Assembly: GCF_024223415.1 (NCBI RefSeq)
Contig: NZ_CP100500.1
Length of the DNA stretch: 64,000 nucleotides
Source of the DNA: Escherichia coli
GTDB taxonomy: Bacteria > Pseudomonadota > Gammaproteobacteria > Enterobacterales > Enterobacteriaceae
Reading direction: 5' to 3' (one strand)
Shown: piece after piece, positions 1 to 64,000 of the stretch
How positions within the stretch are numbered: position 1 is the stretch's first letter
Layout: every line of letters starts with the position of its first letter
The notes under the pieces: generated by a model
What the model saw: only the letters and a program-made list of their open reading frames with translations
What the model was told of the DNA's origin: nothing
The model's database searches: none
Made by a program: the position numbers and the translations under genes

Positions 1-353
1 TTTATTTATGGGTGAAAATTTAGCTTTTTGTGCAAGTCATTAAATAGATACTTAAGTTATATTTCTGACTCTGCGGACAGTGAATAATTCATTATTCAGA
101 GTGAATAATAATGACCTGCCTTTAATTAGCAACTATTGGAAATACGTCGAAGTAGGTATATACGCCAGGATAAACCGATATATTTTTTATGGATATTCAT
201 TTTCCTTTAGCGGACTGTAAATTGCGGGGATATCGAACTTGTACTACTCATCTCAACACTCAAACAGATTTATGAATTTCGTTCATAACCCCTGACAAAT
301 CCTGCCGTCTAATCGAGCTCTTCTCTTTACGTTATGCTTCTCATGAACGATAA

Positions 354-3220
<2,867 letters not shown>

Positions 3221-3360
3221 CTATTATTTTAGCCACATTATTAGTAACAATGATAATCTGGCTGTATCGAAAATAATTCTAAACTTTCAGGAGATTTATT
3301 ATGAATAAACGTATCCTCACGATTGTGCCATTCTTCTTACCGATATTCTGACACATATCA

Positions 3361-4287
3361 TCAATTTTCGAGTTTTACTCTTTTCTCCACCATAAAATCA
3401 ATAAAAGCACGAACTTTAGAGGGCATTCTCACCCGTGATGAAACATAAATATAAAATCCAGGAAATGAAACAGCCCAATCCTCAAGAATCGGCTGTAACT
3501 TGCCCGCATTGATATGTTCAGCGATTGCAAAATCCAGATGTTGAATGATACCCGTTCCATTCAGCGCCATTCGTATCATGCTTTCGTCATCATTAGAAAT
3601 ATACTTACCTGAAACCTCTATTTCGAACTCTTCATTACCCCCCACAACATTAGAAAACTCCCATGCAGAGAGTGCACCGCTACTTTTATGCCGCAACCGA
3701 AGGCAATTATGGTTACTCAGTTCCTGAGGCGTTTCAGGAATACCGTGTTCTTTTAAATAATCTGGCGATGCCACAGTAACCAGTTTAATAAGCGGAGAAA
3801 CAGGAACGGCAGTCATATGCTCATCCAGTCCTTGCTCAAGACGTATGCCCACATCACAGCCGTCCGCAATAATGTTAGATAAACCGTCATCCATAATGAG
3901 TTCTATCTTTGTTTTGGGGTAACGAGTAAGAAACTCGCCAATATGAGGCTCAACAAGCATCCGTGCTGCAACACGGGAGGAATTTATTCTCAACAGGCCT
4001 GTAGGTTCAAGTTGGGTATCACCAACATCTTTCAAAGCATCATCAATTTGCCCCAAAGCCGACACCAGCACTTCATACAGACGCTGTCCTTCCTCAGTAA
4101 GCGACATATTGCGGGTCGTACGGTATATCAGCTTGGTGTTAAGACGTTCCTCAAGAGATTTTAAATTCTGGGACAATGCGGCCCGCGTAATACCCATTTC
4201 AGAAGCGGCTCTGGAAAAACTGCCGGCACGAACAATAAGCGCAAACCAGGCAAGAGAAGGCAAAATTGAAGGCTCTATTTTCATCAT
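3361..4287 (-). CDS. LysR-family transcriptional regulator
   Basis: 308-aa ORF with LysR helix-turn-helix and substrate-binding domain; divergent from the hydrolase gene at 4444. Confidence 0.85.
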   Translation of the reverse strand: MMKIEPSILPSLAWFALIVRAGSFSRAASEMGITRAALSQNLKSLEERLNTKLIYRTTRNMSLTEEGQRLYEVLVSALGQIDDALKDVGDTQLEPTGLLRINSSRVAARMLVEPHIGEFLTRYPKTKIELIMDDGLSNIIADGCDVGIRLEQGLDEHMTAVPVSPLIKLVTVASPDYLKEHGIPETPQELSNHNCLRLRHKSSGALSAWEFSNVVGGNEEFEIEVSGKYISNDDESMIRMALNGTGIIQHLDFAIAEHINAGKLQPILEDWAVSFPGFYIYVSSRVRMPSKVRAFIDFMVEKRVKLEN

Positions 4288-4443
4288 TGTAAACCTTAAC
4301 TTAACACTGTGATAGATATTAGATCATTGATGATAACCAATACAAGTCATACTATTACGCCGTTCTCGATATGAACACGAATGCCAGTTGCGGATAATAG
4401 AAATGATATTTAAATCTGTTTAGGCAAATCCCCGGAGCTTGAA

Positions 4444-5364
4444 ATGAAAACTGTTTCGATAAAACACACTTACTGGGATATAGCTGCTGATATCTATTTC
4501 CCTGACGATTTTAATAGTGAAAAAAAGTATCCTGCCATTATCAGCGCCCATCCAATTGGAAGCTGCAAAGAACAGACATCGGGTAGTGTGTATGGTGCCG
4601 CCCTGGCAAAAGCTGGCTTTATCGTCATTGCTTTTGATGCCAGTTTTCAGGGAAGCAGCGGTGGGGAACCGCGTTATCTGGAAGATCCAACAATGCGAGT
4701 AAAAGACTTCAGCATTGTCGTTGATTACCTTACCAGCTTACCTTACGTTGATGCCGGGCGTATTGGTGTACTGGGTATTTGTGGTGGAGGTGGATATGCC
4801 ATTAATGCCGCAATGACAGAACGTCGAATTAAAGCTATTGGTACTGTCACGGGTGCAAACTACGGGCGTCTTATGCGTGAGGGATTTACAGCGTTTAATC
4901 CTATCGGAGCACTCGAAGCAATGGCGCAACAAAGAACAGACGAAGCTAACGGCGCAAAACTTCGCGTAGATGATTTACTCCCCTCTTCTCCGGATGCAGC
5001 TCTTGAAGCGGGATTAACAGAAATAGACCTTTTTGAAGCCACAGAATATTATCGTTCGCCACGAGGCTGTGCACCTAATGGGGTAAATCGTTCGCTATTC
5101 TCACATCAGACTGTTGCCGTGGGTTGGGATGCATTTCATCTTGCAGAAGTGCTGTTAACTCAACCAATAATGGTTGTGGTGGGCGATAGAGTGGGCGCAT
5201 TTGGTGCCTACCGTGACGGCTGCGAAATTATTGGCCGCGCTGCCTCAAAACATAAAGAGCTGGTCGTGGTTGAAGGTTATTCACATTACGACCTGTATGA
5301 TAAGCCAGAACCTGTGAAACAGGCACTCGATAAATTAATTCCTTTTTATAAAACACATTTGTAA
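4444..5364 (+). CDS. alpha/beta hydrolase (dienelactone-hydrolase-like), no signal peptide
   Basis: 306-aa ORF with IGVLGICGGGGYAINAAM nucleophile-elbow region and KELVVVEGYSHYDLYD C-terminal motif; homologous to the ORF at 24130-25266. Confidence 0.8.
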   Translation: MKTVSIKHTYWDIAADIYFPDDFNSEKKYPAIISAHPIGSCKEQTSGSVYGAALAKAGFIVIAFDASFQGSSGGEPRYLEDPTMRVKDFSIVVDYLTSLPYVDAGRIGVLGICGGGGYAINAAMTERRIKAIGTVTGANYGRLMREGFTAFNPIGALEAMAQQRTDEANGAKLRVDDLLPSSPDAALEAGLTEIDLFEATEYYRSPRGCAPNGVNRSLFSHQTVAVGWDAFHLAEVLLTQPIMVVVGDRVGAFGAYRDGCEIIGRAASKHKELVVVEGYSHYDLYDKPEPVKQALDKLIPFYKTHL

Positions 5365-5607
5365 TAATCTTACAGGGAGATCCCTTATCTCCCTGACATT
5401 TATCCTTTATTGACTACACAACAATAATAAAATTACTCAAAAAGAAATTTCATTAAAAAACAAAAAAGCAGCAACTCAATTATTAAGATTATTAGAAACC
5501 CTTTAAAGGGATTATAAATAAAGCCAGAACTCTTGGTTCCAAAGCTGGCAACAACTAACCAGTTAAAACATACGCATCAAAATCAGATAAACATTTGAGG
5601 TATTGTT

Positions 5608-6750
5608 ATGACAAATAAACACCCATCATTGTTTTCTCCTTTTATGCTGACAGAAAAAATAAAGCTACGTAATCGTATCGTTATGGCTCCTATGACGACC
5701 TGGTCAGCGAATCCTGATGGAACCATCTCTGAGCAAGAACTCGAATTTTATAAACGTCGCTCACAAAATGTTGGTTTAGTAATAACAGGATGTACCTATG
5801 TCACGCCAAGCGGCATTGGGTTTACTCATGAATTTGCCGCGTATGACGACCGTTTCATTAACAGCCTTGAAAAGTTAGCAGCGGCAGCCAAAAGTGGGGG
5901 TGCTCCGGCTATTTTGCAGGTTTTCCACGCCGGTAATAAAGCCATCCCGGAGCTTGTACCAACTAACGATGTTATTAGTGCCAGCGCATCAAGCGTAAAA
6001 TCTGGTGACTTTATGAAGAGAGTGGTACAAAGCAGGGAAATGACTGAAAACGAAATTCAGGAAACCATTAGAGCATTCGGAGATGTCACAAAAAGGGCGA
6101 TTAAAGCAGGTTTTGATGGCATTGAACTTCATGGTGCGCACGGATTCCTTCTACAGAATTTCTTCTCCCCTCTATTTAACCAGCGTAATGACCGATGGGG
6201 AGGAGATCTCGAAGGACGTATGCGCTTCCCGCTGGCCGTATTACAGGAAGTAAAAAATGTAGTCTATGAATATGCGACAAAGCCCTTTGCCATCGGTTAC
6301 AGAATATCTCCTGAAGAATCTGCAACAGGGGGGCTGCGGATAGAGGATACTTATAAACTCCTTGATCGGCTCATTTCATCCGGTATTTCGTATATACATA
6401 CCTCGCTGGTCAGTATTAACGATAGCTACCCTGTTGAGTCGCCAAATGGCCCCCGAACTATTGAATTGATTTTAAATCATATTGCAGGCAGAGTGCCGGT
6501 AATCGCTGCAGGTAAAATACGCACACCGTCTCAGGCTCAAGAAGCAATTTCCACTGGCCTGCCACTTGTTGCGATCGGTAAAGGGCTGGTGATAAATCCA
6601 GAATGGGTGACTTTAGCTGAATCAGGTAGAGGCCATGAAATTCAAACAACCCTTAATCCACAACTTGTTCCTGAATTAACCATTCCGGATAAACTATGGG
6701 ATCAAATTCAGGCATCGAAAGGAACTGGCTGGTTTCCGTTAATGGATTAA
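5608..6750 (+). CDS. NADH:flavin oxidoreductase (Old Yellow Enzyme family)
   Basis: 380-aa ORF; LFSPFMLTEKIKLRNRIVMAPMTT N-terminus and HGAHGFLLQNFFSPLFNQRNDRWGG core are characteristic of the family. Confidence 0.85.
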   Translation: MTNKHPSLFSPFMLTEKIKLRNRIVMAPMTTWSANPDGTISEQELEFYKRRSQNVGLVITGCTYVTPSGIGFTHEFAAYDDRFINSLEKLAAAAKSGGAPAILQVFHAGNKAIPELVPTNDVISASASSVKSGDFMKRVVQSREMTENEIQETIRAFGDVTKRAIKAGFDGIELHGAHGFLLQNFFSPLFNQRNDRWGGDLEGRMRFPLAVLQEVKNVVYEYATKPFAIGYRISPEESATGGLRIEDTYKLLDRLISSGISYIHTSLVSINDSYPVESPNGPRTIELILNHIAGRVPVIAAGKIRTPSQAQEAISTGLPLVAIGKGLVINPEWVTLAESGRGHEIQTTLNPQLVPELTIPDKLWDQIQASKGTGWFPLMD

Positions 6751-7223
6751 ATATCTATTACTCTCCCGAGAGTAAAACTATCAAATCAATGAGTAACCGA
6801 TACAGCCTCACAAATTCTTTCAAATAATTAACCCGTCACTGCGGCACGTTCTCTCATAAGGCGTGCCTGCAGTGTAATCCAGTATGTATCCGGCTTAGTT
6901 GACGGTTTAATAGAGCTCAATTCCTCGCCCAGGTTACCAACAACGATATCTTGTATAACACCCCAGGAGATACGACATTATGATGAGATGCGATATGCTC
7001 CTCAGCGCCAATCAACGCCAGGACTGGGCCAGTCTTGAGATCAGACTCATTCCCGGAACTGACTTCAGGCGACATATATCAATGACGTTGGTGCAATAAA
7101 AGATAGCCGATGTAATACATCTATTCAAATTTGTGATACATGTCAAAAAATTGGTTGACCAAACTCGTTATTTATATAAGGGCACTTACGAAGTGCGCTC
7201 TTTTTTAAAGCGAGGAAGTACCA

Positions 7224-7325
7224 ATGAAAGAGAATAAAGTACAACAAATCAGTCATAAACTGATTAATATCGTTGTTTTTGTCGCAATTGTAGAATACGC
7301 CTATTTATTTCTCCATTTCTATTAA
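7224..7325 (+). CDS. ykgR: small hydrophobic protein, 33 aa (YkgR-like)
   Basis: ATG with GAGGAAG ribosome-binding site; encodes MKENKVQQISHKLINIVVFVAIVEYAYLFLHFY. Position upstream of ykgM matches K-12 as recalled. Confidence 0.55.
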   Translation: MKENKVQQISHKLINIVVFVAIVEYAYLFLHFY

Positions 7326-7648
7326 TAACGGCAATAAACTGTTCACTTCAGTGATATTTAAAATATGCATCCTCTCCCTTTTTGTAAGTAATTATTATAT
7401 CCGTGGGAGAGGAATACACGCTGTCAGGTAATCAATCATACTGCGATAAATCATCGGCCAGTAAAGTGGAGATAACCTCAATCCATACTCTCAGCGAAAC
7501 TATCATCAATCACTCATCCAGGCGTTTATGGGAGCGTCGCCAATGGCTGTTAACAATGCCAGACTTCCCCGTTGCGGAAATTCCACATACCACTAATGGT
7601 CACAGGGATTGGGTGTTGAAATGATCCGGATGAGCATGTATCTTTATG

Positions 7649-7666
7649 GTTATGTTATAACATAAC
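7649..7666. promoter_or_regulatory. Zur box (perfect 18-bp palindrome GTTATGTTATAACATAAC)
   Basis: Perfect palindrome 9 bp upstream of the ykgM start codon; matches the known Zur operator class and the known zinc regulation of ykgM-ykgO. Confidence 0.7.
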
Positions 7667-7674
7667 AGGTAAAA

Positions 7675-7941
7675 ATGATGAAGCCCAATATCCATCCTGA
7701 GTATCGTACTGTGGTGTTCCACGACACCAGTGTTGATGAGTACTTTAAAATCGGCTCGACTATCAAAACAGACCGTGAGATTGAGCTGGATGGCGTAACG
7801 TATCCGTACGTAACAATTGATGTCTCTTCGAAATCGCACCCGTTCTATACAGGGAAGCTGAGAACAGTGGCATCAGAAGGAAATGTTGCACGGTTCACCC
7901 AACGTTTTGGTCGTTTTGTTAGCACGAAAAAGGGGGCATGA
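7675..7941 (+). CDS. ykgM: ribosomal protein L31 paralog (zinc-independent)
   Basis: 88-aa ORF ([19 protein letters not shown]...) with L31 type B signature; Zur box upstream. Confidence 0.9.
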
Positions 7942-8081
7942 TGAAAGTCCTTAACTCTCTGCGTACCGCAAAAGAACGCCATCCAGACTGTCAGATTGTG
8001 AAGCGAAAAGGACGGCTGTATGTGATTTGTAAATCTAATCCACGTTTTAAGGCCGTTCAGGGTCGTAAGAAAAAACGTTGA
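7941..8081 (+). CDS. ykgO: ribosomal protein L36 paralog
   Basis: 46-codon [49 protein letters not shown]; start overlaps the ykgM stop (ATGATG). Below the track size cutoff; read from sequence. Confidence 0.85.
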
Positions 8082-9096
8082 TTTAAAATTCGACGAATTA
8101 ACGATATTTGTCTGATTAATAATCAGACCGGATTAATGTTGGTGTATTTATTACACCAGCATTAATTTTCCTGGGGATGTATCTTCCTGTTCATTTAAGG
8201 TCAACTGCCTGACGTTTCTCTCCGAATATTCCATTATATTAATGTTGACTTGTTGACCAGCTTCGCCCCTGTATGCTGGCATCAACCCTCTTTTAGACTG
8301 AACACGCCACTCAGTTTCCTCCCTTTGCGACGCAGCCTGCATTTACACTCAAACTGTTAAGATGATAAATGTGGTAAATCTGTTGGTACTGACATAAAAA
8401 CGTTTACGCCACAGGAACGGCCTGATCCACCGGTAACCCCATCGCCGACGTTCGAGTGCCAGTTAGAGTAACGCGCACAGATGACTGAATGCAGTGCCCT
8501 GGCAAAGAGGCCATCGTTCCTGTGACAACTGGCAGTCTTCGTTTAACTTCACTTAATTTGGCTCTTAGGGGGCTTACCGGACAGATGACATACTTACACC
8601 TGTTTAATTTTTCATCACTTATTGGGATGAACACCCATAACCATTTTGTGCGGCATGTTAATCCATTAAAACACCTTACTGATTGGCAAATCATCTTTAA
8701 TTATGACTCATGATAGTTTTATATTCTATTTCTTATCATTTAAACTTGTTTTTTTACTAGTCCATTACACAACATATTAAGACTATTCCTAACACCTCAG
8801 GGCAAAGTTCCTGGCTAATATAAAATGCAAGTAAGAATTGAACGTTATATTGCCAATAACCTTATGAAACTGAATGTCTTTTTCTTCTTATCAAAAAAGC
8901 AATATTTTCATTTTTTGTAAATATTGACTTAACCATGGAATTCATTTTCTGTTCACATATTGACACTCATCAGGAAAAAAACATAAATTTAAACCTAATC
9001 GAAATAATTAAAACTTAATCTCGTTTAACCTATATTGATATGTGCTACGTATCTTATTTACTTCCGATTTACTAAAGAAACTGAATGTACCTGTAA

Positions 9097-9708
<612 letters not shown>

Positions 9709-9782
9709 ACTCCAGGCAAGTTAGTTTTGAAAAATGACTCACTGGGACATCACGTCCTCAATTCAACTCGGGAAGAAATACA

Positions 9783-10370
9783 ATGAAAAAAAAGGTTCTG
9801 GCAATAGCTCTGGTAACGGTGTTTACCGGCATGGGTGTGGCGCAGGCTGCTGACGTAACAGCTCAGGCTGTAGCGACCTGGTCGGCAACAGCCAAAAAAG
9901 ACACCACCAGTAAGCTGGTTGTGACGCCACTCGGTAGCCTGGCGTTCCAGTATGCCGAAGGCATTAAAGGTTTTAACTCACAGAAAGGTCTATTTGACGT
10001 GGCTATCGAGGGTGACTCAACGGCTACCGCCTTTAAACTGACCTCACGTCTTATCACCAACACATTAACCCAGTTGGATACCTCAGGTTCCACACTGAAT
10101 GTGGGCGTGGATTATAACGGCGCGGCAGTCGAAAAAACTGGCGATACCGTGATGATCGATACCGCCAACGGCGTACTGGGCGGCAACCTTAGCCCGCTGG
10201 CAAACGGTTACAATGCCAGCAATCGTACCACCGCACAGGATGGTTTCACTTTCTCCATCATCAGCGGCACCACCAATGGTACCACCGCAGTAACCGACTA
10301 CAGCACTCTACCGGAAGGCATCTGGAGCGGCGACGTTAGCGTACAGTTCGACGCGACCTGGACCAGTTAA
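9783..10370 (+). CDS. ecpA: E. coli common pilus major subunit
   Basis: 195-aa ORF with signal peptide and Thr/Gly-rich pilin sequence; position in the operon. Confidence 0.9.
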
Positions 10371-10427
10371 TCTCTCTGATGTACCAGCAGGGGTAGCCCC
10401 CCTGCTTTATTCCTGGACGGAATTGTT

Positions 10428-11096
10428 ATGAAAAAGCACCTTCTGCTTCTCGCTCTGCTGTTATCCGGAATATCTCCGGCCCAGGCGCTGGATGTCGGCG
10501 ATATATCATCGTTTATGAACAGTGACAGCAGCACGCTGAGCAAAACGATCAAAAACAGTACCGACAGTGGTCGCCTTATCAATATCCGTCTCGAACGGCT
10601 CTCTTCACCGCTTGACGACGGGCAGGTTATCTCAATGGACAAGCCGGACGAGTTGCTACTCACTCCCGCCAGCTTGCTGCTACCCGCCCAAGCCAGCGAA
10701 GTGATCCGCTTCTTCTATAAGGGACCAGCAGATGAAAAAGAGCGCTACTACCGCATTGTCTGGTTTGATCAGGCCCTCAGTGATGCGCAGCGCGATAATG
10801 CCAACCGCAGCGCTGTGGCCACTGCTTCCGCCCGCATCGGCACCATTCTGGTCGTCGCCCCCCGCCAGGCAAACTACCACTTTCAGTACGCCAACGGCAC
10901 CCTGACAAATACAGGAAATGCGACGCTGCGGATCCTCGCCTACGGCCCCTGCCTGAAAGCCGCCAATGGTAAAGAGTGTAAAGAGAATTACTACCTGATG
11001 CCGGGCAAGTCGCGTCGTTTTACCCGCGTGGACACGGCGGATAACAAAGGACGGGTTGCACTTTGGCAGGGTGATAAGTTCATTCCCGTGAAATAG
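10428..11096 (+). CDS. ecpB: common pilus periplasmic chaperone
   Basis: 222-aa ORF with signal peptide; second structural gene of the operon. Confidence 0.85.
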
Positions 11097-11121
11097 ATAG
11101 CTGTGCAGATGGATAACGACA

Positions 11122-13647
11122 ATGCCTTTACGACGGTTCTCCCCAGGACTGAAAGCCCAGTTTGCCTTCGGCATGGTCTTTTTGTTCGTTCAGCCCGATG
11201 CCAGCGCTGCTGACATAAGTGCGCAGCAAATAGGTGGGGTGATTATTCCGCAGGCCTTCAGTCAGGCGCTTCAGGACGGCATGAGCGTCCCGCTCTATAT
11301 TCATCTCGCCGGTAGCCAGGGTCGCCAGGACGATCAGCGAATCGGCAGCGCTTTTATCTGGCTGGATGATGGACAGCTACGCATCCGGAAAATACAGCTG
11401 GAAGAGAGTGAAGATAACGCCAGTGTCAGCGAACAAACTCGACAGCAGCTGATGGCTCTGGCGAACGCCCCGTTCAATGAGGCCCTTACCATCCCCCTGA
11501 CTGACAACGCGCAGCTGGATCTCAGCTTGCGCCAACTGCTGCTGCAGCTGGTGGTCAAGCGCGAAGCGCTGGGCACCGTACTACGCTCACGTAGCGAAGA
11601 CATCGGGCAGTCCAGTGTTAACACCCTCAGCAGTAATCTGAGCTATAACTTGGGCGTCTATAACAACCAGTTGCGTAACGGCGGGAGCAACACATCCAGC
11701 TATCTGTCGCTGAATAACGTTACTGCGCTGCGCGAACATCATGTGGTGCTCGACGGCTCGCTGTACGGGATCGGTAGCGGTCAACAGGACAGTGAATTAT
11801 ATAAAGCGATGTATGAACGCGATTTTGCCGGTCACCGATTTGCCGGTGGAATGCTCGACACCTGGAACTTGCAGTCCTTAGGGCCGATGACCGCCATTTC
11901 AGCAGGGAAGATTTACGGCCTTTCCTGGGGAAACCAGGCCAGCTCCACCATCTTCGACAGCAGCCAGTCAGCCACGCCAGTGATCGCCTTTTTACCGGCG
12001 GCGGGTGAAGTACATCTCACCCGTGATGGGCGGCTACTAAGCGTTCAGAACTTCACTATGGGCAATCATGAAGTGGATACCCGGGGTCTACCGTACGGTA
12101 TTTACGATGTGGAAGTTGAGGTGATCGTTAACGGTCGCGTGATCAGCAAACGCACCCAGCGGGTCAATAAGCTGTTTAGCCGGGGGCGCGGCGCCGGTGC
12201 ACCACTGGCGTGGCAGATATGGGGCGGTAGCTTTCATATGGATCGCTGGTCGGAAAACGGGAAAAAGACGCGACCAGCTAAAGAGAGTTGGCTGGCAGGT
12301 GCCTCGACCTCCGGCTCACTGAGTACGCTTAGCTGGGCGGCAACGGGATATGGATACGATAATCAGGCGGTGGGTGAAACCCGTCTGACGCTGCCGCTTG
12401 GGGGAGCGATCAACGTTAACCTGCAAAATATGCTGGCCAGTGACAGCTCATGGAGCAACATCGCCAGCATCAGCGCCACTCTACCGGGAGGCTTTAGTTC
12501 GCTGTGGGTTAACCAGGAAAAAACCCGCATTGGCAATCAATTGCGACGTAGCGATGCCGACAACCGTGCAATCGGCGGCACACTCAACCTGAACTCACTG
12601 TGGTCGAAGCTGGGCACATTCAGCATCAGCTACAATGATGACCGCCGTTACAACAGCCATTATTACACGGCAGATTACTATCAAAATGTCTACAGCGGTC
12701 CCTTTGGTTCGCTTGGCCTGCGGGCCGGTATTCAGCGCTATAACAACGGCGACAGCAACGCCAATACAGGGAAATATATCGCTCTCGATCTCTCGCTACC
12801 ACTGGGCAACTGGTTTAGCGCAGGGATGACTCATCAAAACGGCTACACCATGGCAAACCTGTCAGCACGCAAGCAGTTTGATGAAGGGACCATTCGCACT
12901 GTTGGTGCCAATCTGTCACGAGCCATCTCCGGCGATACCGGTGATGACAAAACTCTCAGTGGTGGGGCGTATGCACAGTTCGACGCTCGCTACGCCAGCG
13001 GAACGCTGAACGTCAATAGCGCGGCGGACGGCTACGTCAATACCAACTTGACCGCCAATGGCAGCGTCGGCTGGCAGGGTAAAAACATTTCTGCCAGCGG
13101 GCGGACTGATGGCAACGCTGGGGTGATATTCAACACCGGGCTGGAGGACGACGGTCAGATCAGCGCCAAAATCAACGGGCGGATTTTCCCGCTTAACGGC
13201 AAGCGTAACTATCTCCCGCTCTCTCCCTATGGAAGATATGAGGTGGAGTTACAGAACAGCAAAAACTCACTCGACAGTTACGATATCGTCAGCGGCCGCA
13301 AAAGTCATCTGACTCTCTATCCAGGCAATGTCGCTGTCATTGAGCCAGAGGTGAAGCAGATGGTTACCGTCTCCGGTCGTATCCGTGCGGAAGACGGCAC
13401 ACTGCTGGCTAACGCACGGATTAACAACCATATCGGCCGAACCCGAACCGATGAAAACGGCGAGTTTGTCATGGACGTGGATAAGAAATACCCCACTATC
13501 GATTTTCGCTACAGTGGCAATAAAACCTGCGAAGTGGCACTGGAACTCAACCAGGCGCGCGGTGCCGTCTGGGTCGGTGATGTGGTCTGCAGCGGCCTCT
13601 CATCGTGGGCGGCGGTGACGCAGACAGGAGAAGAGAATGAGAGTTAA
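11122..13647 (+). CDS. ecpC: common pilus outer-membrane usher
   Basis: 841-aa ORF with signal peptide; size and position fit the usher. Confidence 0.9.
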
Positions 13648-15280
13648 CCTACTGATAGCGATGATAATCTTTGCGCTAATCTGGCCTGCAACCGCGCTCA
13701 GAGCGGCAGTGAGCAAAACAACCTGGGCGGATGCACCGGCACGCGAGTTTGTGTTTGTCGAAAACAACTCAGACGACAACTTTTTCGTCACTCCTGGCGG
13801 GGCGCTGGATCCGCGCCTGACCGGTGCCAACCGCTGGACCGGTTTAAAATACAATGGTTCAGGAACCATCTATCAGCAAAGCCTCGGCTACATTGATAAC
13901 GGTTACAACACCGGCCTTTATACCAACTGGAAGTTTGATATGTGGCTGGAAAATTCACCAGTTTCATCTCCTTTAACTGGCTTGCGCTGCATCAACTGGT
14001 ACGCTGGGTGTAATATGACCACCAGTCTTATCCTGCCGCAAACCACCGACGCCAGTGGATTTTATGGCGCGACGGTGACCAGCGGCGGCGCGAAGTGGAT
14101 GCACGGCATGTTGTCAGACGCGTTTTACCAGTATCTGCAACAAATGCCCGTCGGCAGCAGCTTTACAATGACCATCAATGCCTGCCAGACCTCTGTGAAC
14201 TATGACGCCAGCAGCGGCGCACGCTGTAAGGATCAGGCCTCCGGCAACTGGTATGTTCGCAACGTCACCCATACGAAAGCAGCAAATCTACGGTTGATAA
14301 ATACCCACTCGCTGGCGGAAGTATTTATCAACAGCGACGGAGTACCGACTCTGGGCGAAGGGAACGCCGACTGCCGGACGCAAACCATCGGCAGCCGTTC
14401 AGGATTAAGTTGTAAGATGGTTAACTATACCCTGCAAACAAACGGACTCAGCAACACCTCAATCCATATATTCCCGGCGATCGCCAACTCGTCGTTAGCC
14501 TCGGCCGTCGGGGCGTACGATATGCAGTTCAGTCTGAATGGCAGTTCATGGAAACCGGTGAGCAATACTGCCTATTACTACACCTTCAACGAGATGAAGA
14601 GCGCAGACTCGATCTATGTTTTCTTCTCGAGCAACTTCTTTAAGCAGATGGTGAACCTGGGGATCAGCGATATCAACACCAAAGATCTATTCAACTTTCG
14701 CTTTCAGAACACCACATCACCGGAGTCTGGCTGGTATGAATTTTCTACCTCCAACACGCTGATTATCAAACCCCGTGATTTCAGCATCAGTATTATCTCC
14801 GATGAATATACTCAGACACCGTCGCGGGAGGGATATGTTGGCAGCGGCGAGTCGGCACTCGATTTCGGCTATATCGTAACCACCAGCGGTAAAACAGCTG
14901 CCGACGAAGTGCTGATCAAGGTGACCGGACCCGCGCAGGTGATTGGCGGGCGCTCCTATTGTGTCTTCAGCTCCGATGACGGTAAGGCGAAAGTACCGTT
15001 CCCGGCGACACTTTCCTTTATTACCCGCAACGGAGCTACAAAAACCTACGATGCCGGGTGCGATGATAGCTGGCGGGATATGACCGATGCGCTGTGGTTG
15101 ACCACACCGTGGACTGATATCTCTGGCGAAGTGGGGCAGATGGATAAGACCACAGTCAAATTTTCGATTCCAATGGATAACGCCATTTCTCTGCGTACGG
15201 TAGATGATAACGGCTGGTTTGGCGAAGTCAGCGCTTCAGGAGAGATTCATGTTCAGGCGACGTGGCGTAACATTAACTAA
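13637..15280 (+). CDS. ecpD: common pilus tip adhesin
   Basis: 547-aa ORF with signal peptide; overlaps the ecpC stop. Confidence 0.85.
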
Positions 15281-15959
15281 GGCCCTGCTGACAGTGGTCT
15301 GTATGCTGGCGGCACCTTTGACACAGGCGATTTCGGTCGGCAATCTGACTTTTTCACTGCCGTCCGAGACTGACTTTGTCAGCAAACGTGTAGTGAATAA
15401 CAACAAAAGCGCACGGATATACCGTATTGCCATCAGTGCTATTGATAGCCCGGGCAGCAGTGAATTGCGCACCCGACCGGTGGATGGTGAACTGCTTTTC
15501 GCCCCCCGCCAGCTGGCGTTGCAGGCTGGTGAGAGCGAGTATTTTAAATTTTACTATCATGGTCCACGGGATAACCACGAGCGCTACTACCGGGTCTCAT
15601 TTCGCGAGGTCCCCACTCGTAACCAGACAAGACGCAGCCCAACCGGCGGCGAGGTCAGCACGGAGCCGGTGGTGGTGATGGATACCATTCTGGTAGTACG
15701 ACCACGTCAGGTTCAGTTTAAATGGTCCTTCGACCAGGTGACAGGAACGGTAAGTAACATCGGCAACACGTGGTTTAAGCTATTGATTAAACCAGGATGT
15801 GATTCGACCGAAGAGGAAGGCGATGCCTGGTATCTACGTCCGGGAGACGTTGTTCATCAGCCTGAGTTACGTCAGCCGGGGAATCATTATCTGGTCTATA
15901 ACGACAAATTCATTAAGATTAGCGATTCCTGTCCGGCTAAGCCCCCTTCGGCAGACTGA
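15249..15959 (+). CDS. ecpE: common pilus chaperone
   Basis: Start taken at the internal ATG 15249 ([11 protein letters not shown]...), preceded by a CAGGAGAG ribosome-binding site; signal peptide follows. Confidence 0.8.
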
Positions 15960-16271
15960 TACTTATCCATCGGTCGAGGGAAGAATTCCACCTCAGAGAC
16001 TCAAAAATCGTTTAAATGATGTGGAAGCGATCGTCAATATCACCTGTAACGATGGGCTTTCTCATATGCACACCATAGTGTTCAGGAGACACAGAAAGGT
16101 ACCAGGCAGCCTGCTAACGAGTGGTTTATTCACGAATTAGTACGTAAAATCGGTAACGGCTGGAAATCATTCAATACTCACACTATCGAAAGTTCCCCAG
16201 CCAACCGCGGTACGTTCTTACATACGATGTACCGCTGTTCTCTTTACGATTTATAGCTGTACTGGTGAATT

Positions 16272-16601
16272 ATGAGCAATCTGAATCCATGCATGACGTG
16301 TGGTGCCTGTTGTGCATTTTTCCGCGTCTCTTTTTACTGGGCCGAAGCCGACGATGCTGGCGGCACTATTCCCGCCAGGCTCACTGAACAAATATCCCCT
16401 TTTCACCGATGCATGAGCGGAACTAATCAGAAAAACCCCCGATGTATTGCCCTTGCAGGAACCCCGGGCAAAAATGCCTGCTGCACGATATATAAAAATC
16501 GATCGTCCACATGCAGAGAATTCGCCATGTCTGGTGAGAACGGAGTCGTCAATGAGGCTTGCAATCGTGCAAGGGCTAAATACGGGCTGACACCGTTATA
16601 A
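16272..16601 (+). CDS. ykgJ: cysteine-rich YkgJ-family protein (putative metal-binding)
   Basis: 109-aa ORF with CxxCxxCC motif ([11 protein letters not shown]); position matches K-12 order as recalled. Confidence 0.8.
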
Positions 16602-16624
16602 ACATACAATAATTAATTGCACTG

Positions 16625-16656
16625 CCCCGCCAGCGATAATAGCGGGGCTTCGTTTT
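16625..16656 (+). terminator. rho-independent terminator after ykgJ
   Basis: Hairpin CCCCGC-N-GCGGGG followed by a T-rich run, directly after the ykgJ stop. Confidence 0.55.
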
Positions 16657-16847
16657 CAGGGACAACAAAACCCGATACTTCTTCTATTTGCCAGCAACAA
16701 TGCCTCTCTTCTGTAGCGTTCTTCGGATCTACATCATCCTGAAGTGGCACGATATACTCACTGGCTATCTGCATCAGAATATAAAAAGCAATGTTTTTAA
16801 CCTATAAAAATGGCGCTGTATTTGCGCCATTTTTATCATTCAATGCA

Positions 16848-17462
16848 TTATCTGTTTGAGCCTAAAGGGATCTCAGGATCTGGCTCATGAGTAATTCTGT
16901 TTCGTAAATCTCTGCGAATAATTTCAATAGACCAGAACCAGACTAAATGTCCAAAAATTTCAGAGACATTCTCATACCACGGAAGATCAAACAGAGGTGG
17001 TGTCAGTCCCATGAGAGGGAATGAAATCATATGAACAAAAAGTTGGGCTAAAGCACCTGCCAGTAAGCCCTGCCAGAGTTTAATTTTTGGAAATACTTCA
17101 GCGACCACACAATAACCGACAGCAAACACTATCGAAAAGATAATGTGCGTAACACCAACCCAGTTAAAGACATGCCCGGCAAAGGTATAAACAGCCGCAT
17201 TGGGATCTGTCAGCCCCAGCCAGTCTCGAAGAAAAATATACGGAGGATTGAGAAAATTACGCGAGCAATCAATTTGCCCAGCAGCCCTGATTAATGATTC
17301 CGGGCCACACGCTGCATTAAACATATCCACCGGGCTACGTGGCGGCAATGGAACTTCAGCCCCCCACTTCACAAATGCGGAAACAACGCCAGCAATCAGC
17401 CCAATGAATGCAGCAAGACCATAACGTCTGCGGTTCGGTGGAGTTTGTTCAAATATATTCAT
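16848..17462 (-). CDS. yagU: inner-membrane protein YagU (DUF1440)
   Basis: 204-aa ORF with several hydrophobic helices; position between ykgJ and paoA. Confidence 0.8.
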
Positions 17463-17878
17463 ATCTACCCTGCTTGTACCATTATGTTATACACCTCTTT
17501 AGGAGTATTCATAAAACAAGGAAAATGTAAAGAACCGTATTGTTTTGTATAACAAGATGGTTGTCTAATCGCCAAAGAATATAAGCACCATCATTTCTCC
17601 CTATTTTTATATTAGAAGTGACATAGATTTGCAGGGTGATGCAGAGCTGACAATCACAGGTTTCCTTATCGGTTTTTGCATCGTACAACTCAAGCAATAA
17701 ACCAGCTCCCATCATCATCAACATCCCGGCGAACATGAATTTATTAGCCGGGCTCATAGCTGCATTCGCGTTTTAAGAATAATCCTCCTGCTGTCGCCGA
17801 CTATGCTTAACGTTTAAAAAAGCATCAGCACTCTCGCAACGCACTCTTATTTTCCCTTTAGAATACCGGAGGCCTGGT

Positions 17879-18568
17879 ATGAGCAACCAAGGCGAATACC
17901 CCGAAGATAATCGGGTTGGGAAGCACGAGCCGCACGATTTCAGTTTGACCCGTCGCGATCTGATTAAAGTGAGCGCCGCAACGGCGGCGACCGCCGTGGT
18001 TTATCCTCATTCTACGCTTGCGGCAAGCGTTCCGGCAGCTACACCCGCGCCAGAGATAATGCCCCTGACACTTAAGGTGAACGGCAAAACCGAGCAGCTT
18101 GAGGTGGATACCCGAACCACGCTACTGGACGCTTTGCGTGAAAATCTGCATTTGATCGGTACCAAGAAAGGTTGCGATCACGGACAGTGCGGAGCCTGTA
18201 CCGTGCTGGTCAATGGTCGCAGGCTTAATGCCTGCCTGACGCTTGCAGTCATGCATCAGGGGGCCGAGATCACCACCATTGAAGGCCTGGGTTCACCAGA
18301 TAATCTTCACCCCATGCAGGCGGCCTTTATCAAGCATGATGGCTTCCAGTGCGGCTACTGCACCTCCGGGCAAATTTGCTCATCAGTAGCGGTGCTAAAA
18401 GAGATTCAGGACGGCATTCCCAGTCACGTCACGGTCGATTTGGTTTCCCCTCCAGAAACAACTGCCGATGAGATCCGTGAACGTATGAGCGGCAACATCT
18501 GTCGCTGTGGTGCATACGCTAACATCCTTGCCGCCATTGAAGACGCTGCGGGGGAGATAAAATCATGA
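17879..18568 (+). CDS. paoA: periplasmic aldehyde oxidoreductase, 2Fe-2S subunit
   Basis: 229-aa ORF with twin-arginine signal ([16 protein letters not shown]) and two 2Fe-2S cysteine clusters ([11 protein letters not shown]; CGYCTSGQ). Confidence 0.9.
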
Positions 18569-19521
18569 AGGCGTTTACCTATGAACGAGTGAACACCCCC
18601 GCCGAGGCGGCACTTAGCGCTCAGCGCGTACCCGGCGCAAAATTTATCGCGGGCGGGACCAATCTGCTGGACCTGATGAAGCTGGAAATTGAAACGCCCA
18701 CCCACCTTATCGATGTGAACGGGCTCGGGCTCGATAAGATCGAAGTGACCGACGCGGGTGGGCTGCGCATCGGCGCACTGGTACGGAACACCGACCTGGC
18801 GGCTCACGAGCGCGTGCGTCGTGATTACGCGGTACTCTCCCGCGCCCTGCTCGCTGGCGCGTCTGGTCAGTTACGCAATCAGGCAACCACAGCAGGTAAT
18901 CTGCTCCAGCGCACGCGCTGCCCCTATTTTTACGACACCAATCAGCCCTGCAATAAGCGCCTGCCCGGGAGCGGCTGCGCGGCGCTTGAAGGCTTTAGCC
19001 GTCAGCACGCGGTGGTAGGCGTAAGCGAAGCCTGCATTGCCACCCATCCGAGCGATATGGCGGTCGCAATGCGGTTGCTGGATGCGGTGGTGGAAACCAT
19101 CACGCCGGAGGGAAAGACTCGCAGTATCACACTGGCTGATTTTTATCACCCACCGGGGAAAACGCCGCACATTGAAACCGCCCTGCTTCCCGGTGAGCTT
19201 ATCGTTGCGGTGACGTTACCTCCGCCGCTCGGCGGAAAACATATCTACCGTAAGGTGCGCGATCGCGCCTCCTACGCCTTTGCCCTGGTATCGGTCGCGG
19301 CGATTATTCAGCCTGACGGCAGCGGGCGCGTCGCGCTGGGCGGAGTAGCACATAAGCCCTGGCGCATTGAGGCTGCGGATGCTCAGCTATCCCAGGGGGC
19401 ACAGGCCGTGTATGACGCGCTGTTCGCCAGCGCCCATCCCACCGCTGAAAACACCTTTAAACTCCTGTTGGCGAAGCGAACGCTTGCCTCCGTACTGGCT
19501 GAAGCGAGGGCACAGGCATGA
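18565..19521 (+). CDS. paoB: periplasmic aldehyde oxidoreductase, FAD-binding subunit
   Basis: 318-aa ORF; start overlaps the paoA stop, indicating translational coupling. Confidence 0.9.
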
Positions 19522-21716
19522 AATTTGATAAACCCGCAGGGGAAAACCCGATCGATCAGCTGAAGGTTGTCGGTCGTCCCCATGACCGCATCGACGGACC
19601 GCTGAAAACTACCGGCACGGCACGCTACGCCTACGAATGGTTTGAAGAAGCTCCCAACGCCGCCTATGGCTATATCGTCGGTTCCGCCATTGCCAAAGGA
19701 CGCCTCACCGCCCTTGATACGGACGCCGCGCAAAAAGCGCCGGGCGTACTGGCTGTCATTACCGCCAGTAACGCCGGGGCACTCGGCAAAGGCGACAAAA
19801 ACACCGCCAGGCTGTTAGGCGGCCCCACTATTGAGCACTATCATCAGGCCATTGCGCTGGTAGTGGCCGAGACCTTCGAACAGGCACGAGCGGCGGCCTC
19901 GCTGGTGCAGGCGCACTATCGCCGTAATAAAGGAGCTTACTCCCTGGCGGACGAAAAACAGGCCGTCAGTCAGCCGCCGGAAGACACGCCCGACAAAAAC
20001 GTCGGTGACTTTGACGGGGCTTTCTCCTCCGCTGCGGTGAAGATTGATGCTACCTACACGACCCCGGACCAGAGCCATATGGCGATGGAGCCGCATGCCT
20101 CGATGGCCGTCTGGGATGGAAATAAGCTTACTCTCTGGACCTCAAATCAGATGATTGACTGGTGCCGCACCGATCTGGCAAAAACGCTGAAAGTGCCCGT
20201 GGAGAATGTGCGTATTATCTCCCCGTATATCGGCGGAGGGTTTGGCGGCAAGCTCTTCCTGAGAAGCGATGCGCTGCTGGCAGCCCTCGCCGCCCGAGCG
20301 GTGAAACGTCCGGTTAAAGTGATGCTCCCCCGCCCCACTATTCCCAATAACACCACGCACCGCCCCGCAACCCTTCAGCATCTGCGTATCGGTGCTGACC
20401 AGAGCGGGAAAATCACCGCTATCTCACATGAAAGCTGGTCCGGAAACCTGCCCGGCGGCACGCCGGAAACGGCGGTACAGCAAAGCGAATTACTCTACGC
20501 AGGGGCAAACCGTCATACCGGCCTGCGGCTCGCCACGCTTGATTTGCCGGAAGGGAATGCCATGCGTGCGCCCGGCGAAGCCCCCGGTCTGATGGCGCTC
20601 GAAATCGCGATCGACGAACTGGCGGAAAAAGTGGGCATCGATCCCGTCGAGTTTCGCATCCTGAATGACACTCAGGTTGACCCCGTCGACCCGACGCGCC
20701 GCTTCTCTCGCCGTCAGCTTATCGAGTGCTTGCGCACCGGAGCGGATAAATTTGGCTGGAAGCAGCGCAACGCCACACCCGGACAGGTGCGCGACGGGGA
20801 GTGGCTAGTCGGCCACGGCGTCGCGGCGGGCTTTCGCAATAATCTGCTGGAAAAATCGGGGGCTCGGGTTCACCTCGAACCAAACGGCACCGTTACCGTG
20901 GAAACGGACATGACCGACATTGGCACCGGCAGCTACACCATTCTGGCCCAGACGGCAGCGGAAATGCTTGGCGTACCGCTGGAGCAGGTTGCGGTTCACC
21001 TCGGCGATTCCAGTTTCCCGGTTTCTGCGGGTTCTGGTGGACAATGGGGCGCGAATACCTCCACCTCCGGCGTTTACGCCGCCTGTGTGAAGCTTCGCGA
21101 AATGATTGCCTCGGCAGTCGGGTTTGATCCTGAGCAGTCGCAGTTTGCCGACGGCAAGATTACCAACGGTACCCGAAGCGCCATGCTAAATGAGGCCACC
21201 GCAGGCGGCAGACTGACAGCGGAAGAGAGCATTGAATTCGGAACACTGAGCAAGGAGTACCAGCAGTCGACCTTTGCCGGGCATTTTGTGGAGGTCGGCG
21301 TGCATAGCGCGACGGGAGAAGTTCGGGTCCGGCGTATGCTCGCTGTGTGTGCTGCAGGACGCATCCTGAATCCGAAAACTGCACGCAGCCAGGTCATTGG
21401 CGCAATGACTATGGGCATGGGCGCGGCACTGATGGAGGAGCTGGCGGTGGATGACCGTTTGGGCTACTTCGTTAATCACGATATGGCGGGGTATGAGGTG
21501 CCGGTCCATGCGGATATCCCAAAACAGGAGGTGATTTTCCTGGATGATACCGACCCCATATCCTCCCCGATGAAGGCCAAAGGTGTCGGTGAGCTGGGCC
21601 TGTGCGGCGTGAGCGCGGCTATCGCCAACGCAGTGTATAACGCCACCGGTATTCGGGTACGCGATTATCCCATCACTCTGGATAAGCTGCTCGATAAGCT
21701 GCCTGATGTGGTTTAA
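19518..21716 (+). CDS. paoC: periplasmic aldehyde oxidoreductase, molybdopterin subunit
   Basis: 732-aa ORF of the xanthine-dehydrogenase large-subunit family; coupled to paoB. Confidence 0.9.
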
Positions 21717-21725
21717 GGAGGAACA

Positions 21726-22682
21726 ATGTCATACCCGCTTTTTGATAAAGACGAACACTGGCATAAGCCAGAGCAGGCGTTTCTCACCGATGACCACCGG
21801 ACCATTCTGCGCTTCGCCGTAGAGGCGCTAATGTCCGGTAAAGGAGCGGTGCTGGTGACGCTGGTGGAGATACGCGGCGGCGCGGCGCGCCCGCTCGGGG
21901 CGCAGATGGTGGTGCGCGAAGATGGTCGTTACTGCGGTTTTGTCTCTGGCGGCTGCGTGGAGGCCGCTGCCGCTTTTGAAGCGCTGGAGATGATGGGCTC
22001 AGGCCGCGATCGCGAAATTCGCTATGGCGAAGGTTCGCCGTGGTTTGACATCGTTCTGCCCTGCGGCGGAGGGATCACGCTGATGCTCCATAAACTACAC
22101 ACGGCACAGCCTCTGCTCGCCGTGCTGAACCGCCTGGAACAGAGAAAACCGGCGGGGCTGCGCTACGATCCGCAAGCACAATCGCTGGTGTGCCTGCCCA
22201 CGCAAACCCGGACGGGCTGGAATCTCAATGGCTTTGAGGTGGGGTTCAGGCCATGCGTCAGGCTGATGATTTACGGACGTTCTCTTGAGGCGCAGGCAAC
22301 CGCGAGTCTTGCAGCAGCCACAGGCTATGACAGCCATATCTTCGATCTTTTTCCGGCCTCAGCCAGCGCTCAGATCGATACCGATACGGCGGTCATTTTG
22401 CTGTGCCATGATCTCAACCGGGAGCTGCCAGTGTTGCAGGCCGCGCGAGAGGCAAAACCCTTTTATCTCGGCGCATTGGGCAGCTATCGAACCCACACTT
22501 TACGTCTGCAAAAGCTCCACGAGCTGGGATGGTCCAGGGAGGAGACAGCGCAAATCCGGGCACCCGTCGGGATATTCCCCAAAGCCCGGGATGCGCATAC
22601 TCTGGCACTCTCCGTGCTGGCAGAAGTCGCCTCTGTACGTCTCCATCAGGAGGAGGATTCATGCCTGCCCCCGTCGTCCTGA
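21726..22682 (+). CDS. paoD: XdhC-like molybdenum-cofactor insertion chaperone
   Basis: 318-aa ORF, last gene of the pao operon. Confidence 0.9.
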   Translation: MSYPLFDKDEHWHKPEQAFLTDDHRTILRFAVEALMSGKGAVLVTLVEIRGGAARPLGAQMVVREDGRYCGFVSGGCVEAAAAFEALEMMGSGRDREIRYGEGSPWFDIVLPCGGGITLMLHKLHTAQPLLAVLNRLEQRKPAGLRYDPQAQSLVCLPTQTRTGWNLNGFEVGFRPCVRLMIYGRSLEAQATASLAAATGYDSHIFDLFPASASAQIDTDTAVILLCHDLNRELPVLQAAREAKPFYLGALGSYRTHTLRLQKLHELGWSREETAQIRAPVGIFPKARDAHTLALSVLAEVASVRLHQEEDSCLPPSS

Positions 22683-22741
22683 TCCTTGCGGCCGGGCGTG
22701 GAAAGCGCTTTCTCACCTGCGGGGGAAATACCATAAATTAA
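22661..22741 (+). pseudogene. truncated nucleotidyltransferase (MobA/MocA-like) stub, 26 codons
   Basis: ATG with GGAGGAGG ribosome-binding site overlapping the paoD 3' end; encodes MPAPVVLILAAGRGKRF..., the N-terminal nucleotide-binding motif of MobA-like transferases, then stops after 26 codons. Confidence 0.5.
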
Positions 22742-22860
22742 GAGAAAAATCTGCAGTAGCCGTTTTAGAAAATCACCTAAATCGTTTAAAAGAGCGCCCT
22801 ACCCATAGTGGTTGCTCATCGCCTTGTGTAACTTATTCAGCAACGCGCGCCCTCGCCGGA

Positions 22861-24054
22861 CTAAAGCGCACCGGCCTTCTGGCGTGCGGTAACAAAGGTC
22901 AGTACGCCCGCGCAAAGGAGCAGCACACTACTCATGGCAAACGTACTCTGCCAGCCAAGGCGGTCAAACACGATGCCTCCTGCCGTTGATCCAAGGGCGA
23001 TTGAGAGCTGAATCACCGCGACCATGAGCCCGCCTCCGGCTTCGGCGTTGTCAGGCAACGTACGCGCAATCCATGTCCACCATCCGGTTGGCGCGGCGGT
23101 GGCCAGCATGCCCCAGAGTCCTAACAGCAGCGAGACCGTCCAGACGTGATGCCCGGTAAGCATCAGACCGATGGCAATGACGGCCATCAGTCCGGGTATG
23201 GCCATCAGCGTGGGGTAGAATTTTCTGTTGAGAAATGTCGAAACAACCAGCGTGCCAATAAAACCGGCCACGCCGATAATCAGCAAAATCAACGACAAGC
23301 CTAAGGAATTAACCCGTGTCACCGACTCCAGAAATGGGCGCACATAGGTGAATAGCGCAAACTGCCCCATGAAAAACAGGCCACAAGCTATCATGCCGAC
23401 CACGACCATGCGGCGGCTAAATAAGCGGAATACCGCGCCAAATGACGCGTGGCTTTTATTCGCATCCATGCTGGGCAGACTAATACACTGCCAGATAAAG
23501 GCGACAACCGCGATAGGCACCAGGCACAAGAAAGCGCCTCGCCATCCGACCGTAGCCCCCAGATAGCTTCCCAGCGGTGCGGCCACGACCGTTGCCAGCG
23601 CATTACCGGCGTTGAAAATCGCCAGCGCACGCGTGACCTGATGCTGCGGCACCAGACGAATCGCCGTTGCCGCTGACATCGACCAGAATCCGCCAATGGC
23701 CACACCAATCATCGCACGACCGACCATATACATCAGATAATTGGAAGCCAGCGCAATAATAAGCCCCGATACGGCCATCAGAACCGTCATCCCCAGCAGC
23801 AGGAACTTACGATTCATCTTTCCAGCTAGCGTTGAAAGCGTCAGGCTGGTCAGAACCGCCAGCGCGCCGGAGATAGCAATCCCCTGCCCTGCAAGCCCCT
23901 CCGTCACGCCTAAATCGCGGGTAATCGGCGTGAGCAGGCTGACGGGCATAAATTCAGAAGCAATCAGCACAAACACGCACAGGGTCATGGCAAAAATACC
24001 GCCCCAGTATGCGCGCTGATGATGAGGTGATGGTGTTTGGCTTAGTGTCGACAT
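22861..24054 (-). CDS. MFS transporter (12 predicted helices)
   Basis: 397-aa hydrophobic ORF with major-facilitator-type loop motifs. Confidence 0.85.
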   Translation of the reverse strand: MSTLSQTPSPHHQRAYWGGIFAMTLCVFVLIASEFMPVSLLTPITRDLGVTEGLAGQGIAISGALAVLTSLTLSTLAGKMNRKFLLLGMTVLMAVSGLIIALASNYLMYMVGRAMIGVAIGGFWSMSAATAIRLVPQHQVTRALAIFNAGNALATVVAAPLGSYLGATVGWRGAFLCLVPIAVVAFIWQCISLPSMDANKSHASFGAVFRLFSRRMVVVGMIACGLFFMGQFALFTYVRPFLESVTRVNSLGLSLILLIIGVAGFIGTLVVSTFLNRKFYPTLMAIPGLMAVIAIGLMLTGHHVWTVSLLLGLWGMLATAAPTGWWTWIARTLPDNAEAGGGLMVAVIQLSIALGSTAGGIVFDRLGWQSTFAMSSVLLLCAGVLTFVTARQKAGAL

Positions 24055-24129
24055 AGTGAAATTTCACAAAGATCAGGATAAAAGCCACCAGCCTATGGCC
24101 GGTGGCTTTGCATCAATTCAGGAGAGGTT

Positions 24130-25266
24130 TTATTTCAGTTTGGTCTGGAAAAATTGTTCGAACTTTGCGAAAGGTATTTTTCCGGCCACGTTATCGTACA
24201 GGTCCACGTGATTTGCCCCTGGTACCACTACCAGCTCTTTGTCGTTACTGCCAACCGCCTTGTAAGCATCTTCAGCAAAATAGCGTGAATGCGCTTTCTC
24301 ACCGGTCACAATCAGCGTCGGGATGGTGATTTCACTGGCGTAGCTCAACAGCGGCATATTCATAAATGACAGCGGCATCGTTGCCGTCCACGCCCCGGTA
24401 GAGTTAACGGAACGTTCGTGGAAGCCGCGCGGCATGCGATAGTAGTCAAAGAACTCTTTCAGTACCGGATGAGGATTTGCCGGCAGCGTTTCTGGCAGAA
24501 TACGCTCGCCCGCACTGACCTTGCCGTTGCTATCGACATTAATATCATGACCACCGTGAGCGAACGTTCCGCTCTGCGCATCCTTCCAGCGCTGTTCATT
24601 CAGATATTGCAGAACAGCACGACGGTCGGCGGTAGAATAACGGTCTTCGCCATCCCCCACACCATGGCCCATCGCCCGGCTCATGTCATACATCACGCTG
24701 GTAGCAACCGCTTTAACGCGGGTATCCATCGCCGCGTCGTTCAGCGCCATGCCGCCCCAGCCACAAATACCGAGCAGCCCGATACGGTTGCGATCTACCT
24801 CTTTTTGCAGCCCTAAGAAATCCACCGCCGCGCTGAAATCTTCAGTGTTGATATCCGGTGAGGCGACGTTTCGCGGATAGCCGCCGCTTTCCCCGGTGTA
24901 AGAAGGATCGAACGCCAGGGTAACAAACCCTCGTTCCGACAGCGTCTGCGCATACAAGCCGCTGGATTGCTCTTTCACCGCGCCAAATGGCCCACTGACC
25001 GCAATCGCCGCCAGCTTGCGATCGCCACGGTCTTTAGGCAGGTAAAGATCGCCCACTAAGGTGATGCCATATCGGTTCGGGAACGATACTTTACGATGAT
25101 CGACTTTCTGGCTCTCGGCGAACGTTTTATCCCATTTATCTGTCATGGACACAGGGGCATTAGGATTGGTTGAATCAGCATAACTCATTGTCGTGACTCC
25201 ACTTAATGATGCGAAAAGCAGCATGGCCGGCATCGCGGTTTTTAGCGTTCGGGTGAAGGCTTTCAT
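24130..25266 (-). CDS. secreted alpha/beta hydrolase (dienelactone-hydrolase-like)
   Basis: Start at the ATG with GGGGA ribosome-binding site (MKAFTRTLKTAMPAMLLFASLSGVTTMSYA signal peptide); IGLLGICGWGG and KELVVVPGANHVDLYD motifs; homologous to the ORF at 4444-5364. Confidence 0.8.
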   Translation of the reverse strand: MKAFTRTLKTAMPAMLLFASLSGVTTMSYADSTNPNAPVSMTDKWDKTFAESQKVDHRKVSFPNRYGITLVGDLYLPKDRGDRKLAAIAVSGPFGAVKEQSSGLYAQTLSERGFVTLAFDPSYTGESGGYPRNVASPDINTEDFSAAVDFLGLQKEVDRNRIGLLGICGWGGMALNDAAMDTRVKAVATSVMYDMSRAMGHGVGDGEDRYSTADRRAVLQYLNEQRWKDAQSGTFAHGGHDINVDSNGKVSAGERILPETLPANPHPVLKEFFDYYRMPRGFHERSVNSTGAWTATMPLSFMNMPLLSYASEITIPTLIVTGEKAHSRYFAEDAYKAVGSNDKELVVVPGANHVDLYDNVAGKIPFAKFEQFFQTKLK

Positions 25267-25452
25267 AAAAATCCCCATAAAAAACAACAGAGAGATACAG
25301 GTTTCCGACGGACAACGCTGCGGTGCTTTACTTTGATGGGGTCATTATAGTGAGCAGAATTAGTGCTGATTAGGGGGCGATTAATGCTAAGATTAATACC
25401 ATATTGTTATAAATTAATGCGAAGATTGCCGGCATGAAGGGGGGATGTTTCA

Positions 25453-26337
25453 ATGGCGAAAAGGGAGAACTACAACGAGCTGTACCTGTTTATGCAGGTG
25501 GTGCGAGAAGGCAGCTTTACCGCAGCGGCTCAGCGGCTGGGTCTTGCTCAGTCAGGAGTCAGCCGTTCTGTTCGCGAGCTTGAAGAAAGGCTGGGCGTCC
25601 AGCTGCTGGTGCGCACCACGCGTAAACTGTCGCTGACGCAAGCAGGCGAGCAGCTCTACCAGAAGACGGCATCTGGATTTGAAATGTTAGATCTTGGGCT
25701 TGCCACGCTGGCGCACTATCGAGAGACGCCCTCCGGCACGGTGCGTATCAATGCCAGCCAGCACGCGATTGATAAATGCCTGCTGCCAAAGCTGGCGGTA
25801 TTTAAACAGCGATATCCTGATATCCGGCTTGAACTGATAAATGAGAGCCGGTTCGTCGATATCATCGAGGAAAGATTCGATGCAGGTGTCCGCCTGGGGC
25901 CTGAAGTCGGCCAGGGCATGGTCGCGGTACGCATCACGCCCGATATGGAGATGGCAATTGTGGGGACTCCGGAACATTTTCGTCGCTATGGTTTTCCGCA
26001 AACTCCGGCGGATTTAAAGGCGCATCCCTGTATCGCCTATCAGTTTGCCGACGGCAGCGTATACCAGTGGGAACTCAATCAGGATGATAAAAAAATCACT
26101 CATCGCCCTGAAGGGCAATGGGCCCTATCCGACAGCTATATGGAAGCAGAAGCCGCCCGGCTGGGCCTCGGATTGGCCTATGTTCCTGTTGAACTGGTCG
26201 CGGATGATTTAGAACACGGTAAGCTTATCAGAGTGTTGCAGCGTTACAGCCTGCGAATGGAGGGATTGTTTCTCTATTACCCTCATCGCAACGTCTCCCC
26301 CGCTCTGCGGATGGTCATTGATACATTGAAAATCTGA
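25453..26337 (+). CDS. LysR-family transcriptional regulator
   Basis: 294-aa ORF with LysR helix-turn-helix; divergent from the secreted hydrolase gene. Confidence 0.85.
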   Translation: MAKRENYNELYLFMQVVREGSFTAAAQRLGLAQSGVSRSVRELEERLGVQLLVRTTRKLSLTQAGEQLYQKTASGFEMLDLGLATLAHYRETPSGTVRINASQHAIDKCLLPKLAVFKQRYPDIRLELINESRFVDIIEERFDAGVRLGPEVGQGMVAVRITPDMEMAIVGTPEHFRRYGFPQTPADLKAHPCIAYQFADGSVYQWELNQDDKKITHRPEGQWALSDSYMEAEAARLGLGLAYVPVELVADDLEHGKLIRVLQRYSLRMEGLFLYYPHRNVSPALRMVIDTLKI

Positions 26338-26562
26338 ACGTTAACAACGACCGACTCTTCACTGTGCAATATTGTGTCAGGTAGTCACTCTGCGTTCAAT
26401 TCCAGGGGCCGCTTTGAGCGAGAAAGAGCGGACTTATCTGTACAAGGGGACTATCCAGCAATGGAGATCACCCAAAAGAAAAAACTACCTGGCTCCCTCA
26501 ACAACCTTCATCCGGGAATTTAGCCTCAATCAACATTTTTATATCTGTCAGGTTACTTCATT

Positions 26563-26836
26563 ATGAAAACCGATCAATATCGTTGTTTTTGTTGTAATAA
26601 TAGAATACGCGTATTTATTCCTCCATTTCTATTAATAACGGCCATAAACTGTTCACTTCACTGATATTTAAAATATGCATCCTTTTCCTGCTTTTCAAGT
26701 TGTTCAGCGGCGTAAGAAAACGTATTAAATATGAATTCGACGATTTAACCATTTCTGTCTGATTGGTAATCATCTGTGATTAATGCTGGTCTATTGATTA
26801 CGCCAGCATTAACCGCTTAGGGATGTATTCTTCCTG
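26563..26836 (+). repeat. degenerate copy of the ykgR region and the ykgO-downstream hairpin element
   Basis: 26576-26683 is about 93 percent identical to 7266-7373 (3' half of ykgR plus flank); 26734-26836 is about 75-80 percent identical by eye to 8087-8189. The ykgM-ykgO module between them in copy 1 is absent here. Confidence 0.7.
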
Positions 26837-27047
26837 ATCATATACAGCCCTCGAAAAAGAGAGAAAATAAAACTGTGTCCAATATTACTCTACCACTCCA
26901 GACCGAAGCATCGGTAGAATTAGCAGAACGACTGGTACAATAGATTGGGATAGCGTCATTTGTCAGGTATTCCATTGCCTGACAAATGACAATTTTGAGT
27001 CAATAGACGTGCTTCTTGATCATGTCTTAAAAATTATACCATGAGCC

Positions 27048-27326
27048 TTATGAAGCATCATTTTTACTGACTGGTGTTAACTTTGCTATCATATAAACTC
27101 TGTTCTTAAAAAACGCGCCCAGAATTTTATATGATTTCCCTTGTTTTTCTGCCTGTAAAGAAATTTCTTTTTCAGTGCTGTTAATGGTTGAACCGACGGC
27201 AGTAATCGTTTTGGCGACGCTACTGAATGATAATAAAGACAGTGCAACCACAACAATTAAAGAACAGATAGTATTCACGCTAATTCTCCTGACAATTGAG
27301 AGGATGAGTTTTATATATAAAGGCAT
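27048..27326 (-). CDS. small secreted protein, possibly DUF1471 (YhcN/BhsA-like)
   Basis: 92-aa ORF with hydrophobic leader (ICSLIVVVALSLLSFSSVA) and a short mature domain with KQGKSYKILG resembling DUF1471; start codon uncertain. Confidence 0.4.
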   Translation of the reverse strand: MPLYIKLILSIVRRISVNTICSLIVVVALSLLSFSSVAKTITAVGSTINSTEKEISLQAEKQGKSYKILGAFFKNRVYMIAKLTPVSKNDAS

Positions 27327-27491
27327 TAAACATGAGTCATGTTTACTTCCTGTGAAAATAATCTTTCTGTAATTAAACCTTCATCTCCTTCGGGGTGAGC
27401 AATACATAATGCATCTTGCTATGAAAAACACAGGGATATATAAATCTTCCTTCTGACCTATTTAATAAAACGTGAATGTAAAAGTTATTCT

Positions 27492-28214
27492 TCAGTTTGC
27501 AGATGCAGTGGGTCTGATGGTAATTTCGGTTGTATCAACGCTTTCGGGAGATTCAATAATATGCCTTACCGCACGGGCAATATCCGCAGGTTGAAGTGCA
27601 ACAGAACGGTAGGCGTCCATTGCCTTCATGGTTTCCATATGGGTAATTGTTGAAGCCAGTTCACTTTCGACAACGCCAGGATTTACGCAGGTCACACGGA
27701 TTTTCGAGCTTTCCTGCCGTAAGCCATCAGAAATAGCCCGTACTGCAAATTTGGATGCACAATAGACTGCGCCTGTGGGCACAACAGAAAGGGCACCAAT
27801 AGAACCAAGATTGATTATCTGACCGGAACCCTGTGCTTCCATCACCGGAAGTACAGCGCCAATTCCCCACAGTACACCTTTGATATTCACGTCAATAGTG
27901 AGCTCCCATTCATCTTGTTTTCCTGCTGCAAGCGGTGAAAGCGGCATAACGCCCGCATTATTGATAAGAACATCAACTCGCCCCCAGCTATCCAGCGCTG
28001 CTTGCACGAAATCGGCCATGGACTGTCGGTCTGTGACATCCAACTCCCGCGCTTTAGCAATTCCTCCTGCGCGGCAAATTTCGGTTGCAATGGCTTCGAT
28101 ACGCTCAACTCTGCGTGCTCCCAGTAAAACCTTTGCACCTGTCATTCCAAGCTCTCTGGCAATACCTTCCCCAATACCACTTGATGCGCCGGTAATTAAT
28201 ATGACCTTATCCAT
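27492..28214 (-). CDS. short-chain dehydrogenase/reductase
   Basis: Start at the ATG with AAGGAG ribosome-binding site (MDKVILITGASSGIGEG Rossmann motif); YCASK catalytic motif present. Confidence 0.85.
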   Translation of the reverse strand: MDKVILITGASSGIGEGIARELGMTGAKVLLGARRVERIEAIATEICRAGGIAKARELDVTDRQSMADFVQAALDSWGRVDVLINNAGVMPLSPLAAGKQDEWELTIDVNIKGVLWGIGAVLPVMEAQGSGQIINLGSIGALSVVPTGAVYCASKFAVRAISDGLRQESSKIRVTCVNPGVVESELASTITHMETMKAMDAYRSVALQPADIARAVRHIIESPESVDTTEITIRPTASAN

Positions 28215-28312
28215 TACGTTCTCCTTCAAATGTGTTCGGAGAGAGAATAGAACTTTATGATTGGTTCCAGTATCCTGCTTTCAATGTACTCAGTGGTTAG
28301 CGGCATTAAACA

Positions 28313-29212
28313 ATGAAAATCGATCTTAATCTTTTACCCATTTTTATCGCGGTAGCAGAAGAGAGTAATTTTAGTAAAGCCGCCGCACGGCTGGGCGTTA
28401 CCCGTTCAGCGGTCAGTCAGGGAATAAGACGCCTTGAAGATGCATTCGGGACAATGCTTGTAATGCGGACCACGCGCTCAGTTAATTTGACAGAAGCGGG
28501 AGAACGGCTGCATAAATCGCTGTCATTACCTTTATCCGGTATTGAGACAGCGTTCGAAGAGATGGTTTCTGACCATGTGCCACGCGGACTTCTCAGAATC
28601 GCGGTGAGGTCGATAGCAGAAGAATTTCTTTCAGGTCCGCTAATCGCTTCGTTTGCAGCTGCCAATCCAGCCGTTACGCTTGATATTGTTGTAACGGATG
28701 AGGAATTCGATATCGTGGCCGCAGGTTACGATGCTGGCGTAAGGCTCGGAGAGGTCATTGAAAAAGACATGATTGCTGTGCCCCTTACCGGCAGGCAGCG
28801 TGAAATGGTCGTTGCCTCTCCCTCCTATCTCGCAGCCAACAGCACACCTGTTCATCCGCGTGAACTTGTGAATCATAAGTGTATCGGCTGGCGTCAATCC
28901 CCGGATGTTGCGCCTTATCGCTGGCCATTTGAAGAAAACGGGAGAGTTTTCGACCTTGCGATTGAACCGCAGATTACGACTAATGATCTGCGTCTGATGT
29001 TGAGGCTGGCTCTTGCCGGCGGAGGAATAACAATTGCCACTCAGGAAACTTTCAGGCCATATATTGAAAGCGGTAAGCTTGTATCTCTGCTTGATGACTT
29101 TCTTCCACAATTTCCGGGCTTCTATCTGTATTTCCCACAGCGTCGCAATATTGCACCAAAGCTCCGCGCCCTGATTGACCACGTCAAGGAATGGCGGCAG
29201 CAATTGGCTTAA
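28313..29212 (+). CDS. LysR-family transcriptional regulator
   Basis: 299-aa ORF with LysR helix-turn-helix; divergent from the SDR gene. Confidence 0.85.
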   Translation: MKIDLNLLPIFIAVAEESNFSKAAARLGVTRSAVSQGIRRLEDAFGTMLVMRTTRSVNLTEAGERLHKSLSLPLSGIETAFEEMVSDHVPRGLLRIAVRSIAEEFLSGPLIASFAAANPAVTLDIVVTDEEFDIVAAGYDAGVRLGEVIEKDMIAVPLTGRQREMVVASPSYLAANSTPVHPRELVNHKCIGWRQSPDVAPYRWPFEENGRVFDLAIEPQITTNDLRLMLRLALAGGGITIATQETFRPYIESGKLVSLLDDFLPQFPGFYLYFPQRRNIAPKLRALIDHVKEWRQQLA

Positions 29213-29338
29213 ATGTCTGCACCTGCATTGCCTGATGTCAGAACAGTATTTTGATTAATTGCCAGGGTTACAATGGCATAAATACGGCACAGGAGGAAAC
29301 GTGGTGTATTTAAATATGGGGTAACTACTTGATTTAAA

Positions 29339-29414
29339 TGGTGCCGATAATAGGAGTCGAACCTACGACCTTCGCATTACGAATGCGCTGCTCTACCAAC
29401 TGAGCTATATCGGC
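29339..29414 (-). tRNA. thrW: tRNA-Thr (anticodon CGU)
   Basis: Reverse complement reads GCCGATATAGCTCAGTTGGTAGAGCAGCGCATTCGTAATGCGAAGGTCGTAGGTTCGACTCCTATTATCGGCACCA, a 76-nt cloverleaf with CGT anticodon and encoded CCA. Confidence 0.95.
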
Positions 29415-29528
29415 CCTGAAAGGACATGTTCACGAACGTGAATCACGGTGGACAAGGTTAAAACTAACCGGGCGATGCGTCAATGGCCTTGTGAATCAAA
29501 TGGCTACTTTTGCATCACCCGGTTTTAT

Positions 29529-30782
29529 TTACGCACGAATGGTGTAATCACCAATGCCGATCCACTTGTAAGTGGTCAGTGCTTCCAGCCCCATTGGGCC
29601 ACGCGCGTGGAGTTTTTGTGTGCTTACCGCCACTTCCGCACCCAGACCAAACTGGCCGCCATCGGTAAAACGCGTAGAGGCGTTAACGTAAACAGCGGAC
29701 GAATCCACTTCGTTAACAAAACGCTGGGCGTTGCGCATATCGCGGGTCAGGATCGCATCGGAGTGTTGCGTGCCGTGTTCACGAATATGGGCGATGGCAT
29801 CGTCAAGATCGCTGACGATTTTGACGTTCAAATCTAATGACAGAAACTCATCGTCATACTCTTCGGCTTTAACCGCCACCACCTTCGCAGGGCCTGTCTG
29901 CAACTGCGCCAGCGCAGCTGCATCTGCGTGTAACGTCACGCCGCTTTCCGCCATTTGTTTGCTTAATGCGGGCAGGAAGCTATCGGCGATGTTTTTATTC
30001 ACCAGCAACGTTTCTACCGTATTACATGTGCTCGGACGCTGAGTTTTCGCGTTGACGATCACTTTTAATGCTTCAGCGATCTCTGCACTTTCATCAACGT
30101 AAATATGGCATACGCCTATACCACCTGTGATCACCGGGATCGTCGACTGTTCGCGGCACAGTTTATGCAAACCAGCCCCGCCGCGCGGGATCAGCATGTC
30201 GATGTATTTATCCATACGCAGCATTTCACTGACCAGCGCACGGTCAGGATTATCAATCGCCTGCACGGCACCCGCCGGTAAGCCACAGGATTTCAGGGCG
30301 TCCTGAATCACCGCCACCGTTGCAGCGTTAGTGCGACAGGTTTCTTTGCCACCGCGCAGGATCACCGCGTTACCTGTTTTCAGGCACAGCGAAGCGACAT
30401 CAACCGTCACGTTCGGGCGCGCTTCATAAATCACGCCAATAACCCCCAGCGGTACGCGACGACGCTCAAGACGCAGGCCGCTGTCCAGTACGCCGCCATC
30501 GATTACCTGCCCCACGGGATCGGCGAGGTTGCACACCTGACGTACATCGTCGGCAATGCCTTTCAGCCGTGCGGGCGTCAGTGCCAGACGGTCAAGCATC
30601 GCTTCGCTAAGGCCATTGGCACGCGCGTCAGCAACATCCTGGGCGTTAGCGTTGAGGATGATTTCGCTTTGTGCTTCCAGTTCATCGGCGATTTTTTCCA
30701 GCACGCGATTTTTTTCGCGGCTGGAGAGTTGCGCTAATTTATACGAGGCTTGCTTCGCGGCAATGCCCATTTGTTCCAGCAT
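29529..30782 (-). CDS. proA: gamma-glutamyl phosphate reductase
   Basis: 417-aa ORF recognised as ProA from the translation; adjacent to proB. Confidence 0.95.
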
Positions 30783-30793
30783 CGGCCAGCTCC

Positions 30794-31897
30794 TTAACGG
30801 GTAATCATGTCATCACGGTGAACGGCAACCGGGCCGTATTCATATCCCAGTATTGCATCAATTTCTTGCGAGTGGTGTCCGGCAATACGGCGTAATGCAT
30901 CGCTGTTGTAACGACTGACACCGTGGGCGATATCGCGACCTTCGAGGTTGCAAATGCGGATGACTTCACCACGCGAGAAATTGCCAGTCACGCTTTTAAT
31001 GCCTTTCGGCAACAGGGAGCTGCCGCGTTCAAGAATGGCGGCGGTTGCCCCTTCATCTACCGTGATTTCACCCGCAGGCGGCGCACCGAAAATCCAGCGT
31101 TTACGGTTTTCAAGCGGAGTCGCCTGGGCATGGAACAGCGTACCGACGGAAATGCCTTCCATCACATCACCAATAACGCCCGGCTTGCTGCCCGCGGCAA
31201 TAATGGTGTCGATACCTGCACGGCAAGCCACGTCAGCGGCCTGCAATTTGGTACTCATGCCGCCAGTTCCGAGGCCTGAAACGCTGTCACCGGCAATCGC
31301 GCGCAGTGCGTCATCAATGCCGTAAACATCTTTAATCAGTTCTGCCTGCGGATTGCTGCGCGGGTCAGCGGTATACAAACCTTTTTGATCGGTCAGCAGC
31401 AACAGTTTATCGGCACCCGCCAGAATCGCCGCCAGCGCAGAAAGGTTATCGTTATCGCCGACCTTAATCTCTGCCGTAGCGACAGCATCGTTCTCATTGA
31501 TTACCGGAACGATATTGTTATCGAGCAGCGCACGCAGGGTGTCGCGGGCGTTCAGGAAGCGTTCACGGTCTTCCATATCAGCACGGGTCAGCAGCATTTG
31601 CCCGACGTGAATGCCATAAATCGAAAACAGCTGTTCCCACAGTTGAATCAGTCGACTCTGCCCTACCGCCGCCAGCAGTTGTTTCGAGGCGATAGTCGCT
31701 GGCAGTTCCGGGTAACCCAGGTGCTCACGTCCGGCGGCGATCGCGCCCGACGTCACAATAACAATCCGATGCCCGGCGGCATGTAACTGCGCGCACTGGC
31801 GAACAAGTTCAACGATATGGGCACGGTTCAGACGGCGCGATCCGCCTGTTAGCACACTGGTGCCGAGTTTTACCACCAGCGTCTGGCTGTCACTCAT
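30794..31897 (-). CDS. proB: glutamate 5-kinase
   Basis: Start at the internal ATG giving the 367-aa protein [16 protein letters not shown]...; the track ORF has a 29-codon upstream extension. Confidence 0.95.
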
Positions 31898-32085
31898 GAT
31901 TCTCTGCCATTCAATTTTTGGAAAAATGATATCAAACGAACGTTTTAGCAGGACTGTCGTCGGTTGCCAACCATCTGCGAGCAAAGCATGGTGTTTTGTT
32001 GCGCGGGATCAGCAAGCGTAGCGGCAGTTGTTTACGTTTTTATTACAGATTTACTAAATTACCACATTTTAAGAATATCATTAAT

Positions 32086-32104
32086 CTGTAATATATCTTT
32101 AACA
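32086..32104 (+). promoter_or_regulatory. Pho box (PhoB binding site) of the phoE promoter
   Basis: CTGTAATATATCTTTAACA about 80 bp upstream of the phoE start; matches the CTGTxATA-type PhoB repeat class. Confidence 0.6.
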
Positions 32105-32184
32105 ATCTCAGGTTAAAAACTTTCCTGTTTTCAACGGGACTCTCCCGCTGAATATTCGCGCGTTAATTAAAATCAGGAATGAAA

Positions 32185-33240
32185 ATGAAAAAGAGCACTC
32201 TGGCATTAGTGGTGATGGGCATTGTGGCATCTGCATCCGTACAGGCCGCAGAAATATATAACAAAGACGGTAATAAACTGGATGTCTATGGCAAAGTTAA
32301 AGCCATGCATTATATGAGTGATAACGACAGTAAAGATGGCGACCAGAGTTATATCCGTTTTGGTTTTAAAGGCGAAACACAAATTAACGATCAACTGACT
32401 GGTTATGGTCGTTGGGAAGCAGAGTTTGCCGGTAATAAAGCAGAGAGTGATACTGCACAGCAAAAAACGCGTCTCGCTTTTGCCGGGTTGAAATATAAAG
32501 ATTTGGGTTCTTTCGATTATGGTCGTAACCTGGGCGCGTTGTATGACGTGGAAGCCTGGACCGATATGTTCCCGGAATTTGGTGGCGACTCCTCGGCGCA
32601 GACCGACAACTTTATGACCAAACGCGCCAGCGGTCTGGCGACGTATCGGAACACCGACTTCTTCGGTGTTATCGATGGCCTGAACTTAACCCTGCAATAT
32701 CAAGGGAAAAACGAAAACCGCGATGTTAAAAAGCAAAACGGCGATGGCTTCGGCACGTCATTGACATATGACTTTGGCGGCAGCGATTTCGCCATTAGTG
32801 GGGCCTATACCAACTCAGATCGCACCAACGAGCAGAACCTGCAAAGCCGTGGCACAGGCAAGCGTGCAGAAGCATGGGCTACAGGTCTGAAATACGATGC
32901 CAATAATATTTATCTGGCAACTTTTTATTCTGAAACACGCAAAATGACGCCAATAACTGGCGGCTTTGCCAATAAGACACAGAACTTTGAAGCGGTCGCT
33001 CAATACCAGTTTGATTTTGGTCTGCGTCCATCGCTGGGTTATGTCTTATCGAAAGGGAAAGATATTGAAGGTATCGGTGATGAAGATCTGGTCAATTATA
33101 TCGATGTCGGGGCTACATATTATTTCAACAAAAATATGTCAGCGTTTGTTGATTATAAAATCAACCAACTGGATAGCGATAACAAATTGAATATTAATAA
33201 TGATGATATTGTCGCGGTTGGCATGACCTATCAGTTTTAA
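32185..33240 (+). CDS. phoE: phosphate-starvation-inducible outer-membrane porin
   Basis: Start at [21 protein letters not shown] signal peptide; ends with the porin C-terminal YQF. Confidence 0.95.
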
Positions 33241-33278
33241 TGATTATTGCCGGATGTGATGCATCCGGCACATTTCAC

Positions 33279-33737
<459 letters not shown>

Positions 33738-34982
33738 TTAACACAAACGTTTTTCGATCCATTCTGTGATTTCCTGAAGACCTTTGTCAAAATTCCGATA
33801 CACCGGGTTAAATGGGATCTCTAATAATTTACCGTCAGCAGATGATGAGGTGATTAAGCGTGAGTCCTCTTCCGGGCTGAACGGATCGTTCTTCCAGTAG
33901 CCTGATAACATTGGCGTTGGGCAGCGACGTCCCAGCAATCCTTGCACTTTTAATGAATAGCGATTCAGCTCCACGCGCAACGCTTCGTCGGAAGCATCAT
34001 GCATCCCCAAACGACTGGCCAGAACGTCAAGATACATTTCCGGCACCTGTTGCTGGCACTTAAAATCACTCAACAGGGTATGAACTACCGGACCAAGACA
34101 GGCAACCGCTTTCAGACGCGGCGATTCAAGGTATGCCAGACGCACGGCAACGTTAGCGCCGAAACGGAAACCAAAGGCCGCGACGCGAGTGTGATCCACC
34201 CACGGTACGTTAGGCAGTGCCTTTAAGACGTGCTGATGCAACAGGCTGGAGTCCTGGGTGAGCTTCCATTTTGAAGAAAAGCCCACCGACGGCATATCAA
34301 TAGTCAGCATCGCAATGCCGCGCGGCGCAAAATAACGTTCATACAGGCTGTAATAGTCCGTCTGCATCGCATCCAGACCACCACACATTAATACCGTCGG
34401 GAACGGGCCATCGCCTTTCGGCATATGCAAAAAGCCGGTGATGGGCGCACCGCCGGGTACGGTAAACTCCATCTGCCGCATCGTGCCCGGTAGACGCTGA
34501 GCGGCCTCTTCATAGGCGCGGTTTGACAAAGCCTGCGCTTGCTCGGCCAGGTCATCTCCTTTCAGATGAGGATAGGCGGCAATGTTGTACAACGTAGCCG
34601 CATGCAGCCAGTGACGACCACTGAGTTGCGGATCTTCTTCCGCACAGGCTTTTTGTTGCCACACCATCGCCTGGGTGGCCCACTCATAAATCCAGTTGCC
34701 GCCACGGTAGCCAATCACCGTATCGTATAAATCATCGTCGGTACGTTCAGCATCGCTCATCACAATACGTGCCTGGACGTCGAGGATTTCACGTGGGTCA
34801 ATGCCGCGCCAGATCCACATCAGACGGTTAATCATGCGATACCAGTGAGGGATGGTTTTACCATCAAGGGCCGACTGCACAGGCGGTTGTGCGCCGTGAT
34901 TAAAGCGGCGGACTAGCGTCGAGGTTTCAGGATGTTTAAAGCGGGGTTTGAACAGGGTTTCGCTCAGGTTTGCCTGTGTCAT
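33738..34982 (-). CDS. frsA: fermentation/respiration switch esterase
   Basis: 414-aa alpha/beta-hydrolase ORF in the conserved position between crl and gpt. Confidence 0.9.
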
Positions 34983-35073
34983 GGATGCAGCCTCCAGAAT
35001 ACTTACTGGAAACTATTGTAACCCGCCTGAAGTTAAAAAGAACAACGCCCGGCAGTGCCAGGCGTTGAAAAGA

Positions 35074-35532
35074 TTAGCGACCGGAGATTGGCGGGACGAA
35101 TACGACGCCCATATCCCACGGCTGTTCGATCCAGGTATCTTGCGGGATATCAACAACATAATCATCAACCAGCGGACGACCAGCCGGTTTTGCAAAGATG
35201 GTGACAAAGTGCGCTTTTGGATACATTTCACGAATCGCAACCGCAGTACCACCGGTATCCACCAGGTCATCAATAACGATGAAGCCTTCGCCATCGCCTT
35301 CTGCGCGTTTCAGCACTTTAAGCTCGCGCTGGTTGTCGTGATCGTAGCTGGAAATACAAACGGTATCGACATGACGAATACCCAGTTCACGCGCCAGTAA
35401 CGCACCCGGTACCAGACCGCCACGGCTTACGGCAATAATGCCTTTCCATTGTTCAGAAGGCATCAGTCGGCTTGCGAGTTTACGTGCATGGATCTGCAAC
35501 ATGTCCCAGGTGACGATGTATTTTTCGCTCAT
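35074..35532 (-). CDS. gpt: xanthine-guanine phosphoribosyltransferase
   Basis: 152-aa ORF with phosphoribosyltransferase motif ([12 protein letters not shown]). Confidence 0.95.
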
Positions 35533-35792
35533 GTGAAGTGTCCCAGCCTGTTTATCTACGGCTTAAAAAGTGTTCGAGGGGAAAATAGGTTGCGCGAGAT
35601 TATAGAGATCTGGCGCACTAAAAACCAGTATTTCACATGAGTCCGCGTCTTTTTACGCACTGCCTCTCCCTGACGCGGGATAAAGTGGTATTCTCAAACA
35701 TATCTCGCAAGCCTGTCTTGTGTTGACAACATTTTCTGCTAACCCTGTGACCTGCAATACTGTTTTGCGGGTGATCGACAAGGAGACTTAAC

Positions 35793-37250
35793 GTGTCTGA
35801 ACTGTCTCAATTATCTCCACAGCCGCTGTGGGATATTTTTGCCAAAATCTGTTCTATTCCTCACCCGTCCTATCATGAAGAGCAACTCGCTGAATACATT
35901 GTTGGTTGGGCAAAAGAGAAAGGTTTCCATGTCGAACGCGATCAGGTAGGTAATATCCTGATTCGTAAACCTGCTACAGCAGGTATGGAAAATCGTAAAC
36001 CGGTCGTCTTGCAGGCCCACCTCGATATGGTGCCGCAGAAAAATAACGACACCGTGCATGACTTCACGAAAGATCCTATCCAGCCATATATTGATGGCGA
36101 ATGGGTTAAAGCGCGCGGCACCACGCTGGGTGCGGATAACGGCATTGGTATGGCCTCTGCACTGGCGGTTCTGGCTGACGAAAACGTGGTTCACGGTCCG
36201 CTGGAAGTGCTGCTGACCATGACCGAAGAAGCCGGTATGGACGGTGCTTTTGGCTTACAGAGCAACTGGTTGCAGGCTGATATTCTGATTAACACCGACT
36301 CCGAAGAAGAAGGTGAAATCTACATGGGTTGCGCGGGGGGTATCGACTTCACCTCCAACCTGCATTTAGATCGTGAAGCGGTTCCAGCTGGTTTTGAAAC
36401 CTTCAAGTTAACCTTAAAAGGTCTGAAAGGCGGTCACTCCGGCGGTGAAATCCACGTTGGCCTGGGTAATGCCAACAAACTGCTGGTGCGCTTCCTGGCG
36501 GGTCATGCAGAAGAACTGGATCTGCGTCTTATTGATTTCAACGGCGGCACACTGCGTAACGCCATCCCGCGTGAAGCCTTTGCGACCATTGCTGTCGCAT
36601 CTGATAAAGTCGACGCCCTGAAATCTCTGGTGAATACCTATCAGGAGATCCTGAAAAACGAGCTGGCAGAGAAAGAGAAAAATCTGGCCTTGTTGCTGGA
36701 CTCTGTAGCGAACGATAAAGCTGCCCTGATTGCGAAATCTCGCGATACCTTTATTCGTCTGCTGAACGCCACCCCGAACGGTGTGATCCGCAACTCCGAC
36801 GTGGCAAAAGGTGTGGTCGAAACCTCCCTGAACGTCGGTGTGGTGACCATGACTGACAATAACGTAGAAATTCACTGTCTGATCCGTTCTCTGATCGACA
36901 GCGGTAAAGACTACGTGGTGAGCATGCTGGATTCGCTGGGTAAACTGGCTGGCGCGAAAACCGAAGCGAAAGGCGCATATCCTGGCTGGCAGCCGGACGC
37001 TAATTCTACGGTGATGCATCTGGTACGTGAAACCTATCAGCGCCTGTTCAACAAGACGCCGAACATCCAGATTATCCACGCGGGCCTGGAATGTGGTCTG
37101 TTCAAAAAACCGTATCCGGAAATGGACATGGTTTCTATCGGGCCAACTATCACCGGTCCACACTCTCCGGATGAGCAAGTTCACATCGAAAGCGTAGGTC
37201 ATTACTGGACACTGCTGACTGAACTGCTGAAAGAAATTCCGGCGAAGTAA
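35793..37250 (+). CDS. pepD: cytosol non-specific dipeptidase
   Basis: 485-aa M20-family peptidase ORF; GTG start. Confidence 0.95.
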   Translation: MSELSQLSPQPLWDIFAKICSIPHPSYHEEQLAEYIVGWAKEKGFHVERDQVGNILIRKPATAGMENRKPVVLQAHLDMVPQKNNDTVHDFTKDPIQPYIDGEWVKARGTTLGADNGIGMASALAVLADENVVHGPLEVLLTMTEEAGMDGAFGLQSNWLQADILINTDSEEEGEIYMGCAGGIDFTSNLHLDREAVPAGFETFKLTLKGLKGGHSGGEIHVGLGNANKLLVRFLAGHAEELDLRLIDFNGGTLRNAIPREAFATIAVASDKVDALKSLVNTYQEILKNELAEKEKNLALLLDSVANDKAALIAKSRDTFIRLLNATPNGVIRNSDVAKGVVETSLNVGVVTMTDNNVEIHCLIRSLIDSGKDYVVSMLDSLGKLAGAKTEAKGAYPGWQPDANSTVMHLVRETYQRLFNKTPNIQIIHAGLECGLFKKPYPEMDMVSIGPTITGPHSPDEQVHIESVGHYWTLLTELLKEIPAK

Positions 37251-37306
37251 TTATTTGATTTGCTGCCGGATGGCGTTTAATCGCCTTCCGGCAGTTTCAT
37301 CCTTCA

Positions 37307-37864
37307 TTATCCTTCGATAAAAGCCATCCCTGTAAACGTTCGTCGCGGGTTGCCACGTTCAATCTGGTGATGGAACATTCGCCGCTGCGATTTCAGCGCC
37401 GCGCTATTTTCCTGTTGCTGCTGCTCCAGCTTCCAGGCAATCAGCAATCGCGCCAGCCGTTTGTTAGCATGCTGGCTGCGCTCTGACTGAACCTTCACGC
37501 TAATACCGGATGCCAGATGCGTGGCGCGTACCGCCGAGTCGGTTTTATTGACATGTTGACCGCCCGGCCCCGACGAACGCTGCGTCTCATACCGGATCGC
37601 ATCGGATTGCTCCTGCTCATCAGCGGTAAAACGCCCAATGCCCAGAAACCAGTTTTTGCGCCCATGATGAGGCCGATACGGACTCGGACAAATCCACTGA
37701 ATAGTGCCGCACCAACTTTCGCTTAATGCCCATGCGTTATCGCCATCCAGAGAAATCAGCGCCGAACGCAGCGTGTCAGAGTAGCGGCCCGTTTCTGTTT
37801 CCAGCACCGTTACCGCGACGTCTTGTCGGGCAAAAACGACCAACAGAGAAGAACGCTGCGCCAA
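37307..37864 (-). pseudogene. prfH: peptide chain release factor homolog RF-H, N-terminally truncated
   Basis: Contains the GGQ motif ([17 protein letters not shown]) of class I release factors but lacks the normal N-terminus. Confidence 0.7.
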
Positions 37865-38042
37865 TCGGGTAGCCGCGTCCGGGGTGTAAATCTGGCATCC
37901 CCACTACGCGCTGCATGTTGGGTAAATTTGCCGTGGTGTGTAATTGTTGGATCGCTAAACTCTCGATCCACAGGTCATCAGATGCGATGGTAAATACCGC
38001 ATCGGATAAGGGACGAATATATTTGCCCATGTACCATTCCAT
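37776..38042 (-). pseudogene. RtcB-like RNA ligase N-terminal fragment
   Basis: 88-aa ORF with [16 protein letters not shown] motif typical of the RtcB N-terminus; overlaps the prfH remnant in another frame, consistent with an internal deletion. Confidence 0.6.
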
Positions 38043-38175
38043 TTATACTCGTCATACTTCAAGTTGCATGTACTGCGACTGCGTTCGTTCACCCCAGTCA
38101 CTTACTTATGTAAGCTCCTGGGGATTCACTCGCTTGTCGCCTTCCTGCAACTCGAATTATTTAGAGTATATAAAT
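38038..38175. repeat. ERIC (enterobacterial repetitive intergenic consensus) element
   Basis: Contains ATGTAAGCTCCTGGGGATTCAC and the complement of AAGTAAGTGACTGGGGTGAACG, the central inverted repeat of ERIC, within a longer imperfect palindrome. Confidence 0.7.
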
Positions 38176-38347
38176 ATAAAAATCAGGAAATGGCAGACGA
38201 ATCCAGGGCAAGAAAAAAAGAATTAATCCTGGAAAGGTCTGCAAAGAGTCATTGATAAAGGATTTGTCATGATTTACCTCCTTGCAGTTTGTGGAATAAG
38301 AAAACGCGCACATACCAGGCGGGCGTTATTTTCATTGCAAGCTGGAT

Positions 38348-38800
38348 TTAATGTTGCGGTTTATATCGCATATAAAAATTAGTAAACCACGCTCCCCGGC
38401 ATTCAACGCGCTGCTGCTTAACTGTCTGAAAACCATAACGTTCAAAAAAGGGTTTTGCGGTTATGCTGGCGTCCACCGTAAGTTCGGATTCAGACTTAAT
38501 CACAGGTTTTAACAAAGCGCTGGCAACCCCACGGCGGGTGTATTCAGGGTCAACAAATAACATATCGATATAGTGTTCAACGCAGGTAATAAAGCCGACC
38601 AGTTTTGCATTAATGACTGCAACCCGCACTTGTGATTTCGCGAGTTTATCCTTCCAGCGAGATTCGTCAATCTGCGCCCAGGCGGCAATTTGTTGTGGTG
38701 AATAATGCTGACTGGCGGTCATCATAACCGCTCTAATGAAAATAGCGCATAGTTGCTGAAAATCGCCAGGCTGATAGTTTCTTATTTGTATGTTATTCAT
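38348..38800 (-). CDS. yafP: GNAT-family acetyltransferase
   Basis: 150-aa ORF; start ATG overlaps the dinB stop in an ATGA junction. Confidence 0.85.
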
Positions 38801-39852
38801 AATCCCAGCACCAGTTGTCTTTCCATTTGCGGATCCAGCAACGTCACATGCAGCCCCACCAGTCGCACACCGCGCCCGCCGCGGCGTTCATCCCAGGTTT
38901 TACGCGCGGTGGCGATTAAGTCAGCTTTATTCAGCCGCGGCCAGACGTGCTCCTGGGTGGTTTGCTGAAAATCGTCGAACTTTAATTTCACCCCCTGGCG
39001 AGCAATCAGTAAATCAGGTTTTACCTTTGCCAGACGGCGTTCAAGTTCCGGATACAGCCGCTCGATAATCGCTTCACATTCAGACCAGTGATGAATATCT
39101 TCCGCCATCGTGCGTTCCACGCCGACGGATTTTCGTAACCGTTCGCTGTTAACGTCGCGCTCGTCAATCCCCTGACTACGCTCCCACAAAATGCGGCCAA
39201 ATTTTCCAAAGCGTTTAAGCAGAATCACCAGATCACACTTTTGTACATCACCGCAGGTCCGCAGCCCCATCGCTTCCAGTTTTGCCGCCGAGACTTTGCC
39301 GACGCCGGGGATTTTTGCCAGTGGTAAGGTTTGTAAAAATGCCGGAACTTCTGCCGGCGTAATCACAAACTGGCCGTTGGGTTTATTCATGTCGGAGGCG
39401 ATTTTGGCGAGAAACTTTACTGGTGCCACGCCCGCAGACGCCGTCAGTTGCAGCTCGCTGAAAATCGTCTGGCGGATTTCCTGGGCGATGAGGGTCGCAG
39501 AACCGTGGCAATGGACGCTGTCGGTGACATCGAGATAAGCCTCATCCAGTGACAACGGCTCAATGCGAGAGGTGTAGCGCGAGAAGATTTCACGGATATG
39601 ATTTGAGGCTTCTTTGTAGGCGTCAAAGCGCCCCGGAAGCAAGGTGAGATGTGGGCATAATTTGAGCGCCATCCCTGTCGGCATAGCGCTGCGTACGCCA
39701 AATTTACGCGCGGGATAATTGGCGGTGCTGATCACCCCCCGACGTTCGCGGCTGCCGCCAATAGCAATAGGGATATCGCGCAGGGCGGGATTGTCGCGCA
39801 TCTCCACTGCGGCGAAAAAGCAGTCCATATCCACATGAATGATTTTACGCAT
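38797..39852 (-). CDS. dinB: DNA polymerase IV (Y-family translesion polymerase)
   Basis: 351-aa [23 protein letters not shown]...; a LexA box lies upstream. Confidence 0.95.
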
Positions 39853-39866
39853 TACTCACCTCTCAA

Positions 39867-39886
39867 CACTGGTAAAGTATACAGTG
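39867..39886. promoter_or_regulatory. LexA box upstream of dinB
   Basis: CACTGGTAAAGTATACAGTG, a CTG-N10-CAG SOS-box-like palindrome 15 bp upstream of the dinB start. Confidence 0.65.
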
Positions 39887-39922
39887 ATTTCAGGGTTTGA
39901 GAAATGCGTAAAGATTCAGCAT

Positions 39923-40690
39923 TTAGCGCGTTCGCTGCGAAAGCACCTGCTGCTTATCCAGCTTTTGCACCAGCGGCTGCACCACTTTATCCCCATGCTG
40001 ACCAAAGTATTGATACAGCGTATCGGACGCACTTTTGGTCAACACCATAATCTCAATACGCCGATTGCCCGCGCTTTGCGGATTTTTGGCATCCAGCAGC
40101 ATCTGGTCCGCCATTGCGCTTACCTGCATCACTTTATCTTCCGGCATTCCGGCCTCTTCCAGCACCCGACGAGCCGAAAGCGCGCGGTCACCCGAAAGGT
40201 TCCAGTTGTTGTAGATATTGTTTTTGTAGGCCATCGCATCGGTATGCCCGGTAATAATAATTTTATTATCGAGCGAGTCGAACACTGGCGCTAACTCCAC
40301 CAGCAGCGTTTTAAAGAACGGCATAATCTGCGCGCTGCCGCGTTCGAACATATTGCGATTCTGGTCGTCTTTAATCAGCACGCGTAATCCCTGCGGGACA
40401 ATCTCCATCTCCAGATTCGCTTCCATATGCGCATCACGGGCAATGGTGTTGATACTGGTTGCCAGCTCACCAAGCTCGGTGGCGGATTTCTTCTTCAGCA
40501 GCGCCGTTTTCTCGTTGACGTCGCGCGCTTTTTTCTCCGTCTCTTCCGGCACCGCCACGGTGGCAGGTTTTGGCGGATGAGACGGGCTGATTTTATTTAA
40601 CGGCGACAACCCGCCACCGTTGAAAATCGACTGCCCGTGCAGCGCGGCGATAATGCTTTCACGCTCGGATTTACTGACGCTGTTGACAAT
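39923..40690 (-). pseudogene. lafU: MotB-like stator protein remnant of a lateral flagellar (Flag-2) system
   Basis: C-terminal OmpA/MotB-like domain is intact, but the N-terminal membrane segment is replaced by read-through into the antisense of lfhA. Confidence 0.6.
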
Positions 40691-42392
40691 CAACTTTATC
40701 GTCGTCACCAAAGGGGCCGAGCGTATTTCCGAGGTTTCTGCCCGCTTTACCCTGGACGCGATGCCCGGCAAACAGATGGCGATTGACGCCGACCTTAACG
40801 CCGGGTTGATCAACCAGGCGCAGGCGCAAACCCGGCGTAAAGATGTCGCCAGCGAGGCCGATTTCTACGGCGCGATGGACGGGGCATCGAAGTTTGTGCG
40901 CGGGGATGCCATCGCCGGGATGATGATTCTGGCGATCAACCTGATCGGCGGCGTCTGTATCGGGATCTTCAAATACAACCTGAGCGCCGATGCCGCCTTC
41001 CAGCAATATGTGCTGATGACCATCGGCGACGGCCTGGTGGCGCAGATCCCTTCCCTGCTGCTCTCCACGGCGGCGGCGATTATCGTCACCCGCGTCAGCG
41101 ACAACGGCGATATCGCCCATGACGTGCGCCACCAGCTGCTGGCAAGCCCGTCGGTGCTCTACACCGCCACCGGGATCATGTTCGTGCTGGCGGTGGTGCC
41201 GGGGATGCCGCACCTGCCGTTTTTGCTGTTCAGCGCCCTGCTTGGCTTTACCGGCTGGCGGATGAGCAAACGCCCGCAGGCGGCGGAGGCGGAAGAGAAA
41301 AGCCTCGAAACGCTGACCCGCACCATCACTGAAACCAGCGAGCAACAGGTCAGTTGGGAAACCATTCCGCTGATCGAGCCCATCAGCTTAAGCCTCGGCT
41401 ACAAACTGGTGGCGCTGGTGGACAAAGCGCAGGGCAACCCGCTCACCCAGCGTATTCGCGGCGTACGGCAGGTGATATCCGACGGTAACGGCGTGCTGCT
41501 GCCGGAGATCCGCATTCGGGAAAACTTCCGCCTTAAGCCGAGCCAGTACGCCATTTTCATCAACGGTATTAAGGCTGATGAAGCGGATATTCCGGCGGAT
41601 AAACTGATGGCCCTGCCCTCCAGCGAAACCTACGGCGAGATTGACGGCGTGCTGGGGAACGACCCGGCGTACGGGATGCCGGTCACCTGGATCCAGCCCG
41701 CGCAGAAAGCGAAAGCGCTGAATATGGGGTATCAGGTGATCGACAGCGCCAGCGTGATTGCCACCCATGTGAACAAGATTGTCCGCAGCTATATTCCTGA
41801 TTTGTTTAACTATGATGACATCACGCAGTTGCATAACCGTTTGTCGTCGATGGCACCGCGCCTGGCGGAGGATTTAAGCGCGGCGCTCAATTACAGCCAA
41901 TTGCTGAAAGTGTACCGGGCGCTGCTGACCGAAGGCGTTTCCCTGCGCGATATCGTCACCATCGCCACCGTGCTGGTCGCAAGTAGCACGGTGACCAAAG
42001 ATCATATTCTGCTGGCAGCTGATGTGCGCCTGGCACTGCGGCGCAGCATTACCCATCCGTTCGTTCGCAAGCAGGAGCTGACGGTGTATACGCTGAATAA
42101 TGAGCTGGAAAATCTGCTGACCAACGTGGTGAATCAGGCGCAACAGGGCGGGAAAGTGATGCTCGACAGCGTGCCGGTCGACCCGAATATGCTCAACCAG
42201 TTCCAGAACACGATGCCGCAGGTAAAAGAGCAGATGAAAGCGGCGGGGAAAGACCCGGTGCTGCTGGTGCCGCCTCAGCTGCGCCCTTTGCTGGCGCGTT
42301 ATGCAAGGTTGTTTGCGCCGGGGCTGCATGTGCTGTCGTATAACGAAGTGCCGGATGAGCTGGAGTTGAAGATTATGGGGGCGTTGATGTAG
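40683..42392 (+). pseudogene. lfhA: FlhA-family export-gate remnant lacking the N-terminus
   Basis: Homology to FlhA starts at about residue 130 of the family (FIVVTKGAERISEVSARFTLDAMPGKQMAIDADLNAG); no proper start or promoter. Boundary approximate. Confidence 0.65.
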
Positions 42393-42605
42393 GCATGATA
42401 AGACGCGTCAGCGTCGCATCAGGCATCGGTGCATAACCGCCGGATGCGGCGTGAACGCCTTATCCGGCCTACCGTTCAGGCGCAGGTTTGTAGGCATTAT
42501 AAGATGTGCCAGCGTCGCATCAGGCATCCGCGCACAATTGCCGGATGCGGCACAAGTTTGTAGGCATGATAAGACGCGCTAGCGTCGCATCAGGCATCTG
42601 CGCAC
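42393..42605. repeat. REP/BIME array (about four REP units)
   Basis: Repeated GCCGGATGCGGCG and CAGCGTCGCATCAGGCA units in alternating orientation. Confidence 0.8.
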
Positions 42606-42607
42606 AA

Positions 42608-43105
42608 TTATAAAATGATACGCTCCCCAGCACTCAAATCCGTTATGTCTCCCGCCCAATTGATGGGATATAACCCTCGCGCGACATCGCGATGGAACGT
42701 TGAGAATGGCCAATCACTCACTTGCTTTACCCAGCCATGTTTTACTGGATTTATATAAATATAATCAACATGATGGCGATAGTTTTTGGTATTGCGGATG
42801 GTGTGCTCCCAAAAACGTGGTTGCCAGATATTTTTCAATCCACAAGCATGGGTGAACTGCTTTTTAATCTCCCGCCAGCGAGAGGAAAAATCATCATCGC
42901 TTTCGGGTAATGTCCATATGCAATGCATATGCTCCGGCAAAACTACCCAGGCATTAATTTCAAAAGGTCTGGCTCGCTTAACTTTAATAATGGCGTTACG
43001 GAGCGTCTGGTACTGGGTAGTCAAAAGTTGGCTTCGACGATTCCGTAAATTCACCGTGAAAAACCAGGTTCCCCCTTTGATGTAATACCGACGATATTCA
43101 GACAT
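42608..43105 (-). CDS. rayT: REP-associated tyrosine transposase
   Basis: 165-aa ORF recognised as a REP-associated tyrosine transposase from the translation; flanked on both sides by REP arrays. Confidence 0.85.
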   Translation of the reverse strand: MSEYRRYYIKGGTWFFTVNLRNRRSQLLTTQYQTLRNAIIKVKRARPFEINAWVVLPEHMHCIWTLPESDDDFSSRWREIKKQFTHACGLKNIWQPRFWEHTIRNTKNYRHHVDYIYINPVKHGWVKQVSDWPFSTFHRDVARGLYPINWAGDITDLSAGERIIL

Positions 43106-43184
43106 GGCGACTCCTTTTTCTCAACGGTAAGAAGAAAAGGAAAGGTCGGCAATGAGGTGATGGAATAACGGGAAAGCGGCTCGC

Positions 43185-44131
<947 letters not shown>

Positions 44132-44308
44132 ACTCAATAATGGCTGGTCATGCTTTAATGTTGCAGTGTATCCCGGATCGTTTCTGAACAAACTTAATAA
44201 ACCATTATTATAAAATTAACATATATATTTCAGTGAATTATGTAAATACATCAGTTTATTGAATTGCTCATAAATTGCCGCTGTTGCTCAATTGAGCTAC
44301 AATTCAAG

Positions 44309-44324
44309 CTGAATATATATACAG
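44309..44324. promoter_or_regulatory. LexA box upstream of dinJ
   Basis: CTGAATATATATACAG, matching the CTG-N10-CAG SOS-box pattern 17 bp upstream of dinJ. Confidence 0.6.
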
Positions 44325-44340
44325 CACAGGAGATACCCCA

Positions 44341-44601
44341 ATGGCTGCAAATGCATTTGTTCGCGCCCGAATCGATGAAGATCTGAAGAATCAGGCGGCG
44401 GACGTACTGGCCGGGATGGGGCTGACCATCTCTGACCTGGTTCGCATAACCCTCACAAAGGTCGCGCGTGAAAAGGCATTGCCGTTTGATTTACGCGAGC
44501 CTAATCAATTAACCATTCAATCAATCAAAAACAGCGAAGCTGGCGTTGATGTTCATAAGGCCAAAGACGCCGATGATTTATTTGATAAATTAGGAATTTA
44601 A
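44341..44601 (+). CDS. dinJ: antitoxin DinJ
   Basis: 86-aa ORF immediately followed by yafQ. Confidence 0.9.
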   Translation: MAANAFVRARIDEDLKNQAADVLAGMGLTISDLVRITLTKVAREKALPFDLREPNQLTIQSIKNSEAGVDVHKAKDADDLFDKLGI

Positions 44602-44603
44602 AT

Positions 44604-44882
44604 ATGATTCAAAGGGATATTGAATACTCGGGACAATTTTCAAAGGATGTAAAACTTGCACAAAAGCGTCATAAGGATATGAATAAATTGAAATATATTA
44701 TGACGCTTCTTATCAATAATACTTTACCGCTTCCAGCTGTTTATAAAGACCACCCGCTGCAAGGTTCATGGAAAGGTTATCGCGATGCTCATGTCGAACC
44801 GGACTGGATCCTGATTTACAAACTTACCGATAAACTTTTACGATTTGAGAGAACTGGAACTCACGCGGCGCTCTTTGGGTAA
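44604..44882 (+). CDS. yafQ: toxin YafQ (RelE-family mRNA interferase)
   Basis: 92-aa ORF 2 bp after the dinJ stop. Confidence 0.9.
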   Translation: MIQRDIEYSGQFSKDVKLAQKRHKDMNKLKYIMTLLINNTLPLPAVYKDHPLQGSWKGYRDAHVEPDWILIYKLTDKLLRFERTGTHAALFG

Positions 44883-45037
44883 AGCCCGCTGCCGATGAAA
44901 TTTGTAAACCCTGCGCCGACAGGCTTGCGTAAAACTCTTTTGGTGATAATGTGAGCCTTCCCAATCCAGACTATTCCGATTTGGGATCCATTTTGCCGTC
45001 CTGGCGTGTGTAACCGTTTTATCAAGGAATAAGCAGT

Positions 45038-45778
45038 ATGCGTAAAATCGCATTAATTCTTGCGATGTTGTTGATCCCGTGCGTTTCGTTTGCCGGTTTG
45101 CTGGGCAGCAGTAGCTCGACCACGCCAGTGAGCAAAGAGTATAAGCAGCAGTTGATGGGATCCCCTGTCTACATCCAGATCTTCAAGGAAGAACGTACGC
45201 TCGATCTCTACGTCAAAATGGGCGAGCAATATCAGCTGCTCGACAGTTATAAAATCTGTAAATATTCCGGCGGATTAGGGCCAAAACAGCGTCAGGGCGA
45301 TTTCAAAAGCCCGGAAGGGTTTTATAGCGTCCAGCGTAATCAGTTAAAACCAGACAGCCGTTACTACAAAGCGATTAATATTGGTTTCCCCAATGCCTAT
45401 GACCGTGCGCATGGTTATGAAGGGAAATACCTGATGATCCACGGCGATTGTGTTTCCATCGGCTGCTACGCAATGACCAATCAGGGTATTGATGAGATCT
45501 TCCAGTTCGTTACTGGTGCGCTGGTGTTTGGTCAGCCGAGCGTGCAAGTGAGTATTTACCCGTTCCGCATGACCGACGCCAATATGAAGCGCCACAAATA
45601 TTCCAACTTTAAGGACTTCTGGGAGCAACTGAAGCCAGGCTACGACTACTTTGAGCAAACCCGTAAGCCACCGACCGTTTCTGTGGTCAATGGCCGTTAC
45701 GTGGTCAGCAAGCCGTTAAGCCACGAAGTTGTGCAACCACAACTGGCATCAAACTACACGCTCCCCGAGGCAAAATAA
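45038..45778 (+). CDS. yafK: periplasmic L,D-transpeptidase-family protein
   Basis: 246-aa ORF with signal peptide and YkuD-type catalytic motif ([12 protein letters not shown]). Confidence 0.85.
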
Positions 45779-46516
45779 GCGCCATTCGCCTGGCATAATC
45801 TTTTGCCAGGTTTCATTGCCCGTCAGCGGCTGTGTCGCAATCACCGTGACCACATCATTCGGTGTGGTCTGCGAGCTGAAGTCGATTTCTACATCCTGAT
45901 CCAGCAACGTTGCCACGCCAAACGGCGCGCGGCGGGTGATCCAGTGTAAATTAGTCGAGCAATACGCCATTACATAGCGCCCGTCCGAAAGCAGCATGTT
46001 GAAAACGCCCTTCGCCCGCAGTTCATCCGCCAGTGAGGCGATATATTTAAACACTGCCGCCATGTTGCCCGGCGTGCGCGGGTAACGCTGCGTTAATTTA
46101 TGCAGCAGCCAGCAAAAGGCTTTTTCGCTGTCGGTTTCACCGACCGGGCGGAAGTTGCCGGTTTCCAGTGATTTGTAGCCCGTCAGTTGCCCGTTATGGG
46201 CATAAGTCCAGTTACGCCCCCATAACTCGCGGGTAAACGGGTGAGTATTTTCCAGCGCCACCTCGCCCCGATTAGCCTGGCGAATATGAGCCACCACCGA
46301 ACAAGATTTTATTGGGTAGTCCTGGACCAGTTTGGCGATAGGTGAGTTAAAGCTGGGTTGCGGATCTTTAAATGTGCGACAGCCTTTACCTTCGTAAAAG
46401 GTAATGCCCCAGCCATCTTTATGTGGCCCAGTTCCACCACCACGCTGCACCAGACCGGTGAAACTAAAGCAGATATCGGTAGGGACGTTGGCGCTCATCC
46501 CGAGCAATTCGCACAT
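45749..46516 (-). CDS. yafJ: class II glutamine amidotransferase-like protein
   Basis: Start at [10 protein letters not shown] with GGAGG ribosome-binding site; N-terminal Cys nucleophile typical of class II amidotransferases. Confidence 0.85.
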
Positions 46517-46577
46517 GGGTAACCTCCACAACAGCGGGAGCGCATGGCCCCCGGCGAAGATTGATTTAAGAATTTTC

Positions 46578-46715
<138 letters not shown>

Positions 46716-46721
46716 CCAGAC

Positions 46722-47300
46722 TTACTTAACCATCTCTTTTTCAATTAACTGGATCAGGATATGGATCACTTTAATGTGGATCTCCTGAATGCGGTCGGCA
46801 TAACCAAAGTGCGGTACGCGAATTTCGATATCCGCCGTGCCAGCCATTTTGCCGCCGTCTTTACCGGTCAGGGTGATCACTTTCATCCCCTTCTCACGCG
46901 CCGCCGCGATCGCTTTGATCACGTTTGCAGAGTTACCGGAAGTGGAGATCCCCAGCAGTACATCGCCTTCGCGACCTACCGCTTCAACGTAGCGGGAGAA
47001 AATATCATTGAAACCGAAATCATTACCGACGCAGGAAATATGACTAACGTCAGAAATGGCAATCGCCGGGTAGCCCGGACGGTTTTCACGGTAGCGACCG
47101 GTCAACTCTTCGGCAAAGTGCATAGCGTCGCAATGGGAACCGCCGTTGCCGCAGGAAAGCACTTTGCCACCGGCTTTAAAGCTGTCTGCTAACAGGACCG
47201 CCGCGCGCTGAATGGCGTGAATATTGGCGTCATCTTTTAAAAAGTTAGCCAGCGTTTCCGCCGCTTCGTTCAGTTCGTTACGAATAAGATCCTGGTACAT
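46722..47300 (-). CDS. gmhA: sedoheptulose-7-phosphate isomerase
   Basis: Start at [15 protein letters not shown] giving the 192-aa protein; the track ORF has a 54-codon upstream extension. Confidence 0.95.
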
Positions 47301-47539
47301 GAGGATATCCTTCAGCATAAATGTAATAGACAAAATGCAGTGTACCGGATACCGCCAAAAGCGAGAAGTACGGGCAGGTGCTATGACCAGGACTTTTTGA
47401 CCTGAAGTGCGGATAAAAACAGCAACAATGTGAGCTTTGTTGTAATTATATTGTAAACACATTGCTAAATGTTTTTACATCCACTACAACCATATCATCA
47501 CAAGTGGTCAGACCTCCTACAAGTAAGGGGCTTTTCGTT

Positions 47540-49984
47540 ATGATGATTTTGAGTATTCTCGCTACGGTTGTCCTGCTCGGCGCGTTGTTCTATCACCGCG
47601 TGAGCTTATTTATCAGCAGTCTGATTTTGCTCGCCTGGACAGCCGCCCTCGGCGTTGCTGGTCTGTGGTCGGCGTGGGTACTGGTGCCTCTGGCCATTAT
47701 CCTCGTGCCATTTAACTTTGCGCCTATGCGTAAGTCGATGATTTCCGCGCCGGTATTTCGCGGTTTCCGTAAGGTGATGCCGCCGATGTCGCGCACTGAG
47801 AAAGAAGCGATTGATGCGGGCACCACCTGGTGGGAGGGCGACTTGTTCCAGGGCAAGCCGGACTGGAAAAAGCTGCATAACTATCCGCAGCCGCGCCTGA
47901 CCGCAGAAGAGCAAGCGTTTCTCGACGGCCCGGTAGAAGAAGCCTGCCGGATGGCGAATGATTTCCAGATTACTCATGAGCTGGCGGATCTGCCGCCGGA
48001 GTTGTGGGCGTACCTTAAAGAGCATCGCTTCTTCGCGATGATCATCAAAAAAGAGTATGGCGGACTGGAGTTCTCGGCTTATGCCCAGTCTCGCGTGCTG
48101 CAAAAACTCTCCGGCGTGAGCGGGATCCTGGCGATTACCGTCGGCGTGCCGAACTCATTAGGCCCGGGCGAGCTGCTGCAACATTACGGCACTGACGAGC
48201 AGAAAGATCACTATCTGCCGCGTCTGGCGCGTGGTCAGGAAATCCCTTGCTTTGCACTGACCAGCCCGGAAGCGGGTTCCGATGCGGGCGCGATTCCGGA
48301 TACCGGGATTGTCTGCATGGGTGAATGGCAGGGCCAGCAGGTGCTGGGCATGCGACTGACCTGGAACAAACGCTACATTACGCTGGCACCGATTGCGACC
48401 GTGCTGGGTCTGGCATTTAAACTCTCCGACCCGGAAAAATTGCTGGGTGGCGCAGAAGATTTAGGTATTACCTGTGCGCTGATCCCGACCACCACGCCGG
48501 GCGTGGAAATTGGTCGTCGCCACTTCCCGCTGAACGTACCGTTCCAGAACGGACCGACGCGCGGCAAAGATGTCTTCGTACCGATCGATTACATCATCGG
48601 TGGGCCGAAAATGGCCGGGCAAGGCTGGCGGATGCTGGTGGAGTGCCTCTCGGTAGGCCGCGGCATCACCCTGCCTTCCAACTCAACCGGCGGCGTGAAA
48701 TCGGTAGCGCTGGCAACGGGCGCGTATGCTCACATTCGCCGTCAGTTCAAAATCTCTATCGGTAAGATGGAAGGGATTGAAGAGCCGCTGGCGCGTATTG
48801 CCGGGAACGCTTATGTAATGGATGCTGCGGCATCTCTGATTACCTACAGCATTATGCTCGGCGAAAAACCTGCCGTGCTGTCGGCTATCGTTAAGTATCA
48901 CTGTACCCACCGCGGGCAGCAGTCGATTATTGATGCGATGGATATTACCGGCGGTAAAGGCATTATGCTCGGGCAAAGCAACTTCCTGGCGCGTGCTTAC
49001 CAGGGCGCACCGATTGCCATCACCGTTGAAGGGGCTAACATTCTGACCCGCAGCATGATGATCTTCGGACAAGGAGCGATTCGTTGTCATCCGTACGTGC
49101 TGGAAGAGATGGAAGCGGCGAAGAACAATGACGTCAACGCGTTCGATAAACTGTTGTTCAAACATATCGGTCACGTCGGTAGCAACAAAGTTCGCAGCTT
49201 CTGGCTGGGCCTGACGCGCGGTTTAACCAGCAGCACGCCAACCGGCGATGCCACTAAACGCTACTATCAGCACCTGAACCGCCTGAGCGCCAACCTCGCC
49301 CTGCTTTCTGATGTCTCGATGGCAGTGCTGGGCGGCAGCCTGAAACGTCGTGAGCGTATCTCGGCACGTCTGGGTGATATTTTAAGCCAGCTTTACCTCG
49401 CCTCTGCCGTTCTGAAGCGTTATGACGACGAAGGCCGTAATGAAGCCGATCTGCCGCTGGTGCACTGGGGCGTACAGGATGCGCTGTATAAGGCTGAACA
49501 GGCGATGGACGATTTACTGCAAAACTTCCCGAACCGCGTGGTTGCCGGGCTGCTGAATGTAGTGATCTTCCCGACCGGACGTCATTATCTGGCACCGTCT
49601 GACAAGCTGGATCATAAAGTGGCGAAGATTTTACAAGTGCCGAACGCCACTCGCTCACGTATTGGTCGCGGTCAGTACCTGACGCCGAGCGAGCATAATC
49701 CGGTTGGTTTACTGGAAGAGGCGTTGGTGGATGTGATTGCCGCCGACCCGATTCATCAGCGGATCTGTAAAGAGCTGGGTAAAAATCTGCCATTTACCCG
49801 TCTGGATGAACTGGCGCACAACGCGCTGGCGAAGGGGCTGATTGATAAAGATGAAGCCGCTATTCTGGTGAAAGCGGAAGAAAGCCGTCTGCGCAGTATT
49901 AACGTTGATGACTTTGATCCGGAAGAGCTGGCGACGAAGCCGGTAAAGTTGCCGGAGAAAGTGCGGAAAGTTGAAGCCGCGTAA
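47540..49984 (+). CDS. fadE: acyl-CoA dehydrogenase
   Basis: Start at [17 protein letters not shown] giving 814 aa; the track ORF begins earlier at a TTG. Confidence 0.95.
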
Positions 49985-49992
49985 TTGAATAA

Positions 49993-50017
49993 CGGAGCCG
50001 AAAGGCTCCGTTTCTTT
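49993..50017. terminator. bidirectional rho-independent terminator between fadE and ivy
   Basis: Hairpin CGGAGCC-GAAA-GGCTCCG followed by TTTCTTT, flanked by convergent genes. Confidence 0.6.
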
Positions 50018-50026
50018 ATCCGCTAA

Positions 50027-50500
50027 TTATTTAAAATTAAAGCCATCCGGATGGTTTTCCAGGCTGCCGGTCAACGCCGCGAACAGCACCGTTTTACCAT
50101 CAATCGAAAGCGCATCGTTCACATTCAGCCAGGTCAGTTTCTCTTGCGACGTTTTCTCATCAATAGTCGAGAACAGCCCCGTCATCTGATTAGATTTCTC
50201 GGACCACATCACAGCGATACGTTGCGAGCCACAGTCATGCGGTTTGCACGCGCTCATCACCTGATACGTCTCATCTCCCAACGTTACGGTTTGTGCGGGA
50301 GTATAAGTACCGCCTTTCATCACCCATGCAGGTAGCTTATGCCCTTGCACCATCTGATTAAACGCAGCTTTGGTGGTTTCGCCCTTTGCAAGGCTGCTAA
50401 TGGTTAAATCATCCTGCGCCATTGCACTGGTGGCGATGACCAGAGCGGCGACTGTCGTTATTGCCTTAAACATCATTCCTCCCGAGCTTATCCTGCCCAT
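50027..50500 (-). CDS. ivy: inhibitor of vertebrate lysozyme
   Basis: 157-aa ORF with signal peptide and the CKPHDCG motif. Confidence 0.9.
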   Translation of the reverse strand: MGRISSGGMMFKAITTVAALVIATSAMAQDDLTISSLAKGETTKAAFNQMVQGHKLPAWVMKGGTYTPAQTVTLGDETYQVMSACKPHDCGSQRIAVMWSEKSNQMTGLFSTIDEKTSQEKLTWLNVNDALSIDGKTVLFAALTGSLENHPDGFNFK

Positions 50501-50653
50501 GTTATTAACCTCCTAAAGCCTGGCGATAACACGATAATTTGCAAATCAGATATTTCCAATATCAGCATTTGTTATCAATTTATTCTGCGCTAAGGCAACT
50601 GCCTGATAAGGTGTTAAAGTTATAAAACCCTTCGCATAAAGGAGTTGTACACC

Positions 50654-51421
50654 GTGCCTGGTTTGAAGATTACGCTTTTGCAGCAACCACTGGTGTGGAT
50701 GGATGGCCCTGCCAACCTGCGTCATTTTGATCGTCAACTGGAAGGTATTACCGGGCGCGATGTGATCGTTCTACCGGAGATGTTTACCAGCGGCTTTGCC
50801 ATGGAAGCGGCTGCTTCGTCGCTAGCACAAGATGACGTAGTGAACTGGATGACAGCCAAAGCGCAGCAGTGCAATGCGCTGATTGCAGGCAGTGTTGCAT
50901 TACAAACGGAGTCTGGTTCGGTTAACCGCTTTTTGCTGGTTGAGCCGGGCGGCACGGTACATTTTTATGATAAGCGTCATCTGTTCCGCATGGCAGATGA
51001 GCATCTGCATTATAAAGCGGGCAATGCGCGAGAGATTGTGGAATGGCGCGGCTGGCGTATTTTGCCGTTGGTGTGCTACGACTTACGTTTTCCGGTGTGG
51101 TCGCGCAATCTCAACGATTATGACCTCGCCATCTACGTTGCCAACTGGCCTGCTCCGCGCTCTCTGCACTGGCAGGCATTGCTGACGGCCCGCGCGATTG
51201 AGAATCAGGCGTATGTGGCGGGATGCAATCGCGTCGGCAGCGATGGCAACGGCTGCCATTATCGCGGTGACAGCCGGGTGATTAATCCACAGGGCGAGAT
51301 TATCGCTACTGCCGACGCGCATCAGGCAACGCGCATTGATGCGGAGCTGTCGATGGCGGTGTTAAGGGAATATCGCGATAAGTTTCCGGCATGGCGGGAT
51401 GCGGATGAGTTTAGGTTGTAG
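50654..51421 (+). CDS. yafV: nitrilase-family omega-amidase
   Basis: Carbon-nitrogen hydrolase family ORF; start taken at GTG 50654 ([11 protein letters not shown]...), preceded by an AAGGAG ribosome-binding site. Confidence 0.85.
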
Positions 51422-51479
51422 TGAGTGGGTGTTGTGTTTAGGGCTGGGGAGAGTCGGGGAAGACTACGAAAGCCCGCTC

Positions 51480-51849
51480 TCCTGCGACCACTTTTATCAT
51501 AGGAGTGTGGAAGTGCTTTTCCATCAATCGCGATGACGTCTTTGTCATTTGATGAATGGCAGTCACGCATCCAGTTAATAAAGCACTCGTGAAATTTTGC
51601 AGGACTGATACAGGATACAACTCTGGCAATGGTATCGTGAACAGGGATACCATTTTCAAAATCACCATATTGTTTTAAAAAATCGAGATGTGTTTCCCCA
51701 AAATCCTCTATATCTTCCCAACCTTCTACACCAGAAATAACGGCACAAATAGTCAACAGAAGAATATCTGACAATTTATGTTCCACTTTCCAGGCTTGAC
51801 TGTAATCGGGAATAATAGAAATATGTTCCATCAATTTTTTAAGTTCCAT
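51480..51849 (-). mobile_element. H-repeat (ISAs1-family) transposase N-terminal fragment
   Basis: N-terminal ~120 residues ([40 protein letters not shown]...) match H-repeat-associated proteins; similarity is lost after about residue 123 and the ORF runs into the yafV 3' end. Has its own AAGGAG ribosome-binding site. Confidence 0.7.
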
Positions 51850-52152
51850 TTTTTCTCCTTATTTATGTAAGGAGTATTTGATCATGTATAAGCAATAAAA
51901 AACAGCTTCAGGTAATGAGGAATATCTCAATTTTTAAACATAAAATGCGAATTATTTAGTATAAAAAGTGTACTTCTGATGATCTTTCCCTGGATTTACA
52001 TTAGGTTGGTTATTTTCCATACCCACAACTATATTTTCTCTCTGAATTTAATACGTGCAAGACAATCGCAGCACTCTAACTGACTTCGATGTGATTTGAT
52101 GTTCAGAAAAATCCCTCATTAGATTATTATCATGAAATACAGCCAATTATCT

Positions 52153-53103
52153 TTAGTTTTTATATTTCTCAATATATTCTTTTGAAAGGATTCGCGCCTT
52201 TTCAAACTCTTCAGGAGTTAATCTATTTTCCATCTTCAATTTATATTGAACACTTTTATCAAGTCCATGAGCGTATGCGGCACTGAACCAGGCATATGCC
52301 TTTTTATTATCGAGTGGTAACTCTTTCGTGCCTACGGAATAGATTAATGCAAGATTATGTTGTGCAACAGGATCACCATGTGTGGCTGACTTTCTTAACA
52401 GTTCTATTGCTTTATATTTATTTACAGTAATCCCACCCAGTCCTTCATAGTAAAAGATACTTAGTGCTGATTGTGCTTTTATGAAACCTTGACTTGCCGA
52501 TTTATCATACCAAAAGGCGGCTTTATTATAATCCTTTTTAATAATAACGCCTTCATAATAGAGTCGCCCTAAATGATACTGAGCAACCTTATCCCCTTGC
52601 TCCGCAGCGATACGATACCACTTATCTGCCAGATCTTTTTTATTAGTCTCATCATATAGTAAAGCAAGGTTAGTTTGAGCCGTAACTAATCCAGAATTTG
52701 CAGCTTTATTTAACCACGCTATGGCCTTACCATAATCTCTTATCACGCCACTCCCTTTACTATATAATACTCCTAAGTTTCCCTGCGCTTCTGGAAAACC
52801 TTTTTCAGCTGCCATTTGATAACATTCAAATGCTTTTTCATAATTTTGAGACACCCCATAACCATGAGCATACATAACACCGAGGTTATACTGAGCCTCT
52901 GTCAGCCCCTGTTTTGCTGCAAGCGAGTACCAATATACTGCATCTTTATAACTCTGGATTCCTTCAGAACCACTTCGATATAACTCCGCGAGTTTAAATT
53001 GCGCAGTAGCATCTCCCTTATCAGCATCTTTTCTTATATATGTCATTTTATTGGAGGCTGCTGTGTCTTCTGTCACCCCAATTGCAACAGGAATACTCAA
53101 CAC
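52153..53103 (-). CDS. Sel1-repeat (TPR-like) protein; candidate immunity protein for the upstream Rhs toxin
   Basis: About eight tandem ~36-aa Sel1-type repeats (AQxNLGxxYxxGxGVxxDYxKAxxWYxKAA). Low GC, 45 bp downstream of the Rhs stop. Start codon uncertain (GTG at 53103 or internal ATG). Confidence 0.8.
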   Translation of the reverse strand: MLSIPVAIGVTEDTAASNKMTYIRKDADKGDATAQFKLAELYRSGSEGIQSYKDAVYWYSLAAKQGLTEAQYNLGVMYAHGYGVSQNYEKAFECYQMAAEKGFPEAQGNLGVLYSKGSGVIRDYGKAIAWLNKAANSGLVTAQTNLALLYDETNKKDLADKWYRIAAEQGDKVAQYHLGRLYYEGVIIKKDYNKAAFWYDKSASQGFIKAQSALSIFYYEGLGGITVNKYKAIELLRKSATHGDPVAQHNLALIYSVGTKELPLDNKKAYAWFSAAYAHGLDKSVQYKLKMENRLTPEEFEKARILSKEYIEKYKN

Positions 53104-53147
53104 TTCAAAAAAAAAACATCACAACAACACACATTAATATTTTTCGA

Positions 53148-56100
53148 TTATTTTTTATCGGCATCTTTTTTATCATCACCTTTAAATTTATCTACCGCTT
53201 CACTAGAAGTCATGTCAGTAATATAATCTCCAAATGCATTTTCAGGCACAAAGGGCAATTTACCCAAAGTTGCACCTAATAATTCCTCCGCTCCTGTATC
53301 AGCAGCAGCATAAACACCAGATTTAAAATCCCCTCCCTTACTTAAAAATGACAATCCCATTTTCAAAGCTATTTTCTCAACAAACGTTTTTCCCGCTCCC
53401 CAAGAACCACCTAAAGCACATAGCGCCAACTCGGATTTATCCGGCATCTTATGATCAGACATATAGTCAGTCGTAGCAACCGCACCACATGAACTAAGAC
53501 TTCCAATTGCTATCTCCCCCCATGTAAGAGTCCCCCCTTCTAATGCAGCCGCACTTGCTACTGGCTCGGTAAATACTACTCCGGCAATAACAGGAGGCAG
53601 TAAAGCCCATCCTTTTACATAATCGTCTAATGGATTATACACTCCACGCATACTTGAAAAATCATCCAACGCTTTAAATTTTTCTTCATCTGACAGGTTC
53701 GGGGCGAATCCAACATTAGCCCCCTGCATAGTGTTATAATAATTAGTTCCAAATATCATTTGCGGCGTTACATTAGCTAACCCCAACGGATCTATATGTT
53801 CAATAGGATTGAGTGGGTACTGGTAAGGATTTAATCCTCCTTCCAGCCCAATCGGGTCCTGGGTGATATACCGTCCCTGCAACGGGTCATAGTACCGGTG
53901 ACGGTTGTAATACAGCCCCGACTCCTCATCATACTGCTGTCCCGGCAGACGGTACGGCTGTTGCAGGTGCTGCGCGCTGGTTTCGCCCAGCAGGTTTCCC
54001 CACTCGTCATACTCCCCCTGCCACGCCGTTTCCCCTTCCGGGCTGATGAGCGCCTGCGGCAGTCCCCGGTGGTCGCAGTGGTAAAGATGAAGTTTCCGCT
54101 CCGGGATGTATTCCGCCTCCAGCTGCGCGGCCATCTGCTCCGCCGTCAGCCCGCACTGCGCAAGCCATGCCTCACTCTCCGCACTCACCGCTCCCGCGCG
54201 CAGTTCCCGCTCCAGCCTCCCCAGCATCACCGACAGCTCCGCCGGTAGCGTCACACCCGTGTCCTCTTGCAACACCTCCGCCAGGCTCCGGTGCCGCGCC
54301 TTCGCCTGTTCGCCATTCTCTGTTTCGATTCTCAGGAGCGGCGTGAAGCTCCCCGGCTGGTATACCGTCTGGATACGCGTGGTGCCGGTCTGTATCGTCG
54401 TCAGCCTGTCGCCGTCCCACCCGTACCATGTCACCTCCGGTTTACGCGACAACGACATCCACCCCGTCAGGTCACGCTCCCGCCGCCATACCCGTTTTCC
54501 CGTCCGGCGGCCCAGCGGGTCATAGAGGTAACGGCTCTCCACCTGTGGTTCGCCGTGCTGTATCCGCGTGTAGAACACCAGGCGGTGCTGGCTGTCGTAG
54601 TGGTAGTGGTGGGTCCGCTCGTCGTGCATCCGGATAACCCCTTCCGGGATGCGGTCCGTCTTCTCCGCCAGCCTGCCGTATTCATCGTGGCGGTAGACAT
54701 AGTGCGCATCTTCCGCGATGCGGTTATCCGGCCACGCCGTGAGCGTGCTGTCCGGGTGCAGTTCCGGGTCCGGCAGCCGGTTTCCCGCCGGGTCTGTTGC
54801 ATACGGGATATCGATATCCAGGTTCGCCGCCGTGGTGTGGACGCCCGTCAGCCTTCCCGTGTCACTGTAACGGTACTCCCGGCTCTCCTGCGGGCCGCTG
54901 ATGCGGATTAGCTGTCCGTTGTCGTTCCAGTCGTAGTCACGGTCAAGCTGCGGGAGGTTCAGGTGCCTGCTCCGGAGCTGGCCGCTGGTATTCCAGGCGG
55001 TGGCAAGTTCATATGCCTCCCCGCCGAAGCTGCGGGCCGTCTCACGGTGCAGCCGGTCCCGCGTGTACTCGACCAGTGGCGTTCCGCCCAGCTTCATCCC
55101 CGCAAGATAACCGCTGCCATACGTCAGCCACTCTACCGGCGGCAGACCGTCCGGCTCCTGACGGGTCGCCAGTCCCTGTTCGCTGTACGCGTGCCCCGTC
55201 TCATGCTCCCACAGCATCTCCCCCGTCTCCGGGTTCTCCACCGTCTGCCGTTCGCCCGTCAGGCGGCCTTTATCGTCATAGCCGTAGTGGACCGCCACAC
55301 GGTGGCCTTCACTGGTATGGCTGATGGTGGTTAACCACCCGTGCTCATCATACTGCCACTGCTCCGCCGGGTCGCCGTTCACCGTCCGGTGCGTGATGCG
55401 GTCCGACGCATCGTAATGCCAGAGGGTGATAAGTCCCTCATCTTCACTCTGCGTGAGTTTTCCGGTCAGGTCATAGTGGTAACGTTGCGTCCGCCCGTCA
55501 AAACCGCGCTGTTCAGTCAGCCTGTCCACCGGGTCATACCGGAACGTGGACTGGCTGCCGTTCTCGTTGGTCAGCACGGTGATGCGCCCGGCAGCGTCAT
55601 ACCCCATGCTGCGCGTAAGACCGCCTTCCGTCACACTCACCGGACGCCCGCGTTTATCATATTCGATGGTGCTGCATTTACCGTCCGGTGATATCGTTGC
55701 TGTCAGGTCGCCTGCGGCGCTGTACTCATAACGGATTTCACGCCCCTGCGCATCCTTCTGACTGACCAGTTGCCCACGCGGGTTATAACTGCTGTAAGTG
55801 CTGATGCCTTCTTCCCGGTGAACGGCGATTTGTTGACCGTACCGGTCGTACTCATACCGCGTCGTGTACCCCGAGCAGTCCGTAAAGGCCAGCAGTTGAC
55901 CGTAACGGCTCCATGCCATCTGTTTTGTACTGCCCGTCGCATCCTCTATCCCTGTCGGCAGCTCACTCGCCGGGTCATCATAGCTGTAACTCGTCGTCTC
56001 ACCGCTGCGTGAGGTCTCCGCCGCCAGCCTTCCCTTCTCATCATACTCCCGGCTGCTGCGAAGCCCGTCCGGGTACGTCACCGACGTCACCTGCCGCTGG

Positions 56101-57536
56101 CTGTTATAGCCATACCGTACCGTCCTGCCGTCCGGCCCCGTCACCGCCGTCACCGCACCCGACGCCATATGCAGGCTGTACTCCGTCCGCTGCCCCGCCG
56201 CATCCGTCTGTGCCTTCAGCCTCCCCGCCTCATCATACTCGCTGCGGGTGATGCTCCCGTCCGCATGCTCCTTCTTCACCACCCGCTTCAGGCCGCCTTC
56301 GCCCTCCGTGTACAGCACCTCCCGCCGGTTCAGGCTGTCCGTGATGGTCACACGGTCCTGCCCGTACTCAAAGCGGTAGTCCAGCCCCTCCGGGTTGACC
56401 TGCTCCGTCACCCGACCGGTATCATCATACCGGTAGCGGCTCTCCGGCCTCCCTGCATAATGGTGCGCCACCATCCGCCCCGCGTGCTCCGCATCATAAG
56501 TAAACCCGCGCACCTGCGTCCCGCTGCGGTCATACACCGCCCGCAGTTCTCCGCTGGCCGTGTACGTGTAGCGCGCCAGCGGCGCAGTCGGCTGTTCATC
56601 CGGGTATGCCGGGTCGTGTGTCAGCCACACCGCCTCCAGCCGGATACCGTTATCGGCACCGTACTCTGTACCGGTGGGCAGCGTGTCGGGGAAAACCTGA
56701 GAAGAGGAAACAGAACGGGGACTGGCCGGGGAAGATAAGGAAGACTCGCGCTGTTTACGGAAGGCTTCCGCCCGCTGCGCCTGTGTGGTCAGCGCCAGGT
56801 GAAAACGGCGGCCCGCGCCGTCCGTCACCCCCGTCACCGCGCCCGCCACGTCACCCTCCGCCGCCCTGTGAAAGGCCAGCGTCCGACCAAAGCCATCCAC
56901 CACGCCCGTCAGCACCCGGTATGCGGGCGGCTCCGGCGGCAGCACCTCGTCCGCCTCCGGCACCCGCTCCGGCCAGCTGAGCACCAGCCACTGCCCGGTT
57001 GTGCTGACAGCCATCATATAGGTGTGTGGACTCAGACGGACCGCTTCCGGCAGCGCCCGCCAGAGCCGGGCCAGCGGGTGGTCTTTGTGTTGTTTCAGCA
57101 CCCCACCCCTTGCCAGCCAGAGTGACTCGCTGCGGCTGTAGCTTATCTCGCCGGGAAACAGCGGCTCAAAGTGAATGCTCCTGCCGCCGTTGTCGTTGAG
57201 TATCAGTTCCCGCTCATGAATCTGTAAGCGGATATCAAAGGGGGCTTTCCAGCCGGGGCCAAACACCCCCACCGGCGCGGGCGTCCTGGTCCGGTAACTG
57301 CTGTAGGCACGGGAAAGAATGAACGGCAGCGGGCCGGGCAGCGCAAGGTCCGTCTCGCCCGGCAGCACCTTCGCACCCAGTAGCGGGTTCACCGGGTTAG
57401 CATAGGTAATCCCTCCCGGACACACCGAGCAGGCCACTCCCGTCGGCGCACCTATCAGCACCCCCGCTGAACCCTGCACAATATCCAGTCCCTTGCGGGT
57501 CATATCACCCTGCCGCGCCGCCGGTTTTCCGCCCAT
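53148..57536 (-). CDS. rhs: Rhs-family polymorphic toxin with N-terminal PAAR-like motif and variable C-terminal domain
   Basis: 1462-aa ORF: N-terminus [12 protein letters not shown], long YD-repeat core, core-terminal PxxxxDPxGL motif (DPIGLEGG...IDPLGL), then a 209-aa low-GC extension. AAGGA ribosome-binding site. Confidence 0.9.
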
Positions 57537-57611
57537 GAATCAATTCCTTCTGCTTTTAATATGGTTTATCTGGTCACTGCACCAGTTCCGTTTTGATTTT
57601 TTGCACCTGAC

Positions 57612-59753
57612 TCAAAATTGCCGCATATCCGGCATTCCGGGGGGTAAATCTTTCGGCACAGGCGCATCCGGTACAGGTTGTGTGGCACCACAGTTCCAGT
57701 TAATCACCGGCGCATCACCGTTCACATCCGACTCCCCTTCCAGATGAATGTGCGTACCATTAAGAAATATGCTTCCGTCCTTCGTCAGCACCAGCCTTGC
57801 CTTACCACAGCAGAGTTCAAGATGCTCACCGGCAGAATAAACTGCTGTTTGTCCGGTGTTTTCCTTCATCGTCTTGCCCACCGAGAAGGTGACGTTATTC
57901 CCTACATTGACGCTGTAGCCCATTCCCACCATCAGTGATTTATGCAGCCCTACCTGTGAGGACTGCAACAACGCCACCGAGGTATTCATAATGCCGCCTA
58001 CCGTCGTCTGATACGCCACACCCACCGTCAGCGCACGAATGATCCCCACCTTTTCAACCTGGTTTGATCCCACTTTGATAATCTGGTTACTGCCTACCGT
58101 TTCCACCTGGTTGACACCAACCGTCTGTATCTGATTAACGCCAATGTTCTGGATCTGGTTATTGGTAACGGTGATCGCCTGGTTGTTACCTATTTTTTCG
58201 GCATGGTTGTTTATCACATCCGTGGTGCGGTTATTCAGCACCTCGGTGTTCATGTTCTTCTGCGCGTGGATGTAGACCTGTTCTTTCCCTGTCGCATCGT
58301 CAAACTTCAGTTCATTAAACCCGCTGCCCTTATAGGTTTTCGAACGAATGGTCATCTGCGTCTTTGTTCCCGGCAGGCTGCCGGGTGTGCGGTTTTCCTG
58401 GTGGTAGGTGCGCCCCATAATGATCGGCTGGTCCGGATCGCCGTTGAGGAAGTCCACAATCACCTCCTGACCCACGCGCGGTATCGCAAGGTTACCGAAT
58501 CCGGTGCCTGCCCACGCCTGTGCCACACGGATCCAGCATGAACTGTCCTGGTTTGACGGGTTATAACGGTCCCAGTTAAATTTCACCCGCACGCGGCCAT
58601 GTTCATCACAGAAGATTTCCTCGCCTGCCGGTCCCGTCACGACGGCGCTCTGCGGGCCGTCCACCAGCGGTTTCAGCAACGGCTGTGGTCGCCATGTTCT
58701 GTCTGCCGGTATTACCGCAAAATGGTTATCCAGCGTGGTGCCTGAACCCCTGCGTCCCGGTACCGCCTGCGGCTGTTCGCCGTGAAGATCGCTCGCCACC
58801 ACCTGCCATTCCCGGTTCAGGTTCGCCTGCGGATGCCCCGTCAGCACAATTTGCCGTCCCGGCCATATCTCCGGCGAACGGCTTGTTCCGCGCGCCACTT
58901 CTGCGTTGTTGCGCCAGCCATCCATCTGCCAGCGGGCAAAGTTCTGCCCGTGGGCGCCCTTGAAACGTCCGGGGTAGTCATACACTTCATACTGTGTGCG
59001 CTGGTAATCCTGGTACTGGCCTTCCTGATCAAAACGCCCTGCCCAGCCGGGTCGTTTAAAGGTGTAGTCTTTGGTCACCACGGAAGAAGGGCGGATTTGT
59101 GCGCTGTAGCGAAACTGGCTGATGCAGAGGGTGCTTACCTCGGTACGGGTGTTCGGATTCCAGGGGATCTCAAAGGACTCCGGCAGATAACGCACGGTAT
59201 CGCACAGGACCAGGCTTTGGTCGGTACTTTTTTGCGCGTGCTCCTCATAAAAGAAGATGCCTTCCTCCGCCGCCATCCGGCACAGGAAATCGTAATCAGT
59301 CTCACCGTACTGGACACAAAACTCACGGGAAGGATGTGGCTCGCTGAACAGCGGGCTCCACTCGGTCACCCCGTTTTCCTGCAATATCGTGCCGAGGATG
59401 CTTTCGATGTCCTCATTCTGGAAGATACGGAAGTTCTGGCGCAGCCCTGTGCGCCACAGCGGCGGGCATACCTTCATGCTGTACAGCTTCTGGTTTTTGT
59501 CGTTCTCCCCCAGTTCAAACCAGGTCACCACACCTTTCACCCGGCGCTGTACGTCATCGCCCTGCCATATCGTCAGGTAGGCCATTTTGTCGAGGATCTG
59601 CTGGAATTCAAGGGAGAGAAACTGCTGGCTGACCAGAGAGAGATCGAGGGAAAAAAGCGAAGAGAGTGACTGGTTCAGATGAAAGGAGACCACCGCAAAA
59701 GCATCCGGTGGCAGGCCGTCCACTTCCAGCGTGAAACGTAATCCGGTTGACAT
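57612..59753 (-). CDS. vgrG: type VI secretion spike protein VgrG
   Basis: 713-aa ORF recognised as VgrG from the N-terminal sequence and size; C-terminal repetitive (beta-helix-like) region. Confidence 0.9.
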   Translation of the reverse strand: MSTGLRFTLEVDGLPPDAFAVVSFHLNQSLSSLFSLDLSLVSQQFLSLEFQQILDKMAYLTIWQGDDVQRRVKGVVTWFELGENDKNQKLYSMKVCPPLWRTGLRQNFRIFQNEDIESILGTILQENGVTEWSPLFSEPHPSREFCVQYGETDYDFLCRMAAEEGIFFYEEHAQKSTDQSLVLCDTVRYLPESFEIPWNPNTRTEVSTLCISQFRYSAQIRPSSVVTKDYTFKRPGWAGRFDQEGQYQDYQRTQYEVYDYPGRFKGAHGQNFARWQMDGWRNNAEVARGTSRSPEIWPGRQIVLTGHPQANLNREWQVVASDLHGEQPQAVPGRRGSGTTLDNHFAVIPADRTWRPQPLLKPLVDGPQSAVVTGPAGEEIFCDEHGRVRVKFNWDRYNPSNQDSSCWIRVAQAWAGTGFGNLAIPRVGQEVIVDFLNGDPDQPIIMGRTYHQENRTPGSLPGTKTQMTIRSKTYKGSGFNELKFDDATGKEQVYIHAQKNMNTEVLNNRTTDVINNHAEKIGNNQAITVTNNQIQNIGVNQIQTVGVNQVETVGSNQIIKVGSNQVEKVGIIRALTVGVAYQTTVGGIMNTSVALLQSSQVGLHKSLMVGMGYSVNVGNNVTFSVGKTMKENTGQTAVYSAGEHLELCCGKARLVLTKDGSIFLNGTHIHLEGESDVNGDAPVINWNCGATQPVPDAPVPKDLPPGMPDMRQF

Positions 59754-59962
59754 AGCAACCTCCGGGGTTAAGGAAAAACAGACAGTTCACTGTTAAAGCG
59801 GCTGTGACAGTACAGTGTTACGCTTGCGTTCAGGCACGCTACCGCCGAAGTTTCCGGCAGCCGCCATCTCCCGTGAACGTAACCCCTTACTGACAACCTT
59901 TCTTTCTACGGCGTAATACAAAAACAGCATCCGGCCTGATAGCCGGATGCTGTTGGCTTAAC

Positions 59963-60481
59963 TTATGCTTCCAGCGGTGCGCGCCAGTCGTCGGCACCGG
60001 AGGTGCCAGATTTGACGTGTTCCCATTCAATTTTGCGGTAGGCCAGTGAAACTTCGAGCAACTGGGTGAACTCGCGTTTCGCCGGGTCCTGGCAATGCGG
60101 CATATGCAGTTTCATATCGACAATCGTCGAATCAGTCAGGCGGGTAGTGAAATAATGCTCCTGTTTGCCTTCCACAGAGGTACGCCACCAGTGAAGTTCA
60201 GTGGTTGGCAGCATTTCGCCGGAGGCCAGTGCGTTGTACATCAGCGGAACCGCTTTGTTCAGCGCCACGGTAAAAATGAAAGGCTTGTGAGCACGCTGAC
60301 CCGCAGGCTGACCGGACTGAGGATCGGTCGGGACAGTAACGTTATGCAGGAATTCCTGCACCAGCATCTCGTCTTCGTGCCCCTGCACATAGATGTTGCC
60401 GACAGAATCAGCGGTAAATGCACCTGCAGTAATATTTCCCTGGGTCTGACCAGTGATGGAGATATAACACGGTGTTGGCAT
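59963..60481 (-). CDS. hcp: type VI secretion tube protein Hcp
   Basis: 172-aa ORF recognised as Hcp from the translation; directly upstream of vgrG. Confidence 0.9.
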   Translation of the reverse strand: MPTPCYISITGQTQGNITAGAFTADSVGNIYVQGHEDEMLVQEFLHNVTVPTDPQSGQPAGQRAHKPFIFTVALNKAVPLMYNALASGEMLPTTELHWWRTSVEGKQEHYFTTRLTDSTIVDMKLHMPHCQDPAKREFTQLLEVSLAYRKIEWEHVKSGTSGADDWRAPLEA

Positions 60482-61177
60482 TTGTAAACTCCTTGTTAAC
60501 GTGGTTAATTACTACTTACAATGACCTGCCGTTAATCCCAGACAGGCAGATGCAGCTCACTTCACGGAACCGCATCATTTTTCAGTATTTTTTACATACA
60601 AACCGAGCTAGAATTTACGGTTGTCGTAAAAACTATTTTTAAAATCATTAAATCTCTTATTCAGCAATAACTTAATAATATATATCTGGATAACCATACC
60701 CAACTGTTCAAAGTCCGTATTGCCTCCATAAAATGGCCAAAGCTGAATCATGAATAAATATTGTATTTATCCTTTCTGAATTATCATTTTGATAATTTTT
60801 GAGATATTCCTTAAAAATACCCACTTAATCAATCACAAAACAAACATATAAACAAGCAATCATTAGATTAGCTTATGTTTAATAAAATTATTATATAATT
60901 CAATAAGATGCATAAAAAACTCTATATTTAAATTATTGCCATAATACACCTGACGCGAATTGCACAGGTTCATACAATCTATTTAACGCTTGCAGAATAC
61001 CCCTCTTTACGATCGATAAAAAGTCCTTTTATTATTTATTTTGAAGCGTAAAATGCGGGGTGATGAAGGAGTGGTGATTTTATTTTCACCGCCATCAAGG
61101 CGGCATTTCCGATATTTTTTGCGGTACGAATATGCCGTGTTCATGGCCTGTACGAGATAACATGACGGATCACTTTT

Positions 61178-61678
61178 ATGAGCAAAAAATTTGAAGGCAG
61201 CGTCGCGCCTCGCGAGCGTATTAATATATCGTATGTCCCAAAAACAGATGGCCAGACGGCTGAAGTGGAACTTCCGCTTAACATGCTCGTTGTCGGCGAT
61301 ACCGGAAATACGCAGGAAACATCCTCACTGGATGAACGTCAGGCAGTTTCCGTTAACAAGCACAATTTCGGTGCAGTGATGGCTGAAGCAGCCATTGGCC
61401 TCAATTTTACCGTCCCCGCCACGCTGAAGGGAAGCACAACGGACGATGAGCTGAATGTGGCGCTGAATATCAAGTCACTGGATGATTTTTCACCAGATAG
61501 CGTGGCCCGGCAGGTTCCGGAAGTGAATAAATTGCTGGAACTGCGTGAAGCACTGACTGCACTGAAGGGGCCGATGGGTAACCTTCCGGCATTCCGTACC
61601 CAGCTCCAGGCATTGCTGGAAAATGAAGAGTCCCGCGAGCAGTTGCTCAAAGAAATCGGCCAGGTGAGCAATAAATAA
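61178..61678 (+). CDS. tssB: type VI secretion sheath small subunit TssB
   Basis: 166-aa ORF recognised as TssB (VipA family) from the translation. Confidence 0.9.
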   Translation: MSKKFEGSVAPRERINISYVPKTDGQTAEVELPLNMLVVGDTGNTQETSSLDERQAVSVNKHNFGAVMAEAAIGLNFTVPATLKGSTTDDELNVALNIKSLDDFSPDSVARQVPEVNKLLELREALTALKGPMGNLPAFRTQLQALLENEESREQLLKEIGQVSNK

Positions 61679-61712
61679 CCACCACTATTTCATTAAACAG
61701 GGTTATCCAGGC

Positions 61713-61937
61713 ATGACGGCACACAAAAATATCTCCGGGACATACCACCTCTCTGTTGCAGACATTCTGCAGGTGGTTTACCAGGTATGTTTCAGCCCGT
61801 CCGTTGAAATCAACCAGGATGGTGTGGCTGCGCTGATTACAACACTGGATCGCCGTATCAGTGATCTATTGGATGAGATTATCCATTTTTGTGAGTTTCA
61901 GCAGAGCGCGTCGCACTGGCAGCGCGTACTTCACTGA
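61713..61937 (+). pseudogene. diverged TssC-like internal fragment (74 codons)
   Basis: VAALITTLDRRISDLLDEIIHFCEFQQSASHWQRVL aligns with residues ~65-100 of the downstream TssC (VDSMIADIDERISRQMDVIIHAPAFQQVESFWRSL); different frame, diverged at DNA level. Confidence 0.45.
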
Positions 61938-61987
61938 CGGCGAAAAGCCGGTTTCAGAAACACAGCTAAAACAGAAGGATTTTCAGT

Positions 61988-64000: not shown

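Follow-up and report, generated by a model that had tools for sequence, protein, structure and literature searches.

The lafU/lfhA deletion scar of Escherichia coli and the possibly recurrent loss of the Flag-2 cluster at one nucleotide in the Enterobacteriaceae

Results

The segment 39923-42392 of the 64,000-nucleotide stretch of E. coli DNA analyzed here (the window) can be identified with high confidence as the canonical scar left by deletion of the Flag-2 (lateral flagella) cluster, the fhiA/mbhA locus of E. coli K-12. The same junction was found in other species and genera, and a recurrent, position-specific illegitimate deletion is favored here with moderate confidence over one ancient deletion. 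In its broadest form, the proposal is that the 35-kb Flag-2 excision recurs at one and the same nucleotide, as an independent event, in many lineages belonging to at least five genera of the Enterobacteriaceae, that DNA structures present in two conserved coding motifs, or else an unrecognized enzyme, direct it, and that it may leave two translatable chimeric ORFs which are either tolerated or used; we regard the chances of this whole statement as evenly balanced. The Flag-2 scar of E. coli is in itself already known, since it is the K-12 fhiA/mbhA scar (Ren et al., 2005), which about 75% of 5,426 complete E. coli genomes carry.

Identity of the locus and position of the junction

Based on the ORF listing and the annotation, the genes in the window occur in the order pepD-prfH'-yafP-dinB-lafU'-lfhA'-rayT-yafL-dinJ-yafQ. 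In the intact strain TW10598, a 38-kb Flag-2 cluster is located between the same neighbors, dinB and rayT/yafL, and lafU and lfhA are its two outermost, outward-facing genes; the pieces present in the window are collinear with both of them, which argues against a chance resemblance. The features of the scar are as follows.

39923..40691, minus strand: lafU', LafU codons 53-307 and stop (blastn to intact lafU, Pfam, comparison with full-length LafU)
39923..40708, minus strand: chimeric LafU' ORF of 261 aa, WP_000207556.1 (annotated by PGAP as lafU, an intact CDS)
40689..42392, plus strand: lfhA', codons 131-697 and stop of LfhA, an FlhA paralogue (blastn to intact lfhA, FHIPEP profile, PGAP)
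40653..42392, plus strand: chimeric FhiA ORF of 579 aa, old K-12 name fhiA (translation)
40689..40691, no strand: deletion junction, 3-bp ATC common to both parents (three-way alignment of the window, the lafU side and the lfhA side)
40680..40691, plus strand: surviving lafU-type repeat copy CTGTTGACAATC (alignment), the lfhA-type copy CTGATGATCATC being deleted
40675..40683, plus strand: left hairpin arm TGACGCTGT, the right arm ACAGCGTCA being deleted (inverted repeat at 6281-6292 / 6296-6307 of L003, the intact TW10598 cluster)
39868..39885, minus strand: LexA-box-like palindrome ACTGTATACTTTACCAGT, just downstream of the lafU' stop (read from the sequence)
39903..39876 and 39866..39839, minus strand: promoter-like hits on the dinB side (promoter scan)

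A preliminary description of this stretch had pointed to head-to-head lafU and lfhA remnants abutting near 40.68-40.70 kb, and had proposed an alignment with an intact Flag-2 cluster to map the breakpoint. When aligned with the TW10598 cluster by blastn, window positions 39853-40691 correspond to L003 5459-6297 on the lafU side (97.9% identity) and positions 40680-42391 to L003 41608-43319 on the lfhA side (96.0% identity). The alignment to the lafU side is perfect as far as 40691, and that to the lfhA side from 40689 onward; the two 5'-truncated genes therefore share the ATC at 40689-40691, within the range first estimated, with nothing between them, and neither aligns as a full-length gene. 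In comparison with TW10598, 35,322 bp are missing, extending from lafU codon 52 to lfhA codon 130. Since no other Flag-2 gene remains between the remnants, the lateral flagellum cannot be built from this locus. The large internal deletion that had been postulated between the two terminal genes thus corresponds to a single loss on the intact cluster, with the qualification that it may represent many independent identical deletions.

The scar in the window shows no structural difference from that of K-12 and Shigella: the chromosomal site, the two fragments (fhiA being lfhA' and mbhA being lafU') and the junction are the same, and the window carries a different allele, without yafN-yafO beside dinB. 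The K-12 and Shigella scar was reportedly described by Ren, Beatson, Parkhill and Pallen in the Journal of Bacteriology in 2005. The window allele is 100% identical to that of the pig isolate KV7, and the K-12 derivative TG1 aligns as one unbroken piece over the junction (96.7% identity); the PGAP annotations of KV7 and TG1 both agree with the reading of the locus as a scar. The name fhiA has been used for the lfhA pseudogene, fhiA and mbhA being the terminal remnants in strains K-12 and B (PMC3032704).

The two remnants

The lafU' remnant lacks 155 nt, equivalent to codons 1-52 of 307, and keeps 83% of its length. It had been presented as a MotB-like C-terminal fragment on the minus strand, which is correct in that its 5' end is lost and the OmpA-like domain is the only one recognized, although more of the gene survives than the word fragment suggests. 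LafU' has lost its cytoplasmic N-terminal segment, its only transmembrane helix and the plug, and the deleted codons include AWKVAFADFTLAMMALFMTLW and the FAD motif, the counterpart of the proton-binding Asp of MotB; the OmpA-like peptidoglycan-binding domain is kept. In the 296-aa ORF of the ORF listing (39923..40813, minus strand), the sole Pfam match is the OmpA-like domain PF00691 (residues 155-248), with no MotB_plug; the plug domain PF13677 was found in full-length LafU proteins and is absent from the remnants. Of the elements typical of MotB-type stators (an N-terminal transmembrane helix with a conserved Asp, PF13677 and the OmpA-like domain), lafU' retains only the last. The first 17 nt of the 261-aa ORF (GTG ACG ACG ATA AAG TT) are, according to its translation, lfhA antisense, and exactly the same 261-aa protein is present in the public collection.

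The lfhA' remnant lacks codons 1-130 of 697, which encode the first transmembrane helices, in keeping with the approximately 130 residues noted previously. The 590-aa ORF of the ORF listing (40620..42392, plus strand) matches positions 99-656 of the 657 positions of the FHIPEP profile, so that the N-terminal 98 or so profile positions are missing. The complete N-terminal transmembrane and cytoplasmic domains of an FlhA/FHIPEP export gate are therefore not present together, and PGAP tags lfhA' as "incomplete; missing N-terminus". The first 12 codons of the 579-aa FhiA ORF are lafU antisense, and exactly this protein occurs on 415 contigs of the public collection, a count based on a non-random listing of cluster members which gives no fraction of disrupted remnants. 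Only weak consensus matches were obtained in the promoter scan, including one promoter-like site upstream of the fhiA ATG (40627-40654, plus strand), and these are no evidence of expression. On the other side of the scar, the palindrome ACTGTATACTTTACCAGT, which we take to be the dinB LexA box, and the promoter-like sites of dinB mark the limit of tolerated deletion beyond lafU'.

Sequences at the breakpoints

The short direct repeat expected at the ends of the deletion is present in an imperfect form: the 12-bp sequences CTGTTGACAATC in lafU and CTGATGATCATC in lfhA match at nine of their 12 positions and are exact at the crossover only in the ATC. Of random lafU x lfhA junction pairs, 0.12% show a 9/12 match with three exact nucleotides at the junction. 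Exact 11-bp repeats common to lafU and lfhA exist, yet the deletion did not use them. In the summary of Ren et al. (2005) given by De Maayer et al. (2020; PMC6993521), the deletion lies within lfhA and lafU and has direct repeats at its ends; the 12-bp repeat is consistent with this summary and may be the repeat of Ren et al.

In the intact alleles, a strong hairpin (DNA fold of -10.5 kcal/mol, z = -3.9) carries the lafU breakpoint at its tip; this hairpin is one of just five of its kind in the 46-kb locus, the five together covering 0.22% of it. The lfhA breakpoint falls on the edge of the perfect 10-bp palindrome GATGATCATC, which contains GATC; perfect palindromes, including this one, cover 0.8% of the locus, and these palindrome statistics were defined post hoc, with the sequences already seen. 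DNA folding yielded no significant fold at the lfhA-side breakpoint. The hairpin of Kluyvera ascorbata is weaker (7/9), yet the junction is the same.

By eye, the breakpoints bear no convincing likeness to dif/Xer, hix, IS608-type or REP sites. An excision element of the integrase/att type is not supported: no recombinase or integrase is annotated among the genes of the TW10598 cluster, and the breakpoint sites, again compared by eye, share just nine of 12 bases and no common arms. RayT was rejected as the deletion agent, since rayT adjoins lfhA in E. coli only and not in Kluyvera or Atlantibacter.

Distribution of the two states in E. coli

A 101-bp probe spanning the junction was contiguous in 4,085 of the 5,426 complete E. 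coli genomes (about 75%), in comparison with about 169 records showing other configurations at the locus, and the 2.6-kb scar region was contiguous in 4,071 genomes. The Flag-2-positive genomes amount to about 25% in both E. coli and Escherichia albertii. Scar twins with near-identical flanks were found for three of three intact E. coli lineages. Within ST131, the flanks of the scar strains S1-KEN and SE15 match those of the intact strain EC958 at 16,334/16,334 nt and 16,676/16,679 nt, that is, with three differences in 33 kb. When scars were constructed in silico from the intact TW10598 and SJ2D, they agreed with real scar genomes at 99.9% over 2,540 nt, and these lineages differ from one another by 3-6%.

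The flank alleles are common to scar and intact genomes and are freely shared between them. Diversity among the scar alleles does not dip around the junction, as it would if a single origin had left its hitch-hiking mark; on the lafU side, the first 68 nt show no polymorphism. Among the intact alleles, there is no step in divergence at the breakpoints of the kind left by a horizontally moving cluster. The interior of the cluster and the flanks diverge between strains to a similar degree, which indicates that Flag-2 is a long-resident cluster and not a recent import.

Distribution in other species and genera

The same junction was identified in E. albertii, K. ascorbata, two Atlantibacter species, Citrobacter amalonaticus and Dryocola. 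A motif scan of genome contigs, using patterns which included the universal FlhA motif DAMPGKQM, gave three close loci among the matches listed. Outside Escherichia, the LafU remnants start with (M/V)TTIKL or MKL followed by IVNSVS, and the DNA junction lies at the same nucleotide. The flanks in these genera are saturated at synonymous sites with respect to E. coli (dS about 1), and the chimeric codons upstream and the predicted starts vary between genera. The scar coexists with intact loci in K. ascorbata, A. hermannii, C. amalonaticus and E. albertii, every species examined holding both. Atlantibacter was considered as a scar-only genus for a clean test of selection and was ruled out by the full-length LafU present in A. 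hermannii and A. subterraneus. In E. albertii, the 50 nt of the lafU side next to the junction contain three fixed differences, which makes an interspecies transfer of the scar unlikely, and lfhA' carries a frame-breaking 22-bp deletion; in Dryocola, there is no gene call for lfhA'.

Truncated lfhA and lafU have been recorded in 531 of 4,028 strains, mainly in taxa which also have complete loci, in the relevant passages of De Maayer et al. (2020; PMC6993521), and the en bloc lfhA-lafU deletions described there for the Enterobacterales fit the pattern observed here in Citrobacter, Kluyvera and Atlantibacter. These passages do not include the junction at the same nucleotide across genera or the identical flanks of the two states within clones. 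Table 1 of the same paper gives Atlantibacter as lacking Flag-2, whereas full-length LafU was found here in two of its species.

Discussion

Repeated deletion or one ancient deletion

According to the reading favored here, the Flag-2 cluster would be lost by illegitimate recombination, independent of RecA and directed by short homologies together with DNA secondary structure, and the same deletion has probably been repeated in place in many E. coli lineages and in other genera. This repetition would stem from the fact that the breakpoint sequences code for highly conserved protein motifs. Deletion hot spots in lacI and the hot spots of lambda bio transducing phages are known examples of deletions associated with short homology and palindromes. 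The Flag-2 deletion would resemble such hot spots of short-homology illegitimate recombination in ending at short imperfect direct repeats beside palindromic DNA and in having one dominant junction. It differs from lacI and lambda bio in that the repeats are 35 kb apart and share three exact bases, and in that its recurrence is deduced from comparative data. At this distance, an exact microhomology of 3 bp offers little basis for an event to recur, and one universal junction is equally predicted by a single origin.

A single ancient deletion, which occurred before the genera split or once per species and has since coexisted with the intact cluster as a long-lived polymorphism of presence and absence, is in our view rather unlikely. 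Homologous recombination with conspecific intact strains would replace the remnants up to the homology border, which would give rise to the species-typical, undecayed flanks; a donor fragment ending in 35 kb of heterology would be trimmed to that border, so that replacement would reach exactly to the junction. The predominance of one junction among the E. coli losses, its identity across genera and the free sharing of flank alleles between the two states are all consistent with this scenario, and the similar proportion of Flag-2-positive genomes in E. coli and E. albertii suggests a maintained balance. However, both states would have had to survive every speciation in at least five genera, with flanks at a dS of about 1, and on such a time scale null alleles should turn over, resulting in a different junction in each genus. 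The ST131 clone-mates also differ in state with almost no change in their flanks, whereas import from an unrelated donor should leave tracts of SNPs, and the fixed differences of E. albertii argue against the spread of a scar between species. Against recurrent deletion, the traceless changes of state in E. coli could stem from short recombination tracts within the unusually conserved blocks beside the junction. In a bioRxiv paper on a 10-year ST131 infection which mentions Flag-2, no deletion is reported.

Are the remnants selected genes?

Neither remnant ORF contains a stop or an indel in any of the 10 distinct E. coli scar alleles analyzed, which differ by up to 6.6%, and dN/dS among the scar alleles is 0.026 for lfhA' and 0.033 for lafU'. 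Both ORFs are also open in Kluyvera, C. amalonaticus and two Atlantibacter species, and the comparison of lfhA' between the latter two gives a dN/dS of 0.026 at a dS of 1.24. Along with the detection of fhiA mRNA in O157:H7 by qRT-PCR (PMC6863780) and the annotation of lafU' as an intact CDS by PGAP, these data would fit the idea that the chimeric 579-aa FhiA and 261-aa LafU' are expressed and under purifying selection, and that selection for this pair explains the single junction. We consider this improbable. The intact alleles have a similarly low dN/dS (0.043) and the scar alleles are near-identical to them, so that the signal can be inherited from the functional gene, and every species with scars also holds intact copies as a possible source. 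In addition, LafU' has neither a signal peptide nor a transmembrane helix with which to reach the periplasm, where the OmpA-like domain would act, the chimeric upstream codons and predicted starts differ across genera, decayed scars occur in E. albertii and Dryocola, and no phenotype is reported in the literature consulted on the fhiA/lafU remnants. With recurrent deletion, the ORFs would be open because most scars are young, or because recombination with intact alleles has overwritten them, and function would play no part.

The reverse history, in which the scar is the original state and Flag-2 a mobile island inserting site-specifically, would agree with the untouched flanks of the ST131 clone-mates and with the "Flag-2 insertion" mapped to ST131 subclade B2 (Ben Zakour et al., as cited in a passage of PMC5369007), but it is hardly credible, since as an ancestral state it is contradicted by the anatomy of the genes: only the sequence within the cluster completes both fragments to full-length, conserved lafU and lfhA, so that no cassette can have arrived between truncated genes except by homologous replacement, the cluster has no annotated integrase or recombinase, and its interior diverges between strains as the flanks do.

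Significance

The scar in itself is of small import, being a textbook K-12 pseudogene pair and a marker of Flag-2 loss, and the comparative pattern is more useful than the scar. The ST131 literature words the difference in state as a Flag-2 "insertion" (in the passage of PMC5369007 citing Ben Zakour et al.). If the recurrence at the same nucleotide is true, whether an E. coli strain has lateral flagella, and likewise this insertion on which ST131 subclades are defined, would have to be re-read in terms of repeated loss, and the annotation pipelines which call lafU' intact would need a note. The locus would then also be a natural, easily assayed model of long-range, hairpin-guided illegitimate recombination.

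Remnant Genes and Deletion Junction

The window is a stretch of E. coli chromosome whose genes occur in the order pepD, prfH', yafP, dinB, lafU', lfhA', rayT, yafL, dinJ-yafQ, and the stretch 39853-42450 is 100% identical to that of the pig isolate KV7 and 96.7% identical to that of TG1, a K-12 derivative. Pfam detected only an OmpA-like domain in the minus-strand ORF ending at 39923, and a FHIPEP match covering profile positions 99-656 of 657 in the plus-strand ORF ending at 42392. NCBI labels these remnants "lafU" and "FlhA, incomplete, missing N-terminus." Both can be translated as chimeric ORFs:

39923-40708, minus strand, lafU' chimeric ORF of 261 aa, whose first codons are antisense of lfhA
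40653-42392, plus strand, lfhA' chimeric ORF, whose first codons are antisense of lafU

The 261-aa ORF is annotated by PGAP as an intact CDS, "lafU," with a WP accession, and lfhA' as a pseudogene.

The ETEC strain TW10598 carries a complete Flag-2 (lateral flagella) cluster between the same neighbors, and its outermost genes, lafU (307 aa) and lfhA (697 aa), are both transcribed outward. Alignment with this cluster confirmed that the truncated pair is a Flag-2 deletion scar, as proposed in the preliminary description: window 39853-40691 corresponds to the end of lafU and 40680-42391 to that of lfhA. Since perfect matching extends through 40691 on the lafU side and begins at 40689 on the lfhA side, the crossover lies in the common ATC at 40689-40691, and 35,322 bp are deleted relative to TW10598. 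This ATC closes, at its 3' end, a 12-bp direct repeat with imperfect copies (CTGTTGACAATC vs. CTGATGATCATC, 9/12 matching), a level of similarity reached by just 0.12% of randomly drawn lafU x lfhA junction pairs. Codons 1-130 of lfhA are absent, in agreement with the loss of about 130 residues noted previously, along with codons 1-52 of lafU, which hold its sole transmembrane helix as well as the FAD motif, the counterpart of the essential Asp in MotB. The locus is almost certainly a Flag-2 deletion scar that arose through illegitimate recombination between short, imperfectly matching repeats.

In the intact alleles, the lafU breakpoint is located at the apex of a hairpin whose arms are TGACGCTGT and ACAGCGTCA (DNA fold -10.5 kcal/mol, z = -3.9), one of only five of such quality in the 46-kb locus, jointly 0.22% of its bases. 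The lfhA breakpoint falls at the border of a perfect palindrome of 10 bp, GATGATCATC, and such palindromes make up 0.8% of the locus; as both categories were picked post hoc, with the sequences already seen, their combined improbability should be taken as no more than indicative. C. farmeri and A. hermannii retain intact hairpin arms; those of K. ascorbata are weaker (7/9). Exact 11-bp repeats common to lafU and lfhA are present and were not used by the deletion. One of these, GATGCCCGGCA, occurs at 6368-6378 and 41688-41698 of the TW10598 locus, some 70 nt rightward of the two breakpoints and nearly in register (71 vs. 69 nt); such a repeat is no more than chance predicts for genes of these lengths, and it does not serve as a deletion endpoint.

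Distribution in E. coli and Other Genera

The scar was already known: De Maayer et al. (2020; PMC6993521), summarizing Ren et al. (2005), report this very lfhA-lafU deletion with terminal direct repeats in many Escherichia and Shigella, and the E. coli W genome paper (PMC3032704) gives fhiA and mbhA (the K-12 names of lfhA' and lafU') as what is left of the two cluster ends in K-12 and B. A 101-bp junction probe was contiguous in 4,085 of the 5,426 complete E. coli genomes (75%); based on arithmetic on the probe counts, its halves lie apart, with both ends intact, in about 1,160 records, and about 170 show other configurations. Another, rare Flag-2 deletion is represented by an E. coli protein (P0043, 429 aa, 10 contigs) in which a proline/glutamine-rich N-terminus that looks like a hook-length control protein of the FliK/LafE type is joined to LafU near residue 85; other junctions therefore do arise, at low frequency.

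In the E. albertii type strain (NBRC 107761, locus L024), the junction is identical, the flanks are ~91% identical to the window, and the lafU side shows three fixed differences within 50 nt; the lafU'-dinB spacer contains extra inserted sequence, and the frame of lfhA' is broken by a deletion of 22 bp (L024 ~3926-3934; equivalent to window ~41622-41643). A protein search with the 261-aa remnant identified truncated LafU proteins lacking the plug domain in Citrobacter gillenii, C. amalonaticus, Citrobacter sp., Dryocola, Kluyvera ascorbata, Kluyvera sp., Atlantibacter hermannii, and Atlantibacter sp. All of them start with "(M/V)TTIKL" or "MKL" followed by "IVNSVS," that is, antisense lfhA joined to LafU at the same residue. 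The DNA junction is at the same nucleotide position in each case (for example, Kluyvera GCTGTTAACAATC|AACTTCATCGTGGTG; A. hermannii GCTGTTGACGATT|AACTTCATCGTTGTG), and synonymous divergence between genera is saturated (dS ~1 or more). Neither remnant ORF is interrupted in Kluyvera, C. amalonaticus, or the two Atlantibacter species. Every species examined also has full-length copies: K. ascorbata, C. amalonaticus, A. hermannii, A. subterraneus, and, according to PMC11420993, E. albertii. Within species, the flanks of scar and intact loci are ~99% identical, and the alignment begins exactly at the junction.

Scar and Intact Alleles in E. coli

Ten distinct scar alleles, diverging by up to 6.6%, showed no stop and no indel in either remnant (567 and 255 codons). 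Their dN/dS (Nei-Gojobori) is 0.026 for lfhA' (dS 0.22) and 0.033 for lafU', no higher than in the intact alleles (0.043 for lfhA, 0.055 for lafU). The scar alleles do not form a clade: the lfhA' distance is 0.1% between K-12 and intact TW10598 and 0.1% between MEI2BO and intact SJ2D/O111, and lfhA' of S1-KEN is identical to that of intact EC958. Scar and intact alleles share haplotypes as far as the polymorphic site nearest the junction, at a distance of 12 nt; no valley of diversity was found at the junction among scar alleles. The diversity of lfhA within E. coli is unusually high (dS 0.22; 2-9% nucleotide diversity per 50-nt window) and about equals its distance to E. albertii (window 40689-42389 vs. 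the compared loci L002-L016 and L024).

The scar strain S1-KEN and the intact strain EC958 (ST131 clade C) show no difference in 16,334 nt on the dinB side and 3 differences in 16,679 nt on the rayT side. The S1-KEN scar was also found, at 100% identity over 5,261 nt, in at least 60 other genomes and in SE15, a strain of ST131 clade A. In the ST131 literature (PMC5369007, citing Ben Zakour et al.), the difference is worded as subclade B2 having a "Flag-2 insertion." In silico scars, obtained by joining the lafU' and lfhA' of each of two more intact genomes at the canonical junction, both match real scar genomes, ETEC H10407 included, with 99.9% identity along the entire 2,540 nt. Together with the ST131 pair, these matches indicate that three of three intact lineages, 3-6% apart, have scar twins that share the haplotypes of both flanks. 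In comparisons of intact strains, no divergence step was found at the breakpoints, and since the interior of the cluster and its flanks diverge to about the same degree, the cluster is a long-term resident rather than a recent import.

Neighboring Features

The yafN-yafO toxin-antitoxin pair lies between dinB and yafP in K-12, TW10598, and O157:H7, but is missing in the window, where dinB (38797-39852, minus strand) is followed directly by yafP (38348-38800, minus strand) with a 4-nt overlap; it is also missing in KV7, Nissle, strain 488, ST131, SJ2D, Kluyvera, and C. amalonaticus. A second small deletion scar 2 kb away (37307-38042) joins a prfH fragment without its N-terminus to an rtcB-family fragment without its C-terminus, as in K-12 and KV7. 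Both rtcB (1,140 nt) and prfH (615 nt) are complete in ST131, and rtcB is full-length-sized in SJ2D (where the stretch compared ends before prfH). REP-like palindromic repeat clusters (42393-42600 and 43100-43400) flank rayT (42608-43105, minus strand). KV7 carries IS1397 between lfhA' and rayT, which is absent from the window, the scar being otherwise identical.

History of the Scar

We lean toward recurrent in-place deletion at a structural hot spot, which would yield the same junction in diverged genera, both states in every species examined, and traceless clone-mates, the ORFs being undecayed since the scars would be young; points against it are that the microhomology is feeble, that the two ends lie 35 kb apart, and that no responsible agent was found. 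One ancient deletion kept as a polymorphism, its flanks continually replaced up to the homology border, would account for the single junction and the common allele pool, but seems a good deal less probable, as both states must have outlived each speciation event across the genera and imported DNA must have left no donor SNPs in the flanks. Selection on the chimeric ORFs, which is compatible with either recurrent or ancient deletion, fits the low dN/dS and the fhiA mRNA detectable in O157:H7 according to a paper treating fhiA as a working flagellar gene (PMC6863780), but is improbable: intact alleles could have passed on the low dN/dS, LafU' lacks any route out of the cytoplasm, and decayed scars exist (E. 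albertii, Dryocola).

The scar is real and was read correctly in the preliminary description. The identity of its junction across genera and the traceless changes of state, unexplained in the literature consulted, moderately raise the interest of this locus.

Follow-up and report, generated by a model that had tools for sequence, protein, structure and literature searches.

A dead H-repeat insertion sequence with a 751-bp internal deletion at the yafV-side end of an Escherichia coli Rhs/T6SS island

The stretch of Escherichia coli DNA analysed here (64,000 nucleotides of contig NZ_CP100500.1, referred to as the window) carries, just beyond the core gene yafV, what is very probably a dead insertion sequence (IS) of the H-repeat type that lost 751 bp from its interior and became fixed as a single-copy fossil. 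Its anatomy, its deletion junction, its distribution and its mosaic structure are all directly observed. The feature as such is already known, being a PGAP-annotated IS pseudogene with an apparent named counterpart, yafF, in K-12; what is mildly new is the exact anatomy of the deletion, its antiquity and frequency, and a mosaic that points to recombination within the fossil.

Anatomy of the remnant and its internal deletion

The features of this region are given below by position in the window, strand and description.

50654..51421, plus strand: yafV, encoding 2-oxoglutaramate amidase, the last core gene (Pfam CN_hydrolase, E = 5e-34; PGAP annotation of identical genomes)
51322..51474, minus strand: out-of-frame 50-codon tail of the open reading frame (ORF), which passes the old stop, leaves the IS and extends for 100 nt into yafV on the opposite strand
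51414..51454, no strand assigned: 41-bp flank common to every island-bearing strain examined (K-12, E94, Nissle and the window) and absent from island-free genomes
51455..51482, minus strand: IS right terminus, with the inverted repeat, the old TAG, the last 5 codons and one 8-bp repeat (alignments to the E94, yhhI and ydcC copies)
51475..51849, minus strand: the 125 codons homologous to the ISAs1 family, covering DDE_Tnp_1_assoc and the very start of the catalytic domain (Pfam, YhhI, NCBIfam, PGAP)
51482..51483, no strand assigned: deletion junction, where 751 bp internal to the IS were lost (positions 3186..3936 of the E94 locus, L002, are missing)
51483..51553, minus strand: old diverged block, with 15/71 nt (21%) differing from ISEc1/ISEc5, common to all carriers of the deletion
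51554..51992, minus strand: distal 439 bp of the IS, with the left inverted repeat, the 5' leader, the ribosome-binding site (RBS) and codons 1-99, 99.5% identical to an ISEc5-family element
51855..51874, minus strand: small hairpin in which the RBS AAGGAG pairs with an upstream CTCCTT (modest support)
52153..53103, minus strand: Sel1/TPR-repeat protein (Pfam Sel1, E = 8e-55; PGAP "tetratricopeptide repeat protein")
53148..57536, minus strand: Rhs core protein of 1462 aa (Pfam RHS_repeat, E = 5e-78, RHS and DUF6531), downstream of VgrG and Hcp

Among the ORFs of the window, the one at 51322..51849 on the minus strand encodes 175 aa, and its AAGGAG RBS at 51855..51860 (-) stands 5 nt before the ATG at 51847..51849. 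Residues 1-125 are identical to the intact 378-aa ISEc1 transposase YhhI at 117 of 125 positions (94%, E = 4e-88), and past residue 125 the alignment to the full-length transposase finds no further homology. This match is confirmed not to be a chance match. The N-terminal domain by which membership of the ISAs1 family was judged, DDE_Tnp_1_assoc (PF13808), is present at residues 8-94 (E = 3e-32, profile positions 2-88 of 88), and the NCBIfam model of the ISAs1 transposase is matched only at positions 1-96 of 314. Neither a complete DDE catalytic domain nor a full-length transposase of ~378 aa is present, which makes the feature a relic of the ISAs1 family and not a functional member. In genomes that are 100% identical here (AR_0085 and KV7), PGAP annotates 51475..51849 as "ISAs1 family transposase, incomplete, missing C-terminus". 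The first-pass annotation had described an H-repeat transposase fragment that keeps its RBS and about 120 codons, then loses homology and runs antisense into the end of yafV. This description is accurate to within five bases: the fragment is of the ISAs1/ISEc1 type with ~125 codons intact, nothing aligns beyond them, and the overlap with yafV amounts to 100 nt. When an alignment of the ORF over its full length to an intact family member was looked for, residues 1-125 were the only part to align.

The hairpin at 51855..51874 (-) has 7 bp, a folding energy of -7.9 kcal/mol and z = -2.1, and it coincides with a terminator-like match on the plus strand. RBS-sequestering structures have been described for other insertion sequences, and this hairpin is similar to them in form. 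No Rfam RNA was found in 50000..53500, and promoter- and terminator-like sites in 51250..52250 were not enriched, their counts equalling the shuffled expectation.

The ends of the IS were defined from copies in unrelated contexts, namely those at yhhI, ydcC and ybfD and the yafV-adjacent copies of E94 and EC01307, and the left terminus in particular was set by comparing six copies in different contexts. On this basis, the remnant spans 51455..51992 (538 bp) with both termini kept, and 538 bp together with the missing 751 bp come to about the full length of 1,291 bp. Its left end reads ...GATCTTTCCCTG, the last base being 51992, with the left inverted repeat TGATCTTTCCCTG at 51980..51992. The right end begins with CAGGGCAAGATTACG in canonical copies, with CGGGGTAAGACTACG in yafV-adjacent copies and with CGGGG-AAGACTACG in the window. 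Terminal inverted repeats are thus found at both ends, the right one being degenerate: from 51455 it reads CGGGG-AAGACTA against the canonical CAGGGCAAGATTA, matches the consensus at 10/13 positions in E94 and has a further 1-bp deletion in the window. The original transposase stop, TAG, is the CTA at 51464..51466. No target-site duplication was seen by eye, in that no direct repeat flanks the window copy, the yhhI copy or the ydcC copy.

An 11-nt string at the IS right end (ACGAAAGCCCG, 51467..51477) is the same as the left arm of the aspV/yafV terminator hairpin in an island-free genome (L007, ~3184..3194). The chance expectation for this match is only ~1e-3, and the identity is nevertheless probably a coincidence, because all ISEc1 copies hold these bases.

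Comparison with the undeleted copy of E94 locates the break to the base. The window aligns to the E94 locus (L002) in two colinear pieces, 51300..51482 to 3001..3185 and 51475..51992 to 3929..4446, which overlap by 8 bp in the window; direct repeats of 8 bp, CGCTCYCC, flank the 751-bp deletion. In the base-level alignment, the window junction reads ...GAAAGCCCGCTCTCC followed directly by TGCGACC..., and the copy of the 8-bp repeat that lies within the right terminus, at 51475..51482, is CGCTCTCC. The full-length E94 copy has CGCTCTCC then GCAAGG at its right end and CGCTCCCC then TGCGGCG internally, and K-12, ST69 and the canonical ISEc1 have CGCTCCCC at both repeats. The breakpoint, which the first-pass annotation had left to be located by alignment to full-length elements, is accordingly placed at 51482/51483 when E94-type undeleted copies are used for the comparison. 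The deleted 751 bp were sought elsewhere in the window and were not found there.

The sequence of events that would account for this anatomy begins when an ISAs1-family H-repeat (ISEc1/ISEc5, ~1,291 bp) inserts 33 bp past the stop codon of yafV, where the Rhs element of the aspV T6SS island has its outer end. A later loss of 751 internal bp, by recombination or slippage between the 8-bp direct repeats (GGGGAGCG in the sense strand), would have removed codons 126 to ~373, that is, nearly the whole DDE catalytic domain, and left both inverted-repeat termini in place; the repeats suggest that the deletion was microhomology-mediated. As 751 bp is not a multiple of three (751 = 1 mod 3), the frame shifts at the junction and the old TAG falls out of frame, so that the ORF skips it, leaves the IS and enters yafV; the antisense overlap with yafV exists because the deletion caused this +1 frameshift. 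Translation from the intact RBS and ATG would give a 175-aa chimera, for which catalytic activity is not expected.

Position at the edge of the aspV island

Island-free genomes show where the island begins. In the empty-site genome 2022H048 (L007), yafV is followed 98 bp on by the tRNA-Asp gene aspV and then by dnaQ, with no island between them, and the remnant is absent from such genomes in which yafV abuts aspV, as befits a boundary of the aspV island; the empty site occurs in 757/5,426 complete genomes. Homology of the window to 2022H048 stops at ~51413, inside the last yafV codons, the 3' ends reading ...GAG TTT AGG TTG TAG in the window and ...GAA TTC ACA TTT CGT TAG at the empty site. 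The last 2-3 codons and the stop of yafV are provided by the 41-bp flank (51414..51454), and yafV in the window is one codon shorter than in most strains, with TAG at 51419..51421 in place of CGG/TGG followed by TGA. Of the recognisable elements of the island, the IS remnant is thus the outermost, 41 bp inside the boundary. The first-pass annotation had placed a deletion endpoint about 60 bp from the yafV stop and taken it to delimit the Rhs/T6SS island. The position stands, at 61 nt; the delimiting role does not, as the break against island-free genomes lies at ~51413 and the junction is internal to the IS.

Three further observations concern this edge. The C-terminus of YafV is ...EFRL(R) in island-bearing genomes and ...EFTFR in island-free ones (window 51409..51421). 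Inspection of the alignments revealed no direct repeat of tRNA origin at the boundary on the yafV side. The sole tRNA gene in the window is that for tRNA-Thr (CGU) at 29339..29414 (-), and the window does not reach the aspV end of the island.

Beyond the remnant, the gene order is that of an Rhs/T6SS island: yafV, IS remnant, Sel1/TPR, Rhs core, VgrG, Hcp, tssB and so on. The 12.7 kb from 51300 to the end of the window are 100% identical to E. coli KV7, NCTC9112 and NCTC10444, and KV7 continues this order from fadE, ivy, yafV, IS pseudogene, TPR/Sel1, Rhs core, VgrG and Hcp to tssB-tssC-tssE-tssF... through tssM. A T6SS island has been placed at aspV in E. coli (PMC5363993), and the genome paper on E. 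coli W describes an Rhs element in the b0215-b0221 interval (PMC3032704). The window represents the yafV-side end of this aspV T6SS/Rhs island (e.g. the EHEC EDL933 cluster and b0215-b0221 of E. coli W) and does not differ from it in kind; only its Rhs tip, with the Sel1/TPR partner, is uncommon. The remnant together with the TPR gene occurs in 31/5,426 complete genomes, all with the pseudogene annotation, and a search for the window's Rhs-tip/TPR cassette beside a full-length H-repeat at another locus did not find one.

The remnant also occupies the position of an Rhs accessory H-repeat, at the distal end of an element made up of core, tip, small ORF and H-repeat: RhsB-yhhH-yhhI and Rhs-ydcD-ISAs1 are laid out in the same way as Rhs core-Sel1/TPR-IS remnant. 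From its position, the Sel1/TPR protein is likely to be an immunity or accessory gene of the Rhs tip cassette. It was also observed that the C-terminal ~150-200 residues of the Rhs protein have no Pfam match and that the Sel1/TPR gene follows directly; the two are possibly an uncharacterised toxin/immunity pair. In KV7 (L009), tssG at 32402..33461 and a VasL-domain gene at 45866..47276, both beyond the end of the window, are annotated as frameshifted, and the T6SS beside the remnant may itself be decaying.

Several known elements resemble the remnant. The H-repeats ISEc1/ISEc5 (H-rpt; YhhI, YdcC, YbfD) share with it the terminal inverted repeats and the position after Rhs core, tip and small ORF, but are ~1,291 bp long, whereas the remnant, at 538 bp, is without 751 bp that include nearly all of the DDE domain, and the 71 bp beside its junction are 21% diverged from both. 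The yafV-adjacent copy in E94 and EC01307 has the orthologous position, the flank and the right terminus of the window copy. Unlike the latter, it is undeleted (1,291 bp, with a 1,137-nt CDS), although PGAP calls it a pseudogene on account of an internal stop at codon 18, and it is ISEc1-like throughout (97% to the yhhI copy) and lacks the old diverged block.

The closest counterpart is K-12 yafF (b4503), an H-repeat pseudogene between yafU and yafV, at the same locus and in the same orientation as the window remnant. The two share the 41-bp flank and a diverged right-terminal signature (TCTTACCCCG-like after TAG, as opposed to TAA followed by TCTTGCCCTG in canonical copies). However, what survives in yafF is 291 bp from the right end (ISEc1 positions 1002-1292, covering the C-terminal portion of the transposase), the left part being gone along with the Rhs/T6SS genes, whereas the window remnant keeps the left 510 bp and only the last 28 bp. 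Because position, flank and terminal signature are shared, both would derive from the same ancestral insertion, and yafF appears to be the complementary right-end remnant of that insertion, produced by a different deletion.

Distribution, mosaic structure and competing explanations

The junction is common in the species. A 116-bp probe spanning it gave an unbroken match in 1,096 of the 5,426 complete E. coli genomes (~20%) and was close to single-copy, with 1,108 places in 1,105 records; the junction adjoins yafV in every locus inspected (EC5, EC974, A13, ST69, Nissle 1917, CUVET20 and L73). All of these carriers, and Escherichia sp. E1V33, have the identical junction. An undeleted right end by yafV is present in ~1,273 genomes, an approximate figure, a few of these matches having been joined from two pieces. 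When one genome per species was scanned for exact 22-mers, E1V33 gave the same junction, flank and IS left end beside fadE-ivy-yafV, and the deletion is therefore either old or has been moved across species lines by recombination.

The remnant is a mosaic of two parts. Sense positions 1-439 (51554..51992) differ from ISEc1 by ~4%, and sense positions 440-510 (51483..51553) by 15 of 71 nt (21%). The distal block differs from the intact ISEc5-family element at the ydcC/Rhs locus of ETEC1717 (L018) at only 2/439 positions, both in the non-coding leader, and all window-specific changes, including R17S and A41V, are in the ISEc5 state; in EC974 and EC5 the distal block is of the ISEc1 type. The diverged type covers sense positions 320-510 in Nissle, ST69 and A13, where the remnant is truncated beyond them. 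The crossover in the window remnant lies at ~51544..51559. The diverged block itself has a median of one copy per genome, with 1,129 places in 1,107 records, and inspected copies are all beside yafV. No full-length element with the old diverged block was found in E. coli genomes, and the scan of one genome per species returned the block only in the same remnant in E1V33, a scan of exact 22-mer matches that diverged relatives escape. By an argument of parsimony, the deletion came first and replacement of the distal part second.

This mosaic bears on whether the fragment has been under selection. Naive dN/dS between the window and two other carriers of the deletion is 0.10-0.14, and the window lineage has 7 synonymous changes against 2 nonsynonymous ones. 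Purifying selection on the fragment was considered and rejected, as these changes are the state of an intact ISEc5-type element, and the low dN/dS is due to recombination or gene conversion with functional copies, not to selection on the fragment. Furthermore, the ORF of EC974 has a stop (W20*), the N-terminus is gone in ST69, A13, Nissle and CUVET, and E1V33 has GTG in place of ATG.

Truncated transposases inhibit other IS elements, and the truncated gene might accordingly be functional, encoding a protein that consists of DDE_Tnp_1_assoc only and is kept by selection, e.g. as a trans-acting inhibitor or regulator of ISEc1/ISEc5 transposition. The RBS, the ATG and the 125 codons are intact in the window, the allele is old and widespread, and the 7:2 ratio of synonymous to nonsynonymous changes would fit such a protein. 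However, the synonymous excess vanishes once an ISEc5-type donor is taken into account, with its 2/439 differences confined to the non-coding leader; the frame is broken in 5/7 of the other E. coli carriers inspected (by the stop in EC974 and by loss of the N-terminus in ST69, A13, Nissle and CUVET); the ATG-to-GTG change in Escherichia sp. E1V33 and a 50-aa tail that is frameshift junk also speak against it. A functional protein is thus very unlikely. A non-autonomous, MITE-like 538-bp derivative, mobilised in trans by intact H-repeat transposases, is slightly less likely still: both terminal inverted repeats are recognisable, and intact ISEc1/ISEc5 transposase genes are common in E. coli (a median of ~5-6 H-repeat places per genome), but the junction is close to single-copy (1,108 places in 1,105 records) and adjoins yafV wherever a locus was inspected, and the right inverted repeat is degenerate (10/13 in E94, with an additional 1-bp deletion in the window). 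The genome paper on E. coli W, according to which transposition of H-rpt has not been observed (PMC3032704), also counts against it.

The breakpoint might instead be the island/core junction itself, had the 3' part of the IS been deleted together with adjacent DNA. Transposase homology indeed ends 61 nt from the yafV stop, and PGAP says only "missing C-terminus". Nevertheless, the 28 bp that adjoin the breakpoint towards yafV form the right end of the IS, with its stop codon and inverted repeat, and are colinear with the full-length E94 copy and with K-12 yafF; in addition, the break against empty-site genomes is at ~51413 and not at 51482. Such a terminal truncation, to which hardly any probability was given, is ruled out by the retained right terminus. 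A dead H-repeat with an internal deletion is the best explanation of the feature.

Cassette exchange beside the remnant and wider meaning

The left terminus of the remnant is also where neighbouring genomes part. From fadE as far as 51992 exactly, L73 and the window are colinear (99.4%), with the remnant identical at 510/510 positions, and past 51992 (L017 4293/4294) L73 carries an unrelated DUF3990 gene, hypothetical genes and an Rhs fragment, not TPR/Sel1 and Rhs. As an observation in its own right, the variable region is sharply bounded by the H-repeat end (window 51992/51993). In E94, the sequence abutting the IS left end (L002 4442..4507) is 85% similar to the region at the start of the Rhs gene in the window (57491..57558), a likeness that hints at a different rearrangement at the H-repeat end.

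Taken with the mosaic, the case of L73 suggests that, when Rhs tip/immunity cassettes are exchanged, crossovers occur within H-repeat homology. Every donor cassette would carry its own H-repeat, as at RhsB-yhhH-yhhI and Rhs-ydcD-ISAs1, and the remnant would matter only passively, as a block of H-repeat homology on the yafV side. It is possible, and put forward here only tentatively, that the dead H-repeat has been kept because it offers, on the yafV side, a homology arm through which Rhs toxin-tip/immunity cassettes are swapped. Three findings fit: the distal 439 bp have been overwritten by ISEc5-type sequence in the window and by ISEc1-type sequence in EC974 and EC5, with the crossover in the same ~90-bp interval beside the old anchored block; unrelated cassettes start exactly at the left terminus of 100% identical remnants; and the arrangement is older than the divergence from a cryptic-clade species of Escherichia. 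An adjacent rearrangement mediated by the transposase end would, however, be expected to give an equally sharp cassette boundary.

By itself, the feature is of little importance, since it is an IS pseudogene that routine annotation already picks up. Its exact anatomy is of use to annotators: the 175-aa reading frame ought not to be listed as a gene, and it overlaps yafV only as an artefact of the frameshift. For the history of the locus, the junction is a precise, ancient and easily typed marker with which the aspV T6SS island can be traced. If the dead H-repeat does serve as such a homology arm, the fossil would belong to the structure of the machinery by which the T6SS island exchanges its cassettes, and would not be mere debris. 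Finally, the remnant provides a concrete case in which an inert H-repeat bordering a variable Rhs toxin cassette serves as a substrate for recombination.

Follow-up and report, generated by a model that had tools for sequence, protein, structure and literature searches.

When a Sel1-repeat gene lies immediately behind the gene for an Rhs toxin, does it encode the immunity protein of that toxin and, if so, why should the protein read as soluble and signal-less? We addressed this question at a locus in a 64,000-nt stretch of the Escherichia coli chromosome (hereafter the window), which adjoins fadE-ivy-yafV. ORF calls together with the RefSeq annotation of near-identical genomes gave the minus-strand gene order hcp, vgrG, rhs, Sel1 ORF and a truncated ISAs1/H-repeat remnant, the last being the distal end of the Rhs element:

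57612-59753, minus strand: VgrG spike gene, directly upstream of rhs (ORF call and RefSeq annotation)
53148-57536, minus strand: Rhs effector gene, 1462 aa (ORF call and Pfam; RefSeq "RHS element core protein")
53151-53777, minus strand: C-terminal toxin domain (CT) of the Rhs protein, 209 aa after DPLGL, marked by a drop in GC and belonging to no described family
52153-53103, minus strand: Sel1-repeat body as read in the window, 316 aa from a GTG, with 6-7 Sel1 repeats and helical caps and without an export signal
51322-51849, minus strand: truncated ISAs1/H-repeat transposase remnant (ORF; RefSeq "ISAs1 family transposase, incomplete" at the same position)

Among the window ORFs there is no adaptor or chaperone gene between vgrG and rhs, and the Sel1 gene is the only ORF called between the Rhs stop and the ISAs1 remnant. 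The Rhs stop codon occupies 53148-53150 and the Sel1 ORF begins 44 nt later on the same strand, confirming the placement given in a preliminary description of the locus (which put the gap at 45 bp). The low GC content that this description ascribed jointly to the Sel1 gene and the toxin extension was also evident (0.35-0.44 over the Sel1 ORF and the last ~630 nt of rhs, vs. 0.62-0.69 in the Rhs core). A scan of the region for promoters and terminators gave no useful result. Elsewhere in the window, the dinJ-yafQ toxin-antitoxin pair (44341-44882) sits in its usual place upstream of yafK and is ordinary. Pfam detected six significant Sel1 repeats (PF08238; E 3.7e-12 to 2.4e-4) and one partial repeat in the Sel1 ORF, and the Sel1 part of an AlphaFold model (pLDDT about 90) folded into seven helix pairs with terminal caps. 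The ORF therefore consists of Sel1-like repeats (SLR), that is, tandem helix-turn-helix repeats of ~36 residues that match the Sel1 profile; the earlier count of about eight was right as to the type of repeat and slightly generous as to the number.

The Rhs protein contains DUF6531, about 13 RHS repeats and an RHS core (Pfam) as well as the DPLGL cleavage motif; its residues 5-8 spell a literal PAAR tetrapeptide, and Pfam returned no PAAR match. It displays the hallmarks of an Rhs polymorphic toxin, namely an Rhs/YD shell, a PxxxxDPxGL motif and a variable, low-GC CT, with GC falling from about 0.65 to about 0.40. Neither Pfam nor NCBIfam assigned the CT to a family. Pore-forming or ionophoric T6SS toxins (Tse5-CT, Ssp6 type) are marked by hydrophobic or glycine-zipper helices that can span the membrane; in the CT, Gly and Ala make up 23.5% of the residues and there are 19 small-xxx-small motifs, but the domain is weakly hydrophobic, with a KD19 (the maximum Kyte-Doolittle hydropathy over 19 residues) of 1.51, below 1.6. 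It is also very rare: we found 5 matches among 5.8 billion clusters and 13 relatives among 1.84 billion representative proteins, and a peptide-pattern scan of 100,044 species-representative genomes revealed none. When the CT was modeled alone in AlphaFold2 (pLDDT 43), helices appeared only at low confidence, and when a CT-linker-Sel1 fusion was modeled from four paired sequences, confidence was high for Sel1 while the CT stayed below pLDDT 45. A profile built from the CT alignment retrieved no Rhs or Tse5 chain from the PDB sequences (E up to 10). We also considered a zeta-type P-loop kinase toxin, given a Walker-A-like GSWGAGKT that follows a hydrophobic stretch at CT residues 124-131 (window 53384-53407). 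This candidate was rejected: PDB kinase matches (adenylate kinase) reached only E 0.3-0.8, Pfam gave no match, the motif becomes GKG or PGR in relatives, and just about 80 residues follow it. A further feature of the CT emerged from its relatives. The first ~55 residues (window 53612-53777) are common to a homologue with a different tail (P0005) and are replaced in a metagenomic locus that keeps the tail (L014), a swapping of segments which indicates that the C-terminal region of the Rhs protein is modular, comprising a linker or pre-toxin piece and the toxin proper.

We turn to the start of the Sel1 gene. From no start codon does the window ORF have a hydrophobic N-terminus (maximum KD19 0.74), and to this extent the preliminary statement that no candidate start yields a signal peptide or membrane helix holds for the window sequence. 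The minus strand from the Rhs stop to the GTG at 53103 reads gatg-T10-gaagtg, and this homopolymer is the only A/T run of nine or more in the 64 kb. Three features of the junction, compared with intact alleles, are relevant here:

53162-53164, minus strand: authentic Sel1 ATG of T9 alleles (RefSeq CDS WP_001695458.1), 17 nt inside rhs
53105-53164, minus strand: stranded leader of 19 codons plus TGA (53107-53105), holding the n-region and most of the h-region, cut from the Sel1 body by the frameshift
53107-53116, minus strand: T10 homopolymer; intact alleles have T9, strain AR_0085 has T12

The T9 allele encodes a product of 336 aa, whose 20 extra residues supply an n-region with charged residues and an h-region of strong hydrophobicity. 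By simple rules of charge, hydropathy and motif, by which all signal sequences were judged, this N-terminus has an n-region of charge +3, reaches a KD19 of 2.54 and contains an A-x-G site (residues 27-29); the h-region of the E. coli protein includes a Glu. For the intact gene, the claim of a missing signal is therefore not supported, and we predict from the sequence that the intact Sel1 N-terminus is a signal peptide or membrane anchor. A lipoprotein reading was rejected for the E. coli protein, in which Met stands before Cys12 and the distance from the charged region to this Cys is too short; a chaperone or adaptor role was likewise rejected on the downstream position and the export signal. 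The best NCBIfam matches of the Sel1 protein are the periplasmic Sel1 proteins MerG, MotX, AlgK and ExoR. Judged by the comparison of alleles, the start of the window ORF and its missing signal are an artefact of a +1 T frameshift and not a property of the gene, and the oddity of a "soluble, signal-less" Sel1 protein is thus a mutation of the window strain and not a new kind of immunity. RefSeq carries both the 316-aa and the 336-aa forms; a single homopolymer indel can make an exported immunity protein look cytoplasmic, and annotation follows the error.

Does the gene belong to the toxin? Of 5426 complete E. coli genomes, 32 contained the Sel1 gene; the toxin-encoding 633 nt occurred in the same 32, and the two were always adjacent, which is the outcome that the proposal of a cognate pair had called for when it suggested looking for co-occurrence in other genomes. 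Co-occurrence within E. coli alone is weak evidence because the family is so rare that linkage partly explains it, and the pairs found across four lineages carry the argument. Besides E. coli, these are (identities are to the window proteins):

Salmonella orphan module: CT 79%, Sel1 81%; both genes carry a frameshift in serovar Texas; T9 run as in E. coli
Metagenomic loci L014 and L031: CT 57% over 176 aa, Sel1 61%; same 17-nt overlap; lipobox-like N-terminus
Metagenomic locus L011: CT 59%, Sel1 36%; toxin a truncated orphan fragment; Sel1 intact, 350 aa, anchored

Every close relative of the CT or of the Sel1 protein that could be placed on DNA was paired. Sel1 clusters at least 61% identical numbered just three among the 5.8 billion, all from these lineages; there were no close Sel1 orthologues away from the toxin, and below 61% identity we found only generic Sel1 proteins of other architectures. 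A degenerate DNA-pattern scan of metagenomes returned 13 loci, 2 of which were true. An apparent Rhs-Sel1 fusion (a 90% cluster of the 336-aa Sel1 protein represented by a 1168-aa Rhs protein) proved on inspection to be a clustering artefact, and with Sel1 clustered under an Rhs representative, searches confined to representatives can miss both the Sel1 protein and the toxin tail. The 17-nt overlap of rhs and Sel1, seen in E. coli as well as in L014 and L031, is a layout of translational coupling. The gene is thus directly downstream of the toxin, co-inherited with it and co-varying with it in four lineages that diverge in parallel, as is typical of an immunity module. Parallel divergence, the conserved overlap and the intact Sel1 gene beside a dead toxin in L011 support a cognate pair and, from these sequence comparisons, the Sel1 gene is very probably the cognate immunity gene of the Rhs toxin, for which it is the best candidate. 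In this respect the preliminary proposal was supported: the gene is the sole ORF before the ISAs1 remnant, strictly adjacent to the toxin, and the same pair is found again in Salmonella and in two diverged lineages from metagenomes. Our literature search retrieved no paper on this particular Rhs-CT/Sel1 pair.

The same comparisons bear on the possibility that the cassette carries Sel1 along in another capacity, either as an exported protein of accessory or virulence type or as a second effector, with immunity being absent or encoded elsewhere. Its closest solved relatives are indeed generic secreted Sel1 proteins (E. coli c5321/EsiB, PDB 4bwr, and Sel1 proteins of Legionella and Helicobacter), one Klebsiella Sel1 protein is toxic on overexpression and was proposed to be an effector (PMC12469244), and distant relatives of the toxin use small membrane proteins (see below). 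Yet no other ORF is available between the toxin and the ISAs1 remnant, strict adjacency, overlap and parallel divergence tie the two genes together, and retention of an intact Sel1 gene beside a truncated orphan toxin, as in L011, is typical of immunity genes. We therefore regard a role other than immunity as unlikely.

Returning to Sel1 as the immunity protein, we compared the N-termini of its orthologues. The Salmonella protein has MAIKNSRKILVCLALAFFFEMLHVDNAIG, that of L011 a 22-residue N-terminal anchor, and those of L014 and L031 a lipobox-like LWGSC (N-terminus MIIKNKKIWLYIMPALFLWGSC). By the same rules, an export-type N-terminus (signal, anchor or lipobox) is found in the T9 allele and all orthologues, and not in the window allele. 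The description of the protein as soluble is not supported by this comparison, since the N-terminus predicted for the intact gene and for every orthologue is a signal peptide, a signal anchor or a lipobox.

How common is the frameshift? Tract lengths in the 32 E. coli genomes were deduced from the spacing between the toxin match and the Sel1 match, and the tract was read directly in the window, O78 strain 3, AR_0085 and DSM 103246:

Spacing 43 nt, T9: 26 genomes
Spacing 44 nt, T10, like the window: 4 genomes (SCU-316, NCTC10444, KV7, DSM 103246)
Spacing 46 nt, T12: 1 genome (AR_0085)
IS1 inserted at the junction, followed by an intact T9 gene: 1 genome (strain 2824)

In strain 2824, an IS1A (L019 3134-3831) lies within the last ~14 nt of rhs, upstream of the intact T9 Sel1 gene, and uncouples both genes. 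One copy of the Rhs-CT/Sel1 pair was observed on a record of 100,861 bp that is classified as plasmid (NZ_CP104632.1, strain AHM21C2872I, 4445-6071); this may reflect either the wrong assignment of a chromosomal contig or genuine transfer. At the protein level, the 336-aa T9 product was found on at least 1000 contigs and an alternative 326-aa call on 419, and none of six possible T10-derived products occurred in a collection of 15 billion proteins. That absence would be expected if the extra T were a homopolymer error of sequencing or assembly and the strain were really T9; it fits this explanation, too, that T10 occurs only in a few complete, probably long-read, assemblies and that one of these, SCU-316, also has fragmented vgrG and hcp genes. 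Against it, the window, KV7, NCTC10444 and SCU-316, four separate assemblies from a single lineage, all have T10, two other members of the lineage have T9, and the assemblies share an unambiguous 23-bp deletion, which is not a random indel. Because four assemblies share T10, an error becomes less likely, and we judge this explanation quite improbable.

The lineage itself offers a context for the frameshift. Over 12.7 kb, 3 SNPs separate the window from KV7, and over 14.7 kb, 5 SNPs separate it from NCTC10444, with zero indels, which places the window in the lineage of these strains. One and the same 23-bp deletion in tssG is present in KV7 and NCTC10444 (GCAGGTGGGCGCAATGCGCCTGG; L017 16432-17491 and L034 14442-15501), at a place beyond the end of the window. 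The deletion junction was found in just 5 of the 5426 genomes, three with T10 (KV7, NCTC10444, SCU-316) and two with T9 (O78 strain 3, GPEC1446); T10 in the first three may be one single event. O78 strain 3 has an internal stop in tssM as well, and tssG is intact in EC1515 (T9). In the same T6SS, the VasL-domain gene is annotated "frameshifted" in every genome examined, EC1515 included (L017 29896-31306, L037 27565-28975 and other loci), either as an ancestral lesion or as a recoding site. The remaining non-T9 genomes are damaged in other ways: AR_0085 (T12) has lost most of its T6SS and has a truncated rhs, and rhs of DSM 103246 (T10) is frameshifted. All five genomes with a non-T9 tract thus have a broken T6SS or a broken rhs, and the state of tssG was looked at in some of the T9 genomes; the link between a non-T9 tract and a broken weapon locus is accordingly suggestive only. 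The confinement of tract variants to loci already broken fits relaxed selection on immunity, and the T6SS of the window lineage is probably dead, with its immunity gene decaying. A frameshift beside a dead T6SS would make the locus a small, clear example of the decay of an effector-immunity pair.

Tract variation could also be read as a switch, in which slippage during replication (phase variation) or by RNA polymerase toggles or mixes exported and cytoplasmic isoforms. T9, T10 and T12 alleles exist, Salmonella has kept the T9 run, in many bacteria RNA polymerase tends to slip on stretches of nine A or T (PMC1088944), and a Citrobacter T6SS gene is rescued by slippage (PMC4256274). It is possible that some full-length protein is made from T10 in this way. 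As a general explanation, the switch has poor prospects: the L014 and L011 orthologues have no such run, three TTT Phe codons are expected in a gene of 36% GC, and non-T9 alleles are rare and confined to genomes with a T6SS or a toxin that is already defective. We give just as little chance to the related idea that the conserved T9, which lies within the codons of the signal peptide, serves as a slippage device, by which exported Sel1 would meet incoming toxin and GTG-reinitiated, signal-less Sel1 the cell's own toxin; if true, it would provide dual-compartment immunity from a single gene.

Decay of an exported immunity protein, the reading that we prefer, also has to be weighed against that of the preliminary description, in which a soluble cytoplasmic Sel1 solenoid sequesters the toxin in the cytoplasm of its producer. 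The window ORF, from whichever in-frame start, is without a hydrophobic N-terminus; moreover, the leader TGA ends one nucleotide before the GTG at 53103, and termination-reinitiation could give a signal-less protein. Cytoplasmic immunity to a membrane-depolarizing toxin has a precedent in EsxX of Staphylococcus aureus (PMC12744356). However, the T10 frame occurs in only 4 of the 32 complete genomes and has no product in the large protein collection, the N-terminal export or anchor segment is kept in all orthologues, and the T10 allele is linked to a dead T6SS. Cytoplasmic sequestration is not supported by the signal-less frame, which is a minority frameshift allele, and we consider it highly improbable.

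Where the toxin acts can be approached through the partners of its more distant relatives. P0004 (47% identical) has an ATGA overlap with an 81-aa ORF that has two hydrophobic segments and is followed by a terminator; next to P0013 (32%), on its downstream side, a protein of 192 aa is encoded that has membrane helices at its N-terminus; and downstream of P0005, in which just the first ~55 CT residues are shared and the Gly-rich tail is a different one, there is a hydrophobic ORF of 85 aa. The surroundings of P0004 are an array of orphan Rhs-CT modules (L006 1-2087; also L007 and L008), and behind one of these modules lies an ankyrin-repeat protein, a further repeat protein that is a candidate for immunity. 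Pairing of the toxin with a different neighbor had been named beforehand as an observation that would tell against Sel1; such pairing exists for the distant relatives (47% and 32%) and not for those at least 57% identical. The absence of Sel1 beyond the closer relatives indicates that the presence of Sel1 goes with the last ~150 residues of the toxin. From these gene neighborhoods, Sel1 would not be the sole immunity solution for the toxin family, a 47% homologue having a putative membrane-protein partner that is not homologous to it, and this suggests that homologous toxins may be neutralized by unrelated partners, either an exported solenoid or a small membrane protein. Because the partners throughout the family are all exported, anchored or embedded in the membrane, the probable site of toxin action is the inner membrane, either at its periplasmic face or in its interior; the CT itself is weakly hydrophobic and without a family, and the argument for membrane action is thus drawn from the nature of the partners.

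Taking these observations together, we consider it likely that the gene is a cognate Sel1 immunity gene that is exported in its T9 form and is frameshifted and decaying in the window lineage. In T9 strains, Sel1 would be translated from the ATG 17 nt inside rhs to give the 336-aa protein, and the N-terminal signal peptide or anchor would place the seven-repeat solenoid on the periplasmic side of the inner membrane. We infer, for the binding as for the mode of action of the toxin, that periplasmic Sel1 would most likely bind the incoming CT before the membrane is damaged. With T10, as in the window, the signal sequence would be separated from the Sel1 body, leaving at best a signal-less cytoplasmic protein. 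The 23-bp tssG deletion would probably have rendered the T6SS dead, and the immunity gene would decay under relaxed selection. With these results, a previously undescribed and very rare Rhs toxin domain and its likely immunity partner are defined in E. coli and Salmonella.

Among known systems, a close parallel is formed by PA5086, PA5087 and PA5088 (Tli5b) of Pseudomonas aeruginosa, which counter PldB and, like the present gene, are Sel1 solenoids encoded beside a T6SS effector. These immunity proteins act outside the cytoplasm. PA5087 and PA5088 work by binding phospholipase D effectors directly (PMC7216683), and two PDB entries, 5jkp, which is PA5087 (PMC7108748), and 5jjo, are detectable relatives of our Sel1 protein (E 4e-13 and 2e-11 against PDB sequences). 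The similarity is generic and at the level of the repeat, with unrelated Sel1 proteins scoring far better, and the proteins are not orthologous. The effectors differ as well, a phospholipase D enzyme in P. aeruginosa as against an Rhs CT with neither a PLD nor any other Pfam domain here. A second parallel comes from Klebsiella pneumoniae, in which Sel1E, a Sel1-repeat protein likewise encoded downstream of a T6SS spike-associated toxin, abolishes the toxicity of the VgrG4 DUF2345 domain; its localization was reported as inconclusive (PMC7108748). There, the toxin is an evolved VgrG and not an Rhs CT, and five Sel1 genes form an array in place of the single overlapping gene found here. With Sel1-repeat T6SS immunity already known from these two systems (PMC7216683, PMC7108748), the term "non-canonical" that had been applied to the present gene is not supported.

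On the side of the toxin, Tse5 of P. aeruginosa is also a T6SS Rhs protein with a family-less CT, which targets the inner membrane (PMC9637101, PMC10684867). The membrane activity of Tse5 is known, whereas that of the present toxin is deduced from its partners, and Tsi5 is a two-helix integral membrane protein, in contrast to the Sel1 solenoid that we propose. The small membrane immunity protein of the Tse5/Tsi5 pair resembles the partners of the distant relatives rather than the Sel1 clade (PMC9637101). The membrane-depolarizing EsxX of S. aureus is neutralized in different compartments by two immunity families (PMC12744356), offering a conceptual parallel both to exported vs. signal-less Sel1 and to Sel1 vs. 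small membrane-protein partners; it belongs to a Gram-positive type VII secretion system, its immunity proteins are encoded by separate genes and not by alleles, and there is no sequence relationship. By sequence and by analogy, the present Sel1 protein would work like PA5087/PA5088 and Sel1E, without being orthologous to them, against a partner that is a new Rhs C-terminal domain, and it would bring to three the cases in which Sel1-repeat proteins provide immunity in a T6SS.

What the first reader, a model, noticed from the sequence alone, without database searches (positions are those of the whole stretch)
53101..53134. T10 homopolymeric tract at the 5' end of the Sel1-repeat gene sets the reading frame
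On the coding strand the sequence reads ATG TGT GTT GTT GTG ATG then ten T then GAAGTGTTGAGT. With ten T the upstream ATG frames terminate after nine codons (MCVVVMFFF, stop), and the long ORF can only start at GTG 53103 or an internal ATG, neither with a clear ribosome-binding site. With nine T the upstream ATG at 53134 would be in frame with the whole Sel1 ORF. A 10-nt mononucleotide run is long for E. coli and would be prone to slipped-strand mispairing, so expression of the candidate immunity gene could be tract-length dependent. This is speculative.
Basis: seen in the sequence. Interest (0 to 1): 0.4.

Follow-up and report, generated by a model that had tools for sequence, protein, structure and literature searches.

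The report
Frameshifted poly-T tract in immunity gene
The ten-T run is real, but it is a one-base slippage mutation of a normally nine-T run that codes for three phenylalanines in the export signal of an E. coli toxin-immunity gene, so this strain carries a broken (or at best leaky) copy rather than a demonstrated genetic switch.

Summary
The T10 run (window 53107-53116, minus strand) is confirmed. It is the only A/T run of 9 or more bases in the 64 kb window. Among 32 complete E. coli genomes carrying this Rhs/Sel1 module, 27 have T9, 4 have T10 and 1 has T12. Draft assemblies add T8.

With T9 the gene is a 336-codon ORF. It starts at ATG 53164, which has the only Shine-Dalgarno match and overlaps the rhs stop by 17 nt. 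It encodes [23 protein letters not shown]..., a charged then hydrophobic signal or anchor sequence in which the tract is Phe-Phe-Phe. A 58%-identical homologue keeps this start and signal but has no T run.

T10 splits the gene into a 19-codon stub and a signal-less 316-codon ORF, which annotation pipelines rescue with GTG 53103. T10 is heritable: window, KV7 and NCTC10444 have no indel differences over ~30 kb. It arose at least twice. In both cases the lineage already carried a tssG 23-bp deletion or an rhs frameshift.

Best reading: slippage-hotspot frameshift under relaxed selection. Transcriptional slippage or +1 shifting at UUU-UGA may partly rescue it. Programmed phase variation is not excluded but is unsupported.

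The parts
53107..53116 (-). T10 homopolymer. In most strains it is T9, the codons TTT TTT TTT for Phe17-Phe19 of the immunity pre-protein.
   Evidence: T9 in 27, T10 in 4 and T12 in 1 of 32 complete genomes. T8 in three further assemblies.
53162..53164 (-). ATG, the most likely true start codon of the Sel1 immunity gene. It lies inside the 3' end of rhs.
   Evidence: PGAP start of the 336-aa WP_001695458.1 in T9 genomes. It is the only candidate start with a Shine-Dalgarno match. The equivalent ATG overlapping the rhs stop is conserved in the 58%-identical homologue L008.
53177..53182 (-). Shine-Dalgarno-like AAGGTG, 12 nt upstream of ATG 53164
   Evidence: Duplex with the 16S 3' end has dG -6.9 kcal/mol, against -6.0 for the rhs start and -2.2 or weaker for all other candidate starts.
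53105..53164 (-). 5' stub ORF created by the extra T: [19 protein letters not shown] followed by TGA, which directly abuts the tract
   Evidence: (translation)
53132..53134 (-). Prodigal-type callers use it as the start (326-aa product).
   Evidence: no Shine-Dalgarno match
52153..53103 (-). 3' ORF of 316 codons in the +1 frame, carrying six Sel1 repeats. It lacks the signal sequence. RefSeq annotates it from GTG 53103 as WP_001312555.1.
   Evidence: Pfam PF08238 E=1.5e-54 with 6 stretches
52153..53164 (-). The whole immunity gene as a +1T frameshift allele. Removing one T gives the 336-aa protein found in T9 genomes.
   Evidence: one search compared
53148..57536 (-). rhs gene (1462 aa). Its stop codon TAA 53148-53150 lies between the two candidate immunity starts.
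   Evidence: RHS core models NF041261/TIGR03696/PF03527; annotated RHS element core protein
53151..53777 (-). Variable C-terminal toxin domain of Rhs: 209 aa after the DPLGL motif, AT-rich, with no family match and one hydrophobic segment
   Evidence: A homologous CT sits next to the homologous Sel1 gene in L008.
57612..60481 (-). VgrG (57612-59753) and Hcp (59963-60481), the T6SS delivery genes upstream of rhs
   Evidence: annotation of identical loci
51322..51849 (-). Truncated ISAs1 (H-repeat) transposase fragment that marks the end of the Rhs module
   Evidence: annotation

Best explanation
The tract belongs to the coding sequence of the immunity gene that follows the T6SS Rhs toxin. In its intact form the gene starts at ATG 53164 (translationally coupled to rhs, with a 17-nt overlap) and encodes a 336-aa Sel1-repeat protein. 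Its first ~30 residues ([30 protein letters not shown]) form a Sec-type signal peptide or signal anchor. Three consecutive Phe codons, all TTT in this 36-38% GC module, create a T9 run. Replication slippage on that run added one T in an ancestor of the window's strain. The result is a 19-codon stub ending in TGA and a 316-codon Sel1 ORF with no export signal and no ribosome-binding site. The exported immunity protein is therefore lost or strongly reduced. The allele is heritable and is tolerated because the cognate weapon was already inactive in the lineages where it appears (inferred). A minority of full-length protein is probably still made. RNA polymerase could drop one U on the U10 run, and ribosomes could shift +1 at UUU-UGA; both routes yield exactly the wild-type sequence (inferred from published slippage data, not shown here). 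Shown here: tract polymorphism, frame consequences, start-codon evidence, heritability, and at least two origins of T10. Inferred: export, immunity function, relaxed selection, leaky rescue.
For: (1) Of 32 complete genomes with the module, 27 have T9, 4 have T10 and 1 has T12. T12 adds one Phe and stays in frame. (2) In T9 genomes PGAP annotates a 336-aa protein starting 17 nt inside rhs. Deleting one T from the window reproduces it. (3) Only ATG 53164 has a Shine-Dalgarno match, with dG -6.9. (4) The 58%-identical homologue L008, extended to its own ATG overlapping the rhs stop, reads MIIKNKKIWLYIMPALFLWGSC... It aligns without gaps from residue 2/3 onward, but its DNA has CTC TTT TTA and no long run. 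The signal is therefore conserved and the tract is not. (5) The N-terminus has three basic residues followed by a segment with Kyte-Doolittle 19-residue mean 2.54. The T10-type product has none (0.48). (6) Phe codons are TTT in 15 of 18 cases in the module, so FFF gives T9 by composition. (7) Window, KV7 and NCTC10444 are independent assemblies with 0 indels between them over 21-31 kb. They differ from NCTC9112 and O78 strain 3 by only one indel, the tract. Six further draft or complete assemblies of the same haplotype also have T10. T10 is therefore real and inherited. (8) DSM 103246 (T10) differs from ABW_A19 (T9) by 4 SNPs in 20.5 kb and lies about 160 SNPs from the window's clone, which indicates a second origin. 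T8 occurs in two haplotypes. (9) The tssG 23-bp deletion is shared by T9 and T10 members of the window's clone. The rhs 1-nt deletion is shared by ABW_A19 (T9) and DSM 103246 (T10). (10) E. coli RNAP restores about 10% of expression at T8 for both insertion and deletion, and more with longer runs (PMC6260861). About 20% frame restoration was measured at an A11 run in Citrobacter tssM1 (PMC4256274).
Against: Export and immunity function are inferred from sequence only. No SignalP-type predictor or experiment was available, and the h-region contains a Glu. The toxin domain has no recognisable family, so an envelope target is a deduction from the immunity protein's signal. The association between non-T9 alleles and damaged T6SS/rhs is weak statistically: 5 of 5 versus 6 of 13, one-sided Fisher about 0.054 ignoring phylogeny, and only about 3 independent events. 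The window itself ends before tssG, so its T6SS status is unknown, and its rhs, vgrG and hcp are intact. Out-of-frame alleles are not rare: 610 index blocks against 1279 and 938 for T9 products. This could also reflect selection for OFF states. The phylogeny within the window's clone is star-like (all SNPs private). T10 monophyly and the order of events are therefore parsimony arguments only.
Confidence: 0.7

Rival explanations
1. Contingency locus. The T tract is a selected, reversible ON/OFF switch, driven by slipped-strand mispairing, for the export or expression of the immunity protein. Clones would then alternate between immune and non-immune states.
For: Four tract lengths (T8, T9, T10, T12) occur in otherwise near-identical loci. 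KV7 (T10) and NCTC9112 (T9) have 0 SNPs in 20.5 kb. There were at least 4-5 independent length changes. Out-of-frame alleles are a sizeable minority. The tract has not been broken up by synonymous TTC codons in any E. coli copy seen.
Against: In-frame lengths dominate, with 28 of 32 complete genomes. T10 is stably shared by at least 9 assemblies of one haplotype that differ by several private SNPs and come from pig, calf and human hosts; fast switching would randomise the length. Both well-resolved T10 origins are nested in lineages that already carry a tssG or rhs lesion. The homologue L008 keeps the signal without any tract. E. coli is mismatch-repair proficient and a T9-10 run is expected to mutate far more slowly than classical contingency tracts (general knowledge). 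No selective benefit of switching off an immunity gene is evident.
Confidence: 0.12
2. Selected recoding. The T10 allele is a functional gene whose full-length product is deliberately made at a set ratio by transcriptional slippage and/or +1 ribosomal frameshifting at UUU-UGA, as in Citrobacter tssM1 or Shigella mxiE.
For: U10 exceeds the 9-nt threshold at which slippage becomes significant (PMC1088944). E. coli RNAP slips preferentially on poly-T (PMC6260861). The stop codon abuts the run, a 'shifty stop' arrangement (PMC5009743). There is a T6SS precedent (PMC4256274). The 316-codon downstream ORF is still identical at protein level to the T9 allele in every place looked at.
Against: The out-of-frame arrangement is not conserved. 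Most strains, and the distant homologue, are in frame, unlike tssM1/mxiE where the frameshifted arrangement is the conserved state. Sequence divergence within the T10 clone is too low for the intact downstream ORF to indicate selection. Some leaky rescue is likely, but that is a side effect and not a programme.
Confidence: 0.08
3. Sequencing or assembly artefact. The true tract is T9 and the tenth T is a homopolymer error.
For: Long-read assemblies miscall homopolymers. SCU-316 (T10) has 37 gap positions against the window in 31 kb and a fragmented vgrG. Two of the T8 records have fragmented or uncalled rhs genes.
Against: Window, KV7 and NCTC10444 agree at every homopolymer over 21-31 kb, with 0 gaps. 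T10 recurs in at least 9 independent assemblies of the same haplotype, including short-contig drafts. NCTC9112 is a sister genome whose record has the same form (NZ_LR1340xx, 'chromosome 1, complete sequence') and shows T9; a shared source and sequencing platform is my assumption, not a tool result.
Confidence: 0.03
4. One reading: the gene natively begins downstream of the tract (GTG 53103 or ATG 53046) and makes a cytoplasmic Sel1 protein. The tract would then be 5' leader sequence.
For: RefSeq annotates exactly this (WP_001312555.1, 316 aa) in T10 genomes. A Salmonella homologue is annotated from the equivalent position.
Against: There is no Shine-Dalgarno match at any downstream start. T9 genomes give a continuous ORF with a conserved signal sequence. 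The Salmonella contig simply ends 3 nt upstream of that start, so its start call is forced by the contig end. The best NCBIfam matches of the Sel1 domain, all far below their curated cut-offs, are MerG, MotX, AlgK and ExoR, which I recall as envelope or periplasmic proteins (own knowledge, not a tool result).
Confidence: 0.05

Closest known systems
Citrobacter rodentium tssM1 poly-A (A11) transcriptional frameshifting (Gueguen et al. 2014, PMC4256274)
   Same: A long A/T homopolymer sits inside a gene of an enterobacterial T6SS cluster and interrupts the reading frame. Frame restoration by RNA polymerase slippage (about 20% there) would give the canonical full-length protein.
   Different: In Citrobacter the interrupted arrangement is the conserved, functional state and both products are needed. 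Here the interrupted state is a minority allele of an otherwise in-frame gene, lies in an immunity gene and not a core component, and slippage has not been measured.
Shigella flexneri mxiE / spa13 T9/A-run transcriptional slippage (as reviewed in PMC1088944 and PMC5009743)
   Same: A run of nine or more T in the sense strand joins two overlapping frames when RNAP slips.
   Different: In mxiE the two-frame organisation is fixed and regulatory. Here T9 is the in-frame wild type and T10 is a mutation.
Classical phase-variable contingency genes with intragenic homopolymers (Haemophilus, Neisseria, Campylobacter; own knowledge)
   Same: An intragenic mononucleotide run near the 5' end whose length sets the frame, with length polymorphism between closely related isolates.
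   Different: Those organisms show high switching rates and ON/OFF mixtures within cultures, usually with G/C tracts and weak or absent mismatch repair. Here in-frame alleles dominate, OFF alleles are clonally inherited, and no within-culture data exist.
Homopolymer frameshift pseudogenes partly rescued by polymerase infidelity (endosymbiont poly-A tracts, e.g. Blochmannia, PMC3017870; concept discussed in PMC1088944)
   Same: A single-base indel in a run of nine or more A/T disrupts an ORF that can still yield some correct product through transcriptional slippage.
   Different: Those cases occur in AT-rich, repair-poor reduced genomes. This one is in a horizontally acquired AT-rich module of a normal E. 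coli genome.
Sel1-like-repeat T6SS immunity proteins such as P. aeruginosa PA5086-5088 for Tle5b/PldB (PA5088 is mentioned in PMC7216683; the rest is own knowledge)
   Same: A Sel1-repeat protein encoded next to a T6SS effector and carrying an N-terminal export signal. It is presumed to neutralise a toxin that acts in the envelope.
   Different: The effector here is an Rhs C-terminal domain of unknown activity, not a phospholipase. There is no sequence relationship beyond the repeat type, and immunity has not been tested.

Membership tests
Sel1-like repeat proteins (Pfam PF08238) | Multiple 36-residue Sel1 repeats scoring above the Pfam gathering threshold | tested here: met
   E=1.5e-54, 180.9 bits against a cut-off of 30.7, 6 repeats. 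PDB Sel1 proteins match at up to E=8e-78.
Rhs (T6SS) toxin-immunity module | Rhs core ending in a PxxxxDPxGL-type motif, followed by a variable C-terminal domain of different base composition | tested here: met
   RHS core models match residues up to the motif. DPLGL lies at residues 1249-1253 and is followed by 209 aa. GC falls from about 0.65 to about 0.37-0.45.
Rhs (T6SS) toxin-immunity module | A small gene immediately downstream of, or overlapping, the toxin 3' end, and co-inherited with that particular CT | tested here: met
   There is a 17-nt overlap in T9 genomes. In L008 a homologous CT is followed by the homologous Sel1 gene, again with the start overlapping the rhs stop.
Rhs (T6SS) toxin-immunity module | The downstream protein neutralises the toxin | not testable with these tools
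   This requires co-expression or competition assays.
Sec-type signal peptide / signal anchor | A positively charged n-region followed by a hydrophobic h-region of at least 10 residues at the N-terminus | tested here: met
   MPIKNNRK followed by ILMCVVVMFFFEVLSIPVA, with Kyte-Doolittle 19-residue mean 2.54. The position is conserved in L008 (MIIKNKK followed by IWLYIMPALFLWG).
Sec-type signal peptide / signal anchor | A recognisable cleavage site, and demonstrated export | tested here: inconclusive
   There are possible sites at VLS/I or AIG/V, and a lipobox-like WGSC in L008, but no predictor or experiment was available. A Glu interrupts the h-region.
Phase-variable contingency locus (simple-sequence-repeat switch) | A repeat tract in the coding region or promoter whose length sets expression | tested here: met
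   T9 and T12 are in frame; T8 and T10 are out of frame.
Phase-variable contingency locus (simple-sequence-repeat switch) | Tract-length polymorphism among closely related isolates | tested here: met
   Within one haplotype there are T8, T9, T10 and T12.
Phase-variable contingency locus (simple-sequence-repeat switch) | High-frequency, reversible switching within a clonal population | not testable with these tools
   No read-level data are available. Clonal inheritance of T10 across at least 9 assemblies argues for a low rate.
Programmed transcriptional slippage / recoding site | The out-of-frame two-ORF arrangement is the evolutionarily conserved state | tested here: not met
   27 of 32 complete genomes and the distant homologue are in frame.
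Programmed transcriptional slippage / recoding site | A heterogeneous mRNA population with a ±1 nt difference at the run | not testable with these tools
   This needs cDNA sequencing. It is expected from published E. coli RNAP behaviour on T8 and longer runs (PMC6260861).
Intrinsic terminator T-stretch | A GC-rich hairpin immediately upstream of the T run | tested here: not met
   0 terminator-like sites in 52000-53500. There is only a weak A6:U10 pairing, with dG -11 and z -2.6.

The most novel reading that the evidence does not exclude
The T run is a true expression switch or rheostat for a T6SS immunity protein in E. coli. DNA slippage (T8/T9/T10/T12) would set heritable ON/OFF states. In OFF alleles, RNA polymerase slippage plus +1 shifting at UUU-UGA would provide a low, tunable level of exported immunity protein. 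Clones could then trade the cost of immunity against protection from kin carrying the same Rhs toxin.
Probability: 0.15. Interest if true: 0.6.

Novelty: new member of a known kind. Interest (0 to 1): 0.3.

Why it matters
Three practical points follow. First, annotation pipelines hide this frameshift by picking a downstream GTG. RefSeq therefore lists a 316-aa 'tetratricopeptide repeat protein' as intact in T10 strains. Surveys of T6SS effector/immunity repertoires would count these strains as immune when the export signal is missing. Second, the locus is a clean natural series (T8, T9, T10 and T12 on a near-identical background). It could be used to measure replication slippage, transcriptional slippage and 'shifty stop' frameshifting in a native E. 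coli gene. Third, it gives a small worked example of how toxin-immunity modules decay. In two lineages the immunity frameshift appears after a lesion in the delivery machine or the toxin. If it turned out instead to be a real switch, it would be the first phase-variable T6SS immunity gene that I know of in E. coli (own knowledge).

Tried and rejected
- **Metagenome scan:** a variable-length tract pattern returned only one contig, with T9. That is too few for a length distribution.
- **Species-representative scan:** a degenerate 26-nt pattern from the conserved 5' Sel1 region returned 0 hits. No cross-species view of the tract was obtained.
- **Exact look-ups with the listing of cluster members:** the look-up reported that the 316-, 307-, 315-, 297-, 335- and 337-aa products are 'not in the collection'. 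However, the look-up of encoding contigs lists the 316-aa product in 610 blocks. I therefore disregard the negative cluster look-ups.
- **Cluster of P0001:** it contained only partial fragments, and P0001 itself has no gene on record.
- **Salmonella homologue (81% identity):** its contig ends 3 nt upstream of the annotated start, so it says nothing about the tract or the signal.
- **Toxin domain:** no Pfam, NCBIfam or PDB sequence match. The site of toxin action stays inferred.
- **Terminator reading of the T run:** rejected.
- **Association of non-T9 alleles with T6SS/rhs lesions:** suggestive only. Fisher gives about 0.054 by hand, and the events are not independent. I do not claim significance.
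- **Tree within the window's clone:** not possible, because all 31 variable sites in the shared 20.5 kb are private to single genomes.
Full report
**Observation**

On the minus strand the window reads TAA(rhs stop)-TCGAAAAATATTA-ATG TGT GTT GTT GTG ATG-T10-GAAGTGTTGAGT.
- The ten T are at 53116..53107.
- The ATG frame ends at TGA 53107-53105, directly after the run.
- The 316-codon Sel1 ORF (52153..53103) opens only after TGA 53121-53119.
- This is the only A/T run of 9 or more bases in 64 kb. Composition-matched shuffles give 0.11 runs of 10 or more per window, and 0.026 for the AT-rich module itself.

**Context**

The window carries the end of an E. coli T6SS cluster, in this order: tssBC, hcp (59963-60481), vgrG (57612-59753), a 1462-aa rhs gene (53148-57536), the Sel1 gene, a truncated ISAs1 element, then yafV, ivy and fadE. 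The Rhs core models stop at the DPLGL motif (residue 1253). The last 209 residues match no family or solved structure. GC falls from about 0.65 in the rhs core to 0.36-0.45 in the toxin tip and the Sel1 gene. This is the usual signature of an exchangeable toxin/immunity cassette. The downstream protein has six Sel1 repeats (PF08238, E=1.5e-54).

**What related loci show**

The module is rare, present in 32 of 5426 complete E. coli genomes.

A 130-nt query centred on the tract gives these lengths:

| Record span | Number of genomes | Tract |
|---|---|---|
| 129 nt | 27 | T9 |
| 130 nt | 4 (DSM 103246, SCU-316, NCTC10444, KV7) | T10 |
| 132 nt | 1 (AR_0085) | T12 |

I read the tract directly in 19 fetched loci and one metagenome contig, and these readings confirm the lengths.

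In T9 genomes PGAP annotates a 336-aa protein (WP_001695458.1). It starts at an ATG 17 nt inside rhs, equivalent to window 53164. T12 gives a 337-aa protein with one extra Phe. In T10 genomes PGAP calls a 316-aa protein from GTG 53103 (WP_001312555.1), or a 307-aa protein from GTG 53076. It does not flag a frameshift. Deleting one T from the window reproduces the 336-aa sequence.

**Where the gene really starts, and what the tract encodes**

- Of seven candidate starts, only ATG 53164 has a Shine-Dalgarno match: AAGGTG at 53182-53177, with dG -6.9 kcal/mol. The rhs start gives -6.0, and every other candidate gives -2.2 or weaker.
Both are cut off from the Sel1 ORF by the tenth T.
- The 336-aa N-terminus is [34 protein letters not shown]. 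It has a basic n-region and then a segment with Kyte-Doolittle 19-residue mean 2.54. The product starting at GTG 53103 has no such segment (0.48).
- The only informative distant relative is a 58%-identical Sel1 gene next to a homologous Rhs-CT on a Logan contig (L008). It was called from an internal ATG. Extending it to the ATG that overlaps its own rhs stop gives MIIKNKKIWLYIMPALFLWGSC..., which aligns with the E. coli protein without gaps from residue 2/3.
- The overlapping start and the charged-then-hydrophobic N-terminus are therefore conserved. The homopolymer is not: L008 has CTC TTT TTA.
- In E. coli the run is simply Phe17-Phe18-Phe19, written with the TTT codon that this AT-rich module uses for 15 of 18 Phe codons.
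- The best NCBIfam matches of the Sel1 domain, all far below their curated cut-offs, are MerG, MotX, AlgK and ExoR, which I recall as envelope proteins (own knowledge). That fits an exported immunity protein. Export itself is inferred.

**Is T10 real, and how did it arise?**

The window is not identical to any complete genome. It belongs to a tight clone.
- It has 5 SNPs against KV7 and 8 against NCTC10444 in 20.5 kb of shared sequence, with no indel over 21-31 kb. Three independent assemblies therefore agree at every homopolymer, including T10.
- The T9 genomes NCTC9112 and O78 strain 3, from the same clone, differ from the window by a single indel, the tract.
- The out-of-frame 316-aa product is listed in 610 blocks of the public gene index. 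The T9 products are listed in 1279 blocks (336 aa) and 938 blocks (326 aa).
- Of ten places shown for the 316-aa product, seven have T10: six of the window's haplotype plus DSM 103246. Three have T8. Two of the T8 records share a private SNP on the window's haplotype, and one is on a third haplotype.
- DSM 103246 (T10) lies about 160 SNPs from the window's clone but only 4 SNPs from ABW_A19 (T9).

The length has therefore changed at least four or five times: T9 to T10 twice, T9 to T8 probably twice, and one T12. An artefact is very unlikely for the window, although some T8 records and SCU-316 come from visibly error-prone assemblies.

**Background of the frameshift alleles**

- A 23-bp deletion that truncates TssG is present in SCU-316, NCTC10444 and KV7 (T10). 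It is also present in O78 strain 3 and GPEC1446 (T9). It is absent from NCTC9112 (T9) and from all other haplotypes.
- DSM 103246 (T10) and ABW_A19 (T9) share a 1-nt deletion in a GGG run of rhs, at window-equivalent 54513.
- AR_0085 (T12) has lost most of the T6SS and the 5' part of rhs.
- Among 18 inspected genomes, all five non-T9 alleles sit in backgrounds with a visible lesion. T9 occurs in seven intact backgrounds and six with a lesion.
- By parsimony, the lesion in the weapon came first and the immunity frameshift second, in both resolved cases.

This fits relaxed selection on a slippage hotspot, but the support is weak. There are few independent events, the phylogeny is star-like, and the window ends before tssG.

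**Mechanism proposed**

1. Replication slippage on the T9 run produced a heritable +1T allele. This step rests on the data above.
2. The exported immunity protein is then lost or much reduced, because the Sel1 domain is uncoupled from its start codon, ribosome-binding site and signal sequence. This step is inferred.
3. The allele is probably leaky.
   - E. coli RNA polymerase slips preferentially on poly-T. It restores about 10% of expression at T8 for both insertions and deletions, and more with longer runs (PMC6260861).
   - Nine nucleotides is the length at which selection against A/T runs becomes visible in many bacteria (PMC1088944).
   - An A11 run in Citrobacter tssM1 restores the frame in about 20% of products (PMC4256274).
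   - The stop codon directly abuts the run (UUU-UGA). tRNA-Phe can re-pair perfectly in the +1 frame, a 'shifty stop' arrangement (PMC5009743, and my own inference).
   - Both routes would produce exactly the wild-type pre-protein. None of this was measured.

**Rivals**

- **Programmed phase variation** is not excluded. The evidence for it is the length polymorphism, the differences between near-identical strains, and the sizeable OFF fraction. The evidence against it is the dominance of in-frame alleles, clonal inheritance of T10 across hosts and continents, nesting in already damaged lineages, the lack of a tract in the homologue, and the absence of an obvious benefit.
- **Selected recoding** fails the conservation test, because the interrupted arrangement is the minority state.
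- **A terminator role** is rejected. No hairpin precedes the run. There is only a weak A6:U10 pairing.

**Comparison with known systems and verdict**

The locus resembles known homopolymer frameshift sites. It meets the structural criteria of a phase-variable gene (intragenic tract, frame dependence, polymorphism). The defining behaviour, rapid reversible switching, could not be tested. It fails the key criterion for programmed slippage sites.

I file it as a new example of a known kind: a slippage-prone homopolymer frameshift allele, here in the signal-sequence codons of a T6SS Rhs-associated Sel1 immunity gene, masked by automatic annotation. Interest is modest at 0.3. The most novel reading still open is a real immunity ON/OFF switch or rheostat, which I give a probability of about 0.15.

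Noticed in passing
outside the window (tssG, about 12-13 kb beyond rhs); L005:6641-7700, L006, L004, L016, L022: A 23-bp deletion (GCAGGTGGGCGCAATGCGCCTGG) truncates and frameshifts tssG. It is present in five genomes of the window's clone (three T10, two T9) and absent from NCTC9112 and from all other haplotypes. It probably inactivates this T6SS.
   Followed up: yes
window-equivalent 54513 (rhs); L015 and L019: DSM 103246 and ABW_A19 share a 1-nt deletion in a GGG run of rhs (CTGGGCCGCC), which PGAP annotates as 'frameshifted'. ABW_A19 also has IS66 inserted in vgrG, and DSM 103246 has IS66 just downstream of the Sel1 gene.
   Followed up: partly
L013:9841-14118, L014:665-4942 (equivalent to window ~53283): In O157:H16 Santai and on pHNAH212872-2 the rhs ORF is annotated as ending 135 nt early, which removes the last 45 residues of the toxin domain. 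The immunity gene remains T9 and intact. By identity class, H28, H30 and H31 probably share this.
   Followed up: no
L014 (NZ_CP104632.1, 'plasmid' pHNAH212872-2, 1-19324): A record labelled as a 100-kb plasmid carries more than 19 kb of chromosomal backbone in chromosomal order (vgrG fragment, rhs, Sel1, yafV, ivy, fadE, lpcA ... fliR). This is either a captured chromosomal segment or a misassembly.
   Followed up: no
window 53166-53171 (A6 run in the last codons of rhs, just upstream of ATG 53164); L026: One draft genome (CATQYV010000008.1) has A5 instead of A6 here, in addition to T10. The rhs frame shifts so that it is called as 1476 aa running up to the Sel1 ORF. This is a second indel-prone homopolymer about 50 nt upstream of the T tract.
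   Followed up: no
L007:1-12 (Salmonella enterica DAQMYA010000120.1): The contig carrying the 81%-identical Salmonella homologue ends 3 nt upstream of the position equivalent to GTG 53103. That is exactly where the T tract would lie, so the assembly may have broken at a homopolymer.
   Followed up: no
window 53095-53175, minus strand: The RNA fold pairs the A-rich end of rhs (AUAAAAAAU) with the U10 run, with dG -11 kcal/mol and z -2.6; 4 of 200 shuffles fold as well. This is weak A-U pairing of doubtful significance. It would sequester the region between the two candidate start codons.
   Followed up: partly
tools:: the listing of cluster members reported the 316-aa product as absent from the collection, while look-up of encoding contigs lists the same sequence in 610 blocks. 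Negative exact look-ups in the cluster table are not reliable for this protein.
   Followed up: yes
window 51700-52150: The intergenic stretch between the Sel1 stop and the truncated ISAs1 (H-repeat) fragment has very low GC (about 0.30). Across haplotypes it carries T6/T7 and other small homopolymer indel differences (window 51902, 51852). IS66 or ISVsa5 are inserted here in some strains.
   Followed up: no
window 40620-43105: A truncated flhA next to lafU (a remnant of the Flag-2 lateral flagellar cluster) lies in the window's haplotype. Some T9 genomes of other haplotypes keep intact flhA, flhB and fliR.
   Followed up: no

Follow-up and report, generated by a model that had tools for sequence, protein, structure and literature searches.

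The Rhs protein encoded in the window, a 64,000-nucleotide stretch of Escherichia coli DNA, ends in a rare toxin tip that carries no name in any database searched and that, judging from its relatives and the genes adjoining them, probably attacks the inner membrane of a rival cell. Rhs tips of undefined function are common, a survey of 32 Salmonella serotypes having found them in 19 (PMC11669294), so a single unnamed tip is not surprising. The value of this one lies in a small defined family with a two-part build, a testable compartment and four non-homologous immunity candidates for one toxin domain. The joint reading is that the tip is toxic T6SS Rhs cargo, that it belongs to a small unnamed two-part family of the Enterobacteriaceae, that its C-terminal domain engages the inner membrane and that a Sel1-repeat protein protects the producer. 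We give this combination about an even chance of being correct as a whole.

The rhs open reading frame occupies 53148-57536 on the minus strand and encodes 1462 amino acids. Residues 1-1253 (53778..57536, minus strand) form a core with a weak PAAR-like N-terminus, a DUF6531 domain and a YD-repeat shell. This core is spanned end to end by the NCBIfam model RHS_core (2554 bits), and it is also matched by YD repeats and by Rhs_assc_core (residues 1176-1253). DUF6531 is clear (Pfam E 1.5e-18), while the PAAR_motif match is weak (E 0.17) and covers residues 2-29 only. The nearest solved homologue of the core among PDB sequences is the Tse5 shell 8cp6_B (E 1.7e-120).

The translation shows the core ending in the self-cleavage motif DPIGL-x17-DPLGL (residues 1227-1253; 53778..53858, minus strand), whose DPLGL at residues 1249-1253 represents the PxxxxDPxGL-type core-end motif. 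Tse5-like Rhs proteins are the basis for reading DPxGL as an aspartyl-protease cleavage site (PMC10684867), and by this analogy cleavage after the last Leu of DPLGL would free the tip. Because the motif ends at residue 1253, the tip corresponds to residues 1254-1462, or 53151-53777, a stretch of 209 residues and 22 kDa that the sequence-only reading had delimited exactly.

That reading had also described the tip as AT-richer than the core, which is borne out by a GC content of 0.411 for the tip against 0.636 for the core and by GC3 values of 0.278 and 0.761, respectively. The 3' end of the core is matched in 2661 of 5426 complete E. coli genomes, with similarity ending at window position 53776, and in only 32 of the 5426 does it continue past the core end into the same tip. 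With a composition that differs from the core and an exchange between strains at the core end, the segment is confirmed as an Rhs-type variable tip. The pattern suggests that the core/tip junction is a recombination boundary and that the tip is of horizontal origin.

The tip had been called a domain of unrecognised type, and this description stands. Pfam gave no match to the tip even at E<=10 and none that would characterise 11 family members, NCBIfam and PHROGs gave no match to the tip, PDB sequences returned only noise for the tip and the family profiles, and literature searches found no description of it. A profile search and a structure prediction had been proposed together with the sequence-only reading. 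The Pfam search yielded no confident match to a characterised toxin domain, and AlphaFold predicted helices only and no confident fold (pLDDT 43.6 with 17 sequences and 46.0 with 22). A Foldseek search of the 22-sequence model against the PDB had a best E of 1.8, which is meaningless. A colicin pore domain (PF01024) was considered and rejected, since its ten-helix profile matched neither the tip nor any of the 11 members at E<=10 in Pfam and no colicin chain is among the PDB matches.

About 30 relatives were found in total, all of them Rhs tips or orphan tips from Enterobacteriaceae. A phmmer search against 1.84 billion cluster representatives gave 13 matches, and profile searches gave 16-17 proteins, again all Rhs tips or orphan tips, which came from Salmonella, Buttiauxella and Escherichia albertii or were short fragments from sequencing-read assemblies. 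Scanning one genome for each of 100,044 species with the N-module alignment returned a single locus, in Superficieibacter.

These relatives divide the tip into an N-module (tip residues 1-57, beginning ANVTPQ; 53607..53777, minus strand) and a C-domain of 15.6 kDa (tip residues 58-209; 53151..53606, minus strand), the latter presumed to be the toxic part from its hhalign homology and from the immunity types that track it. The E. coli tip shares 77 % identity with relative P0004 in the N-module and 27 % in the C-domain, and the corresponding values for P0005 are 75 % and 19 %. For P0004 and P0025 the order is reversed (25 % and 83 %), and P0012 and P0021 share 94 % and 39 %. Since the identities of the two parts are uncoupled between relatives, N-module and C-domain recombine independently, and the N-module appears to be a separately exchangeable unit. 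Alignment of the E. coli-clade C-domains with those of types A and B by hhalign (98.8 %, E 1.4e-16, 131 columns) indicates that, at the level of profiles, the C-domains form one superfamily. The only invariant or near-invariant columns in family-wide alignments hold Gly, Ala, Leu, Pro and Tyr, and only G129 and G141 are conserved in both the 12- and the 22-sequence alignments.

This conservation pattern bears on the proposal of a toxin that binds nucleotides in the cytoplasm, similar to P-loop kinases or to Dak2/DhaL, with the N-module providing entry. The E. coli tip contains GSWGAGKT, a string that conforms to Walker A (GxxxxGK[ST]), the top PDB matches are adenylate and cytidylate kinases (E 0.5-0.9), and the first family profile, built from 11 sequences, matched DhaL (3cr3_A) at E 7e-4 in the C-terminal half only. 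The kinase matches, however, are not significant, and most relatives have Arg in place of the P-loop Lys (APGRT, YPGRS, TEGRG), the Ser/Thr and the preceding Gly pattern varying among relatives as well. The lack of conservation of the Lys led us to reject an adenylate kinase identity, and that of the motif largely refutes nucleotide binding altogether. The DhaL match disappeared with the larger, 17-sequence profile, and Pfam gave no Dak2 match for the tip or the 11 family members. Dak2 domains are marked by an Asp-rich N-terminal metal-binding motif, of which the family has no counterpart. The candidate immunity proteins described below are, moreover, all membrane or periplasm-facing, none of them cytosolic. 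We consider a nucleotide-binding toxin highly improbable.

A membrane-acting toxin had been proposed earlier from features of the E. coli tip itself, and these arguments did not survive comparison with shuffled sequences. Glycine-zipper-like spacing is at chance level, with no GxxxGxxxG, three GxxxG against 2.7 expected and four small-xxx-small-xxx-small patterns against 5.7 expected. Among four relatives checked, GxxxGxxxG occurs once in P0004, twice in the Superficieibacter tip and not at all in the other two, and none of these counts is significant against shuffles. The stretches described as amphipathic have predicted-helix hydrophobic moments of z -1.1 to +1.5, with no excess amphipathicity, and the predicted helices of the C-domain are not strongly hydrophobic either. 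What had been called a lysine-rich tail is mixed, the last 14 residues holding 6 Lys and 5 Asp, and the tip as a whole is acidic (pI 4.55).

The composition of the E. coli C-domain counts against the proposal as well. Gly and Ala make up 23 % of the tip, and the C-domain is predicted to be all-helical with 41 % Gly, Ala, Ser and Thr. The C-domain is fairly polar, with 23 % charged residues, a GRAVY of 0.09 and a longest uncharged run of 15 residues. Only one 19-residue window of the tip reaches 1.5 on the Kyte-Doolittle scale, and a hydrophobicity scan found no window of the C-domain at 1.6 or above. This C-domain is the most polar among the full-length C-domains of the family. Its relatives are much more hydrophobic, with charged residues making up only 7-12 %, stretches free of charge extending to 45 residues and Kyte-Doolittle windows reaching 1.87.

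Four unrelated types of candidate immunity protein adjoin the C-domain family, and in a hydrophobicity scan each contains predicted TM segments at a Kyte-Doolittle value of at least 1.6. Two-helix hairpins of 81-82 aa are found at loci L003, L005, L010 and L012, those of L010 and L012 appearing near-identical by eye despite different N-modules, and a 94 aa hairpin is found at L006. Proteins of 186-201 aa with two N-terminal TM helices occur at L004, L009 and L013, and L014 carries an 86-aa homologue of their N-terminal part that is probably truncated. The fourth type, TM-anchored Sel1 proteins, adjoins the E. coli-type tip (in the window and at L008) and short tips (L003, L013). The immunity type follows the C-domain rather than the N-module, the 81-94 aa hairpins belonging to C-domain types A and C. 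Since their C-termini are positive, the hairpins fit an N-in/C-in topology.

That every candidate immunity protein has predicted TM segments supports action at the inner membrane. The idea of an undescribed family of membrane-acting, VgrG-delivered toxins is thus better supported than when it was first put forward, since it is consistent with hydrophobic C-domain homologues and with membrane immunity candidates, even though the sequence arguments originally offered for it are at chance.

In the window, the candidate immunity protein of the tip is a Sel1-repeat protein whose gene (52153..53103, minus strand; Sel1/TPR-type matches) encodes a short form of 316 aa from a GTG start, without a membrane anchor. 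A leader ORF of 19 aa (53105..53164, minus strand) overlaps the rhs stop; most strains carry it in frame with the Sel1 gene, whose product it then provides with an N-terminus and a TM anchor. The two are separated in the window by a frameshift at a poly-T tract of 10 T (53107..53116, minus strand). The reading frame is kept with 9 T or 12 T and broken with 10 T. Among the matches listed (20 strains), T counts inferred from the spacing between the tip match and the Sel1 match are 9 in 15 strains, 10 in 4 and 12 in 1. The 12-T strain, AR_0085, has an annotated Sel1 protein of 337 aa that starts 17 nt inside rhs. The N-terminal TM segment exceeds 1.6 on the Kyte-Doolittle scale; the anchor looks uncleaved, and by this topology the repeats should face the periplasm. 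The two-part tip, the Sel1 membrane anchor and the frameshift that removes it in the window are all missing from the sequence-only reading.

The Sel1 gene and the tip appear to be inherited together. They occupy the same 32 of 5426 complete E. coli genomes, with all 20 accessions among the matches listed common to both. The GC3 of the Sel1 gene (0.278) equals that of the tip. Sel1 homologues with 36-37 % identity and an N-terminal TM segment are found in Salmonella and Buttiauxella loci of the family. A search for a hidden immunity gene, both in the interval from the tip to the Sel1 gene and beyond them, found no small TM-bearing ORF, and a promoter and terminator scan gave nothing above shuffles. 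Sel1 genes also occur further downstream at L005 and L009, where a TM protein already follows the tip, and the association of tip and Sel1 could for this reason be partly positional.

It is conceivable that the cassette is inactive or decaying in the strain of the window, such that the toxin family is real and this copy is undeployed or its cell unprotected. The frameshift in the immunity gene would agree with this, as would an ISAs1 transposase remnant (51322..51849, minus strand; NF033564, E 7e-35) that abuts the cassette and ends its low-GC region. The remnant covers only positions 1-96 of the 314 in the profile, and the annotation of other strains lists it as a pseudogene that is incomplete. 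The T6SS that precedes this cassette in AR_0085 is decayed and its Rhs measures 368 aa, and in Salmonella Texas the copy is broken into fragments. The single copy labelled plasmid-borne is located on a segment that has chromosomal genes.

Against decay in the window, the 1462-aa Rhs frame is intact and T6SS genes lie alongside it. The VgrG spike protein (57612..59753, minus strand; TIGR03361, E 1.3e-188) is encoded immediately upstream of rhs, followed by the tube protein Hcp (59963..60481, minus strand; taken from the ORF list, with an equivalent annotated Hcp in AR_0085) and by TssB, TssC and TssE, including sheath genes (61178-63883, plus strand; assigned by reading translations). Because the Hcp, VgrG and Rhs genes are adjacent, delivery on VgrG is plausible, although the PAAR match at the Rhs N-terminus is weak. 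Identity of the tip is 99.7 % or higher among the 20 genomes listed of the 32 and 99 % or higher in all 32, the form most frequent among those 20 keeps the Sel1 gene in frame, and a one-base homopolymer error is a common assembly artefact. We hold an inactive or decaying cassette to be quite unlikely.

Alternatively, the tip may work in the periplasm as an enzyme or inhibitor at the membrane surface, forming no pore and being neutralised by direct binding of the Sel1 protein, its possible targets being lipid II, peptidoglycan synthesis, lipoprotein or LPS transport, or phospholipids. The polar and acidic E. coli C-domain would agree with this, and so would two tip residues, C98 and C121, conserved only in Sel1-linked tip types, a pattern compatible with a periplasmic protein stabilised by a disulfide. 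Sel1-repeat immunity has a precedent in the P. aeruginosa phospholipase D effectors (PA5087/PA5088, as cited in PMC7216683), and Sel1-type immunity candidates also lie next to other E. coli effectors. In the phospholipase D-type systems, as at the E. coli locus, the Sel1 gene directly follows the effector and its product is predicted to face the periplasm; in contrast to them, the tip has no phospholipase motifs and its Sel1 protein has an uncleaved-looking N-terminal anchor. Since Sel1 immunity is known for periplasmic enzymes, it is not specific to a pore former.

The evidence within the family argues against an enzyme. A string of the GxSxG type found in Tle-type lipases, GGSWG, is present in the E. 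coli tip and as GGSLG in P0002, but it is unconserved (TGAFG, RGAFG, TGAAG and TGFLA in relatives), and even at 56-59 % identity across the aligned part, relatives lack its Ser (TGAFG, RGAFG). A GxSxG lipase was rejected on this ground. The Pfam family LIP is matched in one family member only (E 7.6e-3). The family-wide alignments of 12 and 22 sequences show no conserved residue that could serve in catalysis, and no enzyme family is matched in Pfam, NCBIfam or PDB sequences. Homologous C-domains, furthermore, pair with two-helix hairpins, which are typical for toxins neutralised in the bilayer. A periplasmic enzyme or inhibitor is in our view unlikely.

Returning to a toxin of the inner membrane, we hypothesize the following course of events. 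After self-cleavage at DPLGL, the 22-kDa tip would travel in the Rhs shell on VgrG to the periplasm of a neighbouring cell, where the helical, small-residue-rich C-domain would engage the cytoplasmic membrane from the periplasmic side. The C-domain would most likely insert, pass ions and collapse the membrane potential, a depolarisation that we infer. The N-module may aid insertion or targeting in the manner of the entry domains of CDI ionophores, or it might be a segment held by the shell. The co-inherited Sel1 protein would protect the producer, its periplasmic repeats, as its topology suggests, binding the toxin before insertion.

By analogy, the closest counterparts of the tip would be the CDI ionophores and Tse5. 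The CDI ionophores, CdiA-CT of E. coli EC93 and relatives (Halvorsen et al. 2024, PMC11630599), are likewise two-part helical toxins that end a large polymorphic delivery protein, with an independently swapped N-terminal unit and a small-residue-rich helical C-terminal domain, and they likewise have no database designation (PMC11630599). Their immunity proteins are two-helix hairpins of 72-100 aa with both ends cytoplasmic, the N-in/C-in topology reported for CdiI (PMC11630599), and are matched by the hairpins adjoining three C-domain types of the tip family. Sequence similarity to them did not show up, as judged indirectly from the phmmer search, whose 13 matches include no CdiA. The tip differs in being carried by Rhs and T6SS instead of CdiA, in lacking GxxxGxxxG (in E. 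coli), the sole motif shared by CDI ionophores, and in being followed in E. coli by a Sel1 protein of 316-337 aa instead of a small hairpin. No receptor dependence is known for the tip, unlike the CDI ionophores.

Tse5 (PA2684) of P. aeruginosa is an Rhs effector whose C-terminal fragment, at about 16 kDa close in size to the C-domain, forms pores and depolarises the inner membrane, with a preference for the periplasmic side (PMC10684867). It resembles the Rhs protein of the tip in its Rhs shell, its DPxG...DPxG self-cleavage motif and a short PAAR-like N-terminus, the last being weakly matched in the E. coli protein. No PDB match at E<=10 linked the E. coli tip or the family profiles to the Tse5 tip (residues 1169-1317), among PDB sequences that carry Tse5 as separate fragments (the shell 8cp6_B has 1121 aa) and may lack part of its C-terminal fragment. 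The E. coli tip differs from Tse5 in its extra 57-residue N-module and its Sel1-repeat candidate immunity protein. Ssp6 of Serratia marcescens represents a family of T6SS effectors in Enterobacteriaceae that form ion-selective pores. It has no recognisable domains and is toxic from the periplasm, and its stop is overlapped by 4 nt by the gene for the immunity protein Sip6, which is small and has two TM helices (PMC6889166). The tip family shares with it the restriction to Enterobacteriaceae and the absence of recognisable domains. Ssp6 is, however, free-standing and not an Rhs tip, and it was compared indirectly, without its sequence, in that phmmer over the representatives did not return it.

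A more specific form of this mechanism is that the N-modules are entry domains for target inner-membrane proteins that drive insertion of the C-domain, which would make the tips the Rhs/T6SS counterpart of CDI ionophores. We regard this as doubtful. If true, susceptibility to a T6SS toxin would depend on a receptor of the target cell, and one fold would be neutralised in four ways, by three unrelated proteins within the membrane and by a periplasmic Sel1 binder. Should the membrane-acting family itself be confirmed, it would join Tse5 as a second family of membrane toxins carried by Rhs proteins and offer a natural system for studying how unrelated immunity proteins neutralise one fold. It would also provide a test of whether membrane toxins delivered by T6SS rely on swappable targeting modules in the way of CDI toxins, and tips of this kind would become annotatable in E. 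coli and Salmonella genomes.

The T6SS island in this segment of the E. coli chromosome adjoins yafV-ivy-fadE-lpcA, and its opposite flank, as seen in a matching strain, is the aspV tRNA. On the minus strand the gene order is Hcp (59963-60481), VgrG (57612-59753; TIGR03361, E 1.3e-188), an Rhs protein of 1462 aa (53148-57536), a Sel1-repeat gene (52153-53103) and an ISAs1 transposase remnant (51322-51849). Rhs residues 1-1253 align with the full length of the NCBIfam RHS_core model, and the core terminates in DPIGL-x17-DPLGL, so the tip comprises residues 1254-1462 (53151-53777), exactly the interval proposed by the sequence-only reading. The low GC content noted there is equally clear, with a GC of 0.411 in the tip against 0.636 in the core and a GC3 of 0.278 against 0.761; the Sel1 gene has the same GC3 as the tip (0.278). 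When the core/tip junction was used as a query, the core part matched in 2661 of 5426 complete E. coli genomes, with matches ending at or before window position 53776 except in 32 genomes, which continue. Exactly 32 of the 5426 genomes carry the Sel1 gene, and all 20 listed tip accessions recur in the Sel1-gene listing. The ISAs1 remnant lies directly 3' of the low-GC toxin and Sel1 cassette, matches the first 96 of 314 profile positions with the remainder out of frame, and is annotated at the same place in other strains as an incomplete pseudogene.

The tip had been described as being of unrecognised type, and indeed no match was found in Pfam (even at E ≤ 10), NCBIfam or PHROGs. We found no description of it in the literature, and surveys of Salmonella merely list such tips as of unknown function (PMC11669294). 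A phmmer search of 1.84 billion cluster representatives returned 13 relatives, two profile searches of a 5.8-billion-protein set returned 16-17 proteins, and scanning 100,044 species, one genome per species, added one locus in Superficieibacter. Since clustering groups full-length Rhs proteins by core, these counts are lower bounds; even so, the family is clearly small. A number of members are short, unnamed pieces of sequencing-read assemblies, while the named members are Rhs protein ends or orphan Rhs tips, all from Enterobacteriaceae (Escherichia, Salmonella, Buttiauxella and Superficieibacter). The family sequence starts directly after DPxGL.

Two enzymatic readings of the tip were considered and rejected. 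The string [11 protein letters not shown] fits the Walker A pattern and also the GxSxG pattern of lipases, and weak adenylate kinase matches (E about 0.5) and one DhaL match (E 7e-4) point in the same direction. Relatives with 56-59 % identity across the aligned part have TGAFGAGKS and RGAFGAGKG at this site, and more distant ones GFLAPGRT, GALYPGRS and GILTEGRG. Since neither motif is conserved and the DhaL match disappears with a larger profile, we discarded both the nucleotide-binding and the lipase reading.

Alignment of 16 tips, split at the conserved YNPxxxYVKGW (tip residue 57), reveals identities that are uncoupled between the two sides. The E. coli tip shares 77 % of its N-module but 27 % of its C-domain with the relative P0004, and 75 % and 19 % with P0005. 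Conversely, P0004 and P0025 share 25 % and 83 %; the corresponding values are 94 % and 39 % for P0012 and P0021, and 78 % and 35 % for P0025 and P0020. This uncoupling shows that the tip consists of a 57-residue N-module and a C-domain of 135-152 residues that recombine independently. Judged from profile-profile comparison, all C-domains belong to one superfamily: the E. coli clade aligns over 131 columns with the two other types that are most common (98.8 % probability, E 1.4e-16). Two shorter tips carry the N-module signature (hhalign 85.8 %).

The most informative evidence on the family comes from the neighbouring genes. The gene directly 3' of the tip tracks the C-domain type rather than the N-module, and in each case its product is a membrane protein by predicted segments (Kyte-Doolittle at least 1.6 in every one). 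Tips P0004, P0016/17, P0025 and P0022 (loci L010, L003, L012 and L005) are followed by a candidate partner of 81-82 aa with two hydrophobic helices and a Lys/Arg-rich C-terminus, whose gene overlaps the tip stop codon, by 4 nt in those loci with checked coordinates. The L010 and L012 partners are near-identical by eye, although identity between the N-modules of the two toxins is only 25 %. A second type (P0013, P0019, P0028 and P0029) is followed by a protein of 186-201 aa with two N-terminal helices, of only 86 aa and apparently truncated in L014, and a third (P0005-like, Superficieibacter) by a 94 aa hairpin. The E. coli type and its Salmonella Texas copy, which is 79 % identical and fragmented, have Sel1-repeat genes, and each short tip (L003 and L013) has, immediately 3', a gene for a Sel1 protein that carries an N-terminal TM segment. 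Identity among the Sel1 proteins of E. coli, Salmonella and Buttiauxella is 36-37 %. Loci L005 and L009 have a Sel1 gene farther along, downstream of a tip already adjoined by a TM protein gene, so the link to Sel1 may in part stem from leftover immunity genes at array ends. Salmonella L003 (GCA_965263615.1, 4001-7361) carries three orphan tips in an array behind the main rhs gene: a family member with its own 81-aa hairpin gene, a truncated tip, and a short tip with the N-module signature only, followed by a TM-anchored Sel1 protein.

Most C-domains of the family are hydrophobic and contain many small residues; charged residues make up only 7-12 %, and stretches without charge reach up to 45 residues. 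The partners of these C-domains are predicted small in-membrane hairpins. From these sequence features the family looks like toxins acting in or on the cytoplasmic membrane. CDI ionophores and Tse5 of P. aeruginosa are published precedents for this mode. The former combine an exchangeable N-terminal entry domain with a five-helix C-terminal ionophore domain, have CdiI immunity hairpins of 72-100 aa with both ends cytoplasmic, and carry no database designation (PMC11630599). [quoted passage not shown] The shell of the pore-former carrier Tse5 (8cp6_B) is also the closest solved sequence relative of the E. coli Rhs core (residues 294-1072 of the protein at 53148-57536, minus strand; E 1.7e-120), outranking other solved Rhs proteins.

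The features first taken to suggest membrane insertion of the E. coli tip were not borne out. For the glycine-zipper-like spacing, GxxxGxxxG is absent and GxxxG and small-xxx-small occur at shuffle-expected frequency; predicted helices are not more amphipathic than shuffles; and the last 14 residues of the supposed lysine-rich tail include 5 Asp beside 6 Lys, in an acidic domain (pI 4.55). AlphaFold2 models from 17 and later 22 family sequences gave helices only (pLDDT 43.6 and 46.0), and Foldseek found no PDB match below E 1.8; the lack of a confident fold is compatible with a domain lacking a stable soluble fold but also with a shallow alignment.

The E. coli tip is an outlier of its own family. 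Its C-domain is the most polar among the full-length ones (23 % charged), its partner is a repeat protein predicted to face the periplasm, and it has two conserved cysteines, C98 and C121 (codons at 53484-53486 and 53415-53417), a pair it has in common only with the Sel1-linked short tips of L003 and L013; the hairpin-linked types have retained one cysteine. The pair might mark a periplasmic disulfide. Given this outlier position, we hold site of action and depolarisation at different confidence. The tip probably acts at the periplasmic face of the inner membrane or within it; killing through dissipation of the membrane potential is at best an even call. The main rival, a periplasmic activity without a pore, seems unlikely; whole-family alignments contain no conserved residue suited to catalysis, and their invariant or near-invariant columns are only Gly, Ala, Leu, Pro and Tyr.

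In strain AR_0085 the Sel1 protein is annotated at 337 aa, starting 17 nt inside rhs, and its N-terminus [20 protein letters not shown] has positive residues ahead of a hydrophobic stretch of 22 residues; by the positive-inside rule, the repeats would thus face the periplasm. At 53107-53116 (minus) the window has 10 consecutive T, which break this frame into a 19-aa leader ORF (53105-53164) and a 316-aa Sel1 protein without the anchor. Tract lengths inferred from the spacing between tip and Sel1 matches are 9 T in 15 of the 20 listed strains and 12 T in one (both in frame), and 10 T in four. The 10 T tract is either a homopolymer sequencing or assembly error or real slippage, in which case slipped-strand switching could turn the location of the candidate immunity protein on and off. 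In AR_0085 (L001, NZ_CP029741.1, 5295-10630) the tip and Sel1 pair is retained behind a decayed T6SS, in which VasL is a pseudogene, VgrG is shortened and Rhs has only 368 aa; the cassette seems to have outlived its delivery machine as an orphan. The sole 'plasmid' copy (L015, NZ_CP104632.1, labelled pHNAH212872-2, 1-12071) lies alongside yafV, ivy, fadE and lpcA and is thus a chromosomal segment, plasmid-captured or misassigned; its Rhs ORF stops 119 nt before the Sel1 start, suggesting a frameshift within the tip.

The tip is a new sequence family inside a well-known kind of system. What is unusual is the combination of an Rhs-borne two-part build with four unrelated membrane-associated candidate partners.

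What the first reader, a model, noticed from the sequence alone, without database searches (positions are those of the whole stretch)
60482..61177. 700-bp AT-rich divergent control region between hcp and tssB with a Fur-like inverted repeat
The intergenic region is strongly AT-rich, the kind of sequence typically silenced by H-NS. At 60779-60797 it contains AATTATCATTTTGATAATT, built from ATTATCA and TGATAAT hexamer-like halves. The half-site arrangement differs from the canonical Fur box, so this is low confidence, but iron regulation of E. coli T6SS clusters is documented.
Basis: partly seen in the sequence, partly recalled or inferred. Interest (0 to 1): 0.35.

Follow-up and report, generated by a model that had tools for sequence, protein, structure and literature searches.

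The report
Known H-NS-silenced T6SS-2 divergent promoter
The AT-rich gap between hcp and tssB is the already-described, H-NS-silenced two-way promoter of the common E. coli type VI secretion cluster (T6SS-2), and its "Fur-like" palindrome is real sequence but shows no sign of being an iron-regulator binding site.

Summary
A perfect 8-3-8 palindrome, AATTATCATTTTGATAATT, sits at 60779-60797.

The gap is the published EHEC-type T6SS-2 bidirectional promoter "t6sP". It is 98.9% identical to O157:H7 and present in about 2,230 of 5,426 complete E. coli genomes. T6SS genes there are de-repressed in hns mutants.

The Fur reading is not supported:
- Palindromes this good arise in 20% of shuffles of the gap.
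- Its Fur matrix score (10.9-12.3 bits) is what this composition gives by chance (P 0.23-0.43) and lies below typical real sites (median 16).
- The half-sites are everted, so there is no 7-1-7 Fur geometry.
- The palindrome is broken in E. albertii, absent from the sister E. coli variant and other genera, and polymorphic within E. coli.
- Published Fur ChIP-exo in O157:H7 Sakai, which carries the identical palindrome, lists no peak within about 24 kb.

Documented Fur control of E. coli T6SS concerns T6SS-1, a different cluster. This is ordinary and already known. No fur-mutant or iron reporter test on this variant was found.

The parts
59963..60481 (-). hcp (Hcp tube protein; 'hcp3' of EHEC), first gene of the leftward hcp-vgrG-rhs unit
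   Evidence: ORF; Pfam T6SS_HCP 5e-31; same CDS annotated in O157:H7.
60482..61177 (.). 696-bp divergent intergenic control region, equivalent to the published EHEC T6SS-2 bidirectional promoter 't6sP'
   Evidence: Present once per genome in 2,235 of 5,426 complete E. coli genomes at 96.8-99.9% identity, with no annotated feature. 8 of 696 mismatches to Sakai. Described in PMC13141884.
60600..61000 (.). AT-rich core (GC 0.27), the inferred H-NS nucleation and spreading region
   Evidence: Composition. TpA density 10.3 per 100 bp against 4.9 for the window. The hns-deletion phenotype comes from the literature. Direct H-NS binding is not shown in any source read.
60779..60797 (.). The reported palindrome AATTATCA-TTT-TGATAATT: everted Fur-type heptamers, most likely incidental AT-rich sequence
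   Evidence: statistics and Fur matrix. (not conserved, polymorphic at 60786 and 60788). (no Fur ChIP-exo peak in Sakai).
60746..60770 (.). Block conserved in all six cluster variants (60746-60767), containing a second palindrome ATAAATATTGTATTTAT (60754-60770)
   Evidence: Conservation profile; palindrome list.
60760..60787 (-). Predicted sigma-70-like promoter reading toward hcp (-35 ATGATA 60787-60782, -10 TACAAT 60765-60760). The -35 lies inside the palindrome and the -10 lies in the conserved block.
   Evidence: Consensus scan, 9 of 12 matches. The scan found 6 sites against 4.4 expected, so this is a prediction only.
60524..60547 (-). Conserved stem-loop in the hcp leader, 43 nt upstream of the start codon; loop GGAUUAA on the mRNA strand
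   Evidence: Folds in all six variants with different stem sequences, z from -1.6 to -4.2; alignment. Candidate CsrA site: CsrA repression of hcp3 is cited in PMC13141884.
60489..60494 (-). hcp Shine-Dalgarno AAGGAG, 7 nt from the ATG
   Evidence: Read from the sequence; invariant in six variants.
60992..61054 (+). Conserved tssB-proximal promoter region: blocks GCAGAATACCCCTCTTTA (60992-61009) and ATAAAAAGTCCTTTTAT (61016-61032), and a -10-like TAAAAT (61049-61054) with no good -35
   Evidence: Conservation across six variants. A61051G (TAGAAT) is a natural variant. Promoter assignment is inferred.
61132..61161 (+). Conserved block ATGCCGTGTTCATGGCCTGTACGAGATAAC in the presumed tssB leader
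   Evidence: Conservation profile. Function unknown.
61178..61678 (+). tssB (small sheath subunit), first gene of the rightward structural operon
   Evidence: ORF; Pfam T6SS_VipA 2e-51; annotated tssB in O157:H7.

Best explanation
The 696-bp gap is the bidirectional promoter and regulatory region of the EHEC-type E. coli T6SS-2 cluster. The core promoter elements sit near each gene. A conserved -10-like TAAAAT with conserved upstream blocks lies about 130 bp before tssB. A conserved leader with a stem-loop and a strong ribosome-binding site lies before hcp. Between them is about 400 bp of 27%-GC DNA. H-NS most likely polymerises on this DNA and shuts both divergent transcription units, which is why the cluster is silent in laboratory culture and de-repressed in hns mutants. 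Further control is post-transcriptional (CsrA on the hcp leader, and the hcp-vgrG 'h3R' element). The 19-bp palindrome is part of this AT-rich filler. It arose within the E. coli EHEC-type lineage and is not a Fur operator.

Shown: the anatomy, composition, identity with the published locus, lack of conservation of the palindrome, and absence of a Fur ChIP-exo peak. Inferred: direct H-NS binding, promoter positions, and CsrA binding.
For: Anatomy and composition.

Identity with the published locus: 98.9% to O157:H7. PMC13141884 treats exactly this hcp3-tssB gap as the T6SS-2 bidirectional promoter. It reports higher T6SS mRNAs in the hns mutant, and its transcription-factor site prediction found no Fur site. 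PMC5363993 reports that all tested T6SS genes were up-regulated in EDL933 delta-hns, one of them 60-fold, and complemented. The S. sonnei homologue is described the same way.

Fur matrix built from 16 K-12 Fur promoters: known sites score 9.4-23.2 bits in leave-one-out tests (median 16). The palindrome scores 10.9 bits and the best hit in the gap scores 12.3 bits. Shuffles of the gap give a mean maximum of 10.65 bits, with P(>=12.28)=0.23 and P(>=10.86)=0.43.

7-1-7 geometry: the best match is 10 of 14, which is the mode of shuffles; known Fur promoters have a median of 11 and reach 14.

Conservation of the palindrome:
- E. albertii: AATCTCAtttTGATAAT
- E. coli 042-type: GCCATCGttcCAGCACG
- E. 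coli AR13438: ATTGTCActtTGATAAA
- Absent in Yokenella and C. youngae
- Natural SNPs at 60786 and 60788
The promoter-proximal blocks, by contrast, are conserved in all six variants.

Fur ChIP-exo in Sakai: consecutive peaks lie at 193,075 and 288,115. The intact palindrome is at 263,818-263,836. No ECs02xx gene appears in the Fur pan-regulon.
Against: No paper I could read shows H-NS bound directly to this gap; PMC5363993 contains no EMSA.

A match to the H-NS high-affinity motif is no more frequent than in shuffles: 3 hits against 2.3 expected.

The Fur matrix cannot discriminate in this score range. The Fur-regulated sci1 promoter scores only 8.3 bits, and the Fur-independent sci2 promoter scores 13.7 bits. 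The validated sci1 Fur boxes match only 11 and 13 of 19 consensus positions, similar to this site (11-12 of 19).

The ChIP-exo study called its sci1-region peak about 0.76 kb upstream of tssB, not at the mapped Fur boxes. Weak or H-NS-occluded sites could therefore be missed.

The palindrome overlaps the -35 of a predicted hcp-direction promoter, which is where an operator would sit.

The 50 bp around the palindrome is identical in 89% of EHEC-type genomes.
Confidence: 0.8

Rival explanations
1. The palindrome, together with the adjacent 60791-60809 hit, is a weak, non-canonical Fur operator. An array of NATWAT hexamers (AATTAT-CATTTT-GATAAT...) overlaps the -35 of a distal hcp promoter. On this reading Fur adds iron repression on top of H-NS silencing, as at the EAEC sci1 T6SS-1 promoter.
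For: Two exact Fur heptamers (P=0.056 in shuffles). Two overlapping matrix hits 12 bp apart, in hexamer register, at 10.9 and 12.3 bits; these fall within the range of the weakest real sites (mntH 9.4, tonB 11.4, exbB 12.1 in leave-one-out tests). Overlap with a predicted -35. Validated T6SS-1 Fur boxes are equally poor consensus matches, 11 and 13 of 19, and score even lower on my matrix.
Against: The scores are what the composition gives by chance. A Fur-independent control promoter scores higher. The halves are everted with a 3-bp spacer, and the flanks give only 1 of 7 and 3 of 7 matches for a 7-1-7 partner (my reading). The palindrome is not conserved in any other variant and is polymorphic. 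There is no Fur ChIP-exo peak in Sakai under iron-replete or iron-starved conditions. The sister T6SS-2 variant shows no response to fur deletion or iron limitation, although that variant lacks the palindrome.
Confidence: 0.07
2. The palindrome is the operator, or a preferred nucleation site, for another DNA-binding protein. One candidate is a LysR-type anti-silencer such as LeuO or ArgP, because the palindrome fits the generic T-N11-A dyad. Another is H-NS itself. Either would act on the distal hcp promoter in the EHEC-type lineage only.
For: It is a perfect dyad overlapping a predicted -35. The right arm TTGATAATTT matches the H-NS high-affinity consensus TCGATAAATT (recalled from memory) at 8 of 10 positions. 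PMC13141884 predicted ArgP, LeuO, CysB, Fis and other sites somewhere in t6sP. The surrounding 50 bp is identical in 89% of genomes.
Against: The palindrome is no better than chance (P about 0.2). It is unique in the window. It is not conserved outside the lineage and carries SNPs inside it. H-NS-motif density is at the shuffle expectation. The LysR-type resemblance is generic and untested.
Confidence: 0.13

Closest known systems
EHEC O157:H7 EDL933 T6SS-2 bidirectional promoter 't6sP' between hcp3 and tssB (PMC13141884; Kim et al. 2022, J Microbiol 60:928, cited there but not readable here)
   Same: Same locus. hcp and tssB diverge across 696 bp, and the sequence is 98.9% identical to O157:H7. 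It is silent in vitro and de-repressed in hns mutants. It is reported to have several transcription start sites.
   Different: Nothing substantive. There are 8 SNPs relative to Sakai, none in the palindrome.
EAEC sci1 (T6SS-1) promoter with overlapping Fur boxes and Dam GATC sites (Brunet et al. 2011, PMC3145626)
   Same: An AT-rich promoter upstream of a tssB gene. Its Fur boxes are also only weak consensus matches, 11 and 13 of 19.
   Different: It is a different T6SS subtype with no sequence similarity to this gap. There, Fur binding was shown by FURTA, EMSA and RNA polymerase competition, and GATC sites overlap the boxes. Here there is no Fur ChIP-exo peak. The gap has only two GATC sites, and neither is near the palindrome.
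Canonical E. coli Fur box (GATAATGATAATCATTATC; 7-1-7 model TGATAATnATTATCA)
   Same: It contains both exact heptamers. It matches 11-12 of 19 consensus positions when aligned by hexamer periodicity.
   Different: The heptamers are in everted order (ATTATCA-N3-TGATAAT), so no 7-1-7 unit exists. The matrix score of 10.9 bits compares with a median of 16 for real sites.
042/APEC-type T6SS-2 variant (the hcp2B-vipA2 divergent region of APEC TW-XM, PMC5874247)
   Same: Same gene order, a gap of about 700 bp, and conserved promoter-proximal blocks and hcp leader hairpin. It is H-NS-repressed and unaffected by fur deletion or iron limitation.
   Different: hcp is only about 79% identical at the DNA level and the core of the gap is unalignable. 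That variant has no palindrome (GCCATCGttcCAGCACG). The APEC primers match the 042 type with 0-1 mismatches, but match this window with 1-5 mismatches or not at all.

Membership tests
Fur operator (Fur box) | Sequence match at the level of known E. coli Fur sites (19-bp matrix) | tested here: not met
   The palindrome scores 10.9 bits and the best hit in the gap scores 12.3 bits. Known sites score a median of 16.0 bits in leave-one-out tests (range 9.4-23.2). P(max>=12.28)=0.23 in shuffles. Caveat: controls show the matrix does not separate weak true sites (sci1, 8.3 bits) from a non-binding promoter (sci2, 13.7 bits).
Fur operator (Fur box) | Inverted heptamer geometry TGATAAT-n-ATTATCA (7-1-7), singly or overlapping | tested here: not met
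   The halves are everted with a 3-bp spacer. The best 7-1-7 match in the gap is 10 of 14, equal to the mode of 1,000 shuffles. Known Fur promoters range 9-14 with a median of 11.
Fur operator (Fur box) | Conservation of the site in orthologous promoters | tested here: not met
   The left arm is broken in E. albertii. The site is absent in the 042-type variant, Yokenella and C. youngae, and degraded in AR13438. SNPs at 60786 and 60788 occur in 3 of 10 sampled E. coli sequences.
Fur operator (Fur box) | Fur occupancy in vivo or in vitro | not testable with these tools
   From the literature: Fur ChIP-exo in O157:H7 Sakai lists no peak between 193,075 and 288,115 under iron-replete or iron-starved conditions. 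The identical palindrome lies at 263,818-263,836 (PMC10164565 Dataset 2). No EMSA exists for this fragment.
Fur operator (Fur box) | Fur- or iron-dependent expression of the flanking genes | not testable with these tools
   No report found for the EHEC-type variant. The sister 042/APEC-type variant showed no effect of fur deletion or iron limitation on hcp2B or clpV2, but it lacks the palindrome. The Sakai delta-fur RNA-seq table was truncated in the stored supplement.
H-NS-silenced, horizontally acquired promoter region | AT content well above the genome average over several hundred bp | tested here: met
   GC is 0.272 over 60600-61000 and 0.328 over the whole gap, against 0.509 for the window. 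TpA steps are twice the window density.
H-NS-silenced, horizontally acquired promoter region | De-repression of the flanking genes when hns is deleted | not testable with these tools
   From the literature, for the 98.9%-identical EDL933 locus: all tested T6SS genes were up-regulated, one of them 60-fold, and the effect was complemented (PMC5363993). Confirmed at the mRNA level in PMC13141884.
H-NS-silenced, horizontally acquired promoter region | Direct H-NS binding to the region | not tested
   No EMSA or ChIP was found in the papers read. High-affinity-motif matches are not enriched: 3 against 2.3 expected.
E. coli T6SS-2 bidirectional promoter (t6sP, EHEC type) | Lies between divergent hcp-vgrG-rhs and tssB-tssC-tssE units and is near-identical in sequence to the EHEC locus | tested here: met
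   Pfam assignments for Hcp, VgrG, Rhs, TssB, TssC and TssE. 96.8-99.9% identity in 2,235 genomes, including O157:H7.

The most novel reading that the evidence does not exclude
The palindrome is a recently gained operator, specific to the EHEC-type lineage, that overlaps the -35 of a distal hcp promoter. It would be bound either by Fur only once H-NS has been displaced, or by an unidentified regulator or anti-silencer. This would give this T6SS-2 variant an input that the 042/APEC-type variant lacks.
Probability: 0.08. Interest if true: 0.3.

Novelty: already known. Interest (0 to 1): 0.1.

Why it matters
What switches on the most prevalent E. coli T6SS is still an open question: published work could not find an inducing condition. 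A genuine Fur input would have been a useful lead. The evidence here removes that lead. It points instead to the elements that are conserved across variants: the tssB-proximal promoter blocks and the hcp leader hairpin. It also flags a pitfall for the field. The published statement that "T6SS2 is Fur-independent" was obtained on a sister variant whose intergenic core differs, and Fur matrices cannot separate weak true sites from AT-rich background in T6SS promoters.

Tried and rejected
- Rfam scan of 60300-61400 at E<=1: no hit.
- Repeat search of the gap: no direct repeats and one weak 13-nt inverted pair.
- Search for the palindrome elsewhere in the window with up to 2 mismatches: none.
- H-NS high-affinity motif enrichment: none.
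- Fur matrix as a decisive test: rejected as inconclusive, because the Fur-independent sci2 control (13.7 bits) outscored the Fur-dependent sci1 control (8.3 bits).
- APEC TW-XM result (no Fur or iron effect on hcp2B and clpV2) as a direct refutation: rejected. The paper's primers match the 042-type variant with 0-1 mismatches, but match this window with 1-5 mismatches or not at all, and that variant lacks the palindrome.
- Kim et al. 2022, which mapped start sites in this promoter, is not held in the library.
- RNAalifold on a MAFFT alignment of the hcp leader misaligned the hairpins of the two other genera and gave noisy pair counts. Single-sequence folds were used instead.
- A sigma-54 promoter at the conserved TGGCCTGTACGAGATA block was considered and rejected by eye, because there is no -12 TTGC element.
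- IHF consensus at the palindrome: at least 2 mismatches on either strand, by eye.
- The protein-pattern scan of genome contigs returned only four related loci, which limits phylogenetic footprinting.

Full report
**1. Observation**

The region is as described. hcp is 59963-60481 (-) and matches Pfam T6SS_HCP. tssB is 61178-61678 (+) and matches T6SS_VipA. vgrG and an Rhs protein lie downstream of hcp, and tssC and tssE lie downstream of tssB.

The gap 60482-61177 is 696 bp. Its GC is 0.328 overall and 0.272 for 60600-61000, against 0.509 for the window. At 60779-60797 the sequence is AATTATCATTTTGATAATT, a perfect palindrome with 8-bp arms and a 3-bp spacer.

The palindrome is not beyond chance. 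A perfect palindrome with arms of at least 8 bp and a spacer of 0-8 bp occurs in 19.6% of 2,000 dinucleotide-preserving shuffles of the gap.

**2. What the region is**

The gap occurs once per genome in 2,235 of 5,426 complete E. coli genomes at 96.8-99.9% identity, including O157:H7, and carries no annotation. The O157:H7 context is rhs-vgrG-hcp on one side and tssB-(hypothetical)-tssC-tssE-tssF-tssG-tagH on the other. O157:H7 Sakai differs from the window at 8 of 696 positions.

This is the E. coli T6SS-2 cluster. Its hcp3-tssB gap has been studied as the bidirectional promoter "t6sP" (PMC13141884). That paper reports the following:
- The cluster is silent in vitro.
- hns deletion raises T6SS mRNAs.
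- No single medium activates either promoter.
[quoted passage not shown] The words Fur and iron do not occur in the text.
- An earlier study, Kim et al. 2022 (not readable here), found several transcription start sites in the divergent promoter.

PMC5363993 showed that all tested T6SS genes were up-regulated in EDL933 delta-hns, one of them 60-fold, with complementation. It did not report a DNA-binding assay. The S. sonnei homologue is described the same way.

**3. Test of the Fur reading: sequence**

I built a 19-bp Fur matrix from 16 Fur-regulated promoter regions of K-12.
- Known sites score 9.4-23.2 bits in leave-one-out tests, with a median of 16.0.
- In the T6SS gap the best hits are 12.28 bits (60791-60809) and 10.86 bits (the palindrome frame).
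- Shuffles of the gap give a mean maximum of 10.65 bits (sd 2.43). P(max>=12.28)=0.23, P(>=10.86)=0.43 and P(>=16)=0.027.

Under the 7-1-7 model the gap's best match is 10 of 14, which is the modal value of shuffles. Known Fur promoters have a median of 11 and reach 14. The two exact heptamers are everted (ATTATCA-N3-TGATAAT), so no 7-1-7 unit is formed. The flanks supply only 1 of 7 and 3 of 7 matches for a partner half-site (my reading).

Controls limit what this can show. The experimentally Fur-bound sci1 promoter of strain 042 (coordinates from PMC3145626) scores only 8.3 bits. The Fur-independent sci2 promoter scores 13.7 bits. The validated sci1 boxes match 11 and 13 of 19 consensus positions. 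Sequence scoring therefore gives no positive support for Fur, but by itself it cannot exclude a weak site.

**4. Test of the Fur reading: conservation**

Loci with the same hcp/tssB arrangement were found in these organisms:
- E. albertii, Yokenella regensburgei and Citrobacter youngae.
- A second E. coli T6SS-2 variant, in which hcp is about 79% identical and the core of the gap is unalignable. About 580 genomes carry it, including strains 042 and AR13438.

In alignments the palindrome reads:
- E. albertii: AATCTCAtttTGATAAT
- E. coli 042: GCCATCGttcCAGCACG
- E. coli AR13438: ATTGTCActtTGATAAA
- Yokenella and C. youngae: nothing comparable

Within the EHEC-type lineage, 10 sampled sequences have 43 variable columns. 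Two of these fall inside the palindrome: A60786G in two sequences and T60788G in one. The 50-bp surround is identical in 89% of genomes.

In contrast, several blocks are conserved across all six variants:
- the hcp ribosome-binding region (60482-60503)
- 60746-60767
- 60992-61009
- 61016-61032
- the -10-like TAAAAT (61049-61054)
- 61132-61161

**5. Test of the Fur reading: experiments in the literature**

PMC5874247 reports that fur deletion and iron limitation did not change hcp2B or clpV2 in APEC TW-XM, whereas hns deletion did. That strain carries the 042-type variant. Its primers match strain 042 with 0-1 mismatches, but match this window with 1-5 mismatches or not at all. The result is therefore only indirect for this sequence.

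More direct evidence comes from the Fur pan-regulon study (PMC10164565), which performed Fur ChIP-exo in O157:H7 Sakai under iron-replete and iron-starved conditions. Its peak list jumps from 193,075 to 288,115. The Sakai T6SS-2 gap is 263,438-264,133, with the intact palindrome at 263,818-263,836. No ECs02xx gene is in the pan-regulon table. Strain 042 likewise has no peak between 194,612 and 329,858.

The same dataset does call peaks in and near the sci1 and aai T6SS clusters of 042. The sci1-region peak (4,852,105) lies about 0.76 kb upstream of tssB rather than at the mapped boxes, so sensitivity to weak sites is imperfect.

Documented Fur control of E. coli T6SS concerns T6SS-1.

**6. Mechanism**

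Best supported (confidence about 0.8): an H-NS-silenced bidirectional promoter. The conserved, probably activator-dependent core elements sit next to each gene, and the AT-rich core acts as the silencing platform. The palindrome is incidental, lineage-specific AT-rich sequence.

Shown: the anatomy, the composition, identity with the studied locus, non-conservation of the palindrome, and no Fur ChIP-exo peak. Inferred: direct H-NS binding and the promoter positions.

Rivals:
- A weak, non-canonical Fur site (about 0.07).
- An operator or nucleation site for another protein, such as H-NS itself or a LysR-type anti-silencer. The palindrome fits a generic T-N11-A dyad and overlaps the -35 of a predicted hcp-direction promoter (about 0.13).

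**7. Verdict**

The control region is real and already known. The Fur-like repeat is real sequence without support for function. Interest is low.

Noticed in passing
window 60524-60547 (minus strand); L019, L020, L003, L004, L005 equivalents: A stem-loop 43 nt upstream of the hcp start codon folds in all six cluster variants, with different stem sequences: CCUGCCA/UGGCAGG, CCCGUCG/CGACGGG and UCUGCCG/CGGCAGA. z-scores range from -1.6 to -4.2. In the E. coli variants the loop is GGAUUAA, and the Shine-Dalgarno sequence is AAGGAG. A GGA in a hairpin loop plus a GGA in the Shine-Dalgarno sequence is the classic layout of a CsrA target. PMC13141884 cites CsrA repression of hcp3.
   Followed up: partly
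window 60992-61054: The tssB-proximal blocks GCAGAATACCCCTCTTTA and ATAAAAAGTCCTTTTAT and a -10-like TAAAAT are conserved across E. coli variants, E. albertii, Yokenella and C. youngae. No acceptable -35 is present, which suggests an activator-dependent promoter. The AAGAATAC..CCT core resembles, from memory only, an RcsB-type box. This was not tested.
   Followed up: partly
L019 (E. coli 042) 3678-4379 and L020 (AR13438) 3683-4364, compared with window 60482-61177: E. coli carries at least two diverged T6SS-2 versions with the same gene order. The EHEC type is in about 2,230 genomes and the 042/APEC type in about 580. hcp is about 79% identical between them and the intergenic core is unalignable. 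Published regulation data for 'T6SS2' in APEC TW-XM refer to the 042 type, not the EHEC type.
   Followed up: yes
L028 299-893 (sci1) and L029 257-722 (sci2) of E. coli 042: A Fur matrix trained on K-12 sites scores the experimentally Fur-bound sci1 T6SS-1 promoter at 8.3 bits and the Fur-independent sci2 promoter at 13.7 bits. Matrix scans for Fur in AT-rich T6SS promoters are unreliable in this range.
   Followed up: yes
window 61056-61105: About 50 bp (CGGGGTGATGAAGGAGTGGTGATTTTATTTTCACCGCCATCAAGGCGGC) in the presumed tssB leader is present in the E. coli and E. albertii variants but absent in Yokenella and C. youngae. It contains short GC-rich hairpins (GGTGA/TCACC and CCGCC/GGCGG). Its role is unknown.
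   Followed up: no
window 61713-61937 and 61988-63463: A 74-aa ORF with no Pfam match lies between tssB and tssC and is annotated 'hypothetical protein' in O157:H7. The longest tssC ORF here is 491 aa, whereas RefSeq annotates 463 aa in O157:H7, so the tssC start is ambiguous. PMC13141884 mentions an earlier claim that tssB and tssC are separate operons.
   Followed up: no
window 4393-4411: The highest Fur-matrix score in the whole window (14.2 bits, GATAATAGAAATGATATTT) lies in the divergent gap between a LysR-family regulator (3361-4287, -) and an alpha/beta hydrolase (4444-5364, +). It is more likely a LysR-type dyad than a Fur box, and it shows how AT-rich dyads mimic Fur sites.
   Followed up: partly
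window 8550-9100 and 51650-52250: Two other stretches have GC of about 0.27-0.31, as low as the T6SS gap. They were not examined.
   Followed up: no
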